Below the pieces are notes generated by a model that was given only the letters and a program-made list of their open reading frames with translations, searched no databases and was not told the origin of the DNA. This document shows positions 1-64,000 of a DNA stretch of 64,000 nucleotides, in pieces; positions within the stretch are counted from its first letter, which is position 1; every line of letters begins with the position of its first letter. Where the stretch lies: NCBI RefSeq assembly GCF_013122565.1, contig NZ_CP053258.1. One strand, given 5' to 3'. The position numbers were made by a program, and so were the translations under genes. This DNA is from Escherichia coli. Its GTDB lineage: Bacteria; Pseudomonadota; Gammaproteobacteria; Enterobacterales; Enterobacteriaceae.

Positions 1-527
1 CTATAAAATTTAATATGGGCATCATTTAAAGGAAAAAAGCCATCGCGAAGCTCATAGCATCTTAAGCCCCAGAAGGTGTCATCTTTCATAGCCTCGCTGT
101 CACATTGGATAAATATTGTATCCATTGCATCGGATAACAGTTCATCATCTATTAACAACTGTTTTTCCATCAATTCTGATTGTTTGAAAGCCACGTGCAT
201 AAAAATATTATTGAATATAACAAAATCATTTATTCCAGAATTGCAATACATCATTGTAAAATTCTCGTTGTCGTCTATATCATACAAGTAATACACTTTC
301 TTGTTTTCTACACTGACAATAAAATAGCCATCTAAGTCATGACCAAACACAATGTAATCGCAGGAATTAAACCAATATAACTCATCATAATAAAACTTTA
401 CATCTTGATTTCCATAGGGAATAAGAAGAGATAATTTTATTTTAATTTCATTAATTAAATCGCATGAAGATGAGTTTATTTTTTTGAAAACCTTGGAAGT
501 TTGTAAATCAATTAACTTTATTAACAT
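1..527 (-). CDS. Hypothetical protein, N-terminus complete, C-terminus beyond window start; cytoplasmic, AT-rich
   Basis: Hand translation of minus strand: ATG at 525-527, frame open down to position 3 with no stop (MLIKLIDLQTSKVFKK...GLRCYELRDGFFPLNDAHIKFY, >=175 aa). Not in ORF track because it lacks a stop inside the window. Tandem with the next two ORFs. Confidence 0.4.
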   Translation of the reverse strand, partial: MLIKLIDLQTSKVFKKINSSSCDLINEIKIKLSLLIPYGNQDVKFYYDELYWFNSCDYIVFGHDLDGYFIVSVENKKVYYLYDIDDNENFTMMYCNSGINDFVIFNNIFMHVAFKQSELMEKQLLIDDELLSDAMDTIFIQCDSEAMKDDTFWGLRCYELRDGFFPLNDAHIKFY

Positions 528-586
528 AGAACACCCTGATATGTTAAATAACAAATTTCAACATCTTAAACTAGTTAACAATAACG

Positions 587-1057
587 CTATTTTATTTTCA
601 ATCCACAAGAGAATAAATAATTTAAATATTTATTATTTGCATCGACTAAAAACGGACAAATATCGCAACTAACTTCACTTAGTAAAAATTCCTTATCCAA
701 TATTATGAATTCATGACAAAGCAATATATCAATTAAACCTGCTATATCTTCATTTATATTTGCATGGTTTGTTATAACATCGTTTTTGAATATTATAAGT
801 GCATATTGCCCGACAAAAGACATATATAAAAAGGCAATACCTTCTTGCAAAACAACTTCTAATGAAAAACAAACATCACTGTTTAATTCAGTGTTATCTC
901 TTACATCAAACCGTGAACTCAACTCAGTAATTACGCCTTTATATTTTAATGAGTTATATTTCTCCATCACAAATTCATAATTGGGAAACGCCATATCGAG
1001 ATAAGCATTTTTAATAGCCTGATCAAAGACGATTTTATTTTTCATTATAATCCACAA
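587..1057 (-). CDS. Hypothetical protein (156 aa), no recognisable family, AT-rich
   Basis: ORF track; same strand and short spacers (about 60-75 nt) to neighbouring ORFs; no TM segments evident. Confidence 0.45.
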   Translation of the reverse strand: MWIIMKNKIVFDQAIKNAYLDMAFPNYEFVMEKYNSLKYKGVITELSSRFDVRDNTELNSDVCFSLEVVLQEGIAFLYMSFVGQYALIIFKNDVITNHANINEDIAGLIDILLCHEFIILDKEFLLSEVSCDICPFLVDANNKYLNYLFSCGLKIK

Positions 1058-1133
1058 TATTTATTTCCATAATTAACATTTGCAATACTGTTATTAAAAC
1101 ACATAATTATGGTCAATTTACTAGCATTCCACA

Positions 1134-1538
1134 TTAATGCACATCATGCCCGTTGTTATTTCTAAACATAAAAGATACTGCATGTTCCATTTTATCACTC
1201 AAGGGATAATTATCTTTTGTTGCATATGTAAAATCACTTACTTTGGTTATTAAATTTTTTATAGCATCATCAAGATGCTCAGGAACCAAGGACTCAATAT
1301 CTTCAAACTCACAACCAAGATCAATTATATCTATTAACTCTTTGTCACAACTATTTTTGTGCAAAAGCCTGGAAATAAAAGGTCTAAAAACAAGTAGTTC
1401 AGATTCATCTATAGTTATTGAACCTTCTTTTAGTGAATGTAAAATTCCTGAAAGAAGGATAGCCATAAATTTATCTATATATTTATTATCGATGGTACAA
1501 ACTAACTGCATGATATTCCTTATAACTTTCGCAACCAT
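1134..1538 (-). CDS. Hypothetical protein (134 aa), acidic, AT-rich
   Basis: ORF track; start may be the second Met (about 1511), which removes the overlap with the upstream ORF. Confidence 0.45.
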   Translation of the reverse strand: MVAKVIRNIMQLVCTIDNKYIDKFMAILLSGILHSLKEGSITIDESELLVFRPFISRLLHKNSCDKELIDIIDLGCEFEDIESLVPEHLDDAIKNLITKVSDFTYATKDNYPLSDKMEHAVSFMFRNNNGHDVH

Positions 1539-2218
1539 TGCTTGACGTTGAACAGTTCAAAAACCATCACAACAATTGACCAAAAGAAACAGACAAAATC
1601 AAAGTAAAGCATTAATGCCCCTACAATGGCACAATGCTTCAACGTCCAAGGTTCATCGCTATATAATTTGCGCACATAAAGCTTCAGTGCATTTATTTTT
1701 CTTAAGGCAATGCATGACCATAATAACACAAAGAGGAAACTCATTATCCAAAGATACAAACTATTTAACAAAACGAAATTAGAAACAAAAGAAATACTCC
1801 AGCCGACACCAATCAGTAATAAAACATACCACCGCGATGCCGTATTGATATTAAAACTCAAAGCCAACAGTATACTAAGGAGGAACATTGCCCCACCGAT
1901 GCCAAATAATAACCTGACAAACGCGATCGAAAAAAGGCTTGCTATGAGTATTGCGAATAGACTGATTATGGAAAAATAAATAATACATATTGCTAATGTG
2001 TTTATTTTCTCAATTTTCGTCCTTAATCCGTATCCAAAAATAAGAAGCAAGACAACGGCTAAAAAGAATGGTGCGGTATGTTGATGCGTTGCGGTAATGT
2101 TATAATAATCTGCTATCCATGCAAATCCTGCAGTTACCCATAAACCAACCGCTGTTATCAACCAGATACAGGCCATCATTCTGGTCATTAAAGGCTGTTT
2201 TTTCATTAAACCTGTCAT
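1520..2218 (-). CDS. BI-1/YccA-family multi-pass inner membrane protein paralog (about 233 aa from Met52 of the track ORF)
   Basis: ORF 1520..2371; the N-terminal 44 aa of the track ORF overlap the 3' end of the upstream gene in another frame, so the true start is taken as an internal ATG (2216-2218, GGAAA RBS; alternative ATG 2237-2239 two nt after the upstream stop). C-terminal motif CAIVGALMLYFDF matches the ybhL C-terminus. Confidence 0.55.
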   Translation of the reverse strand: MTGLMKKQPLMTRMMACIWLITAVGLWVTAGFAWIADYYNITATHQHTAPFFLAVVLLLIFGYGLRTKIEKINTLAICIIYFSIISLFAILIASLFSIAFVRLLFGIGGAMFLLSILLALSFNINTASRWYVLLLIGVGWSISFVSNFVLLNSLYLWIMSFLFVLLWSCIALRKINALKLYVRKLYSDEPWTLKHCAIVGALMLYFDFVCFFWSIVVMVFELFNVKQWLRKL

Positions 2219-2241
2219 TGTGATTTTTCCATAAATCATGA

Positions 2242-2955
2242 CTACCACTGAAACCGTGAATGCCTTTGCCAGACAAGCGTTATCGCTATTGCTGCAAGAA
2301 TCCCAAAGAAGCCGATAAAATAGTAATAGAGTGTTAATGCACCTGTAACAGCGCAACGAACCGGACTCCACAACTCTTCGCTATGGCATTTTCCTGCCAG
2401 TTCAAGGAGCTTATTTCGTCCATGCGAGATAATGCCTGACCATAACACAATCATTAAGCAACTTATTACCCAAACGAGTCGTTCACTCATTAATGCGGCA
2501 TTCACGATGATCACCAGGGCCAACCCTGTCAACGTCATCATAATGATAAAACGATGAGAACCAGGATCAACATTAAATAATAAACCGGCCAGCATACTAA
2601 TTAAAAACATCGCGCCCGCAATGCTGAACACAAGGATAATGGCAGGTACAGGAACTAAACTAGCAACGACAATCGCCACCAAAGAGAGTAAAAACAGATA
2701 TATTACGCCTGCGATGGTGGCATTTATCTTGTTGATATACTTACTTAAGCCATACATACAAAGTAATAATAACCCTATGGCGACATACATAGGTGGTGAA
2801 TCATATTTGGTTGCCGTAATTTCGAGATACTTAGCTCCCCAGGCCAGTCCTGCGGTTGCCACCAAACCTAAAGCGGTAATGAGCCATACACCGTTTAATA
2901 TTCTGGCTTCGTGCTGAAATTCATTAGCTATGTTATTTGCTGAGCGCGATTTCAT
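2242..2955 (-). CDS. BI-1/YccA-family inner membrane protein, 237 aa (candidate ybhM ortholog)
   Basis: ORF track; hydrophobic multi-TM protein; C-terminal CAVTGALTLYYYF motif shared with ybhL; length equals my recollection of K-12 YbhM but the assignment is unverified. Confidence 0.6.
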   Translation of the reverse strand: MKSRSANNIANEFQHEARILNGVWLITALGLVATAGLAWGAKYLEITATKYDSPPMYVAIGLLLLCMYGLSKYINKINATIAGVIYLFLLSLVAIVVASLVPVPAIILVFSIAGAMFLISMLAGLLFNVDPGSHRFIIMMTLTGLALVIIVNAALMSERLVWVISCLMIVLWSGIISHGRNKLLELAGKCHSEELWSPVRCAVTGALTLYYYFIGFFGILAAIAITLVWQRHSRFQW

Positions 2956-3024
2956 TATTTTTATATCCTTAAATTAAATATCAATATCTATTCCAATTAA
3001 CGTAATAAAACTCGTCAATTCGCA

Positions 3025-3729
3025 CTACCACACTAAACCATTAATAAAGTCAAGAACTGTTACAGTAATTCTAAAGAGGACGCTTAAAATACTAAAATAG
3101 AGTGTTATTGCCCCAAGAACTATACAGCGAAGAGAACCTGAAATTTCAGAGGTGTCGGCAACACGGATCAAATCTTCCAGTGTTGTTGCTTCACAGGCAG
3201 CCGTAATGCCCCAGATAAAGACAGTCAAAATACTCGCTAACCACACGGAAAAACTGCTGGTAAGGATCAGGTTAACAACAAAAGCAATACTCAAACCACA
3301 GAAAATATATAAATATAACTGTCTGACTGGTGGGATAACCCTATTACTACAACAGCAAATCAGCGCCATTGCGGCAAACATCCCTCCCGTAATTCCCATT
3401 ACCGTCGCTATGCTCGAAAAGGTAAAAAGGCTGGCGAAGAGAAAGCCAATAAGCAGGATTATTAGCAGATAGACCAGACATGCGCCTGATGCATTGAGTC
3501 TTTTCAGGGCGTAGTTTAACCAAAGACCACCTATTATCAGTGCAGCCAAAGCGAAGACAAACGCGCCTGGAGACTTTCGTGACGTAACCCAATGCAAGTG
3601 CTGAAATATCCAGGCACAGCCTGCCGTAGCCCATACTCCAGCAGCTGTTAACCACCAAATGAGAAGCAGCATTTTGCTGAGCGAAGCACTTTTTTGCTGT
3701 AATTGAGTAGCAGTGGATTGTCTGTTCAA
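3025..3729 (-). CDS. BI-1/YccA-family inner membrane protein paralog, 234 aa
   Basis: ORF track; multi-TM; C-terminal CIVLGAITLYFSIL motif; sits between ybhL and the 237-aa paralog. Confidence 0.6.
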   Translation of the reverse strand: MNRQSTATQLQQKSASLSKMLLLIWWLTAAGVWATAGCAWIFQHLHWVTSRKSPGAFVFALAALIIGGLWLNYALKRLNASGACLVYLLIILLIGFLFASLFTFSSIATVMGITGGMFAAMALICCCSNRVIPPVRQLYLYIFCGLSIAFVVNLILTSSFSVWLASILTVFIWGITAACEATTLEDLIRVADTSEISGSLRCIVLGAITLYFSILSVLFRITVTVLDFINGLVW

Positions 3730-3828
3730 ATGCGTTATCTGTCCCTGAAATTACGTAGTGGACATAGTCTGGCATTTGCAGCGACTGAGTTCTCATGAAA
3801 ATGAGCGAAACAGCCTTTATATAATCCG

Positions 3829-3852
3829 AAAAAATCCCGGCACCAGGCCGGG
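3829..3852 (-). terminator. Rho-independent terminator downstream of ybhL
   Basis: GC stem cccggc/gccggg (3836-3841 / 3847-3852) with 5-nt loop; A-run 3829-3834 on plus strand gives the T-run after the hairpin on the minus strand. Confidence 0.65.
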
Positions 3853-3872
3853 ATCAGCAGGAAGAAGAGAAT

Positions 3873-4577
3873 TTAACGGCGGTTGCCGAAGATCCGCAGC
3901 AACATCAGGAACAGGTTGATGAAGTCCAGATACAAGGTTAACGCGCCAAGAATGGAATATTTGCGCAGGTTCGACGTGTCGCGGGTATCAATCTGCTCAC
4001 CCATATTTTTCAATTTCTGAGTGTCATACGCCGTCAATCCGACAAAGACAATCACGCCGATGTAGGTAACTGCCCACATCAATGCTTCGCTTTTCAGCCA
4101 GAAGTTGACCAGCGATGCCAGCACAATGCCGATTAACGCCATAAACAGCATATTGCCAAAGCCGCTTAGATCGCGCTTCGTGGTGTAACCATACAGGCTC
4201 ATTGCGCCGAACATCCCGGCAGTAACGACGAAAGTACTGGCGATAGAAGCAGCGGTATAGACAATGAAAATACTGGAAAGCGTAAGACCCGTCAGCGCCG
4301 AATAAAGCATAAAGAGCATCGTCGTTACACCTGCGCTCAGCTTTTGAATCATCGCTGATAACACAATAACCAATGCTAATTGCGCGATGATCAGACCGAT
4401 TAAAAAGACACGGTTAGTGAACAACAGCTCCATCACGGCCGCGGAATTAGCCGCATACCAGGCAACAAATGCGGTCAGCAACAAGCCAACGGTCATCCAG
4501 CCATAGACTTGCGCCATATAAGTTTGCAAGCCAGCCCGGGGTTGTACAATTGAATCAGAACGTGGGAATCTGTCCAT
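3873..4577 (-). CDS. ybhL: Inner membrane protein YbhL (BI-1 family), 234 aa from MDRFPRS
   Basis: ORF 3873..4658 with internal start; recognised sequence and position next to moaE. Confidence 0.85.
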   Translation of the reverse strand: MDRFPRSDSIVQPRAGLQTYMAQVYGWMTVGLLLTAFVAWYAANSAAVMELLFTNRVFLIGLIIAQLALVIVLSAMIQKLSAGVTTMLFMLYSALTGLTLSSIFIVYTAASIASTFVVTAGMFGAMSLYGYTTKRDLSGFGNMLFMALIGIVLASLVNFWLKSEALMWAVTYIGVIVFVGLTAYDTQKLKNMGEQIDTRDTSNLRKYSILGALTLYLDFINLFLMLLRIFGNRR

Positions 4578-4676
4578 GACGATCTCCTGAAGATATAAGG
4601 AATATCTTAAGGATACTGCAAAATGATGAGGCTGTGCATCGACGCAGCGTAAACGCATGTACTGAGCGGTGAAATT

Positions 4677-4703
4677 GCCGGATGCAGCGGTGCCTTATCC
4701 GGC
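4677..4703. repeat. REP-like palindromic element (gccggatg...ccttatccggc)
   Basis: Typical E. coli REP consensus in the ybhL-moaE spacer. Confidence 0.5.
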
Positions 4704-4713
4704 TAACAAAAAA

Positions 4714-5166
4714 CTACCAGCGTTTTGCTGCCTGCTGATCGCTCTCCCGAGCTTCGACCCAGCGGTCGCCTTCAGGCGTGGCTTCGCGCTTCCAAAACGG
4801 TGCGCGGGTTTTGAGATAATCCATAATAAACTGCCCGGCTTCAAACGCACTGCTGCGATGCGCACTGGTGACACCGACAAAAACGATTTCATCGCCCGGC
4901 CATAATTCCCCGATGCGGTGAATCACCGTGACGCGCCCCAGCGGCCAGCGGTTACGCGCTTCATAGACAATTTCTGCCAGTGCTTTTTCAGTCATCCCCG
5001 GATAGTGTTCGAGGGTTAATGCTTTGACGCTGTCGCCCAGGTTATGGTTGCGCACCTTACCGGTAAAGGTGACTACCGCACCGTCTTCGTCACACTCAGC
5101 CAGCCACGGGTACTCTTCACCTACACTGAACGGCTGCGGGCCGACAACAATTTTGGTTTCTGCCAT
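4714..5166 (-). CDS. moaE: Molybdopterin synthase catalytic subunit MoaE
   Basis: 150-aa ORF, recognised sequence, operon position. Confidence 0.93.
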   Translation of the reverse strand: MAETKIVVGPQPFSVGEEYPWLAECDEDGAVVTFTGKVRNHNLGDSVKALTLEHYPGMTEKALAEIVYEARNRWPLGRVTVIHRIGELWPGDEIVFVGVTSAHRSSAFEAGQFIMDYLKTRAPFWKREATPEGDRWVEARESDQQAAKRW

Positions 5167-5167
5167 C

Positions 5168-5413
5168 TTAACCTCCGGTTACCGGCGGGAAGAAAGCTAC
5201 TTCGTCGCCGTCAGTCAGCGAATGGTCAAAACTCACCAGCGTCTGGTTGACGGCAGCCAGCAATTTGCCATCTTCCAGCGCCAGCGCCCAGCGTTCGCTC
5301 TGCGCAGCCAGATGCTGGCGTAACGCTTCAACGGTTGGGAAATCCGCAGCCACTTCGGTTGCATCTGTTCCCACCAACTCGCGCACCTGGGCGAAAAAAA
5401 GAACTTTAATCAT
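5168..5413 (-). CDS. moaD: Molybdopterin synthase sulfur-carrier subunit MoaD (81 aa, C-terminal GG)
   Basis: ORF 5168..5476 with internal start [13 protein letters not shown]; ends ...PPVTGG. Confidence 0.92.
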
Positions 5414-5891
5414 CCGCTTCCACCTTAAAGTCACCCGACTTTCCGCCGCTCTTCGCCAGCAAACGTACCGGACCAATCACCATATCTTTTTGCACCGCTT
5501 TACACATGTCATAAATGGTCAGCGCCGCCACGGAGGCCGCAGTTAACGCTTCCATTTCGACACCGGTTTTCCCGGTCAGGCGGCATAAGGTTTCTATACG
5601 TACCCGATTGTGCTCCGGCTCAGCCTGTAAATTGACTTCAACTTTGCTGAGCATCAGCGGGTGACACAGCGGGATCAGATCCCACGTGCGTTTTGCCGCC
5701 TGAATACCGGCAATACGCGCAGTGGCAAATACGTCGCCTTTGTGGTGGCGACCATCAATAATCATCGCCAGCGTCTCGCTGCGCATGGTGACAAAGGCTT
5801 CGGCGCGCGCTTCACGCACGGTTTCTGCTTTGGCGGAGACATCCACCATGTGCGCTTCGCCAGCGGCGTTGATATGGGTCAGTTGCGACAT
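5406..5891 (-). CDS. moaC: Cyclic pyranopterin monophosphate synthase MoaC
   Basis: 161-aa ORF, recognised. Confidence 0.93.
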
Positions 5892-5893
5892 AC

Positions 5894-6406
5894 TTATTTC
5901 TTCAAATGTGGATGGAAATTACACGGACGCGTACGGGCATCCAGCTGCGGCGCGATGATATTTTCCCATGCGGTACGGCACGCTTTGGTCGAACCCGGCA
6001 TGGCAAAAATCAGCGTTTTGTTAGCGACGCCCGCTACCGCACGAGATTGTAACGTGGAAGTGCCAATCTCTTCGAACGACAACATCCGGAACACTTCACC
6101 AAAACCTTCCACTTCACGGTCGAACAACGGCAGCAGCGCTTCAGGAGCCTGATCACCTTCCGTCAGGCCAGTACCACCCGTAATCAATACCACTTGTACA
6201 TCGTCGCTGGCGATCCACGCAGATACCTGAGCGCGAATAGCGTAGCGGTTTTCTTTCACAATGGCTTTATCGACAACGTGATGGCCCGCTTCTTGCGCCG
6301 AATCGCGCAAATAGTGACCGGAGGTATCGTCTTCTTCACCGCGCCGATTAGAAACCGTAAGAATAGCAATACGGGTCGGGATAAATTCAGTGCTTACCTG
6401 ACTCAT
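5894..6406 (-). CDS. moaB: Molybdenum cofactor biosynthesis protein MoaB
   Basis: 170-aa ORF, recognised. Confidence 0.93.
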
Positions 6407-6427
6407 CTGATCTCTCCTTTTGACGTT

Positions 6428-7417
6428 TTAGCCGCCAATGTACGATAAGTTTTGTGTAATACCGGTGTTGTTTTGATGCAGGAAATGGGTCTGTTTCTTC
6501 TCCCGCAGCGCCGCTGAAATACGCGCTTCCAGCGCCTGTTGCTGGGTATCGTCTTCCAGCAGATCGCGCAGGTTAACGCCGCCCTCACCAAACAGGCAGA
6601 GATGGAGTTTACCAATGGAGGAAACGCGCAGGCGGTTGCAAGTGGCGCAGAAGTCTTTTTCATACGGCATGATAAGGCCAATCTCTCCAGCGTAATCCGG
6701 ATGACAAAAGACTTGCGCGGGACCGTCGCTGCGTTGACGTAATTGGTGGATCCAGCCGCGACGCAGTAGCTCGTCACGCAGAACCTGACCAGAGATGTGA
6801 TGCTTACGGAAGAGCTCGCTGCCCTCGCCCGTTTCCATCAGTTCGATGAAACGCAGCTGGATGGGACGATGCTGGATCCAGTCCAGAAAGGTGTCGAGCT
6901 GGTGATGGTTGACATCGCGCATCAGCACGGTATTGACTTTGACCTTCTCAAAACCGGCCTCAAATGCAGCATCGATCCCTGCCATGACCTGGTTGAATTT
7001 ATCCTGCCCGGTAATGGCATGAAACTGGCGAGCGTCGAGACTATCAACACTGACGTTAATGCCAGTAAGTCCCGCATCGCGCCAGTTCGCCACGTCGCGT
7101 TCCAGACGGTAACCATTGGTGGTGACCGCAATCTGACAGATAGCGTTGTTTTCCCGCACAGCGGCGATGATATCGGTAAAGTCGCGGCGTAAAGACGGCT
7201 CACCGCCTGTCAGGCGCACTTTTTCGGTGCCCAGACTGGCGAAGGCGCGCGTAACCCGGCGAATTTCATCGACGGTAAGGAAGCCTTTATTGGTGACGCC
7301 GCTCGGTTTGTAGCCTTCCGGCAGGCAGTAGGTGCAACGAAAGTTACACACATCGGTAATCGACAGGCGCAAGTAGTAAAACTTACGCGCAAATGCATCA
7401 GTCAGTTGTGAAGCCAT
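6428..7417 (-). CDS. moaA: GTP 3',8-cyclase MoaA (radical SAM), 329 aa
   Basis: ORF 6428..7498 with start at MASQLTDAF; CxxxCxxC motif (CNFRCTYC). Confidence 0.93.
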
Positions 7418-7419
7418 GT

Positions 7420-7570
7420 ACACCTTTCCAGATACGGGAGGCGAAGTCATTTCTTCCTTCGCCCTGGTGGCAATCTTTACGAGCATTGTCACGGCCAAAG
7501 CACCGTATCAGTTGACCCAGGTGCAGAGGCTAGAGTGTTTAGTAGTTAAGCCGATACTAGCGTGTAAACG
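7420..7570 (-). ncRNA. moaA 5' leader; expected position of the molybdenum cofactor (Moco) riboswitch
   Basis: Established knowledge that the E. coli moaABCDE leader carries the Moco RNA motif; leader present here but structure not folded by me; boundaries approximate. Confidence 0.5.
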
Positions 7571-7753
7571 AGATTTTTACCATCCACACTTTCGCTATGT
7601 AATCATGTATATAGCGTCATGATCGTGCTATTTCGCTACAGAATAAGGGAAAATGGCGGTTTTACTTTGATATACATCATCAGGGAGGCATAGCGTACAT
7701 CGTCCTTTAGAGGTAGAAGAAAATAGTTTGTATCCTCAATATTGGCAGGTTAA

Positions 7754-8722
<969 letters not shown>

Positions 8723-8778
8723 TGGGAAGCCGAAAGAAAATTCCTGCTTCCCATTGAAGACAAAGTACACGTTGTTCA

Positions 8779-8877
8779 TGCCGGATGCGGCGTGAACGCC
8801 TTATCCGGCCTACAAACCGCGCAAATTCAATATATTGCGGAGAAAATGTAGGCCTGATAAGCGTAGCGCATCCGGCT
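8779..8877. repeat. REP/BIME-like palindromic repeats between convergent ybhK and uvrB
   Basis: ccggatgcggcgtgaacgccttatccggcctac ... gcctgataagcgtagcgcatccggc. Confidence 0.6.
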
Positions 8878-8913
8878 GTTTTCCGTTTGTCATCAGTCTT
8901 CTTCGCTATCCTG

Positions 8914-10935
8914 TTACGATGCGGCAATAAACAACTCACGCAACTGATGCAACTGGTCACGAATTTGCGCCGCTTCTTCGAACTCCAGATTCTGCGCGTG
9001 TTGCATCATCAACCCTTCCAGTTCATGGATCTTCTGCTGCAACGCTTTAGGCGACATATCCATCGGCACATTATCCGGCTCAACAATCGGTCGCGATTTT
9101 ACTCTGCCCTTCGCTTTGGTTTTGGCGATGTTCTGCCCCAGCGCCAGGATATCGACCACTTTCTTGTTCAAGCCTTGCGGCGTAATGCCGTGTTCCTCGT
9201 TGTACTTCTGCTGTTTCTCGCGGCGACGTTCGGTTTCGCCAATCGCTTTCGCCATTGATGGGGTGATCTTATCGCCGTAGAGAATCGCTTTACCGTTAAC
9301 GTTACGTGCCGCACGACCAATGGTCTGGATCAACGAACGTTCGGAACGCAGGAAGCCTTCTTTGTCAGCGTCGAGGATCGCCACCAGCGACACTTCCGGC
9401 ATATCCAGACCTTCGCGCAGTAAGTTGATCCCTACCAGCACGTCGAACTCACCCAGACGCAAGTCGCGGATGATTTCCATACGCTCGACGGTGTCGATAT
9501 CCGAGTGAAGATAACGCACGCGCTCGCCATGTTCTTCAAGATATTCCGTGAGATCTTCCGCCATTCGCTTGGTCAGTGTGGTGACCAGCACGCGTTCGTT
9601 AATTGCCGCTCGCTGACGAATCTCCGAAAGAAGATCATCAACCTGTGTCGCCACCGGCCGCACTTCAATTATCGGGTCAAGCAATCCGGTTGGACGCACC
9701 ACCTGATCCACCACATCGCCGCCGGATTTTTCCAGCTCATAATTACCCGGCGTCGCCGAAACATAGATGGTTTGCGGCGCTAATGCTTCGAACTCTTCAA
9801 ATTTCAGCGGACGGTTATCCAGCGCCGATGGCAGGCGGAAGCCGTACTCCACCAGCGTCTCTTTACGCGCCCGGTCACCGCGATACATGCCGCCAATTTG
9901 CGGAATGGTGACGTGAGATTCATCGACGACCAGCAGCCCATCGGCAGGCAGGTAATCAAACAGCGTCGGCGGTGGCTCACCCGGTCCACGACCGGAGAGG
10001 AAGCGCGAGTAGTTTTCAATCCCCGAACAGTAGCCCAGCTCGTTCATCATCTCCAGATCAAACTGGGTACGCTGGGTCAGCCGCTGCTCTTCCAGCAGTT
10101 TGTTGTTTTCCAACAGCACCTTGCGTCTGGCGGCCAGTTCTTCTTTGATCTCCTCCATCGCCTGTACGATGCGCTCACGTGGCGTGACGTAGTGCGTTTT
10201 CGGGTAGATGGTAAAACGTGGAATCGTGGAAATAATCTGCCCGGTTAGCGGGTCAAATAACGACAATCGTTCCACTTCCTCGTCAAACAGTTCCACGCGA
10301 AGTGCAATGTCATCCGATTCTGCCGGGAAGATATCTATCACCTCGCCACGAACGCGGAAAGTACCACGCTGGAATGCCTGATCATTACGAGCGTATTGCA
10401 ACTCCGCCAGTCGGCGCAGGATCGCACGTTGATCGATAATCATGCCGACCGTGAGGTGGAGCATCATCTTGAGATATAAATCAGGGTCGCCCAGACCATA
10501 AATCGCGGAAACAGAGGCCACTACAACCACATCACGCCGCTCCAGCATCGCTTTGGTGGCGGATAAACGCATCTGCTCAATATGTTCGTTAACCGAGGCA
10601 TCTTTCTCAATGAAGGTGTCGGAACTCGGTACATAGGCTTCCGGCTGATAGTAGTCGTAGTAGGAAACGAAATACTCCACCGCGTTTTCCGGGAAGAACT
10701 CTTTCATTTCGCCATAGAGCTGGGCCGCCAGCGTTTTGTTGGGCGCCAGCACCATCGTTGGACGCTGTAGGTCAGCAATGACATTGGCGATGGTGAAGGT
10801 TTTCCCGGAGCCCGTCACGCCAAGTAACGTCTGGTGCGCCAGGCCATCTTCCAGCCCCTCTTCGAGACGTCGAATCGCCTCTGGCTGATCGCCAGAAGGT
10901 TTAAAAGCGGAATTCAGTTTGAACGGTTTACTCAT
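8914..10935 (-). CDS. uvrB: Excinuclease ABC subunit B UvrB
   Basis: 673-aa ORF; [21 protein letters not shown]..., helicase motifs (GVTGSGKT). Confidence 0.96.
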
Positions 10936-11011
10936 GAGTCGCTACCTGAAGGAGTTGGGCGGGCAGGTATGTAATTTTACTCGTCGTACTTAATTATGCC
11001 AACAAATTATA

Positions 11012-11027
11012 CTGGATAAAAAAACAG
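11012..11027. promoter_or_regulatory. LexA (SOS) box in uvrB promoter
   Basis: ctggataaaaaaacag = CTG-N10-CAG SOS-box pattern upstream of uvrB. Confidence 0.8.
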
Positions 11028-11331
11028 TTCATCACCATAATATTTCTGATACAGCGTAAACTCCGCTGTCAATCATGAGCAAAATTTACTCTGTGGCGAG
11101 ATAAAACTCCGGCCTTACCGGGTTATCCCCAAAGCAACGGCTTTTTTAACATTTGTCAAGATGAGTGATGACAGTTTTATGGCAAGAGATGCCTCGTTAG
11201 TGACTGCCATTGCAATTATCTAACCATTTAAAAAATAAAAGATATTTCTTTGAGCCGTCTTTAACGCCAATTCGCGTGCAAGCCGCGTATTCTCTCGCTT
11301 GCCTCGTGTTTTCTAACTCTAATACACATGG

Positions 11332-11354
11332 TTATCCACAGGAATAGTGGATAA
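11332..11354. promoter_or_regulatory. Inverted pair of DnaA boxes upstream of uvrB (P3 region)
   Basis: ttatccaca at 11332-11340 and gtggataa at 11347-11354. Confidence 0.6.
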
Positions 11355-11513
11355 CTGTCTGCAGCCCCTATCCCCCGCCGCCTGGGCAATTCCCACATTC
11401 GCCGCATGATGCGGAAGTAAAATTTTTTTCGTGATTATTTTAGAATTTAATTGGTTAAATTGAAGTCAGTCGAAGACGCGATCTCGCTCGCAATTTAACC
11501 AAATACAGGATGG

Positions 11514-12191
11514 CTACAACAAGGCAAGGTTTATGTACTTTCCGGTTGCCGCATTTTCTGGATTTTCTGCAAGCCAGGGGATCTCTCCCAGCAGCGGCGC
11601 GGGAATCATGCGGGTGAGCGTGGTCATATATTCAGCGTGACGTTTTCCTGGAGGCGTGACATCGTTCGCCACCCAACCCGCCAGAGTGAGTCCGGCGTGT
11701 TGTATTGCCTGTGCCGTCAACATTGCGTGATTAATACAGCCGAGTTTCACGCCAACCACCAGTATCACCGGCAATTGTTCCTGTGTTACCCAATCCGCAA
11801 AAGTGAAAGTGTCAGAAAGGGGCGTAAACCAGCCGCCAGCGCCTTCCACTAACACCCAGTCAGCCTGTTGTTCAAGCGCGCGTAATCCGGAGCTCAATAC
11901 CGATGATTCTATCGGCCTGTCCTCTTGTGCGCTGATGATGTGCGGCGAGGTGGGTTCTGCGAAGGTGTACGGGTTTACCGTGGCGTAATCGAGATGCAGG
12001 CTGCTGTGGCGTTGTAACGCCAGCGCGTCGCTGTTACGCAAACCTTCCGGGGTTATTTCACTGCCGGAGGCTACGGGTTTATAACCTGCTGTCCGATAAC
12101 CTGCGTTCTTTGCTGCCTGCAAAAGTGCGCAACTGACGACGGTTTTCCCCACTTCGGTGTCCGTTCCGGTGACAAAATAACGTTTACTCAC
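11514..12191 (-). CDS. bioD: Dethiobiotin synthetase BioD (GTG start)
   Basis: ORF 11514..12197; recognised ([16 protein letters not shown]); GTG at 12189-12191 overlaps the bioC stop. Confidence 0.92.
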
Positions 12192-12939
12192 GAGCAATCA
12201 CTCCCAAAAAAAGATGATAAGTCAGAGGGTATCGCCCCTGTTGTTGCGGCCAGGCCAGTTGCAACTGCTGTAGCTGAGAACGGGTTAATACCCGTGGGTC
12301 ACGCCCGTCGTGAAGATGCGTTGCACCAATGCCTTTGAGCGATCGCATGGCACTGAGCGCATCATCAAACCACAGCGTGATGGGCTGAATATGATGTTGA
12401 TAATGCACGCCGTTCAGCGACTGTTCGATTTCATCTGGTGGTAAAAAGCGATTAGCATGCGGGCGCTCGTCCACCGCCTGCCACGCCTGATGCAGTTCGG
12501 GTAACGATCCCTGCACCAGCGTGGTAAACGCGACCACGCCTCCGGGGCGCACCACCCGATACAGCTCGCGGAGTGCCGTGGATAAATTACCGCACCACTG
12601 CACCGCGAGATTGCTCCATGCCAGATCGAACGTCGCAGTCGCTAATGGCAGGGATTCGATATCTCCCGCCAGATAATGGTCTGCTGCATCCTTCTGGCGT
12701 GCCTGAATAAGCATTGGCGGCGAGAGATCTAACGCCGTCACCTGCGCGTGACGTTCCCGCCAATGACGGCTCATCCAGCCAGGTCCACAACCCGCATCCA
12801 GTACGTGGGTGTATTTACGCTGTGGGAGCATTGCCAGTAAGACGTCAGCACTCTGGCGCTGTAACTCTGCGTGTTGCTCATAGTGCGCGGCTGCCCGACC
12901 AAATGCCGCTGCAATGGCTTGTTTATTAACCGTTGCCAT
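12184..12939 (-). CDS. bioC: Malonyl-ACP O-methyltransferase BioC, 251 aa
   Basis: ORF 12184..12978 with start at [24 protein letters not shown]. Confidence 0.92.
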
Positions 12940-14080
12940 GCAGCACCTCCAGCAGACGGTCGATATCCTGCATTTCATGCGCTGCGGTTAGCGTTAAGCG
13001 CAGTCGCGCAGTACCAGCGGGTACGGTTGGCGGGCGAATCGCCGTGACCCAGCAGCCTTGCTGGCGCAGTTTTTCTGCCAGTTGTAACGCACGGCTATTA
13101 TCACCGACGATCAATGGCTGGATGGCGCTGCATGAATCAGCAAGCGTAAACGGCAAATCCTGTACTCCGGCACGAAAACGCGTAATGAGTGCCGCCAGTT
13201 TTTCGCGCCGTGCATCACCCTCATCACTGCGAATGACCGCCAGTGACGCACGTAATGCCTGCGCCTGAGCGGGCGGCATACTGGTGCTGTAGATAAGATG
13301 GCGGGCGAATTGCAGCAGATAATCCGCCACCGTATTGGAGCAAAGCACCGCAGCCCCGCTGACGCCAAATCCTTTGCCAAAAGTCACTACCAGCAATTCT
13401 GGTTTTACCTTTTGCAACCAGCAGGTGCCGCGCCCCTGCTCCCCGATAACGCCCGTGCCGTGGGCATCATCGACCATCAACCAGCCATTGTACTGTTGCG
13501 TTACCTGCTGGATTTCCTCCAGTGGCGCGCTATCGCCGTCCATGCTGAACACGCCTTCTGTCACCACCAGTTGCTGCCCCGGACAGGGGGAAGCAAGCAG
13601 TCGCGCCAGATGAGCGGCATCGTTATGAGTAAAACGGCGAAGCTGCGACGGGCTTAAACTGGCAGCCTCCAGCAAGGAGGCATGGCTAAGCCGGTCGGCA
13701 ACAATACGGTCCTCTTTCGCCATCATCGCGGCAATGACTGCCTGATTCGCGGCAAAACCAGAGATAAACAGCAGTGCCCGCGAATAGCCCAGCCACTCGG
13801 CCAGTTCTTCTTCCAGCGCCTGATGCGCAACGCTATAACCGCTGACGTGACCGGAACCGCCGCTACCGACGCCAAATTGCTCCACACCCTGCTGCCAGGA
13901 ACGGATAATTTGCGGATGATGGCTTAAACCTAAATAATCGTTACTGGAAAAATTCAGATACTGGCGATCATCCGCCACCAGCCAGCGTCCGGCTCCTTGC
14001 GCCACTGGATAACGGCGACGCAGGGCATCGGCAGCACGCCGCGCATCGAGCGCCGCGTTGATTTTCTCCTGCCAGCTCAT
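12926..14080 (-). CDS. bioF: 8-amino-7-oxononanoate synthase BioF
   Basis: 384-aa ORF, recognised. Confidence 0.93.
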
Positions 14081-15117
14081 AGTGCTGCCGCGTTGTAATA
14101 TTCGTCAGTATCCGGGGTCATCAGTGCCTGTTCCAGACGCTGCTGTTGTTCGTTATCGCCCGCCAGCACGGCAGTTTGCTGCGGATTTAACCCCAGTTTG
14201 CGGAACAGTTGCAGGTCTTTATCTTCTTCCGGATTCGGCGTGGTCAGCAGTTTGCAACCGTAGAAAATCGAGTTTGCGCCTGCCATAAAGCACATCGCCT
14301 GAGTCTGTTCGTTCATCTGCTCGCGTCCGGCAGAAAGGCGCACGTAAGAGGTCGGCATCATGATCCGCGCTACGGCAATGGTGCGAATAAAATCAAAGGC
14401 ATCGACATCATCGTTATCTGCCAGTGGAGTACCTTTCACCTTCACCAGCATGTTGATTGGCACGCTTTCCGGCGGCGTCGGCAGGTTTGCCAGTTGCAGT
14501 AATAATCCAGCGCGATCTTTTACCGTTTCGCCTAAACCCACAATGCCACCTGAGCAAACTTTGATCCCGGCATCGCGCACTTTTTCCAGGGTATCAAGGC
14601 GTTCCTGATAAGTACGTGTGGTGATGATATTGCCGTAAAACTCCGGCGAGGTGTCGAGGTTATGGTTGTAGTAATCCAGCCCGGCGTTCGCAAGGCGCTG
14701 CGCTTGAGATTCACTCAACGTGCCCAGCGTCATACACGCCTCCAGCCCCATCGCTTTTACCCCCTGCACCATTTGTTCCAGGTACGGCATATCGCGTTCG
14801 TGGGGATTCTTCCACGCCGCGCCCATACAGAAGCGCGTCGATCCTGCCGCTTTCGCTTTGCGCGCCGACTCCAGCACCTGTTCAACTTCCATCAACCGCT
14901 CGGCTTCCAGCCCGGTTTTGTAGCGCGAGCTTTGCGGGCAGTATTTGCAATCTTCCGGACAAGCTCCGGTCTTAATCGACAGCAACGTGCTGACCTGCAC
15001 CTGACGTGGATCGAAATGCTGACGATGCACCTGCTGCGCTTCAAACAGCAGATCCAGCAACGGTTTTTCAAATAATTCTGTGACTTGCGACAATGTCCAG
15101 CGTGGGCGGTGAGCCAT
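14077..15117 (-). CDS. bioB: Biotin synthase BioB (radical SAM)
   Basis: 346-aa ORF; CPEDCKYC motif. Confidence 0.95.
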
Positions 15118-15159
15118 GGGGCTTCTCCAAAACGTGTTTTTTGTTGTTAATTCGGTGTA

Positions 15160-15200
15160 GACTCGTAAACCTAAATCTTTTCAATTTGGTTTACAAGTCG
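15160..15200. promoter_or_regulatory. bio operator (bioO), BirA-binding palindrome between divergent bioB and bioA
   Basis: cgtaaacctaaatcttttcaatttggtttacaag inverted repeat in the 86-bp divergent promoter region. Confidence 0.88.
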
Positions 15201-15203
15201 ATT

Positions 15204-16493
15204 ATGACAACGGACGATCTTGCCTTTGACCAACGCCATATCTGGCACCCATACACATCCATGACCTCCCCGCTACCGGTTTATCCGGTGGCGAGCGCCG
15301 AAGGTTGCGAGCTAATTTTGTCTGACGGCAGACGCCTGGTTGACGGTATGTCGTCCTGGTGGGCGGCGATCCACGGCTACAATCACCCGCAGCTTAATGC
15401 GGCGATGAAGACGCAAATTGATGCCATGTCGCATGTGATGTTTGGCGGTATCACCCATGCGCCCGCCATCGAGCTGTGCCGCAAACTGGTGGCGATGACG
15501 CCGCAACCGCTGGAATGCGTTTTTCTCGCGGACTCCGGCTCCGTAGCGGTGGAAGTGGCGATGAAAATGGCGTTGCAGTACTGGCAAGCCAAAGGCGAAG
15601 CGCGCCAGCGTTTTCTGACCTTCCGCAATGGTTATCATGGCGATACCTTTGGTGCGATGTCGGTGTGCGATCCAGACAACTCAATGCACAGCCTGTGGAA
15701 AGGCTATCTGCCAGAAAACTTGTTTGCTCCAGCCCCGCAAAGCCGCATGGATGGTGAATGGGATGAGCGCGATATGGTGGGCTTTGCCCGCCTGATGGCG
15801 GCGCATCGTCATGAAATCGCCGCGGTGATCGTTGAACCGATTGTCCAGGGCGCAGGTGGAATGCGCATCTACCATCCGGAATGGTTAAAGCGAATCCGTA
15901 AAATGTGCGATCGCGAAGGTATCTTGCTGATTGCCGACGAGATCGCCACCGGATTTGGTCGTACCGGCAAACTGTTTGCCTGTGAACATGCAGAAATCGC
16001 GCCGGACATTTTGTGCCTCGGTAAAGCCTTAACCGGCGGCACAATGACCCTTTCCGCCACGCTCACCACGCGCGAGGTTGCAGAAACCATCAGTAACGGC
16101 GAAGCCGGTTGCTTTATGCATGGGCCAACTTTTATGGGTAATCCGCTGGCCTGCGCGGCAGCAAACGCCAGCCTCGCCATTATCGAAACTGGTGAATGGC
16201 AACAGCAGGTGGCGGCTATTGAAGTACAGCTGCGCGAGCAACTGGCACCAGCCCGTGATGCCGAAATGGTTGCCGATGTGCGCGTGCTAGGGGCCATTGG
16301 CGTGGTCGAAACCACTCGTCCGGTGAATATGGCGGCGCTGCAAAAATTCTTTGTCGAACAGGGGGTATGGATCCGGCCTTTTGGCAAACTGATTTACCTG
16401 ATGCCGCCCTATATTATTCACCCGCAACAGTTGCAGCGTCTGACCGCAGCGGTTAACCGCGCGGTACAGGATGAAACATTTTTTTGCCAATAA
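15204..16493 (+). CDS. bioA: Adenosylmethionine-8-amino-7-oxononanoate aminotransferase BioA, 429 aa
   Basis: ORF 15093..16493 with start ATG 15204 ([20 protein letters not shown]). Confidence 0.94.
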
Positions 16494-16551
16494 CGGGAAG
16501 TCAGCGAGAGGGTTTCTGGCTACACTTTCTGCAAACTAGAAAGGAGGGTTC

Positions 16552-17028
16552 ATGAAACTCATCAGTAATGATCTGCGCGATGGCGATAAGTTGCCACATC
16601 GTCATGTCTTTAACGGCATGGGTTACGATGGCGATAATATTTCACCGCATCTGGCGTGGGATGATGTTCCTGCGGGAACGAAAAGTTTTGTCGTCACCTG
16701 CTACGACCCGGATGCGCCAACCGGCTCCGGCTGGTGGCACTGGGTAGTTGTTAATTTACCTGCTGATACCCGCGTATTACCGCAAGGGTTTGGCTCTGGT
16801 CTGGTAGCAATGCCAGACGGCGTTTTGCAGACGCGTACCGACTTTGGTAAAACCGGGTACGATGGCGCAGCGCCGCCGAAAGGCGAAACCCATCGCTACA
16901 TTTTTACCGTTCACGCGCTGGATGTAGAACGTATTGATGTCGATGAAGGTGCCAGCGGCGCGATGGTCGGGTTTAACGTTCATTTCCACTCTCTGGCAAG
17001 CGCCTCGATTACTGCGATGTTTAGTTAA
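16552..17028 (+). CDS. ybhB: PEBP-family protein YbhB
   Basis: 158-aa ORF, recognised. Confidence 0.9.
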   Translation: MKLISNDLRDGDKLPHRHVFNGMGYDGDNISPHLAWDDVPAGTKSFVVTCYDPDAPTGSGWWHWVVVNLPADTRVLPQGFGSGLVAMPDGVLQTRTDFGKTGYDGAAPPKGETHRYIFTVHALDVERIDVDEGASGAMVGFNVHFHSLASASITAMFS

Positions 17029-17118
17029 TCACTCTGCCAGATGGCGCAATGCCATCTGGTATCACTTAAAGGTATTAAAAACAACTTTTTGTCTTTTTAC
17101 CTTCCCGTTTCGCTCAAG

Positions 17119-17133
17119 TTAGTATAAAAAAGC
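17119..17133. other. attB: Bacteriophage lambda attB core, unoccupied
   Basis: ttagtataaaaaagc = reverse complement of the lambda core GCTTTTTTATACTAA, in the ybhB-ybhC spacer (gal-bio interval); no prophage genes present. Confidence 0.85.
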
Positions 17134-17179
17134 AGGCTTCAACGGATTCATTTTTCTATTTCATAGCCCGGAGCAACCT

Positions 17180-18463
17180 GTGAACACATTTTCAGTTTCC
17201 CGTCTGGCGCTGGCATTGGCTTTTGGCGTGACGCTGACCGCCTGTAGCTCAACACCGCCCGATCAACGTCCTTCTGATCAAACCGCGCCTGGTACCTCTT
17301 CTCGCCCGATTCTGTCGGCAAAAGAAGCGCAGAATTTCGATGCTCAACACTATTTTGCATCCCTGACACCAGGTGCGGCAGCGTGGAATCCTTCCCCGAT
17401 TACCCTGCCTGCGCAACCTGACTTTGTTGTCGGCCCGGCGGGTACTCAAGGTGTAACGCATACCACGATTCAGGCGGCGGTAGATGCGGCAATTATCAAG
17501 CGTACCAACAAGCGCCAGTATATTGCCGTGATGCCTGGTGAGTATCAGGGAACGGTATATGTCCCTGCCGCTCCGGGTGGAATTACTCTGTACGGTACAG
17601 GTGAAAAACCGATTGATGTGAAGATTGGGCTTTCCCTTGATGGGGGCATGAGCCCTGCCGACTGGCGTCATGACGTCAACCCGCGCGGCAAATATATGCC
17701 AGGTAAACCAGCGTGGTATATGTACGATAGCTGCCAGAGCAAACGCAGCGACAGTATCGGTGTTCTCTGCTCTGCGGTCTTCTGGTCACAAAACAATGGC
17801 CTGCAACTGCAAAACCTGACCATCGAAAACACGCTGGGCGATAGCGTAGATGCAGGTAACCATCCGGCGGTGGCACTGCGTACTGATGGTGACCAGGTAC
17901 AGATTAACAACGTTAACATTCTCGGTCGTCAGAACACCTTCTTTGTCACCAACAGCGGTGTGCAGAACCGTCTGGAAACCAACCGTCAGCCGCGTACGCT
18001 GGTGACCAACAGCTACATTGAAGGGGATGTGGATATCGTTTCTGGTCGCGGCGCAGTGGTGTTCGATAACACCGAATTCCGCGTGGTGAACTCACGTACC
18101 CAGCAAGAAGCATATGTGTTTGCACCGGCTACGCTGTCTAACATCTATTACGGTTTCCTCGCCGTAAACAGCCGTTTCAATGCTTTCGGTGATGGTGTGG
18201 CGCAACTGGGCCGCTCGCTGGATGTTGATGCCAATACCAACGGTCAGGTGGTGATCCGTGATAGTGCCATCAACGAAGGTTTTAACACGGCTAAACCGTG
18301 GGCCGATGCGGTGATCTCTAATCGTCCGTTTGCGGGTAATACCGGCAGCGTAGATGATAACGACGAACTACAGCGCAATCTGAATGACACTAACTACAAC
18401 CGCATGTGGGAATACAATAACCGCGGCGTGGGTAGTAAAGTGGTTGCAGAGGCGAAGAAGTAA
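17180..18463 (+). CDS. ybhC: Outer-membrane lipoprotein YbhC (pectinesterase-like), lipobox LTAC
   Basis: 427-aa ORF, signal peptide with lipobox, recognised. Confidence 0.9.
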   Translation: MNTFSVSRLALALAFGVTLTACSSTPPDQRPSDQTAPGTSSRPILSAKEAQNFDAQHYFASLTPGAAAWNPSPITLPAQPDFVVGPAGTQGVTHTTIQAAVDAAIIKRTNKRQYIAVMPGEYQGTVYVPAAPGGITLYGTGEKPIDVKIGLSLDGGMSPADWRHDVNPRGKYMPGKPAWYMYDSCQSKRSDSIGVLCSAVFWSQNNGLQLQNLTIENTLGDSVDAGNHPAVALRTDGDQVQINNVNILGRQNTFFVTNSGVQNRLETNRQPRTLVTNSYIEGDVDIVSGRGAVVFDNTEFRVVNSRTQQEAYVFAPATLSNIYYGFLAVNSRFNAFGDGVAQLGRSLDVDANTNGQVVIRDSAINEGFNTAKPWADAVISNRPFAGNTGSVDDNDELQRNLNDTNYNRMWEYNNRGVGSKVVAEAKK

Positions 18464-18472
18464 AAAAGAAAA

Positions 18473-18532
18473 CCCGATAGTCTGAACCATCGGGTTAATG
18501 AAACAGGGCGCTATATTTCATAGCGCCTTTTT
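18473..18532. terminator. Back-to-back rho-independent terminators between convergent ybhC and ybhJ
   Basis: Hairpin cccgat...atcggg preceded by an A-run (serves minus strand); hairpin ggcgctat...atagcgcc followed by TTTTTTT (serves plus strand). Confidence 0.7.
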
Positions 18533-20794
18533 TTACATCTGACGGTTTTTATTGAAGTTAATCAAACTACCCGCCTTGATAATCTCGCGCTCTTCAGCAG
18601 TCAGATTTTCCATATAGAGCGTAATTTCCGTTACCGGCGCATCTTCATGGATCACATAACCTTTAAACGTCGTACCCGGATTATCCAGCGCCGCTTTAAT
18701 GCCAGGGATGTAAATGTAATCCCCCACTTCAAAGGTTGGCACTTCCGCCATCTGCAGAGGTAACATCCCCCAGTTGATGACGTTTGAACGGTAGCGTTTA
18801 GTCGCGTACTCCTCGGCAATATTCGCCAGACCGCCAATCACACGCTGGCAGCTCGCCGCCTGTTCACGCGCAGAACCATCGCCTGGTTTCACCGCATAGA
18901 CCATACTGCCAATTTCAGTTTGCAGCGGATCAATATGCTCCTGACCAGCAATCTGCTTAATGCGCGCAAACACCTCTGTCAGCTCGCTGACATTCCCCGC
19001 CAGACGCTGATTTTCCAGCTCAGCAGTCGCTTTACTTCTGCCAACATAACCGGGATCGCGGCGTGACAGGGTAAACTCCGCCAGACCAATCGGATTTGAA
19101 CGATAAGAAGAGGTTTCACCGGAAGGAATCAATTCGTCGGTGGTGGTCACTTCGTCGAGGATCTTCGAGCACACTTTGAGGACGATATTGTCAGTCAGCG
19201 CACCTAATTCCGGCCAGTCTTTAATGTTCGGTCCGTAAATCAGCGGTTGCTGAGTTGCCCCTTTCACAAAGCCCTGATAAACACGGTTTTTATACGGCGT
19301 TACATCGAAGGCGTACTCCGGCACGTTGTCCCAGCAATCAAGTTCGCTGGCAGAAGTTAAATAGCCACCGTTTGCCGCAGTCGCAGCGATAGAACGAGCG
19401 TCCATCAACGCCACCGCTGACATCTGCCCATTAGCTGGCTTAGAGCCTTCGCGGTTCGGGAAGTTACGCGTGGTGTGGCGAATACTCAAACCGTTGTTGA
19501 TTGGCGTATCGCCCGCGCCAAAGCATGGGCCGCAGAACGCGGTTCTGATGATTGCGCCTGCGCCAATCAAATCTGCTACCACACCTTTTTTGGCGAGATC
19601 CATAAACACCGGCTGTGATGACGGGTAAACCGCCAGCGAGAAGGTGTCGTTACCACAGGATTGACCGCGCAGCGCATTTGCTGCGGCGATAACGTTTTCA
19701 TAGTTACCGCCAGAACAGCCCGCGATAATCCCCTGCTGCACTTTCAGGCGACCGTTTTCCACTTTGTCCAGCAGCGAGAGTTTGGCTTTACCGTGCGCCA
19801 CGCGCTCGGACTCAATTTCAATCTCACGCAGAATGTCGGTCAGGTTCTGGTTCAGCGTGTCGATTTCATACACGTTGCTCGGGTGGAACGGCAGCGCAAT
19901 CATTGGTTTGATGGCGCTTAAATCAACGCTGATGCAGCCATCGTAGTACGCCATCGGTTGAGGGTTAAGCTGGCAGTAATCCTGGCCGCGACCGTGGAGC
20001 GCCAGCCAGTTATGGACTTCTTCATCGGTTTGCCAGACAGAACTTAAACAGGTCGTTTCAGTGGTCATAACGTCAACGCTGTTACGGAAATCGGTAGAGA
20101 GCTCAGCAACGCCGGGACCTACGAATTCCATCACTTTGTTTTTGACGTAGCCGTTTTTGAACACGGCACCGATGATAGCCAACGCCACATCCTGCGGCCC
20201 CACATACGGCGCTGGTTTTCCGGTCAGATGCACCGCAACAACTCCCGGATAGTCGATATCCCAGGTGTCATTAAGCAGCTGTTTTACCAACTCACCGCCG
20301 CCCTCACCGACTGCCATTGTCCCTAATGCACCGTAACGGGTGTGGCTGTCTGACCCGAGGATCATTTTGCCCCCGCCTGCCATCATCTCACGCATATATT
20401 GATGGATGACCGCAATATGCGGAGGCACAAAAATACCGCCATAACGCTGAGCTGCCGATAAACCAAAAACATGGTCATCACCGTTAATGGTGCCGCCGAC
20501 GGCGCAGAGTGAGTTATGGCAGTTGGTCAGCACATACGGCAGCGGGAAACGTTCCATTCCGGACGCTTTAGCGGTCTGTACAATACCAACAAAGGTAATA
20601 TCGTGAGAGGCTAATGAATCAAACTTAATTTTAAGTTTATCCATATTTCCGGACGTATTATGAGAAGAGAGAATAGACCAGGCAATAGTGCCTTTTTTGG
20701 CTTCTTCTTTTTTAATTTGGCCGGTGAAATGTTCTTCGGCAATTATTTCGTTATTACTGGCGAGAAACACGCCTTTTTCAGATAACTTGATCAT
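18533..20794 (-). CDS. ybhJ: Aconitase-family putative hydratase YbhJ, 753 aa
   Basis: ORF 18533..20818 with start at [10 protein letters not shown]. Confidence 0.88.
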
Positions 20795-20851
20795 TAAATG
20801 CTCCAGATATCTGCGCACCGTGAAGTGCGCAGAAAGATAATGAAGGGATAT

Positions 20852-22285
20852 TTACAGCATGTTCCAGCCGATCAGCATATTCCACCACCATACGCCGAGG
20901 GTGATATGCACCAGGAAGGTTAATATCGTCAGTACCGCACCGACCAACCACCAGGATTTAATATCGTTGTAACCCACGCCAAAGATGACCGGACCTGCCG
21001 CGCCGCCATAGTGAGTAACCATGCCGCCATAGGAGTTGGAGAACAACAGTGCCAGCGCGGTTAACATTAACGGTGCGCCGGAGACGTTCGCCAGCATGGC
21101 AAATACCGGTAACATAGCAACGATATAGGCACTACCGGAAGCGAAGAAATAACGCACGATGATGCTAAGGAAAATAATAACGAAGAAAGCAACGTTTCCG
21201 TGACCATCAAATGCCAGGTTATTTTTAAAGACTTCAGCTAACCATTCGAAGAATTTAACTTTCGATAATAAGGAACTTAAGCCGATAATACCGCCGTACC
21301 AGATTAAGGTATTCCAGCCGCCTTTATTTTTAACCACGTCTTCCCAGGTAACGATACCCAGCAGCAGCATGGTCGCCATAACAACAATAGCCACTGAAGA
21401 TTCATCAACCCCCAGAGACTTACTGAAAATCCAGCCCAGCAGCGCCAGCACAAAGACACCGAGCAGCATTTTTTCGCGGATTTTCATCGGTCCCAGTTCG
21501 GCAAGGCCCGCTTTGGCGATGGTTTTGTTATCCACCTTCTTAATTTCTGGCGGATACATGGTGTAAATCACCAGCGGGGTGACCAGCAGCATAATGATGC
21601 CCGGCAATCCGGCTGCCAGCGCCCATCCACCCCAGCTAATTTGCAGGTGCAGAATGTCGTTGATCATTTTCAGCGCCAGAATGTTCCCCGCCATTGCGGT
21701 AAAGAACATATAGCTGGTGGTTTTGGTGACCATGTAAATGGACATCATCAGGTAATGTCCGACACGACGCGGACTTTTTTCCGGTTCGGACCCCAAAGCC
21801 ACCGCCACACTGTTGATGATCGGTAACACAATGCCGCCCGCACGCGCGGTGTTAGACGGTGTTGCCGGAGCCAGTACCAGATCGAGGAATACCGTAACGT
21901 AACCCAGACCCAGCGTGGTGTTACCGATTTTACCAATCAGCAGATAGGCAATACGTTTACCTAAACCGGTGGTCACAAATGCGGCGCTTAAGGTAAACGC
22001 CGAGAACACCAGCCAGGTGGTACCTGAAGAGTAACCGCTTAATACGGCGGTGGTTTTAAACGCACCGTCGGATAAGTTACCGACCACCACCATGGAGGCA
22101 GCAACGGCAATTAACAGTACGACAGGTTCCGGGAAAGGCTTGATAACCAGACCCACAATGGCCGCCAGGTAAATACCAAAAAGCACCCACGCCAGTTCGC
22201 TTAATCCTGCCGGAGCTGGCATAAAGCCAATAATACATGGGATCGCTAATATCAGAATTAGCTTCCATAACGATTTCTTATTCAT
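20852..22285 (-). CDS. ybhI: DASS-family anion transporter YbhI
   Basis: 477-aa polytopic membrane ORF, recognised. Confidence 0.88.
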   Translation of the reverse strand: MNKKSLWKLILILAIPCIIGFMPAPAGLSELAWVLFGIYLAAIVGLVIKPFPEPVVLLIAVAASMVVVGNLSDGAFKTTAVLSGYSSGTTWLVFSAFTLSAAFVTTGLGKRIAYLLIGKIGNTTLGLGYVTVFLDLVLAPATPSNTARAGGIVLPIINSVAVALGSEPEKSPRRVGHYLMMSIYMVTKTTSYMFFTAMAGNILALKMINDILHLQISWGGWALAAGLPGIIMLLVTPLVIYTMYPPEIKKVDNKTIAKAGLAELGPMKIREKMLLGVFVLALLGWIFSKSLGVDESSVAIVVMATMLLLGIVTWEDVVKNKGGWNTLIWYGGIIGLSSLLSKVKFFEWLAEVFKNNLAFDGHGNVAFFVIIFLSIIVRYFFASGSAYIVAMLPVFAMLANVSGAPLMLTALALLFSNSYGGMVTHYGGAAGPVIFGVGYNDIKSWWLVGAVLTILTFLVHITLGVWWWNMLIGWNML

Positions 22286-22360
22286 TTAAAATCCTGTTCT
22301 TTCTGTATGACTCATACAGAAGTCCTTTATTGATTGTCCTTATCCTGACAACGAATTTTT

Positions 22361-23413
22361 TCAGGGAAGATAAACTTCACCGGAAAATATTTTTCTGGTC
22401 GTCCGAATAACAGATGCGCGTAACGTCGTGGCATCCTGACCTTCATTACTTAAATGAACGTCGAGCGCACCACTGGGGTGTTCAATATTGATATTGCCAT
22501 ATCCTACAGAAGGGACGATTTGTCGGGTGACGGTGCCTTCCAATGCACAACTACTGGAAATAGCAATAGCACCGGTTATCGCCAGCGCGCGATGGCAAGA
22601 ATGCGGCATAAAATAACGCACATTAATTGCCCCGCCTTTCTGCGCTGGAGAAATAAGCACAGGTTTAGGGATAACCATATTACTGACATCACCTAAGCCC
22701 ATTGCTTTACCCGCTTGTAGACGGATAGATTCAATGCGGGCTAATAATGCTTTGTCGGCATCCAGTTCCGCCGGTAATTCATAACCTGTTTTTCCCAGAT
22801 ATTCAGCCGGAATAATGACGACTGGCATCGCCATATCGATACAGGTCACCGGGACATCGTCAAAATAATCGATCTGATTATCAGTCGGGAAAACTTTTCC
22901 GGTTTTGGTTCCAGCGGCATTCAGGAAAGTGAGCGCAACCGGTGCGGCAGTACCCGGTACGCCGTCAATTCTGGCACTACCCTCGTACTCGACAACACCA
23001 TTTGGCGTTTGCACATCAGCTTCGATGAACGTACCCGTATTGACGTTGCGGATACGTACGCGAGTAACTGGCGAAGTCGCTGCAATCAAACCATTTTCAA
23101 TGGCGAATGCCCCAACACCAGACAGCATATTGCCGCAGTTAGGCGTGGTATCGACACGTTGCTCATGGACGATAACTTGAGCAAACAGATAATCAACATC
23201 AGCACGCGGATCGCTGGAACGGCTAATAATGGCGACTTTACTGGTCAGTGGATTACCGCCGCCAATACCGTCAATTTCCAGATCGTTACCGGAACCCATA
23301 ATTGCCATCAATATTTTATCGCGCTGCGTTTGATCTTCGGGTAAATGTTCCGCTAACAGGAACGCGCCCCTCGAGGTTCCACCTCGCATCATCACGCAGG
23401 GTATTTTTTTCAT
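22361..23413 (-). CDS. ybhH: PrpF-family putative isomerase YbhH
   Basis: 350-aa ORF, recognised. Confidence 0.88.
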   Translation of the reverse strand: MKKIPCVMMRGGTSRGAFLLAEHLPEDQTQRDKILMAIMGSGNDLEIDGIGGGNPLTSKVAIISRSSDPRADVDYLFAQVIVHEQRVDTTPNCGNMLSGVGAFAIENGLIAATSPVTRVRIRNVNTGTFIEADVQTPNGVVEYEGSARIDGVPGTAAPVALTFLNAAGTKTGKVFPTDNQIDYFDDVPVTCIDMAMPVVIIPAEYLGKTGYELPAELDADKALLARIESIRLQAGKAMGLGDVSNMVIPKPVLISPAQKGGAINVRYFMPHSCHRALAITGAIAISSSCALEGTVTRQIVPSVGYGNINIEHPSGALDVHLSNEGQDATTLRASVIRTTRKIFSGEVYLP

Positions 23414-23595
23414 AATAATGCCCTCAATTTAAAAACATAACTTATTGCGATATGGTTACATTAAGGACAAAACCGCACTAATGACTTTATCTTCACGATT
23501 AATTACTTTTTTTCATTAATTTAAGTGATTAAAATGCAGTTAAACGGTTTAAAGCGAAACGCTAAAAGAGAACCTTTCCATTTTCTGGAGTAGTA

Positions 23596-24552
23596 ATGAA
23601 GCATGAATTATCAAGTATGAAGGCATTTGTCACTCTGGCAGAGTCGACTTCATTTAACAACGCCGCCAAATTACTTAACATTACACAACCCGCGTTAACG
23701 CGAAAAATAAAAAAGATGGAAGAAGATTTACATATTCAACTTTTTGAGCGTACAACTCGCAAGGTTACATTAACAACAGCGGGGAAAATGTTGCTTCCTG
23801 AGGCGCGGGAATTAATAAAAAAATTTGATGAAACACTTTTTAATATTCGGGAAATGAATCATTACCATCGTGGTATAGTGACATTAGCGTGTATTCCGAC
23901 CGCCGTGTTCTATTTCTTGCCATTGGCGATCGGCAAATTTAATGAGCTATATCCCAATATTAAAGTGCGGATTCTGGAACAAGGCACGAATAATTGCATG
24001 GAATCGGTGCTGTGCAACGAATCTGATTTTGGCATAAACATGAACAACGTCACAAATTTATCTATCGATTTTACTCCCCTGGTCAACGAGCCATTCGTGC
24101 TGGCCTGTCGGCGTGACCATCCTTTAGCCAAAAAGCAGCTAGTGGAATGGCAGGAGTTAGTCGGTTACAAAATGATTGGCGTACGCTCCTCCAGCGGCAA
24201 CCGATTGTTGATTGAACAAAATTTGGCCGACAAACCCTGGAAACTGGACTGGTTTTACGAAGTGCGCCATCTTTCAACGTCATTAGGACTGGTGGAGGCT
24301 GGACTGGGAATTTCGGCACTACCAAGCCTGGCAATGCCTCATGCGCCCTCTTCTTCTATTATTGGTATCCCCCTGGTAGAACCAGTAATTCGCCGCACAT
24401 TGGGTGTGATTCGCCGTAAAGATGCAGTGCTTTCTCCAGCAGCAGAACGCTTTTTTGCGTTACTTATTAATTTGTGGACTGACGATAAGGATAATCTGTG
24501 GACCAAGATCGTTGAACGTCAGAGACAGACATTACAGGTGATGGGAAAATAA
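23596..24552 (+). CDS. ybhD: LysR-type transcriptional regulator YbhD
   Basis: N-terminal HTH (FVTLAESTSFNNAAKLLNITQPALTRKIKKMEEDL), divergent from ybhH. Confidence 0.88.
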   Translation: MKHELSSMKAFVTLAESTSFNNAAKLLNITQPALTRKIKKMEEDLHIQLFERTTRKVTLTTAGKMLLPEARELIKKFDETLFNIREMNHYHRGIVTLACIPTAVFYFLPLAIGKFNELYPNIKVRILEQGTNNCMESVLCNESDFGINMNNVTNLSIDFTPLVNEPFVLACRRDHPLAKKQLVEWQELVGYKMIGVRSSSGNRLLIEQNLADKPWKLDWFYEVRHLSTSLGLVEAGLGISALPSLAMPHAPSSSIIGIPLVEPVIRRTLGVIRRKDAVLSPAAERFFALLINLWTDDKDNLWTKIVERQRQTLQVMGK

Positions 24553-24590
24553 TCCCGGAGCGGGAGATGCCGCGCCAGGATTATCAACAA

Positions 24591-25622
<1,032 letters not shown>

Positions 25623-25740
25623 CTAAAATTAGTCGCTTTTGGCGGTGAATGCTGAATTAAAACGCAGAATTTTGTCCGATAGTGGTATCGGTGTACCATT
25701 CGCGCAGACGAAAATTCTTAACCTTAATCTGGAATACGCC

Positions 25741-26559
25741 ATGACCACACGCGTGATTGCTCTCGACTTAGACGGCACCTTATTGACCCCGAAAAAGACC
25801 CTGCTTCCTTCATCGATAGAAGCCCTGGCCCGCGCTCGCGAAGCAGGCTATCAATTAATCATCGTCACAGGTCGCCATCACGTCGCTATTCATCCTTTTT
25901 ATCAGGCGCTGGCGCTGGATACACCTGCTATTTGCTGTAATGGCACCTATTTGTATGATTATCATGCAAAAACCGTGCTGGAAGCGGACCCAATGCCCGT
26001 TAATAAAGCCCTGCAACTCATTGAGATGCTCAATGAACACCACATTCACGGTCTGATGTATGTGGATGACGCGATGGTTTATGAGCACCCGACCGGGCAT
26101 GTCATTCGCACGTCTAACTGGGCGCAAACCCTGCCGCCGGAACAGCGTCCGACTTTCACACAAGTCGCTTCTCTGGCTGAAACGGCGCAACAAGTTAACG
26201 CCGTATGGAAGTTCGCCCTGACGCACGATGACCTGCCGCAATTGCAGCATTTTGGTAAGCATGTCGAACATGAACTGGGACTGGAGTGTGAATGGTCCTG
26301 GCACGATCAGGTTGATATTGCACGCGGCGGCAACAGCAAAGGTAAACGTTTGACGAAATGGGTTGAGGCGCAAGGCTGGTCGATGGAAAACGTCGTGGCG
26401 TTCGGCGATAACTTTAATGATATCAGTATGCTGGAGGCCGCTGGTACAGGCGTGGCGATGGGCAACGCCGATGACGCGGTAAAAGCGCGCGCCAACATTG
26501 TGATTGGTGATAACACCACCGACAGCATTGCCCAGTTCATTTATAGCCAACTGATTTAA
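25741..26559 (+). CDS. ybhA: HAD-family pyridoxal phosphate phosphatase YbhA, 272 aa
   Basis: ORF 25639..26559 with start at MTTRVIALDLDGTLL (HAD motif I). Confidence 0.9.
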   Translation: MTTRVIALDLDGTLLTPKKTLLPSSIEALARAREAGYQLIIVTGRHHVAIHPFYQALALDTPAICCNGTYLYDYHAKTVLEADPMPVNKALQLIEMLNEHHIHGLMYVDDAMVYEHPTGHVIRTSNWAQTLPPEQRPTFTQVASLAETAQQVNAVWKFALTHDDLPQLQHFGKHVEHELGLECEWSWHDQVDIARGGNSKGKRLTKWVEAQGWSMENVVAFGDNFNDISMLEAAGTGVAMGNADDAVKARANIVIGDNTTDSIAQFIYSQLI

Positions 26560-27618
26560 TCAGGCGGTTATCGACACACTTTTAATTTGCGCGTACAGCC
26601 ACAGGCCAGGTTTGATCGCCAGTTCATCCCTGGCCCACGGGCTGATACGAGCCCACAGCGTTTTACCGCCGACTTCCAGTTCCACTTCCACCTGGCCGTT
26701 GTCGTCATAACTATTAACAACTTTTGCCCGCAATACGTTACGAATGCTGGTTTGCTGCGGCGGTTGTAAAACCAGAGAAACATCGGAAGCCTGAATGCGG
26801 ATACGTAGCGCAGCTTGCAGCGGTTCGTCCAGCTTATTGACCCACAAATGCTGATCGCCCAGCGCCAGCGCAGTCATCGCGTAATGCGGATGATGCTCAA
26901 GTACCGTCACTTTCAGAATGCTACTTTGTTGCTCTTTCGGCAGCCACGGATTCATCACGCTACTACCCCAGACTTCTTCCAGCGCGCCAAAGGCTTTCAC
27001 CTGACCGTTTTCCAGTACCATCACTCTGTCTGCCAGATGGAGGATCTCATCCAGCGAATGGCTGACATACAACATCGGGATGTTGATTTCCCGCGTCAGA
27101 CGTTGCAGATAAGGCAACAGTTCGCGTTTACGCGGAATATCCAGTGACGCCAGCGGTTCATCCAGCAACAGCAATTCCGGTGCTGTCAGCAAAGCCCGCC
27201 CAATCGCCACGCGCTGTTTTTCGCCTCCGGACAGGCTGCCTGGTAAACGGTCAAGCAACGGTTCAATGCCTAAAAGCGCCACCAGCTTATCGAACTGATC
27301 GACCATACTTTTCGACATGCCGTAGCGCAGATTGCCACGCACTTTGTAATGCGGGAACAGCCGCGCATCCTGAAAAACATAGCCAACGCGACGCTTTTCC
27401 GGCGTCAGGCAGATACCTTTTTCGGCATCATTTAGTACCCGCCCATTGAGGACAATCCGCCCTTTTTGCGGGCGCGTCAGTCCACTGATGGCGTTAATCA
27501 GCGAAGTTTTTCCGGCACCGGATACGCCAAAGATAGCAGTGATGCCATTGGCGGGCAGCGTTTCATTAATGGTCAGGCAATGGTTGCCCAACGTCTGGGA
27601 AAAATTCAGCTCCAGCAT
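26560..27618 (-). CDS. modC: Molybdate ABC transporter ATPase ModC
   Basis: 352-aa ORF, Walker A GVSGAGKT. Confidence 0.94.
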
Positions 27619-27620
27619 GA

Positions 27621-28310
27621 TTAGCGCCCCGCCCGTTCACGGCTGATTCTGGCCAGCCATTCTGAAATCAACAGGGAGATCATCGCCAGCGCAATAGAAA
27701 TAATGCACAGTCTCGCCGCGCCACTTTCCCCGCCGGGGGTCTGGATCAGGGTATACATGGCAGAGGGAATGGTTCGCGTTTCGCCAGGAATGTTCGACAC
27801 AAAGGTGATGGTTGCACCAAACTCACCGAGAGAACGAGCAAAAGCCAGTACCGTACCAACAATAATTCCCGGTAAGGTCAGCGGTAACGTGATAGTAAAG
27901 AAAACGCGCCAGCGCCCGGCCCCCAGTGTTCTTGCGGCCTGTTCCAGTTTGACATCAACCCCTTCCAGCGCCAGACGAATTGCCCGCACCATCAGCGGAA
28001 ACGACATGACGGCGGCAGCGAGAACCGCGCCGCGCCAGCTAAAGGCGAAGGTAATACCAAACCAGTCATACAGACGTTCACCGATAAATCCGCGCCGTCC
28101 CATCGAAACTAATAATAAGTAACCGACGACCACGGGCGGTAACACCAGCGGTAGATGCAGTACGCTGTCGAGCAGAGCTTTGCCCGGAAACGTGTAACGC
28201 ACCAGTAACCAGGCAAAAAAGATCCCAAACGGCAGGCTAAACAGCACAGCCAGGGAAGAAACTTTCAGGCTTAATAAAACTGCCTGCCATTCTGGATCGG
28301 TCAGTATCAT
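27621..28310 (-). CDS. modB: Molybdate ABC transporter permease ModB
   Basis: 229-aa ORF. Confidence 0.94.
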
Positions 28311-29083
28311 TACTTGGTTGTAAATCCGTAATGTTTAAAGATTTCCGCAGCCTGCGGCCCTTTCAAATAATCATAAAATGCTTTCACTGTCGCATTGTTA
28401 TGCCCTTCCACAACAGCAACCGGATATTCCACTTTTTTATGCGAATCTTCCGGGAAGGTGGCAACCACTTTTACCCCTTTGCTGGCAACTGCGTCAGAAC
28501 CATAAACAATGCCCAGCGGCGCTTCATTGCGTTCGACCAACGCCAGCGCGCCACGAACATCTTCCGCCGGAGCCAGTTTCGGGGAGAGCGTATCCCATGC
28601 GCCCAGTTTTTGCAGTGCTTCTTTCGCATAAATGCCAGCGGGGACATGTTCCGGATCGCCAACCGCCAGACGACCGCCATTCAGCAGCGAAGTCCAGTTA
28701 GTTTTGCTGTCGATGGTGAAATCTTTCTGCTCGCTGGCTTTCGGTGCTACAACGACCAGGCTATTGCCGAGCAGTGTCTGACGCGTAGCTGTATCGATCG
28801 CTTTTTTATCAACCGCATAATCCATCCATTTCTGATCGGCAGAAATAAACAGATCCGCAGGGGCACCCGCTTCAATCTGACGGGCGAGAGTAGATGACGA
28901 AGCGAAAGAAGAAACCACATCCACGCCTTTCTCTTTTTTATACTGGGTAGCAATGTCCTGCATTGCGTTAGTCAGTGATGCGGCGGCGAACACCGTGATT
29001 TTCCCTTCATCTGCCAGTGCATTGCCAGCAACAGCGAAAGAGAGTGCCGCCCCGGCAAACAAGTTCAACCATTTACGAGCCAT
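28310..29083 (-). CDS. modA: Molybdate-binding periplasmic protein ModA
   Basis: 257-aa ORF with signal peptide. Confidence 0.94.
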   Translation of the reverse strand: MARKWLNLFAGAALSFAVAGNALADEGKITVFAAASLTNAMQDIATQYKKEKGVDVVSSFASSSTLARQIEAGAPADLFISADQKWMDYAVDKKAIDTATRQTLLGNSLVVVAPKASEQKDFTIDSKTNWTSLLNGGRLAVGDPEHVPAGIYAKEALQKLGAWDTLSPKLAPAEDVRGALALVERNEAPLGIVYGSDAVASKGVKVVATFPEDSHKKVEYPVAVVEGHNNATVKAFYDYLKGPQAAEIFKHYGFTTK

Positions 29084-29092
29084 TGGTAACCC

Positions 29093-29129
29093 CTTAATGT
29101 AACGTTATGTAGGCGACAATATAACGACT
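29093..29129. promoter_or_regulatory. ModE operator at the modABC promoter
   Basis: cttaatgtaacgttatgtaggcgacaatataacgactaa matches the remembered modA operator (CGTTATATTGTCGCCTACATAACGTTACATTAAG on the other strand). Confidence 0.75.
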
Positions 29130-29249
29130 AACTCGGAATTTTCCCAGCAGTTATTGCTAACCTTTGTGAGGTATATAAGAAAAAATATCGGCAGGAAAAG
29201 CAGGAAGTTGAGAAAAAGAAAATGCCCGACTAAGCGGGCATTCAGGGAA

Positions 29250-29417
<168 letters not shown>

Positions 29418-29527
29418 TCATGAGACTATTCTAACCGCTAAGCTCAGAAAAGCACTCCCCTTTTGTGCGGTCAGCTTTGCGTGGCGTTCGTTTTCCGTCA
29501 CAATAAGACTTTTGCCAGGACATTGTT

Positions 29528-30316
29528 ATGCAGGCCGAAATCCTTCTCACCCTTAAGCTCCAACAAAAATTATTCGCCGACCCGCGCCGCATTTCGCTAC
29601 TAAAACACATTGCGCTTTCCGGTTCCATTAGCCAGGGAGCGAAAGATGCCGGTATCAGCTATAAAAGCGCCTGGGATGCCATTAACGAAATGAATCAGTT
29701 AAGCGAGCATACGCTGGTTGAGCGCGCAACAGGCGGTAAAGGTGGCGGCGGCGCGATGCTGACTCGCTATGGTCAACGCCTGATTCAGCTTTACGACCTG
29801 CTCGCCCAGATCCAGCAAAAAGCCTTTGATGTGTTAAGCGACGATGACGCCCTGCCGCTGAACAGCCTGCTGGCCGCGATCTCACGTTTTTCACTACAAA
29901 CCAGCGCCCGTAACCAGTGGTTCGGTACCATCACCGCCCGCGATCATGATGACGTTCAACAGCATGTTGATGTCTTACTGGCTGACGGAAAAACACGCCT
30001 GAAAGTCGCAATTACCGCACAAAGCGGCGCGCGTCTGGGGCTGGATGAAGGCAAAGAAGTGTTGATATTGCTAAAAGCGCCGTGGGTAGGTATTACTCAG
30101 GACGAGACGGTCGCGCAAAACGCCGACAACCAATTACCGGGTATTATTAGTCATATTGAGCGCGGCGCAGAGCAGTGCGAAGTATTAATGGCGCTACCCG
30201 ACGGGCAAACACTATGCGCCACTGTGCCGGTAAATGAAGCGACTACTCTTCAGCAAGGACAGAATGTCACGGCCTACTTTAATGCCGACAGCGTGATTAT
30301 CGCCACGCTGTGCTAA
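29528..30316 (+). CDS. modE: Molybdate-responsive transcriptional regulator ModE
   Basis: 262-aa ORF, recognised. Confidence 0.94.
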   Translation: MQAEILLTLKLQQKLFADPRRISLLKHIALSGSISQGAKDAGISYKSAWDAINEMNQLSEHTLVERATGGKGGGGAMLTRYGQRLIQLYDLLAQIQQKAFDVLSDDDALPLNSLLAAISRFSLQTSARNQWFGTITARDHDDVQQHVDVLLADGKTRLKVAITAQSGARLGLDEGKEVLILLKAPWVGITQDETVAQNADNQLPGIISHIERGAEQCEVLMALPDGQTLCATVPVNEATTLQQGQNVTAYFNADSVIIATLC

Positions 30317-30383
30317 GCGTGTTGACAATTTGTTATGAAACACGTATCCCTGTCAGTAATCGCTGCACAAAATGGGATATAAA

Positions 30384-31856
30384 ATGTCATCGTTGCAAAT
30401 TTTGCAAGGCACGTTTCGTCTTAGCGACACAAAAACGCTGCAATTGCCTCAGCTAACGTTAAACGCGGGTGATAGTTGGGCGTTTGTCGGTTCGAATGGA
30501 AGCGGGAAATCGGCCCTGGCCCGCGCGCTGGCGGGGGAACTTCCGCTTTTGAAAGGTGAACGGCAAAGCCAGTTTTCCCACATCACTCGTCTCTCCTTCG
30601 AGCAATTGCAAAAGCTCGTCAGCGACGAATGGCAGCGGAATAACACCGATATGCTCGGCCCTGGCGAAGATGACACCGGACGCACTACGGCTGAGATCAT
30701 TCAGGATGAAGTAAAGGATGCACCGAGTTGTATGCAACTGGCGCAACAGTTCGGTATTACCGCCCTCCTCGACCGACGCTTTAAATACCTTTCCACTGGC
30801 GAGACGCGAAAAACCCTGCTGTGTCAGGCGCTGATGTCGGAGCCTGACTTGTTGATTCTTGATGAGCCGTTCGATGGCCTGGATGTTGCCTCACGTCAGC
30901 AGCTGGCTGAGCTACTCGCCTCGTTACATCAGTCCGGTATTACTCTGGTACTGGTGCTCAATCGCTTCGATGAGATCCCGGAATTTGTCCAGTTTGCTGG
31001 CGTGCTGGCGGATTGCACGTTAGCGGAAACTGGTGCTAAAGAGGAACTGCTCCAACAAGCACTCGTCGCGCAACTGGCGCATAGTGAACAGCTTGAAGGT
31101 GTGCAACTGCCGGAGCCGGATGAACCTTCAGCACGTCACGCCTTACCCGCCAACGAACCGCGCATTGTGCTGAATAATGGCGTGGTTTCTTATAACGATC
31201 GCCCCATTCTTAATAACCTTAGCTGGCAGGTGAATCCAGGTGAACACTGGCAAATTGTCGGGCCAAATGGCGCGGGAAAATCGACGTTATTAAGCCTGAT
31301 TACTGGCGATCATCCGCAAGGTTACAGCAACGATTTGACGCTTTTCGGCCGACGTCGCGGCAGCGGCGAAACCATCTGGGATATCAAAAAGCATATCGGT
31401 TACGTCAGCAGTAGTTTGCATCTGGATTACCGGGTCAGCACTACCGTGCGTAATGTGATTCTTTCTGGCTATTTTGATTCGATTGGCATTTATCAGGCCG
31501 TTTCGGATCGCCAGCAAAAACTGGTGCAGCAGTGGCTGGATATTCTCGGCATTGATAAACGCACGGCTGACGCTCCTTTCCATAGTCTTTCCTGGGGACA
31601 GCAGCGTCTGGCGCTGATCGTCCGCGCACTGGTGAAACATCCGACGTTGCTTATTCTCGATGAACCACTACAGGGGCTTGATCCGCTCAATCGCCAGCTT
31701 ATCCGCCGTTTTGTTGATGTGCTGATTAGCGAAGGTGAAACGCAATTGTTGTTTGTTTCGCACCATGCTGAAGATGCACCAGCCTGTATTACCCATCGAC
31801 TGGAGTTCGTGCCGGACGGTGAACTCTATCGCTATGTGCTGACAAAAATATATTGA
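30384..31856 (+). CDS. modF: ABC-family ATPase ModF (two ATP-binding domains), 490 aa
   Basis: ORF 30372..31856 with start at MSSLQI; two Walker A motifs (GSNGSGKS, GPNGAGKS). Confidence 0.92.
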   Translation: MSSLQILQGTFRLSDTKTLQLPQLTLNAGDSWAFVGSNGSGKSALARALAGELPLLKGERQSQFSHITRLSFEQLQKLVSDEWQRNNTDMLGPGEDDTGRTTAEIIQDEVKDAPSCMQLAQQFGITALLDRRFKYLSTGETRKTLLCQALMSEPDLLILDEPFDGLDVASRQQLAELLASLHQSGITLVLVLNRFDEIPEFVQFAGVLADCTLAETGAKEELLQQALVAQLAHSEQLEGVQLPEPDEPSARHALPANEPRIVLNNGVVSYNDRPILNNLSWQVNPGEHWQIVGPNGAGKSTLLSLITGDHPQGYSNDLTLFGRRRGSGETIWDIKKHIGYVSSSLHLDYRVSTTVRNVILSGYFDSIGIYQAVSDRQQKLVQQWLDILGIDKRTADAPFHSLSWGQQRLALIVRALVKHPTLLILDEPLQGLDPLNRQLIRRFVDVLISEGETQLLFVSHHAEDAPACITHRLEFVPDGELYRYVLTKIY

Positions 31857-31860
31857 GTCG

Positions 31861-31925
31861 GTAGTGCTGACCGTGCCGGATGTGGCGTAAACGCGTTATC
31901 CGGCCCACGGTCAGACGCATCCAGG
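31861..31925. repeat. REP-like element after modF
   Basis: gccggatgtggcgtaaacgcgttatccggc palindrome. Confidence 0.5.
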
Positions 31926-32019
31926 TATGAAACCGCGTCTTTTTTTCAGATAAAAAGCGCAATCATTCATAAACCCTCTGTTTTATAATCACTTAATCGC
32001 ACATAAAAAATGGCTAAAC

Positions 32020-32117
32020 TCTTGTGTAAACGATTCCACTAATTTATTCCATGTCACACTTTTCGCATCTTTGTTATGCTATGGTTATTTCATACCATAA
32101 GCCTAATGGAGCGAATT
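32020..32117 (+). promoter_or_regulatory. gal operon promoters P1/P2 with external operator OE
   Basis: OE gtgtaaacgattccac at 32024-32039; tatgctatggttatttcatacc promoter region immediately upstream of galE. Confidence 0.85.
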
Positions 32118-33134
32118 ATGAGAGTTCTGGTTACCGGTGGTAGCGGTTACATTGGAAGTCATACCTGTGTGCAATTACTGCAAAACGGTCATGATGTCAT
32201 CATTCTTGATAACCTCTGTAACAGTAAGCGCAGCGTACTGCCTGTTATCGAGCGTTTAGGCGGCAAACATCCAACGTTTGTTGAAGGCGATATTCGTAAC
32301 GAAGCGTTGATGACCGAGATCCTGCACGATCACGCTATCGACACCGTGATCCACTTCGCCGGGCTGAAAGCCGTTGGCGAATCGGTACAAAAACCGCTGG
32401 AATATTACGACAACAATGTCAACGGTACTCTGCGCCTGATTAGCGCCATGCGCGCCGCTAACGTCAAAAACTTTATTTTTAGCTCCTCCGCCACCGTCTA
32501 TGGCGATCAGCCCAAAATTCCATACGTTGAAAGCTTCCCGACCGGCACACCGCAAAGCCCTTACGGCAAAAGCAAGCTGATGGTGGAACAGATCCTCACC
32601 GATCTGCAAAAAGCCCAGCCGGACTGGAGCATTGCCCTGCTGCGCTACTTCAACCCGGTTGGCGCACATCCGTCGGGCGATATGGGCGAAGATCCGCAAG
32701 GCATTCCGAATAACCTGATGCCATACATCGCCCAGGTTGCTGTAGGCCGTCGCGACTCGCTGGCGATTTTTGGTAACGATTATCCGACCGAAGATGGTAC
32801 TGGCGTACGCGATTACATCCACGTAATGGATCTGGCGGACGGTCACGTCGTGGCGATGGAAAAACTGGCGAACAAGCCAGGCGTACACATCTACAACCTC
32901 GGTGCTGGCGTAGGCAGCAGCGTGCTGGACGTGGTTAATGCCTTCAGCAAAGCCTGCGGCAAACCGGTTAACTATCATTTTGCACCGCGTCGCGAGGGCG
33001 ACCTTCCGGCCTACTGGGCGGACGCCAGCAAAGCCGACCGTGAACTGAACTGGCGCGTAACGCGCACACTCGATGAAATGGCGCAGGACACCTGGCACTG
33101 GCAGTCACGCCATCCACAGGGATATCCCGATTAA
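32118..33134 (+). CDS. galE: UDP-glucose 4-epimerase GalE, 338 aa
   Basis: ORF 32076..33134 with start at MRVLVTGGSGYIGSH. Confidence 0.96.
   Translation: MRVLVTGGSGYIGSHTCVQLLQNGHDVIILDNLCNSKRSVLPVIERLGGKHPTFVEGDIRNEALMTEILHDHAIDTVIHFAGLKAVGESVQKPLEYYDNNVNGTLRLISAMRAANVKNFIFSSSATVYGDQPKIPYVESFPTGTPQSPYGKSKLMVEQILTDLQKAQPDWSIALLRYFNPVGAHPSGDMGEDPQGIPNNLMPYIAQVAVGRRDSLAIFGNDYPTEDGTGVRDYIHVMDLADGHVVAMEKLANKPGVHIYNLGAGVGSSVLDVVNAFSKACGKPVNYHFAPRREGDLPAYWADASKADRELNWRVTRTLDEMAQDTWHWQSRHPQGYPD
32147..32162. promoter_or_regulatory. gal internal operator OI inside galE
   Basis: gtggtagcggttacat within the first 45 nt of galE. Confidence 0.8.
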
Positions 33135-33143
33135 GGAACGACC

Positions 33144-34190
33144 ATGACGCAATTTAATCCCGTTGATCATCCACATCGCCGCTACAACCCGCTCACCGGG
33201 CAATGGATTCTGGTTTCACCGCACCGCGCTAAGCGCCCCTGGCAGGGGGCGCAGGAAACGCCAGCCAAACAGGTGTTACCTGCGCACGATCCAGATTGCT
33301 TCCTCTGCGCAGGTAATGTGCGGGTGACAGGCGATAAAAACCCCGATTACACCGGGACTTACGTTTTCACTAATGACTTTGCGGCCTTGATGTCTGACAC
33401 GCCAGATGCGCCAGAAAGCAACGATCCGCTGATGCGTTGCCAGAGCGCGCGCGGTACCAGCCGGGTGATCTGCTTTTCACCGGATCACAGTAAAACGTTG
33501 CCAGAGCTCAGTGTTGCGGCATTGACGGAAATCGTCAAAACCTGGCAGGAGCAAACCGCAGAACTGGGGAAAACGTACCCATGGGTGCAGGTCTTTGAAA
33601 ACAAAGGCGCGGCGATGGGCTGCTCTAACCCGCATCCGCACGGACAGGTTTGGGCAAATAGCTTCCTGCCTAACGAAGCTGAGCGCGAAGACCGCCTGCA
33701 AAAAGAATATTTTGCCGGGCAGAAATCACCAATGCTGGTGGATTATGTTCAGCGCGAGCTGGCAGACGGTAGCCGTACCGTTGTCGAAACCGAACACTGG
33801 TTAGCCGTCGTGCCTTACTGGGCTGCCTGGCCGTTCGAAACGCTACTGCTGCCCAAAGCCCACGTTTTACGGATCACCGATTTGACCGATGCCCAGCGCA
33901 GCGATCTGGCGCTGGCGTTGAAAAAGCTGACCAGTCGTTATGACAACCTCTTCCAGTGCTCCTTCCCCTACTCTATGGGCTGGCACGGCGCGCCATTTAA
34001 TGGCGAAGAGAATCAACACTGGCAGCTGCACGCGCACTTTTATCCGCCTCTGTTGCGCTCCGCCACCGTACGTAAATTTATGGTTGGTTATGAAATGCTG
34101 GCAGAGACCCAGCGAGACCTGACCGCAGAACAGGCAGCAGAGCGTTTGCGCGCAGTCAGCGATATCCATTTTCGCGAATCCGGAGTGTAA
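33144..34190 (+). CDS. galT: Galactose-1-phosphate uridylyltransferase GalT
   Basis: 348-aa ORF, recognised. Confidence 0.96.
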
Positions 34191-34193
34191 GAA

Positions 34194-35342
34194 ATGAGTC
34201 TGAAAGAAAAAACGCAATCTCTGTTTGCCAACGCATTTGGCTACCCTGCCACTCACACCATTCAGGCGCCTGGCCGCGTGAATTTGATTGGTGAACACAC
34301 CGACTACAACGACGGTTTCGTTCTGCCCTGCGCGATTGATTATCAAACCGTGATCAGTTGTGCGCCACGCGATGACCGTAAAGTTCGCGTAATGGCAGCC
34401 GATTATGAAAATCAGCTCGACGAGTTTTCCCTCGATGCGCCCATTGTCGCGCATGAAAACTATCAATGGGCGAACTACGTTCGTGGCGTGGTGAAACATC
34501 TGCAACTGCGTAACAACAGCTTCGGCGGTGTGGACATGGTGATCAGCGGCAATGTGCCGCAGGGTGCCGGGTTAAGTTCTTCCGCTTCACTGGAAGTCGC
34601 GGTCGGAACCGTATTGCAGCAGCTTTATCATCTACCGCTGGACGGCGCACAAATCGCGCTTAACGGTCAGGAAGCAGAAAACCAGTTTGTTGGCTGTAAC
34701 TGCGGGATCATGGATCAACTGATTTCCGCGCTCGGCAAGAAAGATCATGCCTTGCTGATTGACTGCCGCTCACTGGGTACCAAAGCAGTTTCCATGCCGA
34801 AAGGTGTGGCTGTGGTCATCATCAACAGTAACTTCAAACGTACCCTGGTTGGCAGCGAATACAACACCCGTCGTGAACAGTGCGAAACCGGTGCGCGTTT
34901 CTTCCAGCAGCCAGCCCTGCGCGATGTCACCATTGAAGAGTTCAACGCTGTTGCGCATGAACTGGACCCGATCGTGGCGAAACGCGTGCGTCATATCCTG
35001 ACTGAAAACGCCCGCACCGTTGAAGCTGCCAGCGCGCTGGAGCAAGGCGATCTGAAACGTATGGGCGAGTTGATGGCGGAGTCTCATGCCTCTATGCGCG
35101 ATGATTTCGAAATCACCGTGCCGCAAATTGACACTCTGGTAGAAATCGTCAAAGCTGTGATTGGCGACAAAGGTGGCGTACGCATGACCGGCGGCGGATT
35201 TGGCGGCTGTATCGTCGCGTTGATCCCGGAAGAGCTGGTGCCTGCCGTACAGCAAGCTGTCGCTGAACAATATGAAGCAAAAACAGGTATTAAAGAGACT
35301 TTTTACGTTTGTAAACCATCACAAGGAGCAGGACAGTGCTGA
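34194..35342 (+). CDS. galK: Galactokinase GalK
   Basis: 382-aa ORF, recognised. Confidence 0.96.
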
Positions 35343-36376
35343 ACGAAACTCCCGCACTGGCACCCGATGGTCAGCCGTACCGACTGTTAACTTTGCGTAA
35401 CAACGCAGGGATGGTAGTCACGCTGATGGACTGGGGTGCGACTTTACTTTCAGCCCGTATTCCGCTTTCCGATGGCAGCGTCCGCGAGGCGCTGCTCGGC
35501 TGTGCCAGCCCGGAATGCTATCAGGATCAGGCCGCGTTTCTGGGGGCCTCTATTGGTCGTTATGCCAACCGTATCGCCAATAGCCGTTATACCTTTGACG
35601 GTGAAACCGTGACGCTTTCGCCAAGTCAGGGCGTTAACCAGCTGCACGGCGGCCCGGAAGGGTTCGACAAACGTCGCTGGCAGATTGTGAACCAGAACGA
35701 TCGTCAGGTGCTGTTTGCCCTGAGTTCAGATGATGGCGATCAGGGCTTCCCGGGTAATCTCGGCGCGACGGTGCAATATCGTCTGACCGACGATAACCGT
35801 ATCTCCATTACTTATCGCGCCACAGTTGATAAACCTTGCCCGGTGAATATGACTAATCACGTCTATTTCAATCTTGACGGCGAGCAGTCTGACGTGCGCA
35901 ATCACAAGTTGCAGATTCTGGCGGACGAATATCTTCCGGTTGATGAAGGCGGCATTCCGCACGACGGCCTGAAATCTGTCGCCGGAACGTCTTTTGATTT
36001 CCGCAGCGCCAAAATCATCGCCAGTGAGTTTCTTGCCGATGACGATCAGCGCAAAGTGAAAGGTTACGATCACGCGTTCTTGTTACAGGCCAAAGGCGAT
36101 GGCAAGAAAGTGGCGGCGCATGTCTGGTCAGCAGATGAAAAATTGCAGCTGAAGGTCTACACCACCGCTCCGGCTCTGCAATTCTACTCCGGCAACTTCC
36201 TTGGCGGCACACCGTCGCGGGGAACCGAACCTTACGCCGACTGGCAAGGGCTGGCTCTGGAAAGCGAGTTTCTGCCGGACAGCCCGAACCACCCTGAATG
36301 GCCGCAACCGGACTGCTTCCTGCGTCCTGGCGAAGAGTATTCCAGCCTGACGGAATATCAGTTTATTGCTGAGTAA
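35336..36376 (+). CDS. galM: Aldose 1-epimerase (mutarotase) GalM
   Basis: 346-aa ORF; start overlaps galK end. Confidence 0.95.
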
Positions 36377-36379
36377 TGT

Positions 36380-36406
36380 TAAGCCCTCGTCATGAGGGCT
36401 TTATCT
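36380..36406 (+). terminator. Rho-independent terminator after galM
   Basis: gccctcgtcatgagggc hairpin followed by ttatcttc. Confidence 0.6.
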
Positions 36407-36534
36407 TCACATTGTTCAAATCACCAGCAAACACCGACATATTTGCAACTCAATATTCACAACAACCTTACACTGCGACACTATTTTCGCTATGGTTATG
36501 CGTAAGCATTGCTGTTGCTTCGTCACGGCAATAT

Positions 36535-36553
36535 AATGAGAATTATTATCATT
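36535..36553. promoter_or_regulatory. Fur box in gpmA promoter
   Basis: taatgagaattattatcat resembles the Fur consensus GATAATGATAATCATTATC; gpmA is known to be Fur-regulated. Confidence 0.6.
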
Positions 36554-36578
36554 AAAAAATGATTTGAGGAGTAAGTAT

Positions 36579-37331
36579 ATGGCTGTAACTAAGCTGGTTC
36601 TGGTTCGTCATGGCGAAAGTCAGTGGAACAAAGAAAACCGTTTCACCGGTTGGTACGACGTGGATCTGTCTGAGAAAGGCGTAAGCGAAGCAAAAGCAGC
36701 AGGTAAGCTGCTGAAAGAGGAAGGTTACAGCTTTGACTTTGCTTACACTTCTGTGCTGAAACGCGCTATCCATACCCTGTGGAATGTGCTGGACGAACTG
36801 GATCAGGCATGGCTGCCCGTTGAGAAATCCTGGAAACTGAACGAACGTCACTACGGTGCGTTGCAGGGTCTGAACAAAGCGGAAACTGCTGAAAAGTATG
36901 GCGACGAGCAGGTGAAACAGTGGCGTCGTGGTTTTGCAGTGACTCCGCCGGAACTGACTAAAGATGATGAGCGTTATCCGGGTCACGATCCGCGTTACGC
37001 GAAACTGAGCGAGAAAGAACTGCCGCTGACGGAAAGCCTGGCGCTGACCATTGACCGCGTGATCCCTTACTGGAATGAAACCATTCTGCCGCGTATGAAG
37101 AGCGGTGAGCGCGTGATCATCGCTGCACACGGTAACTCTTTACGTGCGCTGGTGAAATATCTTGATAACATGAGTGAAGAAGAGATTCTTGAGCTGAATA
37201 TCCCGACAGGCGTGCCGCTGGTGTATGAGTTCGACGAGAATTTCAAACCGCTGAAACGTTATTATCTGGGTAATGCTGACGAGATCGCAGCGAAAGCAGC
37301 GGCGGTTGCTAACCAGGGTAAAGCGAAGTAA
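36579..37331 (+). CDS. gpmA: 2,3-bisphosphoglycerate-dependent phosphoglycerate mutase GpmA, 250 aa
   Basis: ORF 36564..37331 with start at [17 protein letters not shown]. Confidence 0.95.
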
Positions 37332-37353
37332 ACGTCATTCGTTTAAAAATAAG

Positions 37354-37387
37354 AAAGCCGACTGCAACAAGTGAGTCGGCTTTTTTG
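37354..37387 (+). terminator. Rho-independent terminator after gpmA
   Basis: agccgact...agtcggct hairpin followed by tttttt. Confidence 0.75.
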
Positions 37388-37394
37388 TTGCTAA

Positions 37395-37480
37395 CAATGG
37401 AGCACATTGCCTGATGCGACGCTGGCGCGTCTTATCAGGCCTATGGTGATTCATCGGATACGCCACTCTGGCGGTGCATC
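37395..37480. repeat. REP-like elements between gpmA and aroG
   Basis: gcctgatgcgacgctggcgcgtcttatcaggcc and ggatacgccactctggcggtgcatccgac. Confidence 0.5.
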
Positions 37481-37493
37481 CGACAATTAAACC

Positions 37494-38546
37494 TTACCCG
37501 CGACGCGCTTTTACTGCATTCGCCAGTTGACGTAACAGAGCATCGGTATCATCCCAGCCAATGCAGGCATCGGTGATGCTCTTACCGTAGGCCAGCGGCT
37601 CCCCGCTCTCGAGGCTCTGATTGCCTTCCACCAGATGGCTTTCCACCATCACGCCAATAATGGCCTTTTCGCCACCGGCAATCTGCTGGCAAACGTCAGC
37701 ACAAACATCCATCTGCTTTTTGAATTGTTTTGACGAGTTAGCATGGCTGAAATCGATCATCACCTGTGCTGGCAGTCCTGCTTTGTTCAGCCCTTCTTTC
37801 ACTTCAGCAACGTGCTTCGCGCTGTAGTTAGGCTCTTTACCGCCGCGCAGAATGATATGGCAATCGCCGTTACCACTGGTATTCACAATCGCCGAATGCC
37901 CCCATTTCGTTACGGACAGGAAGCAGTGCGGCGCACCGGCGGCATTAATGGCATCGATAGCCACTTTAATCGTACCGTCGGTGCCATTTTTGAAGCCGAC
38001 CGGACAAGAAAGCCCTGATGCCAGTTCGCGGTGCACCTGCGATTCGGTGGTACGTGCGCCAATTGCGCCCCAGCTCATCAGGTCAGCGAGATATTGTGGG
38101 GTGATCATATCGAGAAACTCACCCGCCGCTGGCAGACCGCTGTCGTTAATATCAAGCAGCAATTTACGGGCAATACGCAGACCGTCGTTGATCTGGAAGC
38201 TGTTATCCATATGCGGATCGTTAATCAGCCCTTTCCAGCCCACCGTGGTACGCGGCTTTTCAAAATAGACGCGCATTACGATTTCCAGCTCATCTTTCAG
38301 CTCTTCACGCAGCGCCAGCAAGCGAGTGGCATACTCTTTTGCCGCGACAGGATCATGAATTGAGCATGGGCCAATCACAACCAACAGGCGATCATCATTA
38401 CCTTTCAGGATCTTATGGATCGCTTTTCGGGCATAGGCAACCGTATTCGCGGCATTTTCAGTAGCGGGGAATTTTTCCAGCAATGCGACAGGAGGAAGTA
38501 ACTCTTTGATTTCTTTGATGCGTAAATCGTCGTTCTGATAATTCAT
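37494..38546 (-). CDS. aroG: Phe-sensitive DAHP synthase AroG
   Basis: 350-aa ORF (MNYQNDDLRIKEIKELLPPVALLEKFPATE), recognised. Confidence 0.96.
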   Translation of the reverse strand: MNYQNDDLRIKEIKELLPPVALLEKFPATENAANTVAYARKAIHKILKGNDDRLLVVIGPCSIHDPVAAKEYATRLLALREELKDELEIVMRVYFEKPRTTVGWKGLINDPHMDNSFQINDGLRIARKLLLDINDSGLPAAGEFLDMITPQYLADLMSWGAIGARTTESQVHRELASGLSCPVGFKNGTDGTIKVAIDAINAAGAPHCFLSVTKWGHSAIVNTSGNGDCHIILRGGKEPNYSAKHVAEVKEGLNKAGLPAQVMIDFSHANSSKQFKKQMDVCADVCQQIAGGEKAIIGVMVESHLVEGNQSLESGEPLAYGKSITDACIGWDDTDALLRQLANAVKARRG

Positions 38547-38616
38547 GTCTGTTCCAGTGTTGCCATACTTATCTTAGTGAATGCAATACTTCCAATCTAT
38601 ATCTTCCGTCAGAATG

Positions 38617-38634
38617 TGTAAACGGGGTTTTACA
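38617..38634. promoter_or_regulatory. TyrR box upstream of aroG
   Basis: tgtaaacggggttttaca = TGTAAA-N6-TTTACA. Confidence 0.8.
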
Positions 38635-38861
38635 CTATGAACGGATTAATCCTGGAATTAGCAAGAAAAACGCCAGATTGTCGCGAAAAACGAGATCTCT
38701 CCTACAATTTCTAACTGTAACTCCTTTGTTTGTTAATTATTTCAAGATTCTCTGCTGCGTTTCATAACCTGGCTGAAATCTTAAACCAATGCCTTATATT
38801 CACCTGCAAATGCACTGTTGGAAGAGGTTATCCGACATAACGACCATAACAGGAGCATCCT

Positions 38862-39242
38862 ATGAAAATGACAAAACTGGCCACACTATTTCTGACTGCC
38901 ACTCTAAGCCTTGCCAGCGGTGCCGCACTGGCTGCCGATAGCGGAGCGCAAACTAATAACGGCCAGGCAAACGCCGCAGCTGATGCGGGCCAGGTAGCCC
39001 CTGACGCCCGTGAAAATGTCGCGCCAAATAACGTCGACAATAACGGGGTAAATACCGGTTCTGGCGGCACAATGCTGCATTCGGATGGTTCTTCAATGAA
39101 CAATGACGGCATGACCAAAGATGAAGAGCACAAGAACACCATGTGTAAAGATGGTCGCTGTCCGGATATCAATAAAAAGGTACAAACCGGTGATGGCATC
39201 AATAATGATGTCGATACCAAAACCGACGGTACCACGCAGTAA
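38862..39242 (+). CDS. ybgS: Uncharacterized secreted protein YbgS (signal peptide, Gly/Asn/Asp-rich)
   Basis: 126-aa ORF, recognised by position and composition. Confidence 0.85.
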
Positions 39243-39355
39243 CCCTGCAAAATAGCCAATAATGGGAGAGCGGAGTCTCTCCCTTTTAATTTTTCCCTTC
39301 TAAAAGCAGTATGATGTCATAAAGTTAAGTGAGAATAACTAAGGGATGACTCGTC

Positions 39356-40297
39356 ATGGCGCACTCACACTCACACACTTCCCCACACCTGCCAGAAGAT
39401 AATAATGCTCGTCGCTTGTTGTATGCTTTCGGCGTGACTGCCGGGTTTATGCTGGTAGAAGTCGTTGGTGGTTTTCTTTCTGGTTCTCTGGCATTGCTGG
39501 CCGATGCGGGTCATATGTTGACCGATACTGCTGCCCTGCTTTTTGCCCTACTCGCCGTGCAATTTTCACGTCGTCCTCCCACCATTCGCCACACTTTCGG
39601 TTGGCTAAGATTGACCACGCTCGCGGCGTTTGTGAATGCCATAGCCCTGGTGGTGATTACTATTTTGATTGTCTGGGAGGCGATAGAACGCTTCCGCACA
39701 CCGCGTCCGGTCGAGGGCGGCATGATGATGGCAATTGCCGTGGCTGGGTTGCTGGCAAATATACTTTCTTTCTGGTTACTTCATCACGGCAGCGAAGAGA
39801 AAAACCTCAACGTACGAGCAGCGGCACTGCATGTGCTCGGGGACCTGCTGGGTTCGGTTGGGGCTATTATTGCCGCGTTGATTATTATCTGGACCGGCTG
39901 GACACCTGCTGACCCTATTCTCTCGATACTGGTGTCGCTTCTGGTTCTGCGTAGCGCGTGGCGACTGTTGAAAGATAGCGTGAATGAATTACTTGAAGGT
40001 GCACCGGTATCGCTGGATATCGCTGAACTGAAGCGTCGTATGTGCCGGGAAATCCCGGAAGTCCGCAATGTGCACCATGTACATGTATGGATGGTAGGCG
40101 AGAAGCCGGTGATGACGCTGCATGTGCAGGTGATCCCGCCACACGATCACGATGCCTTGTTGGATCAGATCCAACACTACCTGATGGATCACTATCAGAT
40201 TGAGCACGCCACCATTCAGATGGAATATCAACCTTGTCATGGGCCAGACTGCCACCTGAATGAAGGGGTGTCTGGCCATTCACATCATCACCATTAA
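39356..40297 (+). CDS. zitB: Zinc efflux cation diffusion facilitator ZitB
   Basis: 313-aa ORF, His-rich termini, recognised. Confidence 0.92.
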
Positions 40298-41013
40298 TGG
40301 GACAGCGCGCGTGAGCCTCTTTCGCGTGCGCTGTTGATCCACATCCGACTGCCGTTGAGCGCAATAAAGGTCAGGATGATGTACTCCAGAGACATGGCGT
40401 AAACGCCCTGAAGTGCAAAAATAACGACGCTAATCACGTTAATAATCACCCACAACAGCCAGTTTTCCACATACTTACGCGTCATCAGAATCATTGCCAC
40501 GATAGATAACACCATCATGCATGAATCCCAGAACGGAAAAGCGTCCGGTTGCAGTTCAGGCATCACAACCTGTAATCCTAATGCTTGCATGATCATGACT
40601 GCCACGCGGGTCAAAAATGCAAACACCGGATTGATAAATACCGTCATCAGACCAATCGAAACAACGCAAACCGCCAACCAGCTGAGCGCCTTCGGCAATG
40701 GCAACCAGCGAATTTTCAACTCCGCCTCGTTCTGACTGGTTTGTCGCGACCACGCATACCAACCGTAAATATTCGCGGCAAAGAAAAACACCTGTAATAG
40801 CAGGCTGGCATACAGCTGAATCTGAAAGAAAATAATGCCAAACAAAGTGACGTTGATCAGGCCAAAGAAGTAGTTGCTGATCTTCTCCAGACTGGCAAGG
40901 CCAATACACAGCAACCCGGCGATCGTGCCTACCGCTTCGATCCATGAGAGATCATAACCGCCTGCCCCTATTGGTATATGTACCAGGATATTCTGCACAC
41001 TAAAAAAATCCAT
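40294..41013 (-). CDS. pnuC: Nicotinamide riboside transporter PnuC
   Basis: 239-aa membrane ORF, downstream of nadA. Confidence 0.92.
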
Positions 41014-41050
41014 CTTTCCCCCAAAGCGTAACGTTACGCCTTATTATTCG

Positions 41051-42094
41051 TTATCCACGTAGTGTAGCCGCAAAATCCAGCATACGATTGAGCGGCACCA
41101 GCGCCCTCTCTCGCAGCCTCTCATCAACATGAACCTCGTGATTACTTCCTTCCTGTTCTAATGCCTCTGCGATAGCCTGAAGGCCATTCATGGCCATCCA
41201 CGGACAATGCGCGCAGCTGCGGCAGGTTGCACCCTCACCTGCGGTTGGTGCTTCCAGTAACTCTTTATCTGGCACCGCCTGCTGCATTTTGTAGAAAATA
41301 CCCCGATCGGTTGCCACAATAAGCCGCTGATGAGGCAATGCTTTTGCAGCAGCGATCAGTTGACTGGTGGAACCGACCGCATCCGCCATATCGACAATAG
41401 CTTGTGGTGATTCTGGATGCACCAGTATGGCAGCATCCGGGTATTCTTCTTGCAAGCGGGTTAACGCCTGAGTCTTAAATTCATCATGCACAATGCAGGC
41501 ACCCTGCCAGCATAAAATATCTGCGCCCGTCTGTTTTTGCACGTAACGCCCCAGATGTTTGTCGGGTGCCCAGATGATTTTTTCACCCAAACTATCCAGA
41601 TGATCAATAAGTTCGACGGCAATGCTTGAAGTTACCACCCAATCTGCCCGCGCTTTTACCGCAGCAGAAGTGTTGGCGTAGACGACGACAGTACGATCGG
41701 GATGGGCATCGCAAAATGCGTTAAATTCTTCAACAGGGCAGCCGAGATCCAGTGAACACTCAGCCTGAAGTGTCGGCATCAGAATTGTTTTTTCCGGACT
41801 GAGAATTTTGGCGGTTTCTCCCATAAATCTCACCCCAGCGACTAACAACGTAGAAGCGGGATGCTTTGCACCGAAGCGCGCCATTTCCAGAGAATCAGAA
41901 ATACAGCCACCGGTTTCTTCTGCCAGTTGTTGAATTTCGGGATCGGTATAGTAATGGGCAACCATCACCGCATTACGTTCTTTTAGCAGACGTTTTATCT
42001 TCTCGCGGTAATACGCTTTTTCATCAATGCTTAACGGCGTCGGCTTCGGGGGGAAAGGATAAATCGCCGTGTCTGGATCAAACATCACGCTCAT
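41051..42094 (-). CDS. nadA: Quinolinate synthase NadA
   Basis: 347-aa ORF, recognised. Confidence 0.95.
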
Positions 42095-42166
42095 CTTACC
42101 ATCTCGTTTTACAGGCTTAACGTTAAAACCGACATAAGCGTGATATTCGCTGTTATCGGTGTAATT

Positions 42167-42184
42167 TGTTTTATATGCTAAACA
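42167..42184. promoter_or_regulatory. NadR operator upstream of nadA
   Basis: tgttttatatgctaaaca close to TGTTTA-N6-TAAACA. Confidence 0.7.
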
Positions 42185-42337
42185 AGATAGTCGAATGGTG
42201 GGGAAAAGTCACTCGAATTACGCCTAATGTGCAGGATGCGTCATTTTACGCCTAATTCTACCGACATAGAGTTGCTTGCACAGTAAGCTCTGACTATGTC
42301 ATCAGGTTTACAAAGTTAAATTGAGGGATGCCTGAAT

Positions 42338-42366
42338 AGCAAAAAAGCGCCTTTAGGGCGCTTTTT
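42338..42366 (-). terminator. Rho-independent terminator at the end of the tRNA operon
   Basis: gcgcc...ggcgc hairpin flanked by A/T runs, just downstream (minus strand) of the last tRNA. Confidence 0.7.
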
Positions 42367-42371
42367 TACAT

Positions 42372-42447
42372 TGGTGGGTCGTGCAGGATTCGAACCTGCG
42401 ACCAATTGATTAAAAGTCAACTGCTCTACCAACTGAGCTAACGACCC
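42372..42447 (-). tRNA. lysQ: tRNA-Lys (UUU)
   Basis: Exact match to remembered E. coli tRNA-Lys including CCA; name by position next to nadA. Confidence 0.95.
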
Positions 42448-42480
42448 CTTGCGGGATTATGCTGCTTTAATCATTCAGGA

Positions 42481-42556
42481 TGGTGGGTCGTGCAGGATTC
42501 GAACCTGCGACCAATTGATTAAAAGTCAACTGCTCTACCAACTGAGCTAACGACCC
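42481..42556 (-). tRNA. lysZ: tRNA-Lys (UUU)
   Basis: Identical 76-nt copy. Confidence 0.95.
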
Positions 42557-42604
42557 ATACGGGTGTTACCTGAAAGATTTCTACTCGGAACCAATCTTTA
42601 AAAT

Positions 42605-42702
42605 TGGTGGGTCGTGCAGGATGACTCGCTTCGCTCGCCCTACGGGCCGTTGCTGGCGCAACGTTATCCTTCACGCTTAACATCTGAGTTTGATGTTAAA
42701 AC
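42605..42702 (-). repeat. Spacer repeat copy 1 (ends, in transcript sense, with a 17-nt copy of the tRNA-Lys 3' end)
   Basis: tggtgggtcgtgcagga then gactcgcttcgctcgccctacgggccgttgctg...; three near-identical copies in this operon. Confidence 0.7.
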
Positions 42703-42778
42703 TGGTGGGTCGTGCAGGATTCGAACCTGCGACCAATTGATTAAAAGTCAACTGCTCTACCAACTGAGCTAACGACCC
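42703..42778 (-). tRNA. lysY: tRNA-Lys (UUU)
   Basis: Identical 76-nt copy. Confidence 0.95.
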
Positions 42779-42781
42779 GAG

Positions 42782-42857
42782 TGGTGGGTGATGACGGGAT
42801 CGAACCGCCGACCCCCTCCTTGTAAGGGAGGTGCTCTCCCAGCTGAGCTAATCACCC
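42782..42857 (-). tRNA. valZ: tRNA-Val (UAC)
   Basis: 76 nt, recognised tRNA-Val (GGGTGATTAGCTCAGCTGGGAGAGCACCTCCCTTACAAGGAGG...CCA on minus strand). Confidence 0.93.
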
Positions 42858-42908
42858 GATACTGCGCTGGATACTACAAACTACTTCCACCGAACCCACC
42901 GTAATTAG

Positions 42909-43006
42909 TGGTGGGTCGTGCAGGATGACTCGCTTCGCTCGCCCTACGGGCCGTTGCTGACGCAACGTTATCCTACACGCTTAACATCTGTCTTCGATGT
43001 TAAAAT
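42909..43006 (-). repeat. Spacer repeat copy 2
   Basis: Same element as 42605-42702 with a few substitutions. Confidence 0.7.
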
Positions 43007-43082
43007 TGGTGGGTCGTGCAGGATTCGAACCTGCGACCAATTGATTAAAAGTCAACTGCTCTACCAACTGAGCTAACGACCC
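43007..43082 (-). tRNA. lysW: tRNA-Lys (UUU)
   Basis: Identical 76-nt copy. Confidence 0.95.
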
Positions 43083-43084
43083 GG

Positions 43085-43160
43085 TGGTGGGTGATGACGG
43101 GATCGAACCGCCGACCCCCTCCTTGTAAGGGAGGTGCTCTCCCAGCTGAGCTAATCACCC
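43085..43160 (-). tRNA. valT: tRNA-Val (UAC)
   Basis: Identical to the other Val copy. Confidence 0.93.
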
Positions 43161-43195
43161 GATACTACGCTGGATACTACAACTAACTATGTTAG

Positions 43196-43295
43196 TGGTG
43201 GGTCGTGCAGGATGACTCGACTTCGTCTCGCCCTTCGGGCCGTTGCTGACGCAACGTTATCCTTCACGTTTTACTACCGCTTCCACCTTAGCGCT
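43196..43295 (-). repeat. Spacer repeat copy 3
   Basis: Same element, slightly diverged (gactcgacttcgtctcgcccttcgggccg). Confidence 0.7.
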
Positions 43296-43371
43296 TGGTG
43301 GGTCGTGCAGGATTCGAACCTGCGACCAATTGATTAAAAGTCAACTGCTCTACCAACTGAGCTAACGACCC
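43296..43371 (-). tRNA. lysT: tRNA-Lys (UUU)
   Basis: Identical 76-nt copy; first gene of the operon. Confidence 0.95.
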
Positions 43372-43535
43372 ACTTTTTCGTTGCTTTCGGTTTGTTTGAT
43401 ATCCCGTGGCAACGGCGGCATATATTACTGATTTCAGACTTGAGCGCAACAAAAATTTCGATGTAGATCACTCAACTGCTTATGATTCGCACGACACGAC
43501 CAGAAATAATGCGACTTCTGGTCGTGTGTTATGCA

Positions 43536-44327
43536 TTACATCGCGTTCAGACGTTTTTGCGCCTGTTTAGCGCCATCAGTACCAGGGTATTTACTGATAA
43601 CCTGCTGGTATACGGCTTTCGCTTTTGCGGTGTCACCTTTGTCCTGCATGATGACGCCGACTTTAAACATCGCATCTGCAGCCTTTGGTGACTTCGGATA
43701 GTTTTTCACTACCGAAGCAAAATAGTACGCCGCATCATCTTTTTTACCCTTGTTGTAGTTTAACTGACCCAGCCAATAATTGGCGTTTGGCAGGTAAGTT
43801 GAATCAGGGTAATTTTTGATGAAATTCTGAAATGCCACCATTGCGTCATCCTGGCGGGATTTATCCTGCACCAGCGCAATAGCTGCATTGTAATCCGTGT
43901 TTGCATCGCCGCTTTTCACCGGCGCGCCAGCATTCGCAGTACCAGCATCAGCTGTCGGCGTCGTTGATGCCGCCGCACCGCTTTGATCACCGCTGGTTGA
44001 TTGCGCCGCTGCACCACCGCTGCTGAGGCTGTCGATCTGCAACAGGATCTGCTTTTGCCGCTCCACGACCTGATTCAGTTGATACTGATTTTCCTGAATC
44101 TGACCACGCAGGGAATCAATATCGGATTGATTATCAGAGAGTTGTTGCTGGAGTTGGGTTAAAAGCTGGCTGTGAGCATTAGAAATACGCTCAAGTTGAG
44201 TGACGCGGTCTTCGACCGAGCCTGAGCCGACACTACTGATTGGTGCCTGAGCAAAAGCGGCCCAGGGGGCCGCTATACCAACCAGTAACGACAGACTCAA
44301 TAGTTGATGTCTGAAGTTACTGCTCAT
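43536..44327 (-). CDS. cpoB: Cell division coordinator CpoB (YbgF), TPR protein with signal peptide
   Basis: 263-aa ORF, recognised. Confidence 0.93.
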   Translation of the reverse strand: MSSNFRHQLLSLSLLVGIAAPWAAFAQAPISSVGSGSVEDRVTQLERISNAHSQLLTQLQQQLSDNQSDIDSLRGQIQENQYQLNQVVERQKQILLQIDSLSSGGAAAQSTSGDQSGAAASTTPTADAGTANAGAPVKSGDANTDYNAAIALVQDKSRQDDAMVAFQNFIKNYPDSTYLPNANYWLGQLNYNKGKKDDAAYYFASVVKNYPKSPKAADAMFKVGVIMQDKGDTAKAKAVYQQVISKYPGTDGAKQAQKRLNAM

Positions 44328-44336
44328 GCAATTCTC

Positions 44337-44882
<546 letters not shown>

Positions 44883-44892
44883 TTAATTATTA

Positions 44893-46185
44893 TCACAGAT
44901 ACGGCGACCAGGCAGGGAATTTGACCTGTCCATCAGTTGCCGGAAGACGCGCTTTGAAACGCCCATCTGTAGAAACCAAATTCAGCACGGATCCCATCCC
45001 CTGAGAAGAGCTGTAGATTACCATAGTGCCGTTAGGTGCCAGACTTGGCGTTTCATCCAGGAACGTGGACGACAGAACTTGTACGCCTCCCGTTGCCAGA
45101 TCTTGTTTGGCAATGTGCTGCTGCCCACCGTTGGAGCTGACCATTACCATAAATTTACCGTCGCTGCTGACATCCGCATCCTGGTTCTGCGAACCTTCCC
45201 AGGTAATACGTTGTGGCGCACCGCCGTTGATATTCACTTTATAAACCTGTGGACGACCGGCCTGGTCAGAAGTAAATGCCAGGTTCTGGCTGTCCGGGAA
45301 CCAGGTCGGTTCGGTATTGTTACTGCGACCATCAGTCACCTGGCGGATCTGACCAGAAGCCAAATCCATTACGTACAGGTTCAGACTACCGGTTTTCGAC
45401 AAGGCGAATGCCAGTTTGCTGCCGTCTGGCGAGAATGCAGGTGCACCGTTGTGACGCGGGAATGAAGCCACCTGACGTACAGCGCCATTTGCCAGCGTTT
45501 GGATGACCAGCGCGGAACGACCACTTTCGAAGGTCACATAAGCCAGTTTAGAACCGTCTGGTGACCATGCCGGAGACATCAGCGGCTGCGGTGAACGGTG
45601 AACGACAAACTGGTTGTAACCGTCATAGTCAGATACGCGCAGTTCATACGGGAACTGACCGCCGTTGGTCTGAACAACGTAGGCAATACGGGTACGGAAC
45701 GCACCTTTAATGCCGGTCAGTTTTTCAAACACTTCATCACTGGCGGTATGACCAGCATAACGCAGCCACTGCTTGTTCACTTTGTACGAGTTCTGAGCAA
45801 GTACAGTACCCGGTGCGCCGCCAGTGTCAACAAGTTGATAAGCAACATTGTAAGAACCATCCGGATTCGGAGTGACCTGACCGACAACCACAGCGTCAAT
45901 GCCCAGCGCAGACCATGCAGCTGGTTGTACTTCCTGCGCACTACCCGGCTGCTGTGGCAGACGAGCGCGATCTAACGGATTAAATTTACCGCTGTTACGC
46001 AAGTCAGCAGCAACGATGCCGCCAATATCTTCAGGTGCCGCACCTGGCCCCGCCCACTGGAAAGGAACAACACCAATAGGACGACCGGAATCTACACCGC
46101 TATCGATCACAATGCGGACTTCAGCATGCAGAACTGATGCCCACAGTATGAGAAAACCAAATGCTACTCGTAATGCCTGCTTCAT
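44893..46185 (-). CDS. tolB: Tol-Pal system periplasmic protein TolB, 430 aa
   Basis: ORF 44893..46188, start at second Met ([21 protein letters not shown]). Confidence 0.95.
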
Positions 46186-46317
46186 CATATCTCCCTTATC
46201 TGGACCGATGGCCCACGATAATTTAGCAGAATGTTAACAAACTAAAATACACAAAACTACCAGAACCCCGTGGCAACCGGTGCCTGATGTTGACCGTCGG
46301 AACAGTCAGCATCGCGA

Positions 46318-47598
46318 TTACGGTTTGAAGTCCAATGGCGCGTTTTTGAACACTTCATATACTGCCTGGCTTGGTGGTTTCGGGATCTTCGCAAGTTTAG
46401 CCGCTGCCAACGCAGCCTGACAAAGTGCGGGATCGCCACCTTCAGGTTTGATATCCAGTAACATACCATCGGGTGCCAGTTTTATGCGCAGCGTACAGGT
46501 TTTGCCTGCATAGGACGATGCGTCATAGAACTTACTTTCGATAGCAGATTTAATCTGCCCGGCATAGTTATTGATATCGGCCCCTGATGCGCCATTGTTT
46601 TTAGTATTACCACTCCCGGCAGGCGAAGCATTGTTCCCTTTCGCTCCTCCCCCCGTTTTCGGTGCATTCTTACCAGAGCTTAGCTCACCGAAAATATCAT
46701 CTGCCTCTGCGGCAGCTTTTGCTGCAGCGGCTTTTTCAGCTGCTGCTTTTTCAGCTGCTGCTTTTGCAGCTGCCGCTTTTTTGTCTGCGGCGGCTTTTTC
46801 TGCCGCTGCTTTCTTATCAGCTGCTGCCTTTTCAGCAGCCGCTTTTTCTGCTGCTTTTTTGTCGGCTGCAGCTTTCTCTGCTGCCGCTTTCTTATCAGCT
46901 GCTGCCTTTTCAGCAGCCGCTTTCTTCTCAGCTTCTGCCTTGGCTTTTTCAGCAGCTTCAGTTGCTGCTTTCTTTCTTGCTTCAGCTGCAGCCGCTTCTG
47001 CCGCTTCCGCTTTCTTCTTCAGTGCCGCAGCGGCTGCCTCGGCTTTTTTCTGCGCTTCGGCTGCGGCTTTGGCGGCTTCTGCTTCTGCTTTTTTCTTCGC
47101 GTCTGCAGCCGCTTTCTTCGCTGCTTCTTCCGCAGCTTTAGCATCCGCTTCGGCCTTCGCTTTAGCATCTGCCGCCGCTTTCGCTGCCGCCTCTTCCGCT
47201 TGCTTCTGCTTTAACTCGGCCTGTTTTGCGGCTTCTTCAGCCTGCTTTTTCTGTTCCTGAGCAGCTAACCGCTCTTTCTCAAGTTGCTTCAGGCGTTCCT
47301 GTTCAGCCGCTTGTTTCTCACGCAGTTCTTCAGCAGCCTGCTGTTCCTTCATCTTGCGCTGCTCATCAGAACGCTTCGCGCTTGATTCCTGGCTTTGCAT
47401 GCGTTTGTACTGCTCAACTACCGCACCTGAATCAACCATGACAGCGTCGATGGACGAACCACCGCCGCCTCCGGCTGAAGCTTCTATATTCTCATCGAAC
47501 GAACTCCAGATCAGCGCCGCAAATAAGATGACATGCAGCACTGCTGAAATAATTATCGCCCGCTTGAGCTTGTCGTTTTGTTCGGTTGCCTTTGACAC
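46318..47598 (-). CDS. tolA: Tol-Pal system protein TolA (426 aa; long Ala/Lys/Glu-rich repeat domain)
   Basis: ORF track; recognised N-terminal anchor and C-terminal domain; central region built from tandem DNA repeats. Confidence 0.93.
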   Translation of the reverse strand: MSKATEQNDKLKRAIIISAVLHVILFAALIWSSFDENIEASAGGGGGSSIDAVMVDSGAVVEQYKRMQSQESSAKRSDEQRKMKEQQAAEELREKQAAEQERLKQLEKERLAAQEQKKQAEEAAKQAELKQKQAEEAAAKAAADAKAKAEADAKAAEEAAKKAAADAKKKAEAEAAKAAAEAQKKAEAAAAALKKKAEAAEAAAAEARKKAATEAAEKAKAEAEKKAAAEKAAADKKAAAEKAAADKKAAEKAAAEKAAADKKAAAEKAAADKKAAAAKAAAEKAAAEKAAAAKAAAEADDIFGELSSGKNAPKTGGGAKGNNASPAGSGNTKNNGASGADINNYAGQIKSAIESKFYDASSYAGKTCTLRIKLAPDGMLLDIKPEGGDPALCQAALAAAKLAKIPKPPSQAVYEVFKNAPLDFKP

Positions 47599-47662
47599 TC
47601 TCGGTTTCCAAAAACTGTTCGCCTGTTACCCGCTATCTTTCAAGCAAGGGAAACGCAGATGT

Positions 47663-48091
47663 TTAGATAGGCTGCGTCATTAAACCAACCGATTTCACAC
47701 CCGCACTATGTAACAAGTTCAGTGCTTTAATTATTTCATCGTAAGGCACATCTTTTGCGCCACCGATCAGAAAGACCGTTTTCGGGTTGGCCTTGAAACG
47801 GCTGGACACTTCCGCCACCACCTGCTCTGGTGGTAAACGCTCCAGGCGATCTTTCTCAACCACCACGGTGTACTGACCAATACCAGACACTTCAACAATC
47901 ACTGGCGGATTATCGTTACTGCTCACCGCCTGTGATTCAGTAGCGTCTGGCAGATCGACCTCCACGCTCTGGGTGATGATGGGCGCTGTCGCCATAAAGA
48001 TCAGCAACAGCACCAGCAGTACGTCCAGCAACGGTACAATGTTGATTTCGGACTTGAGATCGCGACGACCTCGTCCACGCGCTCTGGCCAT
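47663..48091 (-). CDS. tolR: Tol-Pal system protein TolR
   Basis: 142-aa ORF, recognised. Confidence 0.95.
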   Translation of the reverse strand: MARARGRGRRDLKSEINIVPLLDVLLVLLLIFMATAPIITQSVEVDLPDATESQAVSSNDNPPVIVEVSGIGQYTVVVEKDRLERLPPEQVVAEVSSRFKANPKTVFLIGGAKDVPYDEIIKALNLLHSAGVKSVGLMTQPI

Positions 48092-48094
48092 GGC

Positions 48095-49188
<1,094 letters not shown>

Positions 49189-49337
49189 TTTACATCCCGG
49201 TAATGCAACAAAAGTTAGAGCTTTTAAACGCTGCTACTATACGCGCGCGATTGAGGTTTGGGAATGAGGGCAAGTTAAGGGAGCGTAAAAATTTATGGGC
49301 CTGAAGCGGCCCATAATTTTTTAAAGAGAATTCTGAT

Positions 49338-49631
49338 TTAAAAGAAGAAGAAAATCAGCCCGACAATGAGAACAATATCGGCAAGCAATGGGCAAAAAAT
49401 CCCTTGCCAGAGAACCTTCTGCGGACGAAAGCCCACGCCGTGAATCACACCAGCACAGACGGCCCACATCAGCAATAAACCATGCCAGATTTCCAGCTCA
49501 CTGGTCTTCGCGGCAAAACGAGATGGGTCCCAAAACATACATCCTGCTAACAGAAGCGCCATCACGAAGGAAAGCGCCCGCAGGGGGCGCTTGTCCATTA
49601 CCGCATACAAGGTCGCGATAATCTTACTCAT
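49338..49631 (-). CDS. ybgE: Cyd operon inner membrane protein YbgE
   Basis: 97-aa ORF, recognised by position. Confidence 0.88.
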   Translation of the reverse strand: MSKIIATLYAVMDKRPLRALSFVMALLLAGCMFWDPSRFAAKTSELEIWHGLLLMWAVCAGVIHGVGFRPQKVLWQGIFCPLLADIVLIVGLIFFFF

Positions 49632-49744
49632 CAGATGTCTTCTTGACCGGCTTTGCCTGATTCGACGTGCTCAAGCGCCAGCGCGGTGATTACCCCAAAC
49701 GAACAGGCAAGAAGCGTTCCCAGAATCCATGCGAAATACCACAT
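49631..49744 (-). CDS. cydX: Cytochrome bd-I small subunit CydX (YbgT), 37 aa
   Basis: Below the ORF-track cutoff; hand-translated MWYFAWILGTLLACSFGVITALALEHVESGKAGQEDI; its stop shares one nt with the ybgE start. Confidence 0.88.
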   Translation of the reverse strand: MWYFAWILGTLLACSFGVITALALEHVESGKAGQEDI

Positions 49745-49758
49745 TTTTAGCTCCTTAC

Positions 49759-50898
49759 TTAGTACAGAGAGTGGGTGTTACGTTCAATATCTTCTTTGGT
49801 GATACGACCGAACATTTTCCAGTAACACCAGGCGGTGTAGAGCAGAATGATCGGTACCAGAACCACCGCAACCCAGGTCATGACGTTAAGCGTCAGCTGG
49901 CTGGAAGTTGCATCCCACATTGTCAGACTTGCGTTCATCATGGTGCTGGACGGCATCACAAACGGGAACATTGCGATACCGGCAGTCAGGATGATGCAGG
50001 CCAGCGTCAGGGAGGAGAACACAAACGCCCACGCGGCTTTATCCATACGTGCAGTCAGGATGGTCAGCAGCGGCAGAACTACACCCAGTGCCGGAATAGC
50101 CCACAGAATTGGCGTGTTGTTGAAGTTAACCAGCCATGCGCCAGCTTCACGAACCACTACTTTATTCTGCGGGTTAGAGGCTGCGTAATGGTCCATTGTC
50201 GATTTCACGACATAACCATCGATACCGTACATCACCCATACGCCAGCCAGTGCGAAGCAGACCAGTGTCACCAGTGCCGCCACCTGAGCCGTTGCACGGG
50301 TACGCAGGTGCAGTTCGCCCACGGTACGCATTTGCAGATAGGTTGCGCCCTGAGTAATGATCATCCCTACGCTCACCACGCCTGCCAGCAGGCCGAACGG
50401 ATTAAGCAACTGAAAGAAGTTACCGGTGTAGTACAGACGCAGATATTCATCAACGTTGAACGGTACGCCCTGCAACAGGTTACCGAACGCTACACCAATT
50501 ACCAGCGGCGGAACGAAGCTACCAATGAAGATGCCCCAGTCCCACATGTTACGCCAGCGGGTTTCTTCAATCTTGGAGCGGTAGTCAAAACCGACCGGAC
50601 GGAAGAACAAAGACGCCAGCACGAGGATCATCGCCACATAGAAGCCGGAGAACGCAGCGGCATAGACCATCGGCCAGGCAGCAAAGAGTGCGCCGCCCGC
50701 GGTGATCAGCCAAACCTGGTTACCGTCCCAGTGTGGAGCAATGGAGTTAATCATAATTCGACGCTCGGTGTCGTTACGACCGAGAAAACGGGTGAGCATG
50801 CCCACCCCCATGTCGAAACCGTCAGTGACTGCAAAACCAATCAGCAGAACGCCAACCAGCAGCCACCAGATAAAACGCAATACTTCATAATCGATCAT
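49759..50898 (-). CDS. cydB: Cytochrome bd-I ubiquinol oxidase subunit II CydB
   Basis: 379-aa ORF, recognised. Confidence 0.96.
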   Translation of the reverse strand: MIDYEVLRFIWWLLVGVLLIGFAVTDGFDMGVGMLTRFLGRNDTERRIMINSIAPHWDGNQVWLITAGGALFAAWPMVYAAAFSGFYVAMILVLASLFFRPVGFDYRSKIEETRWRNMWDWGIFIGSFVPPLVIGVAFGNLLQGVPFNVDEYLRLYYTGNFFQLLNPFGLLAGVVSVGMIITQGATYLQMRTVGELHLRTRATAQVAALVTLVCFALAGVWVMYGIDGYVVKSTMDHYAASNPQNKVVVREAGAWLVNFNNTPILWAIPALGVVLPLLTILTARMDKAAWAFVFSSLTLACIILTAGIAMFPFVMPSSTMMNASLTMWDATSSQLTLNVMTWVAVVLVPIILLYTAWCYWKMFGRITKEDIERNTHSLY

Positions 50899-50913
50899 TT
50901 GACGACTCCTGTC

Positions 50914-52482
50914 TTAGCGTGCCGGCTGAGTAGTCGTGGAAGACTGCTCAAAGTGATAGCGACCGGTTTTCAGGCTGCTTGGGCCGAGGCGTGCAAACTT
51001 GAACATTAAGAACAATTCTGCCACCAGGAACAGGGTATACAGGCCGCAAATCAGCACCATTGAGAAGATGAGATCGCCTGCGGTCAGTGACGAGTTCGCC
51101 ACAGCTGTCGGCAGCACTTCACCGATAGCCCACGGTTGGCGGCCATATTCAGCCACGAACCAGCCCGCTTCTACAGCAATCCACGGCAGCGGAATACCGT
51201 ACAGCGCGGCGCGCAGCAGCCATTTTTTCTCGCCAATGCGGTTGCGGATGACACTCCAGAAAGAGAGCGCGATGATTGCCAGCAGCAGGAAGCCACACGC
51301 CACCATGATACGGAACGCGAAGTACAGCGGCGCTACACGCGGAATGGAGTCTTTGGTTGCCTGTTGAATCTGAGCTTCAGTCGCATCAGCCACGTTTGGC
51401 GTATAGCGTTTCAGCAGCAGACCGTAACCGAGGTCTTTCTTCATGCTATTGAACTGGTCACGAACCGCCTGGTCGGTAGAACCAGAACGCAGTTGTTCGA
51501 GCAGAGAGTAAGCCTTCATCCCGTTACGAATGCGTTCTTCATGCTGCACCATCAGTTCTTTCAGGCCGATAACTGGAGTATCCACGGAACGCGTTGCAAT
51601 GATGCCCAGCGCGTAAGGGATCTGGATCGCAAATTTGTTCGTCTCCTCTTCCTGATCAGGAATGCCGAACAGAGTAAAGGCAGCAGGCGCAGGTTGCGTT
51701 TCCCACTCGGCTTCAATAGCAGCCAGTTTGGTTTTCTGCACGTCGCCCATTTCGTAACCAGATTCATCACCCAGAACAATAACAGACAGAACGGCAGCCA
51801 TACCGAAGCTGGCAGCGATAGCAAAGGAGCGTTTAGCGAAGGCGAAGTCACGACCTTTCAGCATATACCATGCGCTGATACCGAGGATGAACATCGCGCC
51901 AGTCACATAACCAGACGCTACAGTGTGAACGAATTTCACCTGAGCAACCGGGTTAAGCACCAGCTCGGAGAAGCTCACCATCTCCATACGCATAGTTTCA
52001 AAGTTGAAATCGGACGCGATTGGGTTTTGCATCCAGCCGTTCGCAACCAGAATCCACAGTGCGGACAGGTTTGAACCGAGCGCCACCAGCCAGGTGACAC
52101 ACATATGCTGAACTTTACCCAGACGATCCCAACCGAAGAAGAACAGACCTACAAAGGTGGATTCGAGGAAGAAGGCCATCAGACCTTCGATTGCCAGCGG
52201 CGCACCGAAGATATCCCCTACATAGTGGGAATAGTAAGACCAGTTAGTCCCGAACTGGAACTCCATAGTCAGACCGGTAGCCACACCCAGAGCGAAGTTG
52301 ATACCAAACAACTTGCCCCAGAACTTGGTCATATCTTTATAAATCTGTTTGCCGGAAAGGACGTAGACCGTTTCCATAATGGCCAGCAGGAACGCCATAC
52401 CGAGCGTCAGTGGCACAAAAAGGAAGTGGTACATCGCGGTCAAGGCAAACTGTAAGCGCGACAGTTCGACTATATCTAACAT
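50914..52482 (-). CDS. cydA: Cytochrome bd-I ubiquinol oxidase subunit I CydA, 522 aa
   Basis: ORF 50914..52485, start at second Met ([20 protein letters not shown]). Confidence 0.96.
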
Positions 52483-52819
52483 CATGACTCCTTGCTCATC
52501 GCATGAAGACTCCGAGAGTGAACCCCGTTAGAAAGGGTCACACGCATGCCCCAATACAAAATTATTTGCTCGCCTCTATCGTTGCCATTTCATCAAAAGA
52601 GGAAAAGACAATGATAAAAAAGTTGCAAATATGTTAATGAATAAACCAAATTGATCCCGTAATTATATTACGCCGCAAAATCCTTACAATAAACAGGTTT
52701 TTATTGAGCAAATTTGCATTTTTCGACAGTGATCAATTTATAGCGAAATTGTCACGATCTCACCAATTTGATCTACGACAATTTATCGTGTTTTGCAGAT
52801 TTTTTTCAAGAATTAAAAA

Positions 52820-52833
52820 TTGATTTATATCAA
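52820..52833. promoter_or_regulatory. FNR-consensus palindrome in the cydAB upstream region
   Basis: ttgatttatatcaa = TTGAT-N4-ATCAA exactly, about 340 nt upstream of cydA; the cydAB promoter is known to be FNR/ArcA controlled. Confidence 0.7.
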
Positions 52834-53287
52834 AACTAACCAAATATGTTAATTATGTATAAACCATAGATCATTAGTGATTTTATTGTTAATTTATTGT
52901 GAAATATTTATGCAACACAATTATTACAATGAAAAGGTATAGATAAAAAACCAGTGTTGTATTTAACAGAACCGCCTTATCCACTTTTTATAATACCAAT
53001 TGATTAGAGTAGCCAATTTGTTGCTATTTTACATAACATATTTTTATCAAAGTTAATTGATTGTTGCCTTTATGAGCACCGACCGTAAGCCCGTTATGTT
53101 ATTGTTTCATTGGTAATAATCACTTAAATGTATCGATGGAACAGGTATGACTTAGCGGGAGTGATTGTTTCTGAGTGAACAGGGGCCACTTTTGCCTGAT
53201 AAATGAAAAATGAGCGATTTTTGCAAGTTAGTTTTTCTATAGCCGTGTACGCTCAGCGCCTCGCTTGATTACAATGAGGTTGCTGCT

Positions 53288-54232
53288 ATGAGTCCTGATA
53301 ATATCGGTTCGGCTGTCAATCGCTTCTCAGGTTGGCCATCTAATGATCCTCTAAAAACAGATAAAGAATCAACGACATCACCCGTGACAGTGCAGGTAAT
53401 AAAGATGATTGCCGCCATCCTTGACCCACATCGGATAGTCGTTGGAATCGATACACTTTATACAACGCAGCGCGAAACATTTACCTCAGAGAGTCAACAG
53501 CTCATTGAATCAGCATTGCAAACACTTCATGTGATGAATTTAAATAACCTGGAAACAAATCGCGATGAAGAAGGTCACTATCTGGCTTTTGAATATAACG
53601 TTGACACCTCTGACAGAATAACCGTTTCTGCTTACAATGAAAAAAATCCTGGCTGCTATGGCCAATGTCTTTTAATACAGGATGACGAAACAGACTTATT
53701 CAACCTGATAAAAATTAAAATTTTTGAAGCCAGGCATAATTATGTCGCTCAATTGATGAGCGATCCAGAATTTATGTTCAAATTCAGTTATAGCGCTCAA
53801 CAAAATAGATTAGAACCTCATCTTCTGGTTCCCGCTTATTTCCCTCTAAAAACAAACGAACCGGTTACGCAAGAGGATGTACTGTTACTTTATCGTTTCT
53901 TTAAAATGAATGATGATTTTAACAAATTAACATCAGATGAATACATGAGTATCCTGACACCTCTGATGAAGTGTGAGCGTAGCGTCCACGACAACAACAG
54001 GTATGTGACGGGCAAAGATACCCTTCTTCTGGACTATCCTCCTTCTGGTAACCAGATACATTTCCATGTTTTCCCTGACGAATCAGCAACACTAGTCCTT
54101 TATTTTTCAAACAATGACCTTGAATATTTCGTCTTTGAAAGAGATATTCCGAGCCAGTATCGCTTTTTCAAAATGTTTACCAATCTGGCACTGGTTATAG
54201 ATCAGTTAACCGAAGCCCATAAAATACTTTAA
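53288..54232 (+). CDS. Hypothetical protein (314 aa), AT-rich, no family recognised
   Basis: ORF track; GAGG RBS 7-10 nt upstream; soluble, Ser/Pro/Asn-rich N-terminus. Confidence 0.55.
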   Translation: MSPDNIGSAVNRFSGWPSNDPLKTDKESTTSPVTVQVIKMIAAILDPHRIVVGIDTLYTTQRETFTSESQQLIESALQTLHVMNLNNLETNRDEEGHYLAFEYNVDTSDRITVSAYNEKNPGCYGQCLLIQDDETDLFNLIKIKIFEARHNYVAQLMSDPEFMFKFSYSAQQNRLEPHLLVPAYFPLKTNEPVTQEDVLLLYRFFKMNDDFNKLTSDEYMSILTPLMKCERSVHDNNRYVTGKDTLLLDYPPSGNQIHFHVFPDESATLVLYFSNNDLEYFVFERDIPSQYRFFKMFTNLALVIDQLTEAHKIL

Positions 54233-54312
54233 TTTTCTATATATCCCTATGGCAAATATTGCTAAACAATGCCTGGGGATTAATTTTTATTACTCACGGA
54301 AAGATTTAAATA

Positions 54313-54735
54313 ATGATATCATCTCAGATCTCTTTCAGTACTCTTCCTGTCAATGCAACATACGCTTCAGAGACAACAGTTGACACACAAAAATTCTCTG
54401 ACATCCTCTACTCAGCGGGGTGTTCCCTAAAGGATATGGCTTATCTGAGCAGATGTCTGGCATCAATACACCCGACTATCGCCAAAAACATTTATGAAAC
54501 AGAAAATCTCAGCGATCAAAAATTACTGCATATTGATTGCCGTAGTACAAATGACATCAAGATAAATATCTTTTTTGGTCAGCAACGAGAAGGATTAATT
54601 GAAATTAGTTCTGACACAGTTATTTTTTCGATACTGTCTTCATTGATTGACTCCGCCATTTCTAAATTTCAACATCAAAACCCGGTTAACGGTTCAGTTA
54701 ATCCTGAACTATTGTATGAGGATTATACTGATTAA
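54313..54735 (+). CDS. Hypothetical small acidic protein (140 aa), AT-rich
   Basis: ORF track; 80 nt downstream of the 314-aa ORF on the same strand; Ser-rich N-terminus. Confidence 0.5.
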   Translation: MISSQISFSTLPVNATYASETTVDTQKFSDILYSAGCSLKDMAYLSRCLASIHPTIAKNIYETENLSDQKLLHIDCRSTNDIKINIFFGQQREGLIEISSDTVIFSILSSLIDSAISKFQHQNPVNGSVNPELLYEDYTD

Positions 54736-55281
54736 ATCCACCCTGTCGCGAAAAATGGCCTGCGTTATTGCCAGACGTAATAAAACCTTTGATTAACGTT
54801 ACTCATACTGATAGCACCTTCATGTACCTCTCTTTTTTACGCAAATCAAAAGAGCTAACGAAGGTCATAATTCGCATGAATCATTAACCATTTGTTATTT
54901 TCAACATTACTTTTACATTAAGCAGAAATGAATGGTAGTGAAATTCGACTTAAATTTTATGAAATGCATTTACTTATGGCTAAACCCATATCACTAAAAT
55001 GCAAATTAGAAGTAGATCACAAATATCTCAATACACCAAATCAAGTTAATTTTAAAAATTTAACATTCATGACATTAGTTGACATAACACACTGAATTAA
55101 CATGGAAATTTAAAAACACACTTTAAACAATCATTTCCCGAAAGACATTTTGAAAATAGATCAATTGCAACATTACGGTCAGATAAAGACACTCCTGTGA
55201 TATTAAACCTGTGCCGTTATGAACGGCCATAAATACGACGTGTGTAACTTATTTTACTCTCTGTCTTACAAAGGATTACCC

Positions 55282-55731
55282 ATGAAGAAAGCAACACTTG
55301 TGATTGGCGTTATTGGCGCGGACTGCCATGCAGTAGGCAATAAAGTTCTGGACCGCGTTTTTAGCAACCACGACTTCAGAGTCATTAATCTGGGCGTAAT
55401 GGTCAGCCAGGACGAATATATTGATGCTGCCATTGAAACTGGCGCTGACGCGATTGTCGTCTCCTCTATCTATGGGCATGGCGATATCGACTGTCTGGGC
55501 ATGCGCGAACGCTGCATCGAGCGTGGACTGGGGGACATCCTGCTCTATGTGGGCGGTAACCTGGTGGTAGGAAAACATGACTTCGCTGACGTGGAAAACA
55601 AGTTCAAAGAGATGGGATTTGATCGCGTCTTTGCCCCAAGTCATGACTTAGAAGAGGTTTGTCAGCTGATGGCCCACGATATCAACCAACGTCATGACGT
55701 TGATACTCGCATTCTTGAAGAGGCAATCTGA
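55282..55731 (+). CDS. glmS: Glutamate mutase (methylaspartate mutase) S / sigma subunit, B12-binding, 149 aa
   Basis: ORF 55219..55731 with start at [22 protein letters not shown] (cobalamin-binding DxHxxG-type motif); family assignment from recognised conservation. Confidence 0.85.
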
Positions 55732-57119
55732 TGCAAATCGTCTCTGTCGATATTGGATCGACGTGGACCAAAGCAGCCCTCTTCACCCGGGAGGGGGACG
55801 CGTTAACGTTGGTTAACCACGTACTGACCCCAACCACCACCCATCATCTGGCGAAGGGGTTTTTCTCCAGCCTGAACCAGGTGTTAAACGTAGATAATGC
55901 CCTCCCCCTGTTAAACAGCGGTGAGGTTGCATTGAAGTATTCCTCCTCTGCCAAAGGTGGGCTGGCGGTTGCCGCAATGGGATTGGTGCCTTCTATCACC
56001 CTGGAAACCGCGAAAGTAACCGCTCACTCTGCGGGTGCTAAAATTGCGCAATATTACGCCTACAAGCTGAACCGCCGTGATATCCAGGCACTGGAAGAAA
56101 CGCAGCCCGATATTCTCTTGTTCACCGGCGGCACCGACGGCGGAGAAGAAAGCTACGGACTGAATAACGCCCGTGTGCTGGCAGAATCCAAACTCGACTG
56201 CGCCATTATTTATGCCGGAAACCGGGATATTCAGGACGAGGTGCAGGAGATCCTCGGACATAAAGACCTGACCATCGTCGACAACGTTCTGCCCGATCTT
56301 GACCATCCGAACCCTTTAGCCGCACGCCAGGCTATCTGCGACATATTCCTTAAACGCATCGTTAAAGGGAAAGGGCTGGATGTCATTGTTGATAAAACAG
56401 GCGAAGAACCAATGCCGACACCATGGACGGTCTTTGAACTGGTTAAGGCAATCAGTAACGTCGATCACAGCTGGAAAGAGTTCATGCTGATCGACATGGG
56501 CGGCGCAACCACCGATGTCTATTCCGCCTGTGCCAACACGCTCTCGCCCGACACCGTTTTACACGGCGTACCGGAACCCTTCGTAAAACGGACGGTGGAA
56601 GGCGATCTGGGAATGCGCGTCTCGGCAATGGTGGTTGGTGAAAGTGCGAAAGAGTTAGTCAATGTAAATTTTGCTCAGCAACCCGCACAGCTGGACGCTT
56701 TTTATCATTACCTCCGTCATTTAGTCGCTCATCCCGACTACTTACCCGCGAATGCAGAAGAAAAATATTTCGATACCGTCCTGGCCGGACTGTGTGTGGG
56801 TTATGCCACCGAAAGACATGCGGGCACCAAAAAAGAGGTCTGCACCTGCGTCGGCAATGTCGATTTACAAATGGGACGTGACCTGACAACCGTGCGTAAA
56901 GTCGTCGGATCCGGCGGATGGCTCTCGCGTGCCAGTCAGTTCGATATGCATCACTGGTTGAAATACCGCGAGTTAAACGACGACGGTAAACGCATTCTCT
57001 TACCGACCGAATTTGAATATTACCGCGATTCCCGGGGGCTATTACCACTGCTGGCAAACGTCGCCAGAGTCGATCCGCTGGCCGCCGCGCGCACCAGTAT
57101 TCAATGCTTAACCCTATAA
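55731..57119 (+). CDS. glmL: Glutamate mutase-associated protein GlmL/MutL (ASKHA-like)
   Basis: 462-aa ORF between S and E subunit genes ([18 protein letters not shown]); start shares one nt with the preceding stop. Confidence 0.75.
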   Translation: MQIVSVDIGSTWTKAALFTREGDALTLVNHVLTPTTTHHLAKGFFSSLNQVLNVDNALPLLNSGEVALKYSSSAKGGLAVAAMGLVPSITLETAKVTAHSAGAKIAQYYAYKLNRRDIQALEETQPDILLFTGGTDGGEESYGLNNARVLAESKLDCAIIYAGNRDIQDEVQEILGHKDLTIVDNVLPDLDHPNPLAARQAICDIFLKRIVKGKGLDVIVDKTGEEPMPTPWTVFELVKAISNVDHSWKEFMLIDMGGATTDVYSACANTLSPDTVLHGVPEPFVKRTVEGDLGMRVSAMVVGESAKELVNVNFAQQPAQLDAFYHYLRHLVAHPDYLPANAEEKYFDTVLAGLCVGYATERHAGTKKEVCTCVGNVDLQMGRDLTTVRKVVGSGGWLSRASQFDMHHWLKYRELNDDGKRILLPTEFEYYRDSRGLLPLLANVARVDPLAAARTSIQCLTL

Positions 57120-57137
57120 CAATTAAGGCTGCAATCA

Positions 57138-58583
57138 ATGGAACTTCGAAATAAGAAATTAACCCATGACGAATTCATGACCGAGCGGCAACAGGTACTG
57201 AAAACCTGGGAAACCGGCAAGGATGTTGAAAATTTTGAAGATGGCGTTAAATACCAACAAACCATTCCTGAGCATAAACGCTTCTCTCTCGCCCTGCTGA
57301 AAGCAGACAAGGAAGGTAAAACCCTTAGCCAACCGCGCGCAGGTGTGGCGCTGATGGACGAACACATCGAACTACTGAAAACACTACAAGAAGAGTGCGA
57401 TCTGCTGCCAAGCACCATCGATGCATATACCCGTCTGAATCGGTACGAAGAAGCGGCTGTAGGGATTAAAAAATCCATCGAAGCCGGAACCTCTAAACTG
57501 AACGGTTTACCGGTAGTTAACCACGGAGTCGCAGCTTGCCGTCGCCTCACCGAAACCCTGCAAAAACCGCTACAGATCCGCCACGGCACGCCAGATGCGC
57601 GTCTGCTGGCTGAAATCTCGATGGCCAGTGGCTTTACCAGTTACGAAGGCGGCGGCATTTCCTACAACATTCCGTATGCCAAACGCGTAACGCTGGAAAA
57701 ATCGATCCGCGACTGGCAGTACTGCGACCGTTTAATGGGGATGTATGAAGAACACGGGATCCGCATCAACCGCGAACCATTTGGCCCACTAACGGGTACG
57801 CTGATCCCGCCGTTTATCTCGCACTCTATCGCCATAATCGAAGGCTTGCTGGCGCTGGAACAGGGTGTGAAATCTATCACCGTTGGTTATGGCCAGGTCG
57901 GCAGCCTGACGCAGGATGTTGCGGCGATCCAGTCTCTGCGTGAACTTGCACATGAATACTTTCAGAGCTATGGCTATACCGACTATGAATTAAGTACCGT
58001 GTTTCACCAGTGGATGGGCGGCTTTCCGGAAGACGAATCGAAAGCGTTCGCTATTATCTCCTGGGGCGCAGCCGTCGCGGGGATGTCTGGTGCCACCAAA
58101 GTCATCACCAAAAGTCCGCACGAAGCCTGGGGTATCCCAACTGCCGCTGCCAACATTCAGGGGCTGAAAGCCTCCCGCCAGATGCTCAACATGGTCAATG
58201 AGCAGAAATTCCCGCCATGCCCTGCGGTTGAACTGGAAATTGAACTGATTAAGAGCGAGGTTCGCGCGGTACTGAATAAAGTGTTCGAACTGGGTAATGG
58301 TGATATTGCGCGCGGTACGGTGCTGGCATTTGAAGCGGGCGTACTGGATGTGCCGTTTGCGCCAGCCGCCTGCAACGCGGGCAAAATTCTTCCGGTCCGT
58401 GACAACACCGGCGCGATACGCGTACTGGAAGCCGGAGCCGTTCCATTGCCAAAAGATATTCTCGACCTCCACCACGATTACGTTGCGGAACGCGCACGCT
58501 GTGAAGGACGCCAACCGACATTCCAGATGGTTGTAGATGACATCAATGCTGTATCCCACAGTAAATTAATAGGAAGACCATAA
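57138..58583 (+). CDS. glmE: Glutamate mutase (methylaspartate mutase) E / epsilon subunit
   Basis: 481-aa ORF, characteristic size and position. Confidence 0.8.
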   Translation: MELRNKKLTHDEFMTERQQVLKTWETGKDVENFEDGVKYQQTIPEHKRFSLALLKADKEGKTLSQPRAGVALMDEHIELLKTLQEECDLLPSTIDAYTRLNRYEEAAVGIKKSIEAGTSKLNGLPVVNHGVAACRRLTETLQKPLQIRHGTPDARLLAEISMASGFTSYEGGGISYNIPYAKRVTLEKSIRDWQYCDRLMGMYEEHGIRINREPFGPLTGTLIPPFISHSIAIIEGLLALEQGVKSITVGYGQVGSLTQDVAAIQSLRELAHEYFQSYGYTDYELSTVFHQWMGGFPEDESKAFAIISWGAAVAGMSGATKVITKSPHEAWGIPTAAANIQGLKASRQMLNMVNEQKFPPCPAVELEIELIKSEVRAVLNKVFELGNGDIARGTVLAFEAGVLDVPFAPAACNAGKILPVRDNTGAIRVLEAGAVPLPKDILDLHHDYVAERARCEGRQPTFQMVVDDINAVSHSKLIGRP

Positions 58584-59824
58584 TGAAAATAAAACAGGCC
58601 CTGTTCACCGCTGGCTATTCCTCATTCTATTTCGATGACCAGCAGGCGATAAAAAACGGAGCGGGTCACGACGGCTTTTTTTATACCGGGGAGCCAGTAA
58701 CACAGGGGTTTAACGCCGTACGTCAGGCCGGGGAGTGCGTATCGGTACAGTTGATTCTGGAAAACGGCGCGGTCGCTGTAGGTGACTGTGCTGCCGTACA
58801 GTATTCCGGGGCAGGTGGTCGCGATCCACTGTTCCTCGCAGAGCACTTTATTCCGTTCCTCAACGACCATATTAAGCCATTACTGGTAGGCCGCGATGTG
58901 GATACTTTCCTGCCGAATGCCCGTTTCTTCGACAAATTGCGTATTGACGGCAACTTGCTGCATACCGCCGTGCGCTACGGATTATCACAGGCGCTGCTTG
59001 ATGCTACCGCGCTGGCAACCGGCCGTCTGAAAACTGAAGTGGTCTGTGATGAATGGCAGTTGCCACGCGTGGCGGAATCCATTCCATTATTTGGTCAGAG
59101 CGGCGACGATCGATATATCGCCGTCGATAAGATGATCCTTAAGGGCATCGACGTGCTGCCCCATGCGCTGATTAATAACGTCGAAGAGAAGCTGGGCTTT
59201 AAAGGTGAAAAACTGAGCGAATATGTCCGCTGGTTGTCGGATCGCATTCTAAGCAAGCGCACCAGCGCGCGCTACCACCCTACCCTGCACATCGATGTAT
59301 ACGGCACTATCGGTCTGATCTTCGATATGGATCCGCTCCGCTGTGCGCAATACATCGCCAGCCTGGAAAAAGAAGCGCAAGGCCTGCCGCTCTACATCGA
59401 AGGGCCGGTCGATGCCGGTAACAAGCCCGATCAAATTCGCCTGCTGACCGCGATTACCAAAGAGCTGACGCGCCTCGGTTCCGGCGTGAAAATTGTGGCC
59501 GATGAATGGTGTAACACCTACCAGGATATTGTTGATTTCACTGATGCTGCCAGTTGTCACATGGTGCAAATCAAAACCCCGGATCTGGGCAGTATTCACA
59601 ACATCGTCGATGCGGTTCTTTACTGCAACAGCCACAGCATGGAAGCGTACCAGGGCGGCACCTGCAATGAAACTGATGTCAGTGCCCGCACCTGTGTCCA
59701 CGTCGCCCTTGCCGCTCGCCCTATGCGTATGCTGGTAAAACCAGGGATGGGCTTTGACGAAGGCCTCGATATCGTCTTCAACGAAATGAATCGTACTATC
59801 GCGCTGTTGCAGGCTAAGGATTAA
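58583..59824 (+). CDS. Methylaspartate ammonia-lyase (enolase superfamily)
   Basis: 413-aa ORF (MKIKQALFTAGYSSFYFDDQQAIKNGAGHDGFFYTGEP...), directly after the mutase genes. Confidence 0.8.
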   Translation: MKIKQALFTAGYSSFYFDDQQAIKNGAGHDGFFYTGEPVTQGFNAVRQAGECVSVQLILENGAVAVGDCAAVQYSGAGGRDPLFLAEHFIPFLNDHIKPLLVGRDVDTFLPNARFFDKLRIDGNLLHTAVRYGLSQALLDATALATGRLKTEVVCDEWQLPRVAESIPLFGQSGDDRYIAVDKMILKGIDVLPHALINNVEEKLGFKGEKLSEYVRWLSDRILSKRTSARYHPTLHIDVYGTIGLIFDMDPLRCAQYIASLEKEAQGLPLYIEGPVDAGNKPDQIRLLTAITKELTRLGSGVKIVADEWCNTYQDIVDFTDAASCHMVQIKTPDLGSIHNIVDAVLYCNSHSMEAYQGGTCNETDVSARTCVHVALAARPMRMLVKPGMGFDEGLDIVFNEMNRTIALLQAKD

Positions 59825-59827
59825 CAA

Positions 59828-61198
59828 ATGGCTCGTTCTTTTAAAGTCTTATCGCCAACGGCAATCCTCGGGTATGGATTCCCGGAAGAGAGCTTCCGCA
59901 AAGCGATGGCAGAATCGCCCGATCTGATCGCCGTTGATGCCGGCTCTTCCGATCCAGGCCCCCACTACCTCGGGGCAGGCAAACCGTTTACCGATCGCGC
60001 AGGGGTCAAGCGCGATCTGCGCTATATGATCACCGCAGGCGTGCAAAATAATATACCGGTGGTGATCGGAACGGCTGGCGGTTCTGGTGCCGCACCACAC
60101 CTGGAGTGGTGCCGAGAAATAATTCATGAGATTGCCCGGGAAGAGCACCTCTCGTTCTCGATGGCGTTGATCCCGGCAGACGTTGACAAAGCCATCGTCC
60201 ACCAGGCGCTGGATAACGGCAAAATCACGGCGCTGGATTTTGTCCCGCCGTTAACCCACGACGCGATTGACGAAAGTACGTATATCGTTGCGCAAATGGG
60301 CATCGAACCCTTCCAGCGGGCTCTGAAAGAAGGCGCGCAAGTGGTGCTGGGCGGGCGCGCTTACGACCCGGCCTGCTTTGCTGCGCTCCCGATCATGCAA
60401 GGCTTTGATGAAGGTCTGGCGCTGCATTGTGGGAAAATCCTTGAGTGCGCAGCAATCGCCGCAACGCCCGGCTCAGGCTCTGACTGTGCGATGGGCATCA
60501 TTGATGACAACGGCTTTACGCTGAAGACATTTAATCCGAAGCGTAAATTTACCGAAACGTCAGCAGCTGCACACACACTGTATGAAAAATCCGATCCCTA
60601 CTTCCTGCCAGGACCTGGCGGCGTGTTGAACCTGAAAGGCTGCACATTTAAAGCAGTCAATGACGGCGAAGTCTACGTCAGCGGTTCTAAGCATGAAGAA
60701 ACGCCGTATGCCCTGAAACTGGAAGGTGCACGACGGGTGGGCTTCCGCTGTCTGACCATCGCCGGAACGCGCGACCCGATCATGATCGCCGGGATCGATA
60801 AAATCATCGATGAAGTCAAAATCAGCGTTTCGCGTAACCTGTCGCTTGACGATGACAGCATTCGCATCAATTTCCACCTGTACGGCAAAAACGGGGTGAT
60901 GGGCGACCATGAACCGATGCAAACTACCGGGCATGAGCTGGGGATTGTCCTTGATGTAGTTGCACCGACCCAGGAAATTGCCAACAGCGTTTGCTCGCTG
61001 GTGCGCTCTACCATGCTGCACTACGGCTATGAAAACCGCATCGCTACCGCAGGCAACCTGGCGTTCCCGTTCTCCCCTTCTGATATCCAGGGCGGGCCGG
61101 TATACGAATTTTCCATATATCACCTGATTGAAGCCAACGACGCTCTGCGTTTTGATTTCCATATTGAACAGGTGACGCCAGAAGGAGTTCAGGTATGA
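59828..61198 (+). CDS. DUF1446 (AtuA-like) family protein, function unknown
   Basis: 456-aa ORF; family assignment from memory of conserved N-terminal region; unverified. Confidence 0.55.
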   Translation: MARSFKVLSPTAILGYGFPEESFRKAMAESPDLIAVDAGSSDPGPHYLGAGKPFTDRAGVKRDLRYMITAGVQNNIPVVIGTAGGSGAAPHLEWCREIIHEIAREEHLSFSMALIPADVDKAIVHQALDNGKITALDFVPPLTHDAIDESTYIVAQMGIEPFQRALKEGAQVVLGGRAYDPACFAALPIMQGFDEGLALHCGKILECAAIAATPGSGSDCAMGIIDDNGFTLKTFNPKRKFTETSAAAHTLYEKSDPYFLPGPGGVLNLKGCTFKAVNDGEVYVSGSKHEETPYALKLEGARRVGFRCLTIAGTRDPIMIAGIDKIIDEVKISVSRNLSLDDDSIRINFHLYGKNGVMGDHEPMQTTGHELGIVLDVVAPTQEIANSVCSLVRSTMLHYGYENRIATAGNLAFPFSPSDIQGGPVYEFSIYHLIEANDALRFDFHIEQVTPEGVQV

Positions 61199-61512
61199 AA
61201 CAGTCAATTGTCTCACTGGCGCAAGTCATTCGTTCGAAAAATGCCGGTCCTTACGAACTGGTTTTAGATATTTTATTTAAAACGAAAGAAAACTATGAGC
61301 GAGTTAAATCATCAGGGCAATTAACCCCAGAACTGATTGCGCGCTTATATCATGTTGAACCTGACTTTATTCATCGTATTGTCTGGTTTGATCCTTCTAA
61401 CGCAGTAAAAATCGTCATGCCACGAGATATTATCTCCGGGAATGTAGGTGACAATGATGTCTATGGTGCACAGCAACATGCACCTTTATTAAATATGAGT
61501 TTCGATTTGTAA
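61195..61512 (+). CDS. Small protein (105 aa), likely DUF4387 partner of the DUF1446 protein
   Basis: Start overlaps the upstream stop by 4 nt (ATGA), which is direct evidence of tight gene coupling; family name from memory. Confidence 0.5.
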   Translation: MKQSIVSLAQVIRSKNAGPYELVLDILFKTKENYERVKSSGQLTPELIARLYHVEPDFIHRIVWFDPSNAVKIVMPRDIISGNVGDNDVYGAQQHAPLLNMSFDL

Positions 61513-61672
61513 AAATCCGAACACTTTTAGCCAACTGACATCCCATCACTTATTGCAGTTCAACACTTCAGCTATTTGTAAGGTTGTAATAGCAGGTAGA
61601 TGCCTGAGTCTCTATTCAGGCATCTACTTCTCCTGATTCTGATTTATCGCCGTGCACCTGATGGAGGAAAAA

Positions 61673-62953
61673 ATGAAGAAAATAAGTTTAACCACGATGA
61701 TTCTTTTGGCGCTGGTACTTGGAATGATTATCGGCGTAGTGCTCAATAACACTGCTTCACCGGAAACCGCAAAACTCTATGCGCAAGAAATATCGATATT
61801 CACGACGATTTTCTTACGACTGATAAAAATGATTATCGCTCCGTTAGTGGTCTCTACCCTGGTGGTAGGTATAGCTAAAATGGGCGATGCCAAAGCCCTT
61901 GGTCGTATTTTTTCTAAAACACTTTTTTTATTTATTTGCGCCTCATTGCTGTCAATTGCCTTAGGCTTGATAACAGTAAATTTCTTCATGCCAGGCACAG
62001 GAATTAATTTTGTTGCACACGGAGCCGAAACCACCGGAGTGGTCGCGTCAGAACCCTTTACGCTAAAAGTATTTATTTCGCATGCTTTCCCCACCAGCAT
62101 TGTCGATGCCATGGCGCACAATGAAATTTTGCAAATCGTGGTGTTCTCAATTTTCCTCGGCTGTAGCCTGACGGCGATTGGCGAGAAAGGCAGCGCCATC
62201 GTTCACGCCTTAGATTCGCTGGCACATGCCATGTTAAAGCTCACTGGCTACGTCATGCTCTTCGCTCCCCTGACCGTATTCGCCGCTATTTCAGCATTGA
62301 TTGCTGAACGAGGACTGGCAGTTATGGTGAGCGCCGGGATCTTTATGGGTGAATTTTATTTCACCATGTTGTTACTTTGGGTACTGCTTATCGGTCTGGC
62401 CATCGTTTATGTCGGCCCCTGCATCAGACGCCTGACCCGCGCCCTTTCGGAACCCGCCCTGCTGGCATTTACCACATCCAGTTCTGAAGCGGCTTTTCCG
62501 GGAACGCTTGAAAAACTGGAGCAATTTGGCGTTTCCCCCAAAATTGCCAGCTTTGTCTTACCCATTGGCTACTCATTTAATCTCGTTGGATCAATGGCCT
62601 ACTGCTCCTTCGCCACAGTTTTCATCGCCCAGGCCTGCAATATCCATTTATCCATCGGTGAGCAAATCACCATGCTGTTGATCCTGATGTTGACCTCGAA
62701 AGGAATGGCTGGCGTACCACGCGCCTCAATGGTGGTTATCGCCGCCACGCTCAACCAGTTCAATATTCCGGAAGCAGGGCTGATCTTGCTGATGGGCGTT
62801 GATCCGTTCCTTGATATGGGGCGTTCCGCGACAAACGTCATGAGCAACGCAATGGGCGCTGCGATGGTGAGTCGGTGGGAAGGCGAACATTTCGGCGAGG
62901 GCTGTCGGGGTAAAGCATTAAAACCCAATGAATCGAACGTTGCTCTGCCCTGA
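61673..62953 (+). CDS. Dicarboxylate/amino acid:cation symporter (DAACS, GltP-like), probably glutamate/aspartate uptake
   Basis: ORF 61652..62953; start chosen at ATG 61673 with GGAGG RBS; polytopic membrane protein with GltP-family character. Confidence 0.8.
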   Translation: MKKISLTTMILLALVLGMIIGVVLNNTASPETAKLYAQEISIFTTIFLRLIKMIIAPLVVSTLVVGIAKMGDAKALGRIFSKTLFLFICASLLSIALGLITVNFFMPGTGINFVAHGAETTGVVASEPFTLKVFISHAFPTSIVDAMAHNEILQIVVFSIFLGCSLTAIGEKGSAIVHALDSLAHAMLKLTGYVMLFAPLTVFAAISALIAERGLAVMVSAGIFMGEFYFTMLLLWVLLIGLAIVYVGPCIRRLTRALSEPALLAFTTSSSEAAFPGTLEKLEQFGVSPKIASFVLPIGYSFNLVGSMAYCSFATVFIAQACNIHLSIGEQITMLLILMLTSKGMAGVPRASMVVIAATLNQFNIPEAGLILLMGVDPFLDMGRSATNVMSNAMGAAMVSRWEGEHFGEGCRGKALKPNESNVALP

Positions 62954-63060
62954 GGGGGATCTTAAGCAATCAGAAGCCAATGACTACGCATTTTTATAAG
63001 CCGGATCATGAAGTTAGACGGCAATTAAGTAACACTAACGTTTAAGGTGAAAAGTGAAAT

Positions 63061-64000
63061 ATGTCCAAACCATTTATCTGGCAAGAACCGTTTCTACAAA
63101 ATAAAGACGGTACAGAATATACATTAATTAGCGATCAACATATTACAGTAACGGAATTAGACGGCGAAGAAGTGATAAAAATCGCTCCTGAAGCATTAAC
63201 GCTGCTTGCCCGGCAGGCATTTTATGAAGCCTCTTTTTTCTTACGTTCCGCTCATTTGCAACAGGTCGCCAGCATTCTTAACGATCCGCAGGCCAGTAGT
63301 AATGATAAATACGTTGCGTTGCAGTTATTACGTAATGCTGAAGTCTCAGCAAAAGGGGTATTACCCAACTGTCAGGATACCGGCACCGCAACTATTGTTG
63401 CCAGGAAAGGGCAACAGATATGGACCGGAGGTAACGACGCTGAAGCCTTAAGCAAAGGCATTTACACCACTTTCCAGGAAAATAATCTGCGCTTTTCACA
63501 AAATGCGCCGCTGGATATGTATACCGAAGTCAATACGCAAACCAATCTCCCGGCGCAGATTGATATCAGCGCCGTCGCTGGTGATGAGTACCATTTTCTC
63601 TGTGTTAATAAAGGGGGCGGCTCCGCCAATAAAGCCACGCTTTATCAGGAAACCAAATCCTTATTGCAACCAGAAAAACTGACCGCATTTTTAATCGAAA
63701 AAATGAAATCGCTGGGCACCGCTGCCTGCCCGCCTTACCACATCGCCTTTGTCGTCGGAGGGCTTTCAGCCGATCAAACCTTAAAAGTTGCCAAGCTGGC
63801 TTCTACGAAATATTACGACAATTTGCCCACCAGCGGAAACGAGCAGGGACAAGCATTCCGTGATATTGAGCTGGAAAAAGTGATGCTCGAGGCCAGTCAG
63901 CAATTTGGTATTGGTGCGCAATTTGGGGGTAAATATTTCGCTCATGATATTCGCGTCATTCGTCTGCCGCGTCACGGTGGCTCCTGCCCGATAGCTATGG
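63061..64000 (+). CDS. fumD: Class I fumarate hydratase paralog (FumA/FumB-like; mesaconase/fumarase FumD-type), 3' end beyond window
   Basis: Hand translation from ATG 63061, open to the window end: [23 protein letters not shown]...CQDTGTA...GGGSANKA...[12 protein letters not shown], collinear with FumA; not in ORF track because truncated. Confidence 0.8.

Follow-up and report, generated by a model that had tools for sequence, protein, structure and literature searches.

Cytochrome bd-I lets E. coli respire in the gut when oxygen is low, and the cydAB promoter is a classical model of combined FNR, ArcA and H-NS control. In the stretch of E. coli DNA analysed here (64,000 nucleotides, hereafter the window), the AT-rich DNA upstream of cydA looks foreign beside K-12, which raises the question of whether the control region of a core operon gives way there to acquired DNA, and whether control of the operon changes with it. 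In our reading, this DNA looks foreign because E. coli holds two old alleles of the whole control region: an Escherichia-type allele, which is also present in E. albertii and lies beside either ORF314 and a methylaspartate cluster or a TPR gene, and a K-12-type allele, which lies beside mngRAB. The interval itself is very probably an ordinary multi-promoter, oxygen-responsive cydAB control region, with the 5′ region of a divergent orphan gene at its far end. The palindrome, the cydAB control region and the neighbouring island are all already known, and since this holds for the FNR site and the island, the finding itself adds little. The modest new point is that this textbook operon has, in E. 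coli, two deeply diverged alleles of its control region, a case of intergenic switching.

The cydA upstream interval and its predicted operators

The gene for cytochrome bd-I subunit I, cydA, occupies 50914–52485 on the minus strand, as given by the list of open reading frames and by the annotated cydA of matching E. coli genomes, and the cydAB pair of the window is 99.0% identical to that of K-12. Its first in-frame ATG is at 52485, while the K-12 annotation uses the second (52482 in the window); all distances are counted from 52485, with an accuracy across genomes of about 3 nt. From there to the open reading frame at 53288, the list leaves a gap of 802 nt (52486–53287) with a GC content of 33.5%, falling to 26.5% in 52600–52999, in agreement with the roughly 800-nt AT-rich non-coding stretch between cydA and the first orphan ORF that had been described for this DNA. 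Open reading frames of at least 20 aa in the gap are short and of the chance type, none of them credible, and no Rfam family matched 52300–53500 at E-values up to 1. Nearest to cydA lies a near-invariant leader (52486–52563, minus strand, −1 to −78) that carries the Shine-Dalgarno sequence and a 2-codon mini-ORF (ATG CGA TGA, 52504–52496, minus strand). It is 99–100% identical to K-12, Citrobacter and E. albertii and 89–96% identical to remoter genera; its predicted RNA fold has no more structure than expected by chance (z = 0.27 for 52486–52563).

A pattern scan found TTGATTTATATCAA at 52820–52833 as the sole exact TTGAT-N4-ATCAA in all 64 kb. When the full window was shuffled, the mean was 0.13 copies and 13 of 100 shuffles had at least one; in dinucleotide shuffles of the 802 nt the mean was 0.004, with the motif present in 0.4% of 2000. 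TTGAT/ATCAA half-sites number 10 in the gap against 4.2 expected (fraction of shuffles reaching 10, 0.011), and the longer AATTGAT/ATCAATT, for which 0.55 copies are expected, is present 5 times, a count reached in none of 2000 shuffles. The preliminary description, which had noted one exact palindrome and several half-site-like repeats, was thus accurate on both, with one exact copy and an excess of half-sites. Read in the direction of cydA, the palindrome is TTGATATAAATCAA and corresponds to the known FNR operator at −53.5 of promoter P1: its K-12 counterpart, TTGATATTTATCAA at 771110–771123, aligns with it base for base. In K-12, cydAB has an FNR ChIP peak with a site at −53.5 (Myers 2013, PMC3688515). 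The arms are unchanged in 13 of 14 aligned Enterobacteriaceae, Pluralibacter having one mismatch; this conservation, together with the alignment to a K-12 site of known position, supports the earlier prediction of an FNR site here.

Promoter P1 itself was located by a consensus scan and by alignment to K-12 (52780–52809, minus strand), with a −35 element TTGAAA at 52809–52804, an 18-nt spacer and a −10 element TAAATT at 52785–52780, in a region that is invariant or nearly so across the 14 aligned Enterobacteriaceae. From the FNR-site distance of −53.5, its start is predicted at about 52773, 288 nt before 52485 and 7 nt past TTGAAA-18-TAAATT. A start near 52773 agrees with what we take to be the P1 start of cydAB. 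Centred at −1.5 of P1, the pattern scan identified a second putative FNR site, TTGTCGTAGATCAA (52768–52781, minus strand), with 2 mismatches, one more than the K-12 sequence at this site (TTGTTCTCGATCAA); its ATCAA arm is invariant across genera and its left arm varies freely. The −53.5 and −1.5 sites are 52 nt apart in the window, as in K-12. A further FNR-like element from the same scan, TTGATCACTGTCGA (52723–52736, minus strand; 2 mismatches), would lie at +43.5 relative to the predicted P1 start and is a candidate only, with a TTGATC arm that is invariant across genera. Two further AATTGATC elements are likewise invariant or nearly so in the alignment of 14 Enterobacteriaceae. The consensus scan also returned a sigma-70-like promoter, TTGTAA-16-TATAAT (52662–52689, minus strand), which matches 10 of 12 consensus positions and whose hexamer region is near-invariant in the same 14 taxa. 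Five promoters have been reported for K-12 cydAB (PMC3037301, PMC3946193), and this one is probably among the downstream promoters P2–P5.

For ArcA, we used a position weight matrix (PWM) built from 112 non-cyd ArcA boxes (Park 2013, Table S3). Upstream of K-12 cydA there are three ArcA ChIP-seq regions, cydA1 being the strongest (Park et al., PMC3798270 supplements), which convert to distances from the ATG of about −600 to −570 (the strongest), −421 to −370 and −155 to −125. The predicted boxes of the window match these regions in position at all three distances. The proximal box, aagttgcaaatatgttaa (52620–52637, plus strand; 17.7 bits), is the counterpart of K-12 cydA3, and its position is kept in K-12 and most other genera sampled. 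The middle cluster (52846–52903, plus strand), the counterpart of cydA2, comprises three boxes of 16.2, 14.7 and 20.6 bits, against 12.8, 10.4 and 12.3 bits in K-12. Two distal boxes at 53033–53067, ataacatatttttatcaa (17.3 bits, in the orientation of cydA) and aagttaattgattgttgc (14.0 bits), form the positional analogue of cydA1.

The distal pair lies where similarity to K-12 has already ended, and one may ask whether it is a product of AT-rich composition, as may be the extra half-sites, with regulation confined to the first ~410 nt and 52893–53287 serving as spacer and ORF314 promoter. ArcA-like matches do arise easily in AT-rich DNA, at about 0.2–0.3 matches of at least 13 bits per 800 nt of shuffled sequence, with an expectation of about 0.26 per shuffle in the scan of the window, and cross-genus BLAST similarity stops at −375 to −415. 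Set against this, none of 300 shuffles reached the observed score in the same 100-nt interval, either for the window or for K-12 (0–4 of 300 in most taxa), and 16 of 20 Enterobacteriaceae have a box of at least 13 bits in the same orientation, that of cydA, centred between −554 and −610, regardless of which cassette lies upstream. The distal block also does not vary from one E. coli type to another or in E. albertii, although the sequence around it does, and of the three ArcA ChIP-seq peaks in K-12 the one at the corresponding box is the strongest. A chance origin of the distal boxes is therefore improbable in our view. It appears that the regulatory architecture extends to about −600 and that the window keeps it past the point where the match to K-12 ends. 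Every operator named here for the window is a prediction made by sequence and position.

Nested boundaries between cydA and the methylaspartate cluster

Where, then, does conserved cydA DNA end? The preliminary description had expected a junction in this interval at which it gives way to acquired DNA. A boundary between cydA upstream DNA conserved across the family and strain-variable DNA is indeed found there, at 52892, and it proves to be one of several nested boundaries rather than the one junction between K-12-like and island DNA. BLAST similarity to K-12 and to other genera reaches its outer limit at 52892–52893 (−407), within the middle ArcA cluster, so that the alignment with K-12 has the FNR site in its known place at −53.5 but covers 52486–52892 only and not the whole interval. 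For either allele, similarity to other genera stops at about −300 to −415. Inside this limit, the identity of 52564–52892 to K-12 is ~71% overall (45–97% per 40-nt bin), but it rises to 94–99% when the comparison is with other E. coli not of the K-12 type, and E. albertii stands at 90%; over the same columns, K-12 is 69–71% identical to non-K-12-type E. coli and E. albertii and 64–73% identical to other genera. Because the window is so much nearer to these relatives than to K-12, it is the K-12 reference allele that is the outlier. On the cydA side, the crossover between the two alleles could not be placed, since the sequence from −78 to about +200 is near-invariant even across genera (Citrobacter differs at 2 positions in the first 200 nt of cydA).

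Further from cydA, E. coli loci of the window type (ORF314/methylaspartate) and of a type with a TPR gene diverge from each other at 53124–53125, about −639, by sequence comparison, the TPR type being alignable as far as 53123 (−638). The locus is thus polymorphic with three types in E. coli, and it has breakpoints in the interval at 52892 when compared with K-12 and at 53124 when compared with the TPR type. Since 52893–53124 is common to TPR-type E. coli and E. albertii and holds the positionally conserved ArcA box, it is probably still cydA regulatory DNA, and our best estimate for the end of that DNA is ~53124. Past this point, 53125–53204 is poorly conserved relative to E. albertii, and 53205–53287 is a conserved 5′ region of ORF314.

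Nor does the interval adjoin the acquired methylaspartate cluster itself. The E. albertii locus has no methylaspartate genes and is alignable across the whole gap and ORF314 up to 54337, where similarity stops inside ORF140, a second AT-rich orphan in the list of open reading frames (54313–54735, plus strand). The first sequence that the window has in common with the methylaspartate clusters of Citrobacter and Pseudescherichia is a conserved element at 55084–55168, upstream of glmS (55282–55731), and by this sequence comparison it is the cydA-side edge of the cluster. Because cluster similarity starts only at ~55084 and E. albertii similarity runs to 54337, the island's own junction lies 1–2 kb outside the interval. 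GC content climbs from 36% to more than 52% at ~55400, which leaves an AT-rich tract of ~2.8 kb (26–39% GC, 52600 to 55400) running from the cydA promoters through ORF314 and ORF140.

Two alleles of the control region in E. coli

The interval forms one end of a gap that differs widely in content. Among the loci listed, sucD is directly upstream of cydA in most Enterobacterales. K-12 has the order sucD-sdhX-mngR-mngA-mngB-cydA, with an mngB-cydA spacer of 846–847 nt; E. coli genomes that match the window have, from cydA to sucD, two hypothetical genes, the methylaspartate (glutamate mutase) cluster and a LysR gene; and the third E. coli type has a frameshifted TPR gene alone. In scattered genera among the loci listed, mngRAB, the methylaspartate cluster or the TPR gene is found in the same slot, oriented as in E. 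coli. The sucD-side breakpoint is the end of sdhX. The sucD-cydA gap is best read as a slot in which whole cassettes are swapped and the cydA control region goes with them, presumably through homologous recombination in the highly conserved flanking DNA. Between cydA and sucD, no integrase or tRNA target is annotated as a mobility signature, and flanking direct repeats are at chance level. We rejected a 24-nt inverted pair flanking ORF314-ORF140 as a mobile-element signature, its 75% complementarity being no better than that of six other chance pairs. As a separate observation, strain AHB10 has a natural IS1 insertion upstream of cydA, at the equivalent of 52957, which separates its promoters from the distal ArcA boxes.

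We surveyed 5426 complete E. coli genomes. The K-12-type distal region (mngRAB) was found in 3182, and in 3044 of these it matches K-12 at 99% identity or more; the window-type distal region (ORF314/methylaspartate), which includes O157:H7, in 1138; and the TPR type, which includes CFT073 and UM146, in 1107. The window-type proximal allele, scored as covering at least 80% of 52564–52892, was found in 2247 genomes, approximately the sum of the ORF314/methylaspartate-type and TPR-type genomes. Measured against the window, 791 of them reach 99% identity or more, 1411 lie at 95–99% and 44 at 90–95%. Overall, 41% of complete E. coli genomes have the window-type allele and 59% the K-12 type, the latter always beside mngRAB.

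The window allele is diverse within E. coli, lies beside two different cassettes and is 90% identical to E. albertii, and this suggests that it has been inherited vertically. With the single E. albertii genome as outgroup, we consider it somewhat more probable than not that the window allele descended vertically within Escherichia and that the K-12 one was imported with mngRAB. The outgroup Escherichia are represented by that one genome; the cross-genus sample lists 80 loci, a set that lacks Salmonella, E. fergusonii, the cryptic clades and Klebsiella pneumoniae. Within it, the search for a donor of the K-12-type allele gave a best match of 73% and no donor.

History might also have run the other way, with the K-12-type region ancestral in E. 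coli and the window type a later arrival from a lineage resembling E. albertii. Two facts fit such a course: most genomes (3182 of 5426) have the K-12 type, and only one genome among the loci listed speaks for the outgroup. Yet 90% identity to E. albertii, roughly what separates the two species across their genomes, is too distant for a recent transfer, and the window type is diverse within E. coli (1411 genomes at 95–99%, 44 at 90–95%, beside two cassettes), as opposed to a K-12-type distal region that is uniform in 3044 of 3182 genomes. The variable block from −135 to −80 points in the same direction, Citrobacter being 67–72% identical to the window type there and only 41–46% identical to K-12. 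We therefore regard the reverse course as unlikely and continue to favour vertical inheritance of the window allele.

Switched intergenic regions, or horizontal regulatory switching, have been described (Oren et al. 2014, cited by Thorpe et al. 2018, PMC5890482). The cydA case is alike in that strains of one species have one or the other of two highly divergent sequences at the same site upstream of a single core operon, and the two alleles fall below the 90% identity used to tell such alleles apart, with 71% over −415 to −80, no alignment beyond, and 2247 against 3182 genomes. It differs from switching in general in that it goes along with replacement of the entire adjoining cassette (which Piggy would class as the “upstream” type) and in that operator positions are kept in both alleles. 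As to the cassette, the glutamate-fermentation cluster (methylaspartate pathway) of O157:H7 was described by Kronen and Berg 2015 (PMC4682846), and the window has the same genes (among them glmS, glmL, glmE and methylaspartate ammonia-lyase) between cydA and sucD, an arrangement of 1138 of the 5426 genomes. In the window the cluster does not adjoin cydA, with two orphan ORFs in a 2.2-kb AT-rich block between them, whereas in Citrobacter and Pseudescherichia it lies beside cydA without the orphan ORFs.

Predicted control of cydAB and the neighbouring orphan gene

From cydA outwards, the region would be organised as the near-invariant 78-nt leader, followed by a promoter/operator module of ~330 nt that is conserved across Enterobacteriaceae and would contain P1 with the FNR sites at −1.5 and −53.5, the further sigma-70-like promoter, and ArcA boxes near −145 and between roughly −360 and −420. 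Beyond it, AT-rich DNA with the distal ArcA box pair would extend to about −640 as a module of its own, and the last ~160 nt would belong to ORF314. H-NS/ArcA anti-repression at cydAB has been described, as cited in PMC3798270, and for the mngB-cydA spacer of K-12 an association with H-NS and several RNA polymerase peaks have been noted (PMC3946193). By analogy with K-12, H-NS would silence the AT-rich region under aerobic conditions, phosphorylated ArcA would relieve this silencing under microaerobic conditions, and once oxygen is gone FNR would repress P1 from the palindrome (−53.5) and the −1.5 site.

In gene and architecture, the K-12 region is the same: the FNR palindrome, P1 hexamers and second FNR site are aligned, the DNA is AT-rich, ArcA boxes lie at three matching distances and the intergenic lengths are similar (802 nt in the window, 846–847 nt in K-12). 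The differences are ~29% divergence from −80 to −415 with nothing alignable beyond, a palindrome spacer of ATAA where K-12 has ATTT, a left arm of TTGTC instead of TTGTT at the −1.5 site, the higher scores of the middle ArcA boxes, and the upstream neighbour, a divergent orphan gene in the window and the 3′ end of mngB with a REP element in K-12. The changed spacer, the extra mismatch at −1.5, the stronger middle ArcA boxes and the longer AT-rich tract could have quantitative effects.

These differences bear on a reading that builds on the preliminary description, namely that island DNA abuts a truncated cydAB region and so changes control of cydAB or couples it to the island. In its favour, the sequence past 52892 is not alignable to K-12, and K-12 has its strongest ArcA ChIP-seq site further out than the corresponding position; in addition, the −1.5 FNR site has one mismatch more than that of K-12, and the ~2.8-kb AT-rich tract could carry an extended H-NS filament. 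Against this reading, 52893–53124 is also found in TPR-type E. coli and in E. albertii, which lack the island, the left arm of the −1.5 site is free to vary among genera, and the methylaspartate cluster starts only ~1.8 kb past the interval. Every operator position is kept, the distal ArcA box included, and so are the P1 hexamers. As far as sequence can tell, there is no sign that acquired DNA alters cydAB control, and we hold such a rewiring to be very improbable. Regulation shared with the neighbouring orphan ORF would be speculative.

The practical consequence is one of caution. K-12 regulatory maps cover an allele that is absent from ~41% of sequenced E. coli, including O157:H7 and CFT073-like strains, and since operator positions are conserved and the sequence is not, transfer of K-12 annotation to those strains by motif or alignment will fail beyond about −400. 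This would be so even though the distal ArcA site appears to be kept. A more far-reaching proposal, which we put forward as doubtful, combines several elements: the K-12 cydAB region is foreign and came with mngRAB, ~41% of E. coli keep the ancestral allele, microaerobic bd-I expression differs between the two, and H-NS and ArcA co-regulate ORF314. Were this true, the FNR/ArcA/H-NS model would have been built on an imported allele, and O157:H7 and B2 strains such as CFT073 would use the ancestral one, which is ~29% diverged, has middle ArcA boxes that are stronger and a −1.5 FNR site that is weaker, and continues into a long AT-rich block of orphan genes.

The gene at the other end of the interval, ORF314 (53288–54232, plus strand), is an AT-rich orphan of 314 aa, confined to Escherichia by the list of open reading frames and homology searches. 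It has no Pfam family, its homologues form 5 near-identical clusters only, a search for distant relatives among 1.84 billion representatives returned none but one marginal match of 38 residues, and its AlphaFold model is poor (pLDDT 50). A consensus scan of the plus strand gave no promoter for it; its promoter presumably lies within 53205–53287, the 5′ region conserved between E. coli and E. albertii, which has a GAGG 8–9 nt before the ATG on the plus strand. ORF314 nonetheless looks like a real gene: it aligns gap-free over 314 columns, at 64% identity.

A recurrent cassette slot between sucD and cydA

The gap between sucD and cydA is a recurrent cassette slot in Enterobacterales. This comparison is based on loci sampled upstream of cydA in that order (L006-L051), among the matches listed. 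At these loci sucD directly adjoins cydA in most genera. Elsewhere the slot is filled: Kluyvera, Enterobacter cloacae and Superficieibacter carry mngRAB there, Citrobacter and Pseudescherichia carry the methylaspartate cluster, and Enterobacter sp. BIGb0383 and Pectobacterium zantedeschiae have a TPR gene.

Two orphan genes and the approach to glmS

In the window, two AT-rich orphan genes with a GC content of 36-39%, ORF314 (53288..54232) and ORF140 (54313..54735), separate the methylaspartate cluster from the control region of cydA. A search of 1.84 billion representatives returned no relatives of ORF314 beyond a few near-identical clusters, which we take to be Escherichia, and no Pfam family was found for this gene. 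Its alignment is gap-free, with 64% identity over 314 columns, its AlphaFold model is poor (pLDDT 50), and the copy in E. albertii is split.

Upstream of glmS, a short element (55084..55168) is 74-84% conserved with Citrobacter and Pseudescherichia, whereas the flanking intergenic DNA is not conserved; this element probably serves the methylaspartate cluster as its promoter or operator. Separately, the ORF314-ORF140 block is enclosed almost exactly by the two arms of a 24-nt inverted repeat (53147..53170 and 55125..55148, 75% complementarity). This arrangement probably arose by chance, because these 2.9 kb hold six further inverted pairs of like quality.

Conserved and variable parts of the cydAB control region

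The proximal leader (52486..52563) and the start of cydA (its first ~200 nt, 52285..52485) are near-invariant between genera, including at synonymous sites. Compared with Citrobacter, the leader is 100% identical, and cydA shows 2 differences in its first 200 coding nt versus 21-43 per 200 nt deeper in the gene. A 2-codon mini-ORF on the minus strand, ATG CGA TGA (52504..52496), lies within the leader and is preceded by GGAG. A fold test of the proximal leader was not significant (z 0.27), and no Rfam match to it was found.

Further upstream lie three AATTGATC/GATCAATT elements (52649..52657, 52728..52738 and 52765..52775), each with a Dam GATC site and invariant in 14/14 Enterobacteriaceae. 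One of the three overlaps the predicted start site of the cydAB promoter P1. No match to a known regulator was found for these elements other than the -1.5 FNR site.

Despite cydAB being ~99% identical to that of several complete E. coli genomes, no complete E. coli genome exceeds 98.5% identity to the distal region of the window (52893..53287); in this segment, the source strain therefore has no close representative among complete genomes. In E. coli AHB10, an IS1 lies ~470 nt upstream of cydA, at the equivalent of window position 52957, and splits the predicted middle ArcA boxes from the predicted distal ones. This insertion offers a natural test for the relevance of the distal module.

Follow-up and report, generated by a model that had tools for sequence, protein, structure and literature searches.

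Gene Content and Base Composition of the Locus

Two adjacent open reading frames (ORFs) of 314 and 140 amino acids lie on the plus strand of the window, the 64-kb stretch of DNA that was analyzed as a whole. The large gene occupies positions 53288–54232 and the small gene positions 54313–54735. An AT-rich spacer of 80 nt (54233–54312, GC 0.29) separates them. The lengths, coordinates and shared orientation in the original prediction are exact, and the pair lies, as described there, between cydA and the glutamate-fermentation (glm) genes. By position, the large gene corresponds to ECs_0767 (ECs0767) and the small gene to ECs_0766 (ECs0766) of Escherichia coli O157:H7 Sakai, where they lie at 853.7–855.2 kb. 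In O157:H7 strain 7636, the corresponding proteins are WP_001310136.1 (1.7% nucleotide difference) and WP_000613119.1 (3.8% nucleotide difference), respectively. Both genes carry the existing annotation "hypothetical protein".

The stretch is AT-rich and differs from the flanking genes, as had been noted. The large gene has a GC content of 0.388 (GC3 0.365) and the small gene a GC content of 0.369 (GC3 0.333), compared with 0.526 in cydA, 0.529 in glmL, 0.50–0.53 across the glm genes and 0.498 in the whole window. The GC3 of neighboring genes is 0.54–0.64. The spacers flanking the two genes have a GC content of 0.29–0.34. The locus is single copy and occupies one fixed position, and repeats or mobile-element ends are not found above chance.

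The AT-rich region at positions 52483–53187 (GC approximately 0.3) is the upstream regulatory region of cydA and is partly common to E. coli strains without the pair. The homology to these strains stops at position 52858 in the K-12 type (80% identity) and at position 53123 in the strain E10 type (91% identity). The 100 nt directly 5' of the large gene (53188–53287, plus strand) are conserved in alignments and form a candidate promoter/5' UTR. This block is 87% identical to E. albertii and 93% identical to a divergent E. coli strain. These values are higher than those of the coding sequence of the large gene (77% and 92%) and of the 64 nt just 5' of the block (57% and 67%). A GAGG ribosome-binding site lies at positions 53276–53279, 8 nt 5' of the ATG. 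A sigma-70 promoter scan of the conserved region returns no confident match, and promoter and terminator scans of the locus return background levels only.

Aligned with E. albertii, the 80-nt spacer shows 70% identity and 10 gap columns. No terminator-like site is seen in it, so co-transcription of the two genes is possible. A second AT-rich spacer of 546 nt (54736–55281, GC 0.32) lies between the small gene and glmS. Conservation is seen in its distal half (55001–55281), presumably the promoter region of glm, and its proximal half is full of indels. An Rfam search of this spacer region returns no match.

Coding Potential, Selection and Expression

In a test for chance ORFs, 3000 first-order Markov simulations of the 2.8-kb AT-rich block yield a longest ORF of 88 amino acids on average and 200 amino acids at most. 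An ORF of 314 or more amino acids appears in 0 of the 3000 simulations, as do two ORFs of 140 or more amino acids. The large gene has a dN/dS of 0.26–0.52 (about 0.4) and contains zero indels in 945 nt at 23% nucleotide divergence. For comparison, the dN/dS of cydA is approximately 0 and that of glmS and glmL is 0.04–0.28. In the small gene, pN/pS is 0.25 in the core (residues 26–117), 0.89 in the N-terminus and 2.87 in the tail. In the small protein, about 25 N-terminal residues rich in Ser, Thr and Asn precede the conserved core, which is followed by a hypervariable C-terminal tail. Allelic classes within E. coli are only 82–84% identical. Coverage of the large gene reaches at least 80% in 1132 of the 1135 carriers, and every carrier row sampled has it annotated as a CDS. 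The possibility that the ORFs lack conservation in related genomes, which would have counted against the original prediction, is not the case, as both are conserved and selected. Judged from these alignments, the results show both ORFs to be genuine protein-coding genes under moderate purifying selection.

The expression record of the pair is nearly empty. In the supplements of O157 omics papers, the sole entry is the ECs0766 mRNA, for which Sakai shows a log2 change of +1.05 upon cold shift (PMC4057180, Table S1). Neither protein is found in the portions of the O157 proteome tables that were covered. The ECs0766 and ECs0767 locus tags are not mentioned in the literature searched.

Family Searches and Orphan Status

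Neither protein had been assigned to a family from the sequence, and this holds in Pfam, NCBIfam, PADLOC, PHROGs and the PDB, none of which returns a significant match. The best Pfam i-Evalues for the two proteins are 0.31 and 6. NCBIfam returns one 13-bit "kinase" match with an E-value of 0.046, for which the curated cut-off is 221 bits. PADLOC returns 0 matches for either protein, the best PHROGs E-value is 0.084, and single-sequence and profile searches of PDB sequences give best E-values of 0.67–1.7.

Among 5.8 billion clustered protein sequences, 5 clusters match the large protein and 43 match the small protein, all from Escherichia or Shigella. An exhaustive phmmer search of 1.84 billion representatives returns only fragments of the same protein and one low-complexity match. 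This sole "distant" match (P0062) is a low-complexity repeat protein and was rejected as spurious. Two candidate relatives of the small protein at 47–56% identity (P0046 and P0047) were also rejected, as they come from poor assemblies in which the gene calls are frameshifted. Across 100,044 species genomes, a scan finds the genes only in E. albertii, in Escherichia sp. MOD1-EC7003 and in two E. coli MAG contigs that are mis-binned. The relatives are confined to E. coli, Shigella, E. albertii and a cryptic Escherichia clade. The two genes thus have the properties of orphan genes, in that exhaustive searches find homologues only within a narrow taxon, the base composition is atypical of the host genome, and the large gene and the core of the small gene are under purifying selection. 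Neither the HMM searches nor the structure search, which used the model of the large protein, returns a match to a characterized housekeeping family.

Protein Features and Structure Models

The N-terminal sequences of both proteins are correct as first quoted. The small protein (approximately 15.6 kDa) is acidic, with a pI of 4.65, as originally stated; acidity is not a feature of the small protein alone, as the large protein has a pI of 4.82. The large protein contains no transmembrane segment or signal peptide (maximum 19-residue hydropathy 1.25), and neither a Sec signal nor a transmembrane segment is found in the small protein. We infer that both proteins are soluble and acidic, of mixed alpha/beta structure, with disordered Ser/Thr/Asn/Pro-rich N-termini.

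AlphaFold2 models built on shallow alignments have a pLDDT of 44 (large) and 39 (small) and are unreliable. In a Foldseek search of AFDB50, the model of the large protein matches only its own family ("Uncharacterized protein"), and all other matches have a TM-score of 0.2 or less. The models are too poor to exclude a known fold. With low confidence, the small protein is predicted to contain a disordered N-terminus followed by three helices, three strands and one helix. Each half of the large protein, like the small protein, is predicted to contain helices followed by a short antiparallel β-sheet and a long helix. The C-terminal half has five strands in its sheet, and the other two segments have three. 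An internal duplication relating these segments was considered and dropped, as the best BLASTP E-value is 0.05 over 25 residues. Inspection by eye for catalytic motifs (WxxxE, HExxH, DxD and kinase-like) finds none that is convincing. The only WxxxE candidate, at W16, reads WPSND in E. coli and WSSNE in E. albertii and is in the wrong position.

Distribution and Gene Order

The pair is present in 1135 of 5426 complete E. coli genomes (21%), and the glm cluster, as represented by glmE, is present in 1131. Co-occurrence of the pair with glm, which the original prediction had put forward for comparison, is thus near-perfect within E. coli and leaves room for a functional link. The comparison with type III secretion loci has a different outcome. 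The LEE gene escN is present in 697 genomes, which gives a lower bound of at least 438 of the 1135 carriers without it.

E. coli and some E. albertii share the order cydA–large gene–small gene–glm, and the E. albertii loci L014–L016 contain the full island. Because the order is common to both species, the arrangement is most likely older than their split. The alternative is that the block was transferred between E. coli and E. albertii. Clusters of glm genes also exist in Klebsiella, Citrobacter, Salmonella, Yersinia and others (PMC4682846), and these clusters lack the pair because neither gene has a homologue outside Escherichia. The contrast in GC and GC3 and the absence of the pair beside the glm genes of other genera point to an origin of the pair that is separate from that of glm.

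Of the five E. albertii loci examined, all have an inactivated small gene and four have an intact large gene. In L014, the small gene has an in-frame TGA at codon 36 and glm is kept; L015 and L016 have the same 90-amino-acid gene call for the small gene. In L002 and L010, the small gene is truncated at window position 54476. The large gene is intact in L002 even though glm is deleted, and it is frameshifted in the E. albertii type strain. Pseudogenized copies are found in that type strain, in the cryptic-clade strain (with ERIC-like insertions) and in Shigella dysenteriae. As intact large genes occur in E. albertii beside stopped or truncated small genes, the pair is not an obligate two-part system.

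Interpretation of the Gene Pair

The pair sits at the cydA-proximal end of the variable sucD–cydA site. On balance, the locus is best explained as an ancient accessory cassette of foreign-looking composition that is restricted to Escherichia and consists of the two orphan genes ECs0767 and ECs0766. At the level of function, the reading ranked most likely, at somewhat short of even confidence, is that the genes encode two independent, conditionally expressed, cytoplasmic accessory proteins that would be neither secreted nor dedicated to glm. The "cytoplasmic accessory protein" reading is a default and not a demonstration. Judging from AT-richness only, H-NS-type proteins probably silence this DNA under laboratory conditions. 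Such silencing would explain the near-absence of expression data. The three functions proposed in the original prediction (an effector with a partner, a toxin/immunity pair, and regulators of the glm operon) are all weakened to some degree.

Type III secretion is ranked second and is the most specific of the mechanisms considered, although it is unlikely. One or both proteins, especially the small one, would be substrates of the LEE or ETT2 system, with their disordered N-termini read as signals, and a partnership of effector and chaperone would be unnecessary. In residues 2–26 of the small protein, the STNPQ fraction is 0.56 and the Ser fraction 0.20, and there are one Leu and two charged residues. 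In a crude composition test with a small background, this STNPQ fraction equals that of the LEE translocators EspA, EspB and EspD and is above that of all 60 background Sakai proteins. The large protein, at 0.44, is at the 95th percentile of the same background. Composition is a weak predictor by itself, and the N-terminus of the large protein has six charged residues. Also consistent with secretion are the lack of a Sec signal or transmembrane segment in either protein, the AT-rich islet, the fast evolution of both genes, particularly in the tail of the small protein, and the restriction of the pair to a genus that carries LEE and ETT2.

Several results argue against type III secretion. Of the 1135 carriers, at least 438 are without escN. 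E. albertii as a species is LEE-positive; its small gene is nonetheless inactivated in every locus examined, and in the type strain the large gene has a frameshift. Effectors are named explicitly in the curated Sakai record, yet both genes are listed there as hypothetical. Other attaching-effacing pathogens yield no homologue, and neither does any effector family across Pfam, NCBIfam, the PDB and the two large sequence collections, and the covered portions of the O157 proteome tables contain neither protein. The composition of the N-termini resembles that of secretion signals, most strongly in the small protein, so one or both proteins may still be secreted. A narrower proposal, that the 140-amino-acid and possibly the 314-amino-acid protein belong to a new, Escherichia-specific family of type III substrates, is more doubtful again. 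Such a family may be the cargo long sought for the cryptic ETT2 or a conditionally expressed LEE substrate; it would have escaped notice through in vitro silencing of the locus and the lack of relatives in other pathogens.

It is improbable that the ORFs are functionless relics that persist by inertia in silenced DNA and decay slowly. The sparse expression record fits such decay, as do a dN/dS above that of the neighboring genes and the pseudogenes in E. albertii, the cryptic clade and S. dysenteriae. These observations are outweighed by a dN/dS clearly below 1 over a long divergence, the absence of indels from the large gene, and its nearly full coverage and consistent annotation among carriers. 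The conserved proximal upstream region and the constrained core of the small protein also argue against decay.

A two-gene conflict system, whether toxin–antitoxin, toxin–immunity or anti-phage, has a slimmer chance than decay. Two adjacent, co-oriented and rapidly evolving genes in a variable chromosomal hotspot, with divergent allelic classes within E. coli, are what such a system might look like. However, no PADLOC, Pfam, NCBIfam or PHROG match links either protein to a toxin, antitoxin, immunity or defense family, and the single-copy locus has one fixed position, where mobile-element boundaries or repeats are not found. The partners are not co-retained in E. albertii. Relatives are absent from every other genus, which is unusual for defense or toxin–antitoxin modules that spread horizontally.

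Slightly less probable again is a reading in which the two proteins serve the neighboring methylaspartate (glutamate mutase) pathway as accessory regulators or adaptors. The co-occurrence with glmE in E. coli and the order large gene–small gene–glmS, which is also found in E. albertii L014–L016, favor such a role. Against it, neither protein has a DNA-binding or sensor domain detectable in Pfam or NCBIfam, and the island already has its own LysR regulator. The pair has a GC content of 0.37–0.39 as opposed to 0.50–0.53 in glm, and it is separated from glmS by the 546-nt spacer. The glm clusters of Klebsiella, Citrobacter, Salmonella and Yersinia do without such genes (PMC4682846). In E. albertii the two units also come apart, with the large gene kept and glm deleted in L002, and with glm kept and the small gene inactivated in L014.

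The proposal that the 314-amino-acid protein is a secreted effector and the acidic 140-amino-acid protein its dedicated class I chaperone is the least credible, since the size and acidity of the small protein and its position directly 3' of the large gene are set against an hhalign probability of 0.2% with Sakai CesT, the lack of a Pfam chaperone match, a disordered 24-residue N-terminus and an order of elements that differ from the CesT-type secondary-structure pattern used for comparison (in a low-confidence prediction), and a large gene that is intact and constrained in E. albertii with no functional small gene.

Comparison with Known Systems and Significance

Taken as an accessory cassette, the pair most resembles the ORFan genes of AT-rich enterobacterial islets, which look horizontally acquired and are typically silenced by H-NS. 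Like these, it has a GC content far below the genome average and no homologues beyond the genus. It is likewise non-essential, is present in some strains only (21% of complete E. coli genomes), evolves faster than its core neighbors and has little laboratory expression evidence. Unlike them, it is unusually old, positionally stable across E. coli and E. albertii, and under purifying selection.

The non-LEE, non-prophage EHEC effectors of the EspX, EspY, EspL and EspR families, reportedly described by Tobe et al. in 2006, share several features with the pair. They too lie in small AT-rich chromosomal islets, occur also in LEE-negative E. coli, and have Ser/Thr/Asn-rich N-termini without a Sec signal. 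These families differ in having relatives in Salmonella, Shigella or other pathogens, and in that their secretion or translocation has been shown. The pair, in contrast, has no relatives anywhere and is not listed among the Sakai effectors. With class I chaperones such as CesT and SycE, the small protein shares its mass, its pI and its place beside a larger gene whose N-terminus is secretion-signal-like. It differs in having no sequence or profile similarity to them, in its predicted disordered N-terminus and order of elements, and in its loss from E. albertii while the neighboring gene is kept.

Approximately one fifth of complete E. coli genomes carry the pair, including O157:H7 and many human, animal and environmental isolates. 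If either protein is secreted, it would be a lineage-specific addition to Escherichia host interaction. If both are cytoplasmic, the pair would be a clean case of orphans held under selection at one site since before the split of E. coli and E. albertii, and would be useful for studying the persistence of orphan genes. The pair is one among many uncharacterized hypothetical gene pairs of E. coli and would not by itself surprise a specialist.

The sucD–cydA site holds other cargo in other strains. In K-12, this cargo is mngR–mngA–mngB. Strain E10 contains a TPR protein, and E. albertii L002 contains a 258-amino-acid putative outer-membrane protein. Like the pair, all of these sit in the integration-free, variable slot that separates two core operons. 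Their content is unrelated to it, and the pair differs from them in always lying directly against the cydA regulatory region.

Gene Content and Base Composition

The two co-oriented genes lie in a 2.8-kb AT-rich block, with the divergently oriented cydA (50914..52482, minus strand) on one side and glmS (55282..55731) on the other. The large gene (53288..54232, plus strand) encodes 314 amino acids and the small gene (54313..54735, plus strand) encodes 140, and the two are separated by 80 nt. The placement, orientation, lengths and spacing of the original prediction match these ORFs exactly. The predicted AT-richness relative to the flanking core genes is also seen. The large gene has a GC content of 0.388 (GC3 0.365) and the small gene 0.369 (GC3 0.333), compared with 0.526 for cydA, 0.529 for glmL and 0.498 for the entire window. 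The spacers around the pair fall to 0.29–0.34. Acidity had been predicted for the small protein (pI 4.65) and extends to the large protein (pI 4.82). Neither protein contains a hydrophobic segment fitting a signal peptide or membrane helix. A GAGG ribosome-binding site is located 8 nt 5' of the large-gene ATG.

Homology and Structure

The two genes form an authentic orphan cassette that is conserved and specific to Escherichia. Their region corresponds to the sucD-cydA island found in E. coli O157:H7 and in many further E. coli strains. The curated Sakai record lists the large gene as ECs_0767 (314 aa) and the small gene as ECs_0766 (140 aa), both "hypothetical protein"; type III effectors are marked explicitly in this record and these two are not among them. 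A literature search found no mention of the locus tags. Annotations have carried both genes as hypothetical proteins for a long time, so their sequences are not novel; no relatives are known for either protein family.

Sequence and profile searches of Pfam, NCBIfam, PADLOC, PHROGs and PDB gave no significant match for either protein, congruent with the earlier view that neither belongs to a nameable family, and the HMM search proposed with it returned no characterised housekeeping family. Among 5.8 billion clustered protein sequences, all matches are from Escherichia/Shigella (5 clusters for the large protein, 43 for the small). With the large protein as query, an exhaustive phmmer search of 1.84 billion representatives recovered only fragments of that protein and one spurious low-complexity match. 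The AlphaFold2 models are unreliable (pLDDT 44 for the large protein, 39 for the small). Given the empty searches and unreliable models, both proteins are therefore genus-restricted orphans without an assignable fold.

In a scan of 100,044 species, one genome each, the large gene occurs in E. albertii, Escherichia sp. MOD1-EC7003 and two MAG contigs, and in no others. The contigs, labelled Collinsella sp. (4.9 kb) and Citrobacter sp. (8.6 kb), are 97.0% and 97.7% identical to the window over their full length and are therefore mis-binned E. coli DNA.

Coding Potential and Selection

Both ORFs are real genes. Their lengths are far above chance expectation for such AT-rich DNA: when the block was simulated 3000 times under a first-order Markov model, the mean length of the longest ORF was 88 aa (maximum 200), and no run produced an ORF of 314 aa or a pair of ORFs of 140 aa or more. 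In comparisons spanning E. coli alleles and E. albertii, dN/dS for the large gene is 0.26–0.52, with zero indels over 945 nt at nucleotide divergence of up to 23%. In the same comparisons, dN/dS is about 0 for cydA and 0.04–0.28 for glmS/glmL. The core of the small gene (codons 26–117) is constrained, with a pN/pS of 0.25, and its N-terminus is near neutral (0.89). The C-terminal tail (codons 118–140) is hypervariable, with 12 non-synonymous changes to 1 synonymous (pN/pS 2.9, from small numbers).

E. coli and E. albertii share 87% identity over the 100 nt 5' of the large gene. This exceeds both the next 64 nt out (57%) and the coding sequence (77%), and so points to conserved expression signals; consensus scans picked out no clear promoter. 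The sole omics trace found is an increase in ECs0766 mRNA (log2 +1.05) 90 min after a shift from 35 to 14 °C (PMC4057180 Table S1). Neither protein is among the entries listed in O157 proteome tables.

Within E. coli, the small protein forms two allelic classes that are just 81–84% identical and differ mostly in the C-terminal tail. Between the window and E. coli strain AST85, dS is 0.14–0.18 for the pair, roughly two to four times that of its neighbours (cydA 0.076, glmS 0.052, glmL 0.043). Faster mutation of silenced DNA, long-standing alleles or flank recombination may account for this.

Distribution and Phylogenetic History

Of 5426 complete E. coli genomes, 1135 carry the large gene; coverage reaches 80% or more of the gene in 1132 of these carriers, and all sampled entries annotate it as a CDS. 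The comparison with the glm cluster proposed originally gave near-equal counts, with glmE in 1131 of the 5426 genomes; the pair and the methylaspartate cluster therefore act as one block in E. coli. The two are sharply different in base composition. The spacer before glmS (54736–55281) is bipartite: 54736–55000 is indel-rich, with about 120 gap columns against E. albertii and against AST85, and 55001–55281 is conserved (83% and 96%, respectively) and is probably the glm promoter/operator.

In some E. albertii strains (loci L014–L016), the full order cydA-large-small-glmSLE is present. Since this arrangement is common to both species, the cassette has most likely been next to cydA since before they diverged. 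L014 has an intact large gene (64% amino-acid identity, dN/dS 0.42). Its small gene (5869–6273) is interrupted by an in-frame TGA at codon 36 and has diverged at the N-terminus; it is otherwise collinear with the E. coli gene and free of frameshifts. Gene callers place a 90-aa product there, starting at an internal CTG, and the calls in L015 and L016 are identical. This orthologue may be a pseudogene or may be read through. In two other E. albertii loci (L002 and L010, the type strain), a deletion begins inside the small gene (window 54476) and takes out glm; L002 retains an intact large gene, and the type strain has a frameshifted one. The pair is thus not an obligate two-component system.

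In the cryptic-clade MOD1-EC7003 (L011), two strongly palindromic insertions of about 120 bp (8347–8469 and 9091–9250) split the locus, one within the large gene and the other in place of the spacer and the 5' portion of the small gene. The two are 88% identical to each other in inverted orientation, with a fold energy of -44.6 kcal/mol; they resemble ERIC elements and contain the ERIC primer sequence. Shigella dysenteriae contains only fragments.

The sucD-cydA slot (window 52486–55281; L002, L007, L013) is variable and contains unrelated cargo by lineage: the glm island and pair in the window, a TPR protein in the pair-less E. coli E10 (L007 7313–8428) and a 258-aa putative outer-membrane protein in E. 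albertii (L002 11786–12562). No repeats or integrase were found at its boundaries. The cydA upstream regulatory region (52483–53123) has sharply distinct alleles. K-12-type genomes match it only over 359 nt (52500–52858; 80% identity), E. albertii over 52483–52860 (94%) and E10 as far as 53123 (91%). It would thus seem that the cydAB control region is swapped along with the adjoining cargo.

Candidate Functions

The top-ranked reading, which we hold at slightly less than even confidence, is that the two proteins would be independent, conditionally expressed cytoplasmic accessory proteins, probably silenced by H-NS. The pair is a further example of foreign-looking, taxonomically restricted orphan genes, of moderate to low interest unless the proteins are secreted.

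Type III secretion of one or both proteins is unlikely but has compositional evidence in its favor. The small-protein N-terminus (STNPQ fraction 0.56, Ser 0.20, one Leu, two charges) equals those of EspA/B/D and is above 60 of 60 background Sakai proteins; the large-protein N-terminus is at the 95th percentile. If either were secreted, the small protein would be the better candidate on composition, reversing the roles first proposed. However, the proposed comparison with type III loci found the LEE marker escN in only 697 genomes against 1135 for the pair, so at least 438 carriers lack LEE, and other attaching-effacing pathogens contain no homologue. The original effector with a small acidic partner, taken as a chaperone, is one part of this reading and very improbable, as the small protein shows no relation to CesT and the two genes are not co-retained in E. 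albertii.

That the genes are functionless relics is improbable; the large gene has a dN/dS well under 1 and the core of the small gene is constrained. A toxin/immunity system is slightly less probable still: no family matches, including in PADLOC, and co-retention of partners and mobility signatures are absent. Regulation of the glm operon has a marginally lower standing again, since no DNA-binding domain was detected, the composition is unlike that of the glm genes, one E. albertii lineage keeps the large gene after glm loss and another keeps glm without a functional small gene. The glm cluster is also found in Klebsiella, Citrobacter, Enterobacter, Salmonella, Yersinia and Morganella (PMC4682846); with no homologue outside Escherichia, the pair is missing from these clusters.

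Other AT-Rich Stretches

A second AT-rich stretch (window 1–3729, GC 0.29–0.45 per kb) contains two small ORFs (156 and 134 aa) and a tandem array of three paralogous ORFs for membrane proteins (283, 237 and 234 aa). The array is downstream of a BAX-inhibitor/YccA-like gene (3873–4658), and its ORFs have no NCBIfam match. Two further GC dips occur: one in the glm island (61001–62000, 0.42), around the gap that precedes the dicarboxylate symporter gene, and one (23001–24000, 0.41) flanked by a 4-oxalomesaconate tautomerase-like gene and a LysR regulator.

Follow-up and report, generated by a model that had tools for sequence, protein, structure and literature searches.

The window (the whole stretch of 64,000 nucleotides analysed here) ends in what is very probably a horizontally acquired catabolic island that encodes the whole methylaspartate (mesaconate) pathway. 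The gene cluster in it was known before: Kronen & Berg described it in 2015 (PMC4682846), and the first-pass annotation had also called it a known system, reported in E. coli O157:H7. It marks the stretch as a strain-variable metabolic island. The DUF1446/DUF4387 protein pair of the cluster matches the citramalate lyase CmlAB. Because this is the step that was not found by Kronen & Berg (2015), the match suggests that the cluster encodes the entire route to pyruvate and acetate. The features of the island within the window are the following:

52859..53287, no strand: non-coding DNA at the left junction of the island, 34% GC and thus AT-rich, placed by K-12 blastn and GC content
53288..54232, + strand: hypA, orphan ORF, 314 aa, 39% GC, 'hypothetical protein' in RefSeq
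54313..54735, + strand: hypB, orphan ORF, 140 aa, 37% GC
54736..55281, no strand: intergenic region upstream of glmS, 546 bp, AT-rich (32% GC)
55282..55731, + strand: glmS, predicted small, B12-binding subunit of glutamate (methylaspartate) mutase, 149 aa
55731..57119, + strand: glmL (mutL), predicted accessory/reactivating protein of the mutase, 462 aa
57138..58583, + strand: glmE, predicted catalytic subunit of the mutase, 481 aa
58583..59824, + strand: mal, predicted 3-methylaspartate ammonia-lyase, 413 aa
59828..61198, + strand: cmlA, predicted large subunit of an AtuA/DUF1446-type citramalate lyase, 456 aa
61195..61512, + strand: cmlB, predicted small subunit (DUF4387), 105 aa
61673..62953, + strand: dicarboxylate/amino acid:cation symporter of the DAACS/SDF family, 426 aa when started as in the RefSeq orthologue
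63061..64000, + strand: fumD, predicted class I (Fe-S) fumarase/mesaconase, 550 codons of which the window end leaves the first 313

Location and boundaries of the island

Comparison of the window with the K-12 locus by blastn showed that K-12 homology extends as far as 52858; the start of cydA (52485, - strand) is 373 bp away, cydA pointing away from the island, and this places the left edge of the island at approximately 52859. The cluster had been described as starting at 55282, the coordinate of the glmS ATG; the cluster was confirmed, but the island begins approximately 2.4 kb upstream of that position. As the same annotation had stated, the cluster is absent from K-12, which has mngR-mngA-mngB at this locus; the island takes their place between cydA and sucD. 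To the right of the island, relatives carry either sucD or an rtcB-containing insert. Judging from the gene layout in the relatives O157 and L010-L015, the remainder of fumD, cobO and a gene for a LysR regulator would lie beyond position 64000. Hence, the earlier description is inaccurate in one word, 'complete': in the window, fumD is cut and the last two genes fall outside. Between 55282 and 64000 the genes are tightly packed on the + strand, with starts and stops that overlap or abut. All of these genes are free of internal stops, and the complete genes have the same lengths as their O157 orthologues.

The AT-rich region upstream of glmS (54736..55281) is the presumed promoter/regulatory region of the operon, and glmS is preceded by an AGGA ribosome-binding site located 8 nt before the ATG. 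No B12 riboswitch or other Rfam family was detected between 52000 and 64000 at E<=1. A σ70 promoter scan was not enriched (11 promoter-like sites versus 18.8 expected from shuffles), and an intrinsic terminator scan gave 13 terminator-like sites versus 12.5 expected. On these counts, we do not claim promoter or terminator sites. Neither hypA nor hypB matched a family in NCBIfam, Pfam, PADLOC or PHROGs. hypA is present in 1138 of the 5426 complete E. coli genomes and accompanies the island in all carriers; its dN/dS against O157 is 0.26, and HypB shares 95.0% amino acid identity with its O157 counterpart (dN/dS 0.21). In a tblastn search against plasmids, hypA and hypB matched only E. coli copies, in records of 0.73 to 4.9 Mb, two of them chromosome-sized. 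These AT-rich orphan ORFs could be part of the control of the island. We also considered hypA as the counterpart of the conserved P-loop ORF of 313 to 318 aa that follows cmlB in distant loci, and discarded this because the two show no similarity (E=2.8).

The glutamate mutase and the methylaspartate ammonia-lyase

The 3 proteins GlmS, GlmL and GlmE and the methylaspartate ammonia-lyase exceeded the cut-offs of curated equivalog models, matched homologues of solved structure and are colinear with the O157 cluster, in line with their earlier identification. GlmS scored 253 bits with NF002612 (cut-off 110) and 246 bits with TIGR01501, also above the cut-off. It carries the base-off/His-on motif DxHxxG as D14-C-H16-A-V-G19 and is 61% identical to 1I9C_A, in which D14, H16 and G19 are conserved. 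GlmL, whose gene stands between those of the two subunits (order glmS-glmL-glmE), scored 895 bits with TIGR01319 and 511 bits with NF040745 (cut-off 475), and is 99.6% identical to O157 GlmL. GlmE scored 866 bits with TIGR01503 (cut-off 390) and aligned over its full length with 6H9E_B/1CCW_B at 58.5% identity. Its residues R67, R99, R148, E170 and Y180 correspond to R66, R100, R149, E171 and Y181 in Clostridium cochlearium numbering, all of them conserved; we take Arg66, Arg100 and Arg149, with Glu171 and Tyr181, to be the substrate-binding set described in the 1CCW literature. By homology, glmS-glmL-glmE is thus a glutamate mutase (EC 5.4.99.1), predicted to catalyze the AdoCbl-dependent interconversion of glutamate and methylaspartate.

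Mal scored 544 bits with TIGR01502 (cut-off 286) and is 93.2% identical to 1KKO_A, the crystallised Citrobacter amalonaticus enzyme, and 56% identical to 1KCZ_A. It conserves Q172, H194, D238, E273, D307, Q329, K331, T360, C361 and L384 at identical positions. Among these, Lys331 and His194 are presumably the catalytic bases, and Asp238, Glu273 and Asp307 the Mg2+ ligands, along with Gln329 (C. tetanomorphum numbering). On this evidence, mal is predicted to be a 3-methylaspartate ammonia-lyase (EC 4.3.1.2) of the enolase superfamily. The mutase and lyase ORFs therefore align with characterised enzymes and conserve every catalytic residue that we checked.

The DUF1446/DUF4387 pair matches citramalate lyase

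The domain assignment of the pair in the first-pass annotation was verified (AtuA PF07287 and DUF4387 PF14330 in Pfam); its function, which had no name at that point, can now be predicted as that of a citramalate lyase. CmlA is 91.9% identical to chain A of 9ERQ in a full-length alignment of proteins of equal length (456 aa), and its predicted fold superposes on 9EVF_A with a TM of 0.90. CmlB matches 9ERQ_B, 'Citramalate lyase, subunit B (cmlB)', with E=5.2e-57 and 84.6% identity, again at equal length (105 aa). The titles of the 9ERQ and 9EVF entries are 'Citramalate lyase - AMPPNP - citramalate complex' and 'Citramalate lyase - ADP - pyruvate complex'. We did not find a primary paper on CmlAB in the literature searched, and the assignment rests on these PDB titles together with a preprint in which cmlAB of Raoultella planticola was used (bioRxiv 10.64898/2026.01.16.699985). 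In that work, FumA and CmlAB alone gave engineered E. coli mesaconate-dependent growth. Compared with the enzyme of 9ERQ and 9EVF, the pair described here has the same two subunits, the same lengths and high identity, and the E. coli-type allele is predicted to share its activity.

Gene order agrees with this assignment. The start of cmlB overlaps the stop of cmlA by 4 nt, and mal is immediately followed by cmlAB in the window as well as in O157 and on a Salmonella plasmid. Four distant loci with a CmlA of only 62% to 66% identity were examined; the order glmS-glmL-glmE-mal-AtuA-DUF4387 is kept in 3 of them, one from Candidatus Rifleibacterium amylolyticum, and a class I fumarase is encoded nearby in 2 of the 3 distant loci with cmlAB downstream of mal. 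The pair thus matches citramalate lyase CmlAB as the last step of the pathway, with a predicted conversion of (S)-citramalate to pyruvate and acetate. The bound ATP or ADP may be used catalytically by CmlAB for the C-C cleavage, for example via an acyl-phosphate. On the same reading, other lyases need a thioester for a cleavage of this kind.

FumD and the symporter

Residues 1 to 313 of FumD scored 710 bits with NF011921 (profile positions 1–313 of 550) versus 530 bits with the FumA model, and this visible part is 98.1% identical to its O157 orthologue, in line with the earlier description of a FumA-like hydratase. The C-terminal domain (Fumerase_C; the PRK15392 type consists of Fumerase and Fumerase_C) is visible only in relatives. 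FumD of O157:H7 is a characterised mesaconase that prefers mesaconate 2- to 3-fold over fumarate (PMC4682846). The activities of both FumD and CmlAB have been shown elsewhere for orthologues.

The symporter had been annotated as glutamate-type. Its membership in the DAACS family stands, and PF00375 is present in its orthologues. It scored 314 bits with the DctA model (cut-off 513) and 304 bits with the GltP model NF008440 (cut-off 638). Because both scores are below the cut-offs, the 'glutamate-type' label is an assumption. An identification as the GltP glutamate/aspartate:proton symporter was rejected for the same reason, the score being under the curated equivalog cut-off.

Distribution and selection

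The cluster is carried by 1135 of the 5426 complete E. coli genomes (approximately 21%), O157 included, consistent with the earlier view of a known system on an accessory metabolic island. It is also found on a conjugative Salmonella plasmid, in a version with an additional glutaminase gene, glsA. Comparison with O157 proteins, which had been proposed as a check, gave 98% to 100% identity for the cluster proteins in colinear order, and at the nucleotide level the window is 98.3% identical to the O157 strain over 17.9 kb. The best match among the 5426 complete genomes was 98.9% identical in the cluster and 98.5% in the neighbouring core genes, and the nearest genome found (GCA_052983875.1) was 99.74% identical. 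Over the eight cluster genes, dN/dS against O157 was 0.069; glmE alone had 21 synonymous and 0 non-synonymous changes. Inside the cluster we detected a 3-kb recombination patch, which indicates ongoing allele exchange of intact genes. The genes are intact also in O157, L010-L015 and the plasmid copies. What the analysis shows for this cluster is thus which genes it contains, that their catalytic residues are intact, that synteny is kept and that selection on it is purifying.

Comparison with related systems

With the O157:H7 glm-mal-fumD cluster (PMC4682846) the island shares genes, gene order and chromosomal site, and the differences are allelic only. The clostridial methylaspartate pathway has the same chemistry in its first 3 steps, and GlmE, GlmS and Mal are 56% to 61% identical to the crystallised clostridial proteins, with the same active-site residues. 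In C. tetanomorphum and C. cochlearium, the pathway genes are mutS-mutL-mutE, mal, mesAB and those for a citDEF-type citramalate lyase. Whereas the clostridial mesaconase is the two-subunit MesAB, that of the island is a single-chain FumA-like protein, and the acyl-carrier-protein-dependent CitDEF-type complex of the clostridial last step has an unrelated AtuA/DUF4387 lyase in its place. CitDEF-type genes (alpha, beta, gamma/ACP) and CitC/X/G were absent from the 52.8–64 kb region, the O157 island and L010-L015, which rules out a CitDEF-type citramalate/citrate lyase.

The haloarchaeal methylaspartate cycle continues via mesaconate CoA-transferase, mesaconyl-CoA hydratase and beta-methylmalyl-CoA lyase. 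None of these 3 post-mesaconate enzymes, which are named in PMC5592240, is encoded here. The haloarchaeal cycle was rejected because its defining genes are absent, and this indicates that the island serves catabolism and does not form a cycle of the anaplerotic kind. On the K. pneumoniae plasmid pHNLC3, an overlapping AtuA and DUF4387 pair shares one operon with genes for a fumarate hydratase and a LysR regulator. However, the pHNLC3 AtuA is only 56% identical to CmlA, and the operon contains four dehydrogenases and neither mutase nor ammonia-lyase; this pair presumably acts on a different hydroxy-acid.

Proposed pathway and alternative readings

L-glutamate would be imported, probably by the DAACS symporter, and converted to (2S,3S)-3-methylaspartate by adenosylcobalamin-dependent GlmS2E2, which GlmL would reactivate and for which the cobO adenosyltransferase encoded just past the window would supply the coenzyme. 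To our knowledge, E. coli is unable to make B12 de novo. Methylaspartate ammonia-lyase would then release ammonia to form mesaconate, the Fe-S hydratase FumD would add water to give (S)-citramalate, and the two-subunit CmlAB would cleave citramalate to pyruvate and acetate (or activated acetate). The divergent LysR regulator past the window probably controls expression. With CmlAB named, the conversion of glutamate to pyruvate, acetate and NH3 would be genetically complete, which closes the gap left in 2015. For the operation of the pathway in the organism, the substrate of the symporter and the regulatory logic, we infer this scheme from the genes. In O157:H7 ATCC 700728, no condition was found that expressed the cluster genes, glutamate did not support growth of the strain whether cobalamins were added or not, and methylaspartase activity was absent (PMC4682846). 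Because of this lack of expression under the conditions tried, the in vivo function in E. coli is only predicted.

The real substrate might instead be an external C5-dicarboxylate (mesaconate, citramalate or methylaspartate) and not glutamate, with the symporter, FumD and CmlAB as the core and the mutase branch used only when corrinoids are available. The symporter does reach a slightly better score with DctA, the C4-dicarboxylate model, than with GltP, and is below both cut-offs; FumA and CmlAB sufficed for the mesaconate-dependent growth of engineered E. coli; and AtuA, DUF4387 and fumarate hydratase recur without glm or mal on Klebsiella plasmids, so a hydratase-lyase module exists alone. 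However, intact copies of glmSLE and mal head the operon and evolve under strong purifying selection, and glsA on the Salmonella plasmid points to a glutamine/glutamate feed, which makes a replacement of glutamate by such a substrate quite improbable. We give even less credence to the proposal, raised by Kronen & Berg, that glutamate is converted to mesaconate or (S)-citramalate as a secreted end product (e.g., acting on the host), with AtuA/DUF4387 otherwise employed. Citramalate lyase activity was indeed not detected in O157:H7 extracts, but these expressed no cluster at all and methylaspartase was also undetectable; moreover, the two proteins are 92% and 85% identical to those of a citramalate lyase that was crystallised with bound citramalate and pyruvate, and AtuA/DUF4387 directly follows mal in distant lineages. 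Finally, AT-rich DNA is the kind bound by xenogeneic silencers, and the AT-rich DNA (32% to 39% GC) upstream of the operon, together with the lack of expression and phenotype in the one strain tested, might suggest a silent, decaying relic with no present function in E. coli, but the intactness of all genes here, in O157, L010-L015 and the plasmid copies, the low dN/dS, the retention in more than a thousand complete genomes and the exchange of intact alleles make this barely credible.

The symporter-FumD-CmlAB half may work as a stand-alone module consuming external C5-dicarboxylates such as mesaconate or citramalate. Mesaconate is formed from itaconate in activated macrophages, and if such a module operates, the island would be relevant in the inflamed gut and not in classical glutamate fermentation. 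That this half is self-sufficient, that the nucleotide of CmlAB is catalytic and that the orphan ORFs take part in control is, as a combination, rather unlikely. The remaining question is physiological, namely which signal, substrate and corrinoid supply switches the island on, and whether it benefits gut colonisation.

RefSeq names the pair 'acyclic terpene utilization' protein, and in some records '3-methylaspartate ammonia-lyase'. For annotation, an AtuA/DUF4387 pair beside mal should be named citramalate lyase CmlAB.

Gene content of the glutamate mutase cluster

Eight tightly spaced ORFs on the plus strand run from position 55282 to the window end, preceded by two orphan ORFs.

53288-54232, +, orphan ORF, 314 aa (37-39% GC for the two)
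54313-54735, +, orphan ORF, 140 aa
55282-55731, +, glmS, whose ATG is the start of the cluster in the first-pass annotation
55731-57119, +, glmL
57138-58583, +, glmE
58583-59824, +, mal (methylaspartate ammonia-lyase)
59828-61198, +, cmlA (AtuA/DUF1446 gene)
61195-61512, +, cmlB (DUF4387 gene)
61673-62953, +, symporter
from 63061, +, fumD (class I fumarase), cut by the window end at codon 313

At several junctions the start abuts or overlaps the preceding stop, as expected of a single operon. The cluster had been called complete, which holds for glmS through the symporter but not for the truncated fumarase, and approximately 2.8 kb of the island lies past the window end.

GlmS, GlmL, GlmE, and Mal scored well over the curated cut-offs of their NCBIfam equivalog models. 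GlmE aligned over its full length with the Clostridium cochlearium enzyme (6H9E/1CCW, 58.5% identity), GlmS with 1I9C_A (61%), and Mal with the enzymes of Citrobacter amalonaticus (1KKO, 93.2%) and C. tetanomorphum (1KCZ, 56%). Mapping onto these solved structures showed that D14-x-H16-x-x-G19 of GlmS, R66, R100, R149, E171, and Y181 of GlmE, and Q172, H194, D238, E273, D307, Q329, K331, T360, C361, and L384 of Mal are all conserved; these residues have catalytic or ligand-binding roles in 1I9C, 6H9E/1CCW, and 1KKO/1KCZ. Equivalog scores and, for GlmS, GlmE, and Mal, alignments with enzymes of solved structure thus agree with the mutase, GlmL, and ammonia-lyase identities proposed from the sequence; neither a failed alignment nor a lost catalytic residue, either of which would have refuted them, was observed. 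The FumA-like hydratase proposed alongside them is a class I fumarase fragment (313 residues) that scored 710 bits with NF011921 versus 530 with the FumA model and is 98.1% identical to its O157 orthologue. FumD of O157:H7 is a mesaconase, mesaconate being favoured 2-3 fold (Kronen & Berg 2015, PMC4682846). The symporter does belong to the DAACS/SDF family, but its annotation as glutamate-type is an assumption, its score being under the cut-offs of the GltP and DctA models alike.

Assignment of the DUF1446/DUF4387 pair to citramalate lyase

The main addition to the earlier account, in which the DUF1446/DUF4387 pair was present without a function, is that sequence matches make a function assignable: the pair is a predicted citramalate lyase, CmlAB. 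The DUF1446 protein matched chain A of 9ERQ/9EVF, "Citramalate lyase, subunit A (cmlA)" (E=5.5e-291, 91.9% identity), and the DUF4387 protein chain B, "subunit B (cmlB)" (E=5.2e-57, 84.6% identity). Of these structures, released in October 2025, one is entitled "Citramalate lyase - ADP - pyruvate complex", the other "Citramalate lyase - AMPPNP - citramalate complex". In addition, a preprint on engineered E. coli obtained growth on mesaconate via FumA that depended on cmlAB of Raoultella planticola (bioRxiv 10.64898/2026.01.16.699985). The assignment would close the pathway gap left in Kronen & Berg 2015, the missing enzyme having been structurally solved since 2025.

The cluster most likely encodes a four-step route from glutamate to pyruvate and acetate, putative in E. 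coli. GlmSE with AdoCbl would convert glutamate to (2S,3S)-3-methylaspartate, GlmL acting as reactivase; Mal would take off ammonia to give mesaconate, FumD would hydrate this to (S)-citramalate, and CmlAB would split citramalate into pyruvate and acetate. In O157 and other relatives, cobO (cob(I)yrinic acid a,c-diamide adenosyltransferase) comes next in the operon, followed by a divergent LysR regulator gene, and CobO would provide the coenzyme form of the cofactor. O157:H7 ATCC 700728 did not grow on glutamate, cobalamins did not help, and methylaspartase activity was undetected (PMC4682846).

CmlA relatives number in the thousands, and we sampled four loci with CmlA only 62-66% identical. 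Three of the four, one from Candidatus Rifleibacterium amylolyticum, have the order (GntR)-glmS-mutL-glmE-mal-AtuA-DUF4387, two of these with a class I fumarase nearby; the fourth (Accumulibacter) has the AtuA/DUF4387 pair alone. This conserved order independently supports the putative place of CmlAB in the pathway. Directly 3' of cmlB, the distant loci L003 (10712-11665), L005 (10677-11618), and L006 (10698-11654) share a 313-318 aa ORF with a Walker-A P-loop, GAEGxGKSTLI (62% identity between L003 and L005), that matched no Pfam family and has no counterpart in the enterobacterial cluster. Since ADP or AMPPNP is bound in the CmlAB crystals, this ORF might conceivably have an accessory role linked to nucleotides. 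A 56% identical AtuA/DUF4387 pair belongs to an operon at 5952-15048 of the K. pneumoniae plasmid pHNLC3 locus (IncFII/IncR Klebsiella plasmids); the operon also encodes a fumarate hydratase, a LysR regulator, glucose 1-dehydrogenase, alcohol dehydrogenase, and two aldehyde dehydrogenases, and it lacks both mutase and ammonia-lyase genes. Such a composition points to a module of hydratase and AtuA-type lyase redeployed on another substrate.

Borders, distribution, and divergence of the island

Comparison with the K-12 locus showed that homology ends at window position 52858, 373 bp upstream of cydA, placing the island start approximately 2.4 kb ahead of the glmS start. K-12 has mngR-mngA-mngB between sucD/sdhX and cydA, and O157 has a 13,967-bp segment in place of 5,929 bp of K-12. 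The part of the island that separates glmS from the region upstream of cydA holds the two AT-rich orphan ORFs and, just ahead of glmS, a 546-bp stretch of 32% GC. The orphan ORFs had no matches in NCBIfam, Pfam, PADLOC, or PHROGs, adjoin the cluster at every locus examined, and are more diverged than its genes (dN/dS 0.21-0.26). Of 5426 complete E. coli genomes, 1138 have their segment and 1135 the cluster, in agreement with the 26.5% carriage reported in 2015 (PMC4682846). In Salmonella Macclesfield, a conjugative IncFIB plasmid of 416 kb has the entire cluster with an additional glutaminase gene and with transposase genes on its flanks, which supports horizontal mobility. The earlier observation is confirmed and its interpretation as an accessory metabolic island, found in O157:H7 and absent from K-12, is supported; the cluster is an ordinary member of an island described in 2015. 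Residual interest lies in its physiological trigger and in CmlAB chemistry.

All cluster genes are intact here and in each relative examined. Against an O157 strain, the eight genes differ by 79 synonymous and 18 non-synonymous changes (dN/dS 0.069), glmE by 21 and 0, respectively, which together with their intactness counts against a decaying relic. The 5426 complete E. coli genomes reached at best 98.9% identity to the cluster and 98.5% to neighbouring core genes. The nearest sequence found, GCA_052983875.1 (L013), has 99.74% identity over 17.3 kb and no differences at all in 50288-57232. Between 52859 and 64000 it shows 37 mismatches, one at 63637 and 36 inside the 3 kb of 57614-60586 (glmE-mal-cmlA), which looks like a homologous-recombination import within the operon. 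The alignment with L013 splits into two overlapping pieces at tolA (L013 507-1868; window ~46.2-47.6 kb), TolA having 453 aa in this relative versus 421 in O157-like genomes, consistent with repeat-number variation in its central domain. Past the window end, in the nearest genome (21124-21389 of L012 and L013), an RtcB-family gene follows the island LysR regulator where O157 has sucD, and the window's lineage may carry an extra insertion between island and sucD.

Other features of the window

On the minus strand, 42372-43371 holds a tandem array of seven tRNA genes (five tRNA-Lys UUU and two tRNA-Val UAC), corresponding to the K-12 lysT-valT cluster adjoining tol-pal; this array accounts for the several BLAST places per genome in the core-gene comparison. 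Positions 1-4000 are very AT-rich (30% GC in 1-2000, 42% in 2001-4000) and may be another accessory segment, with the following genes in it and beside it.

4714-5166, -, moaE
3873-4658, -, YbhL/BAX-inhibitor-like gene
3025-3729, 2242-2955, and 1520-2371, -, three further similar-looking multi-pass membrane ORFs, adjoining the preceding two genes
1134-1538 and 587-1057, -, two small AT-rich ORFs, after the membrane ORFs

Follow-up and report, generated by a model that had tools for sequence, protein, structure and literature searches.

[quoted passage not shown] In the same work FumD was characterised as a mesaconase/fumarase that produces (S)-citramalate, and it remained open what becomes of this (S)-citramalate in E. 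coli O157:H7. Extracts rich in citrate lyase, isocitrate lyase or methylcitrate-pathway activity showed zero citramalate lyase activity, i.e., citramalate is left uncleaved by E. coli's own citrate lyase, by isocitrate lyase and by methylisocitrate lyase, and none of the known E. coli lyases acts on it. Moreover, genes of the family III CoA-transferase/citramalyl-CoA lyase type are missing from most enterobacteria (PMC4682846). As neither the role of the DUF1446 protein nor the fate of citramalate was solved in that study, the question was truly open in 2015, and the reasoning of a first-pass annotation of this DNA, namely that the pathway needs a citramalate-cleaving step, agrees with it.

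More recently, cmlAB of Raoultella planticola, a gift from the Berg laboratory, was used for the in vivo conversion of citramalate to pyruvate and acetate (bioRxiv 10.64898/2026.01.16.699985). It was shown that in E. coli mesaconate can supply acetyl-CoA via FumA and Cml, that curing of the cml plasmid abolishes the mesaconate-dependent growth of an acetyl-CoA auxotroph and that isotope labelling agrees with the mesaconate-FumA-Cml route. Racemic citramalate did not support growth with Cml, and for Cml to work on mesaconate the host first had to be evolved in the laboratory. CmlAB is introduced in the preprint without a literature reference, and ATP is nowhere mentioned there. Furthermore, two structures were released in the PDB, 9ERQ ("Citramalate lyase - AMPPNP - citramalate complex"; October 2025) and 9EVF ("Citramalate lyase - ADP - pyruvate complex"; 2025-10-08).

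The window, i.e., the whole stretch of 64,000 nucleotides that was analysed (E. coli, GCF_013122565.1, contig NZ_CP053258.1), holds an island that sits between cydAB and sucCD, and the remainder of the window, from ybhP to cydAB, belongs to the common core genome of E. coli (96–99% identity). According to NCBIfam matches and RefSeq annotation the island consists, in this order, of two AT-rich hypothetical genes, glmS, glmL, glmE, mal, the gene pair cmlA/cmlB, a symporter gene and fumD (Table 1). The frame of fumD is open to the window end, and the orthologous locus is annotated as class I fumarate hydratase; past the window end, the RefSeq annotation of the collinear E. coli O157:H16 chromosome places cobO and a LysR regulator. 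The symporter was named "GltP" by Kronen and Berg (PMC4682846).

Table 1. Features of the island within the analysed window (positions counted from the first nucleotide of the window).
Feature	Position	Strand	Evidence and remarks
glmS, methylaspartate (glutamate) mutase subunit S, B12-binding	55282..55731	+	NCBIfam NF002612 equivalog, 253 bits; RefSeq orthologous locus; the mechanical ORF opens earlier, at 55219
glmL (mutL), methylaspartate mutase accessory/reactivating protein	55731..57119	+	NF040745, 511 bits; TIGR01319, 895 bits
glmE, methylaspartate mutase subunit E	57138..58583	+	NCBIfam TIGR01503, 866 bits
mal, 3-methylaspartate ammonia-lyase (methylaspartate to mesaconate and NH3)	58583..59824	+	NCBIfam TIGR01502, 544 bits
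cmlA, predicted large citramalate lyase subunit (AtuA/DUF1446 family)	59828..61198	+	456 aa, ATG start
cmlB, predicted small citramalate lyase subunit (DUF4387)	61195..61512	+	105 aa, ATG start
Hairpin in the cmlB-transporter spacer	61594..61629	+	16-bp, perfect or near-perfect; arms 61594-61609 and 61614-61629
DAACS-family dicarboxylate/amino acid:cation symporter, putative glutamate uptake	61673..62953	+	DctA/GltP-type NCBIfam matches of 304-314 bits, below the equivalog cut-offs; RefSeq orthologous locus; RefSeq start used, mechanical ORF from 61652 (GTG)
fumD, class I fumarase/mesaconase (mesaconate to (S)-citramalate)	63061..64000	+	N-terminal 313 codons; the window end cuts the gene

The first-pass annotation had described two ORFs of these lengths that share a 4-nt ATGA overlap and lie between the ammonia-lyase and the transporter genes; the ORF list and the sequence confirm the former and the NCBIfam assignments of the neighbours the latter. 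The junction reads ...caggtATGAaac..., with the ATG of cmlB at 61195-61197 and the TGA of cmlA at 61196-61198, so that in ...AAGGAGttcaggtATGAaa... the four nucleotides ATGA contain both the cmlB start codon and the cmlA stop codon. A Shine-Dalgarno motif AAGGAG (61182-61187) is located 7 nt 5' of the cmlB ATG, and AAGGA (59816-59820) is found 7 nt 5' of the cmlA ATG; 3 nt separate this ATG from the mal stop codon (59822-59824). The strand region 61505-61660, which covers the spacer hairpin, folds with a minimum free energy of -35.7 kcal/mol (z -2.49); the hairpin is without a clear U-tract and is flagged weakly in the terminator scan. Promoter and terminator scans returned sites no more numerous than in shuffled sequence, and in Rfam no riboswitch or other RNA family was matched in 52400-64000, including the 550-bp leader 5' of glmS.

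Both ORFs are genuine genes and not chance ORFs, since they are annotated as CDSs in RefSeq E. coli, are kept with 95–99% DNA identity over their full length in 1121 complete genomes and recur elsewhere in the same order, an AtuA gene followed by a DUF4387 gene. Both Pfam models are matched significantly by adjacent genes with a 4-nt overlap: CmlA belongs to AtuA (PF07287, formerly DUF1446; E 2.6e-18, a weak match of 66.5 bits) and CmlB to DUF4387 (PF14330; E 2.9e-39), and neither protein matches a further Pfam family. Among the models of NCBIfam release 20 none matches CmlA or CmlB.

A phmmer search against the PDB assigned both proteins to the solved enzyme. CmlA matches 9erq_A/9evf_A over residues 1-455 (E 5.5e-291, 968 bits), chains named [quoted passage not shown], and CmlB matches 9erq_B/9evf_B over residues 1-104 (E 5.2e-57), named [quoted passage not shown]. 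The identity amounts to 91.9% for CmlA and 84.6% for CmlB. Moreover, a template-free AlphaFold2 model of CmlA (pLDDT 86.7) superimposes on 9evf_A in Foldseek with a TM-score of 0.94, i.e., the fold of the solved large subunit is shared. The enzyme of 9ERQ/9EVF is likewise composed of two subunits, a 456 aa AtuA family protein and a 105 aa DUF4387 protein with the same predicted fold, and the Raoultella planticola and PDB CmlAB are of the same enterobacterial operon type, the PDB chains being equated with the Raoultella enzyme by name only. In contrast to the PDB CmlAB, the pair of the window is from an E. coli lineage, and approximately 8% of the residues differ in CmlA and 15% in CmlB. By sequence, the pair is an orthologue of the CmlAB citramalate lyase.

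The identity of CmlAB as citramalate lyase is already public and is not a discovery of this analysis. A full-text literature search matched Kronen and Berg (2015) and one 2026 preprint and returned no primary description of CmlAB, and therefore the function as citramalate lyase is based on the names and titles given by the PDB depositors and on this preprint. What is direct in the present analysis is the orthology, the fold match, the synteny and the pairing of the subunits, while the reaction itself is taken from others. The ligands and names of 9ERQ and 9EVF bear out the earlier guess of a role in "citramalate processing", and the accompanying statement that the role of the pair is not established has been outdated since the October 2025 PDB releases and the 2026 preprint.

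On this basis, the two genes very probably encode CmlA and CmlB, a two-subunit citramalate lyase with a role in the methylaspartate pathway encoded by this operon. Glutamate would be imported by the symporter and converted by the B12-dependent GlmSE, with GlmL and CobO as helper proteins, to (2S,3S)-3-methylaspartate, which Mal would deaminate to mesaconate. Hydration of mesaconate by FumD would yield (S)-citramalate, and in the last step of the pathway CmlAB would cleave (S)-citramalate to pyruvate and acetate. The ATGA overlap together with the own Shine-Dalgarno motif of cmlB may couple the synthesis of CmlA and CmlB, which would function together in one complex.

The pair is present in 1125 of 5426 complete E. 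coli genomes, which corresponds to approximately one fifth and includes O157:H7. At a coverage of at least 80% the pair is found in 1121 genomes; for the 8.8-kb operon as a whole the number is 1117. E. coli thus practically never carries the pair without the rest of the operon. For homologues of 34–64% identity the gene contexts were read from contigs by exact-protein look-up, and 10 of 11 gave a context. The DUF4387 gene comes directly after the AtuA gene in each of the 11 loci, the most distant of which has 34% identity; in several of the loci the two ORFs share a 4-nt overlap, and natural AtuA-DUF4387 fusion proteins of approximately 610 aa exist, which carry DUF4387 at the C-terminus. These overlaps and fusions fit an enzyme for which both subunits are obligatory. 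In total, the AtuA/DUF4387 family comprises 2382 clusters at 50% identity (E ≤ 1e-3).

The neighbourhoods change with the distance to the E. coli pair. At 64% identity, in a Riflebacteria MAG, and at 62% identity, in another phylum, the order is GntR-glmS-mutL-glmE-mal-AtuA-DUF4387-(P-loop-like protein of 313–317 aa)-fumarase. The loci at 55 and 48% identity encode neither glutamate mutase nor Mal; here split class I fumarase genes (Fumerase/Fumerase_C) share the operon with the pair, an M20 peptidase and a divergent AraC regulator are found in both, and an amidohydrolase and a DcuC-type transporter follow downstream in the 55% locus only. At 34–50% identity the contexts differ (MFS and FAD-binding proteins, isochorismatase, LacI, GGDEF/EAL) or cannot be judged because the contigs are short. 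In this small sample the Cml clade appears to reach its limit between 48 and 44% identity. Fumerase genes are found in five of the six homologous loci (48–64% identity) with enough flanking sequence, and in the window this association with a mesaconase recurs, with fumD located two genes downstream of the pair. As the fumarase is kept in the loci of the Cml clade, the conserved partner is the citramalate-making enzyme, as it is expected for a citramalate lyase. The sets of cmlAB, mesaconase, M20 peptidase, amidohydrolase, DcuC and AraC genes that are devoid of glutamate mutase, found in some Firmicutes-like and other metagenomic genomes, might point to a catabolic route that converges on mesaconate/citramalate.

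Two other ways to cleave citramalate were considered at the level of gene content. The classical citramalate/citrate lyase (CitDEF with CitC/X/G; Clostridium tetanomorphum) has no sequence or fold relationship to CmlAB, and unlike its gene sets the island encodes neither an acyl-carrier subunit nor the genes for the phosphoribosyl-dephospho-CoA prosthetic group; CmlAB binds an adenine nucleotide instead. The island contains no CitD/CitF/CitE or CitC/X/G genes. For a route via citramalyl-CoA, no family III CoA-transferase or HpcH/CitE-like lyase is encoded in the island or in the homologous clusters, and neither CitD/E/F nor citramalyl-CoA lyase genes were found in the clusters at 48–64% identity. 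With Pseudomonas AtuA and the AtuA/DUF4387 families the pair shares homology at the family level and the pairing of a large and a small gene, of which fused versions exist, whereas CmlA matches the Pfam model weakly and the gene neighbourhoods differ. To our knowledge, AtuA itself has no established biochemical function, and therefore the family name gives no mechanism.

Next to the identity of the enzyme, the role of the nucleotide has to be considered. According to their titles, both solved complexes hold an adenine nucleotide together with either substrate or product. The N-domain of CmlA has as its nearest non-self fold neighbours enzymes of the amino-acid-kinase fold, such as N-acetylglutamate kinase, aspartokinase and carbamate kinase, and this match is very weak. 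Enzymes with this fold mostly phosphorylate carboxylates using ATP, which would fit the presence of the nucleotide in the CmlAB crystals. Because of AMPPNP and ADP in the crystals and these weak fold neighbours, we suggest that the adenine nucleotide probably takes part in CmlAB catalysis. The glycine-rich loops DAGSSDPGP (37-45) and GTAGGSGAA (81-89) belong to the best-conserved parts of CmlA, and G15, D42, G44, G87, G158, G176, R177, D180, E206, C207 and H249 are invariant across the family alignment, located in or near the glycine-rich loops and the segment HCGKILEC.

The isocitrate lyase/PEP mutase superfamily likewise performs a CoA-independent C-C cleavage of a hydroxy-polycarboxylate with release of a carboxylic acid. 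For isocitrate lyase a carboxylate aci-anion is a chemically feasible leaving group. By analogy, CmlAB might be a citramalate lyase in which the nucleotide has a structural or allosteric role only and in which a direct metal- or acid-base-catalysed retro-aldol cleavage of the isocitrate lyase type proceeds without any phospho-intermediate, an explanation to which we give a chance only slightly below even. The feasibility of the aci-anion leaving group is in its favour, as is the preprint, which gives a direct cleavage to pyruvate and acetate and leaves ATP unmentioned (bioRxiv 10.64898/2026.01.16.699985), and the invariant Glu206-Cys207 as well as the conserved H200 and K203 of HCGKILEC could act as acid-base residues. 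However, the pairing of nucleotide with substrate or product in both deposited complexes, the nearest fold neighbours being ATP-dependent amino-acid-kinase-fold enzymes that are mostly carboxylate kinases, albeit with a weak match, and the high conservation of the glycine-rich loops in CmlA argue against a merely structural nucleotide.

Alternatively, the nucleotide might participate chemically. ATP would transiently phosphorylate the C4 carboxylate of citramalate, and by this the leaving group would be an acyl-phosphate enolate and not a carboxylate dianion; the phosphate would then be returned to ADP or be released as acetyl phosphate. This transient acyl-phosphate mechanism in CmlAB is put forward tentatively, as we regard it as possible at distinctly less than even chance. 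Extending it to the whole class, CmlAB would be the first characterised AtuA/DUF4387-class enzyme that cleaves hydroxy-carboxylic acids without CoA or ACP and with an ATP recycled via an acyl-phosphate, and the Cml clade would have a second physiological role; we consider this combined reading rather unlikely, and parts of it may already stand in the depositors' own work.

The assignment as citramalate lyase has also to be weighed against other identities of the pair. It is very unlikely that the pair constitutes an enzyme of acyclic terpene utilisation, or another AtuA-family enzyme, with its placement in the operon being incidental or reflecting a side reaction such as the detoxification of a by-product. 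The Pfam AtuA match (PF07287) of CmlA, the RefSeq name "acyclic terpene utilization AtuA family protein" and the unrelated contexts of the distant AtuA/DUF4387 pairs at 34–50% identity would fit such an enzyme, but the weak Pfam match is a family label rather than a function, and the chain with which CmlA shares 92% identity was deposited as a citramalate lyase, in complexes with citramalate and with pyruvate. Moreover, no further Atu genes are found nearby, and the synteny with mal and fumarase is held across phyla.

A service of the pair to the cofactor of glutamate mutase, i.e., B12 delivery, reactivation or adenosylation, instead of the conversion of an intermediate, was raised earlier as "cofactor handling" and is even less probable. 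The dependence of the operon on adenosylcobalamin and the adenine nucleotide bound by the solved enzyme would fit such a service, yet GlmL and CobO, the dedicated helpers encoded in the island, already provide for B12 reactivation and adenosylation, the solved complexes hold citramalate or pyruvate and no corrinoid, and the homologues at 48–55% identity occur with fumarase genes and without any B12 enzyme. Finally, that cmlA encodes a second methylaspartate ammonia-lyase, the name under which the homologues P0002, P0060 and P0074 are listed in their source ("3-methylaspartate ammonia-lyase") and an annotation whose frequency was noted by Kronen and Berg (PMC4682846), can be dismissed, as CmlA shows no sequence or fold similarity to MAL and no match to Pfam MAAL_N/MAAL_C, the enolase superfamily or NCBIfam, its fold matches 9ERQ/9EVF only, and the true Mal is encoded directly upstream (544 bits).

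The practical worth of the assignment of the pair to CmlAB lies in annotation. The RefSeq E. coli records searched still read "AtuA family" and "DUF4387", some records name cmlA methylaspartate ammonia-lyase, and the function is missing from RefSeq, Pfam and NCBIfam. For biotechnology, CmlAB represents a small, two-gene citramalate lyase that is independent of CoA and ACP and has already been used in synthetic pathways. For the biology of E. coli, CmlAB would fill the sole gap in the enterobacterial methylaspartate pathway, i.e., the fate of (S)-citramalate that was open in 2015; with it, every step that leads from glutamate to pyruvate, acetate and ammonia would be encoded in the 1125 of 5426 complete E. 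coli genomes that have the pair.

For the gene pair cmlA and cmlB (59828-61512), which encodes the two subunits of the citramalate lyase, the database annotation is behind the published structures. In the RefSeq records of E. coli that were searched, cmlA is labelled 'acyclic terpene utilization AtuA family protein' and cmlB 'DUF4387 domain-containing protein'. The name '3-methylaspartate ammonia-lyase' is attached to several homologues, and NCBIfam release 20 contains no model for either the CmlA or the CmlB subunit. The closest match of the pair among 5426 complete E. coli genomes shows 99.0% identity, and core regions of the window are 96.7-98.8% identical to the collinear O157:H16 reference chromosome. 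These identities point to a somewhat divergent Escherichia lineage to which no sequenced reference strain is closely related.

The window also differs from the O157:H16 reference at positions 1-3830, and 2260-2922 is the only stretch of the first 3.8 kb that aligns. After ybhL, the reference has a single ybhM, whereas the window has three consecutive ORFs for Bax-inhibitor-1/YccA-like membrane proteins, followed by two small AT-rich hypothetical ORFs (see table), an arrangement that suggests either an insertion or a local expansion of paralogues. Moreover, the core-genome cluster ybhD-ybhH-ybhI-ybhJ was placed at approximately 18500-24500, coordinates inferred from BLAST collinearity with 26429-31434 of L013, a stretch collinear with the window. 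The cluster resembles a further, uncharacterised module for organic-acid catabolism.

The left end of the glutamate-to-pyruvate-plus-acetate island (52600-55200) is strongly AT-rich, with 30-40% GC compared to about 52% in the surroundings. The 314-aa and 140-aa proteins encoded there found no match in an NCBIfam search. The leader of about 550 bp preceding glmS has no match in Rfam and is therefore taken to hold no cobalamin riboswitch. Further downstream, cmlB is separated from the transporter gene by a spacer of 140-160 nt containing a 16-bp hairpin without a clear U-tract. This hairpin may stabilise the mRNA or serve in its processing; alternatively, it could act as a partial terminator and thereby determine how much enzyme transcript is made relative to transporter transcript.

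Coordinates of the features discussed
Feature	Location	Coordinates	Strand	Details
Small hypothetical ORF	window	587-1057	-	AT-rich
Small hypothetical ORF	window	1134-1538	-	AT-rich
Bax-inhibitor-1/YccA-like ORF	window	1520-2371	-	
Bax-inhibitor-1/YccA-like ORF	window	2242-2955	-	
Bax-inhibitor-1/YccA-like ORF	window	3025-3729	-	
ybhL	window	3873-4658	-	
ybhD, ybhH, ybhI, ybhJ	window	~18500-24500		LysR; PrpF/4-oxalomesaconate tautomerase-like; anion permease; aconitase-like hydratase
Hypothetical protein ORF	window	53288-54232	+	314 aa, 'hypothetical' in RefSeq
Hypothetical protein ORF	window	54313-54735	+	140 aa, 'hypothetical' in RefSeq
16-bp hairpin	window	61594-61629	+	arms 61594-61609 and 61614-61629, loop 4 nt
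313-317 aa gene	L002	11712-12665		directly 3' of cmlB
313-317 aa gene	L003/L004	11677-12618		directly 3' of cmlB
cmlAB-fumarase operon	L008	9001-16596		55% identity
cmlAB-fumarase operon	L011	9001-11961		48% identity

In contrast to the E. coli operon, the non-enterobacterial glm-mal-cmlAB clusters (L002 and L003/L004) conserve an additional gene right behind cmlB. Pfam assigns no family to its product, and matches of the Walker-A/P-loop type near residues 40-65 are weak; the protein may serve the lyase or the pathway as an accessory NTPase or kinase.

At the more distant homologue loci L008 and L011, cmlAB share an operon with an M20 peptidase gene and split genes for class I fumarase, and a divergent AraC regulator is present at both. 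L008 additionally encodes a DcuC-type transporter and an Amidohydro_3 protein. Glutamate mutase and mal are absent from both loci. This suggests an undescribed route converging on mesaconate/citramalate, perhaps starting from an N-acyl or amide derivative.

Follow-up and report, generated by a model that had tools for sequence, protein, structure and literature searches.

The gene cluster that carries the transporter studied here was described by Kronen and Berg in 2015 (PLoS One, PMC4682846), who characterized its fumarase as FumD, a mesaconase/fumarase with a preference for mesaconate, and who drew the transporter gene in their Fig. 5 as “GltP, glutamate transporter”, a name that appears there as a label only. 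In Escherichia coli O157:H7, the same authors detected no expression of the cluster, no anaerobic growth on glutamate and neither methylaspartate ammonia-lyase nor citramalate lyase activity, and they called the fate of (S)-citramalate “still unclear”. Given that expression, growth on glutamate and citramalate lyase all went undetected in O157:H7, the name “glutamate fermentation cluster”, used for this locus in the preliminary description, is an analogy. Our literature search by locus tag, keywords and “DUF4387” returned nothing relevant to the gene beyond this paper, and no transport measurement was found for ECs0758 or for any relative from the “VPRAS” group discussed below. The idea of a glutamate transporter is already known, both from the 2015 paper and from the annotation of more than 1000 genomes. 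What comparison of the sequences adds here is the placement of the carrier in a separate subfamily, its strict linkage to the cluster, a predicted amino-acid-type binding site, a signature of H+ coupling, and the apparently selected loss of the Asp of the NMDG motif.

The window, a stretch of 64,000 nucleotides of E. coli DNA, contains on its + strand a 426-codon ORF that reads from an ATG at 61673 to a TGA at 62951-62953. The preliminary description had taken it for a DAACS-family transporter with a strong GGAGG ribosome-binding site, and both points hold. The Pfam SDF profile PF00375 matches residues 6-402 of the 426-residue product with 343 bits (cut-off 27.9; E=2.2e-102) over profile positions 1-387 of 387, an E-value and a full coverage that place the match far beyond chance, and the RefSeq/PGAP annotation has the identical 1281-nt CDS (61673..62953, +; the ECs0758 orthologue, WP_000724204.1) in at least 1121 E. 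coli genomes as “dicarboxylate/amino acid:cation symporter”. In the Sakai strain (O157:H7), the locus tag is ECs_0758 and the annotation is “transport protein”; the protein is 100% identical to the cluster representative P0001, which stands for 1411 member sequences. The Shine-Dalgarno sequence GGAGG lies at 61663..61667 (+), separated from the ATG by a 5-nt AAAAA spacer, and its core, GATGGAG, is invariant in 7 genera. The full GGAGG, with an extra G as the fifth base, is specific to E. coli, other genera having GGAG. This E. coli-specific G also brings an upstream GTG (61652) and an ATG within the Shine-Dalgarno region (61661) into frame, so that a mechanically produced ORF list begins seven codons too early; in other genera, a TAA follows the ATG equivalent to 61661, or that ATG is out of frame. 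The start at 61673 is supported by the orthologues, all of which begin with MKKI and in which the upstream ATG runs into a stop or a frame shift.

In annotated E. coli genomes, the cluster occupies an accessory island between cydAB and sucABCD, with the order two hypothetical genes, glmS, glmL, glmE, methylaspartate ammonia-lyase, AtuA-family gene, DUF4387 gene, transporter, class I fumarase, cobO and a divergent LysR regulator. A 1.7-kb query from the end of the DUF4387 gene through the transporter to the start of the fumarase gene matched at ≥95% identity, nearly always over its full length, in 1123 of 5426 complete E. coli genomes, and the cluster arrangement around the transporter was found in 1121 of the 5426. 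About a fifth of E. coli genomes, and most O157:H7 strains, carry the B12-dependent cluster. Within the window, all on the + strand, glmS (55282-55731), glmL (55731-57119), glmE (57138-58583) and mal, encoding methylaspartate ammonia-lyase (58583-59824), were assigned by Pfam, NCBIfam and RefSeq, with each of the four proteins scoring above its own NCBIfam equivalog cut-off. The location of the transporter gene between the pair of DUF-type genes and the fumarase gene, as first described, is likewise confirmed by Pfam and NCBIfam: upstream are the AtuA-like gene (PF07287; 59828-61198) and the DUF4387 gene (61195-61512), both also in RefSeq, and downstream is the 5' part of fumD (63061..64000, +), the class I fumarase/mesaconase gene, which is cut by the window end and matches NF011921 with 710 bits over the 313 residues within the window. 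Downstream of fumD, complete genomes have cobO and then the divergent LysR regulator.

Several features of these surroundings are worth recording. The AtuA-like and DUF4387 genes, which are found in nearly every cluster examined, share 4 nt in the window (ATGA, 61195-61198); in the Sakai annotation, the former is mislabelled “3-methylaspartate ammonia-lyase” and the latter “acyl-CoA synthetase”. Given that the pathway has no identified citramalate-cleaving enzyme (PMC4682846), the products of these two genes are candidates for the missing step. Between cydA and glmS, there is a stretch of low GC content (52500-55200; 36-39% vs 51-56% in the flanks) with two ORFs, 53288-54232 and 54313-54735, that have no Pfam match, are annotated as “hypothetical” in E. 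coli and have no counterpart at the Klebsiella locus (L004).

The 160-nt spacer between the DUF4387 gene and the transporter gene contains a predicted 16-bp stem-loop (61594..61629, +; RNA folding). A hairpin is found at the same place in Escherichia sp., Citrobacter, Salmonella, Enterobacter and Buttiauxella, with stems that differ in sequence (GTAGATGCCTGA vs GCGTGCGCCTGA), and this constancy of position, combined with compensating changes in the stem, points to selection on the structure. Among the genera compared, no U-tract follows the hairpin outside E. coli, and a terminator consensus scan of 54700-64000 picked it up as a weak 5-bp stem. A sigma-70 consensus scan of the same interval identified no + strand site in the spacer, and an Rfam scan of 52400-64000 at E≤1 returned no riboswitch or leader match, such as a cobalamin element. 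Probably, the transporter gene is co-transcribed with the genes upstream, through the conserved intercistronic hairpin, which itself may be an element of intercistronic processing, stability or attenuation.

To what extent the carrier is dedicated to the cluster, as the preliminary description had put it, can be judged from a scan of GTDB species-representative genomes, which yielded 80 loci in which the cluster proteins were placed by tblastn. All 55 orthologues at ≥73% identity, from about 15 genera of Enterobacterales, were examined, along with the remaining 25 relatives at ≤57%. The orthologues come from Escherichia, Citrobacter, Enterobacter, Klebsiella/Raoultella, Salmonella, Lelliottia, Buttiauxella, Pluralibacter, Pseudescherichia, Yokenella, Morganella, Yersinia, Hafnia, Budvicia and others. 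The claim is borne out, with 54 of the 55 orthologues adjoining methylaspartate-pathway genes: 49 lie directly 3' of the DUF4387 gene in the arrangement glmS-glmL-glmE-mal-AtuA-DUF4387, and five are a second Morganella paralogue, located directly 5' of fumD-cobO. The single exception is a stray copy in Trabulsiella. Among the 25 relatives at ≤57% identity (from Chitinophaga, Zymomonas, Crenothrix, MAGs, a DctA-type sequence of Vogesella, and others), there is none with a cluster gene within 10 kb. Comparative genomics could not show a tighter linkage.

The Morganella cluster comes in two parts, separated by about 35 kb, one consisting of glmSLE-mal-AtuA-DUF4387-transporter (L037-L041 and L043) and the other of transporter-fumD-cobO beside cobalamin biosynthesis genes (L045-L047, L050 and L051), with one transporter paralogue in each. 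The two paralogues have diverged to dN of ~0.11 and dS of ~1.4 and retain identical binding motifs. The neighbourhood of the second copy contains regulators, cobalamin genes and unrelated transporters only; no citramalate lyase or other gene that would complete the pathway was found there. The stray orthologue of Trabulsiella odontotermitis (L032, 10001-13600) has IS66-family transposase genes and a truncated aminotransferase gene as neighbours, which suggests a transposed fragment. A 7.3-kb contig labelled “MAG: Collinsella sp.” (L006, JAIJJM010000101.1) carries the cluster with a 100% identical transporter and neighbours at 97-100% identity; the contig almost certainly belongs to E. coli and was mis-binned into an actinobacterial MAG.

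The preliminary description had called the transporter GltP-like and proposed its placement relative to GltP, DctA and SstT as a check. Membership in the DAACS/SDF family (TC 2.A.23) stands. Of the family motifs, the protein has SSSE in HP1, GVPRAS in HP2 and D381, R384 and N388 in TM8, but TM7 carries NLVG, which lacks the Asp of N-x-D-G. The closest relatives with solved structures are aspartate/glutamate transporters (E=1e-68 to 1e-52 over residues 5-406). Membership in GltP proper does not stand: the protein is 39% identical to GltP and 34% identical to DctA of E. coli K-12, and it scores below the cut-offs for all three groups, with 302 bits against 638 for the GltP equivalog NF008440, 312 and 275 bits against 513 and 570 for the DctA models NF002461 and NF009587, and 67 bits against 308 for SstT NF010151. 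In a search of 1.8 billion cluster representatives and in a neighbor-joining (NJ) tree of the relatives retrieved, which was built without bootstrap support and is used descriptively, the protein falls in a large third group marked by the HP2 tip “GVPRAS”, apart from the GltP-type (VPGVS) and DctA-type (VTGSG) sequences; the mark itself, V348-P349-R350-A351-S352, is encoded at 62714..62728 (+). The alignments and the tree assign the carrier to a third subfamily, “VPRAS”, outside the GltP and DctA orthologue groups. We found no characterized member of this group, and the source names of ten subfamily representatives are generic labels.

The substrate can be approached through TM8, where the segment D381-M-G-R384-S-A-T-N388-V-M-S391-N392 (62813..62848, +) aligns with D394, R397, N401, G404 and D405 of GltPh. 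In GltPh, D394 binds the alpha-amino group and R397 the side-chain carboxylate of the substrate, and this pair determines that amino acids are preferred to dicarboxylates, and acidic amino acids to neutral ones (PMC12668577). Both residues, D381 and R384 here, are invariant in all 55 orthologues, as expected of a carrier of acidic amino acids, whereas E. coli DctA (MSEAR) and every DctA-type sequence examined have Ser at the D394 position; the retention of this pair favours glutamate or aspartate over a C5 dicarboxylate such as mesaconate. A second line of evidence comes from the neighbourhood. Between the transporter gene and fumD, 29 of the 55 loci have an inserted glutaminase gene, namely, Klebsiella oxytoca (L004, 11383-12384) and 28 others; most genera show this insertion. 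The Klebsiella protein has about 23 extra N-terminal residues with Sec-type features (K4, a hydrophobic core and AAA|QG; MNVKFLGTCLFTASLLFCGAAAA|QG), and its Pfam glutaminase domain starts at residue 46; a periplasmic glutaminase of this kind would produce glutamate where the carrier takes up its substrate. The gene is missing in E. coli, Salmonella and some C. amalonaticus, where the gap between the transporter gene and fumD is about 100 bp.

Dedicated glutamate uptake, one of the two roles initially proposed, is the best-supported reading of these data, and we consider it reasonably probable: the binding residues and the neighbouring glutaminase genes fit it. The product would be an inner-membrane, elevator-type DAACS (SLC1-like) carrier for the uptake of an acidic L-amino acid, L-glutamate being the most likely and aspartate probably accepted too, to judge from D381, R384 and N388 and from the glutaminase genes of other genera. 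The imported glutamate would supply the B12-dependent glutamate mutase, and then methylaspartate ammonia-lyase and the mesaconase FumD. It counts against this reading that O157:H7 showed neither anaerobic growth on glutamate nor methylaspartate ammonia-lyase activity, which makes glutamate a less certain substrate for the cluster as a whole, and that E. coli already transports glutamate by means of GltP, GltS, GltIJKL and GadC.

Import of another acidic amino acid, L-threo-3-methylaspartate or L-aspartate, which would enter the pathway at the lyase rather than at the mutase step, is unlikely. D381, R384, N388 and S307 are common to Asp-selective and Glu-accepting members of the family and cannot tell glutamate, aspartate and 3-methylaspartate apart, and many enterobacteria that fail to grow on glutamate nevertheless have methylaspartate ammonia-lyase activity (PMC4682846). 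However, a complete glmS, glmL and glmE together with cobO is always part of the cluster, and this equipment would be pointless unless glutamate were the input; the co-located glutaminase, with its predicted secretion signal, yields glutamate; and the enterobacterial strains cited in the same paper showed no growth on methylaspartate alone.

A DctA-like carrier by which mesaconate, citramalate or fumarate would be imported or exported for FumD appears quite improbable, and so does the exchange of a C5 dicarboxylate intermediate that had been suggested for this gene as an alternative to glutamate uptake. The top NCBIfam score does go to a DctA subfamily model (312 vs 302 bits for GltP), but it is far below the cut-off of 513. 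The location of the gene is compatible with such a role, directly 5' of fumD and, in the second Morganella paralogue, at the head of a separate fumD-cobO unit; so is the preference of FumD for mesaconate, and a dicarboxylate might have to exit the cell at the end of the pathway. The two Morganella paralogues, however, have identical binding motifs. The residues point the other way, too: the LDMGR motif keeps the Asp that contacts the amino group, which is replaced by Ser in every DctA-type sequence examined, with MSEAR or similar in DctA and all 13 DctA-type sequences, and the HP2 tip is VPRAS rather than the VTG(S/G)G of these proteins. The NJ tree also places the protein outside the DctA group.

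With glutamate uptake as the preferred reading, the question of the coupling ion arises. Reddy et al. (2025, PMC12668577) define the H+-coupled clade of the family by Ala, Leu, Ile, Val, Met or Phe at position 92 (GltPh numbering), L311, N405 and the substitution S279E, a putative protonation site. With the numbering checked in the alignment, all four features are found in the transporter, as A90, L304, N392 and E272. The first of these is part of A90-S91 in TM3 (61940..61945, +), equivalent to T92-S93 of GltPh, and the last belongs to S269-S270-S271-E272 in HP1 (62477..62488, +), equivalent to R276-S279. The pattern of the Na+-coupled clade (Ser or Thr at 92-93, N310, Met or Ser at 311, Asp or Glu at 312 and Asp or Glu at 405) is not matched, the corresponding residues being A-S, N, L, V and N. 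From this signature, we infer coupling by H+ rather than Na+.

The most unusual feature of the protein is in TM7, where N303-L304-V305-G306 (62579..62590, +) replaces N(M/L)DG, so that V305 occupies the position of GltPh D312 in the Na3 site. Valine is present at this position in 55 of 55 orthologues of the cluster-linked clade, and Asp in 14 of 14 sequences of the nearest outgroup. Altogether, 14 positions carry substitutions that define the clade, four of them in TM3 or the cation sites, namely, G82F, Y88L, D312V and G404S; Y88L and G82F adjoin Y89 of the Na3 site, and G404S adjoins position 405 of Na1. In GltPh, D312A is non-functional (PMC3302783), and D312N loses both Na3 binding and the conformational switch of the NMDGT motif (PMC9171649). 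Given that D312 is essential in GltPh, the mechanism cannot simply be copied over from the characterized members, and with Val in place of the buried cation-site Asp, the coupling stoichiometry may differ from that of GltP.

The cluster-linked clade is not alone in this respect. The position was tallied in 130 sequences, namely, those of the best 150 representative hits in which N and G flank the site. Asp is found in 99 of them and another residue in 31 (13 Val, 7 Thr, and others); at least three of the 13 Val sequences are short fragments from the cluster-linked clade itself. The sequences without Asp lie dispersed in the NJ tree and occur in unrelated genomic contexts: no methylaspartate genes were found beside three such relatives, P0125 (next to alanine racemase), P0128 (peptidases and an aminotransferase) and P0148 (a LysR regulator), so that loss of D312 does not track the cluster. 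This frequency, in unrelated contexts, indicates that the change need not abolish coupling. We found no discussion of natural variation at the D312 position in the family literature searched. One tentative and admittedly doubtful interpretation is that the NMDG motif has a natural “Asp-less” variant in the cluster-linked clade, whose buried Na3-type site would be filled with hydrophobic residues and whose members would move fewer protons than GltP or none. If so, an Asp-less glutamate facilitator or exchanger would provide cheap uptake matched to a low-yield fermentative pathway, and would show that the central coupling switch of the family is dispensable in an H+-type background.

That the protein is no concentrative symporter, and facilitates or exchanges with weak coupling or independently of cations (for example, glutamate in and product out), seems very unlikely. 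It is consistent with V305 and the concerted changes Y88L, G82F and G404S near Na3 and Na1, with the loss of Na3 binding in D312 mutants of GltPh, and with the cation-independent exchange shown for a reconstructed intermediate of the family (PMC12668577); against it, all four residues of the H+ signature are kept, including the putative protonation site E272, and the 31 of 130 tallied sequences without the Asp come from unrelated contexts. That the gene is a decaying or non-functional passenger of the island, as the missing residue, essential in model homologues, and the failure to detect expression of the cluster in E. coli might suggest, is effectively refuted by the selection analysis, by which the gene is clearly functional and under strong purifying selection (dN/dS of about 0.05), with dN/dS of 0.04-0.07 against Escherichia sp., Citrobacter, Salmonella, Klebsiella and Morganella, synonymous sites near saturation, and an intact ORF with all functional motifs invariant in 55 species-level genomes.

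As first described, a glutamate-type transporter in this cluster is an ordinary observation, and the points added here offer a modest, testable angle for those who study transporter mechanisms. The substrate of the carrier, together with the signal of the LysR regulator, would offer a direct way to the conditions under which enterobacteria use the cluster. Furthermore, a DAACS carrier that is under selection and nevertheless lacks the Asp indispensable in GltPh and the EAATs is a convenient bacterial test case for the gain and loss of coupling in the SLC1 family.

Compared with known systems, the gene is the very one labelled “GltP, glutamate transporter” in Fig. 5 of PMC4682846, where it is not placed in a subfamily. 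The archaeal Na+:aspartate symporters GltPh and GltTk, for which structures have been solved, can be aligned over residues 8-404 (E ~1e-53) and share the ligands D394, R397 and N401, with Ser in the transporter for T314; T92, M311, D312 and D405 of GltPh, however, are replaced by Ala, Leu, Val and Asn, so that the side-chain ligands of Na3 and Na1 are largely gone. DctA of E. coli (C4-dicarboxylate/orotate:H+ symporter, b3528, NF002461) belongs to the same family, has the same H+-type signature and gives the top score, 312 bits, but differs in having MSEAR where the transporter has LDMGR, in the VTGSG tip of HP2 and in the retained NLDG, at 34% identity. GltP of E. coli (glutamate/aspartate:H+ symporter, b4077, NF008440) shares the family, the fold and the H+-type signature, with a hydrophobic residue at 92, L311, N405 and E279, and also SSSE, the GYSFNL context and the Asp and Arg of TM8. 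At 39% identity, it differs in VPGVS (VPRAS in the transporter), in IT in TM3 (AS) and in NLDG (NLVG), and whereas the gltP gene belongs to the core genome, the transporter gene is accessory and borne by the cluster.
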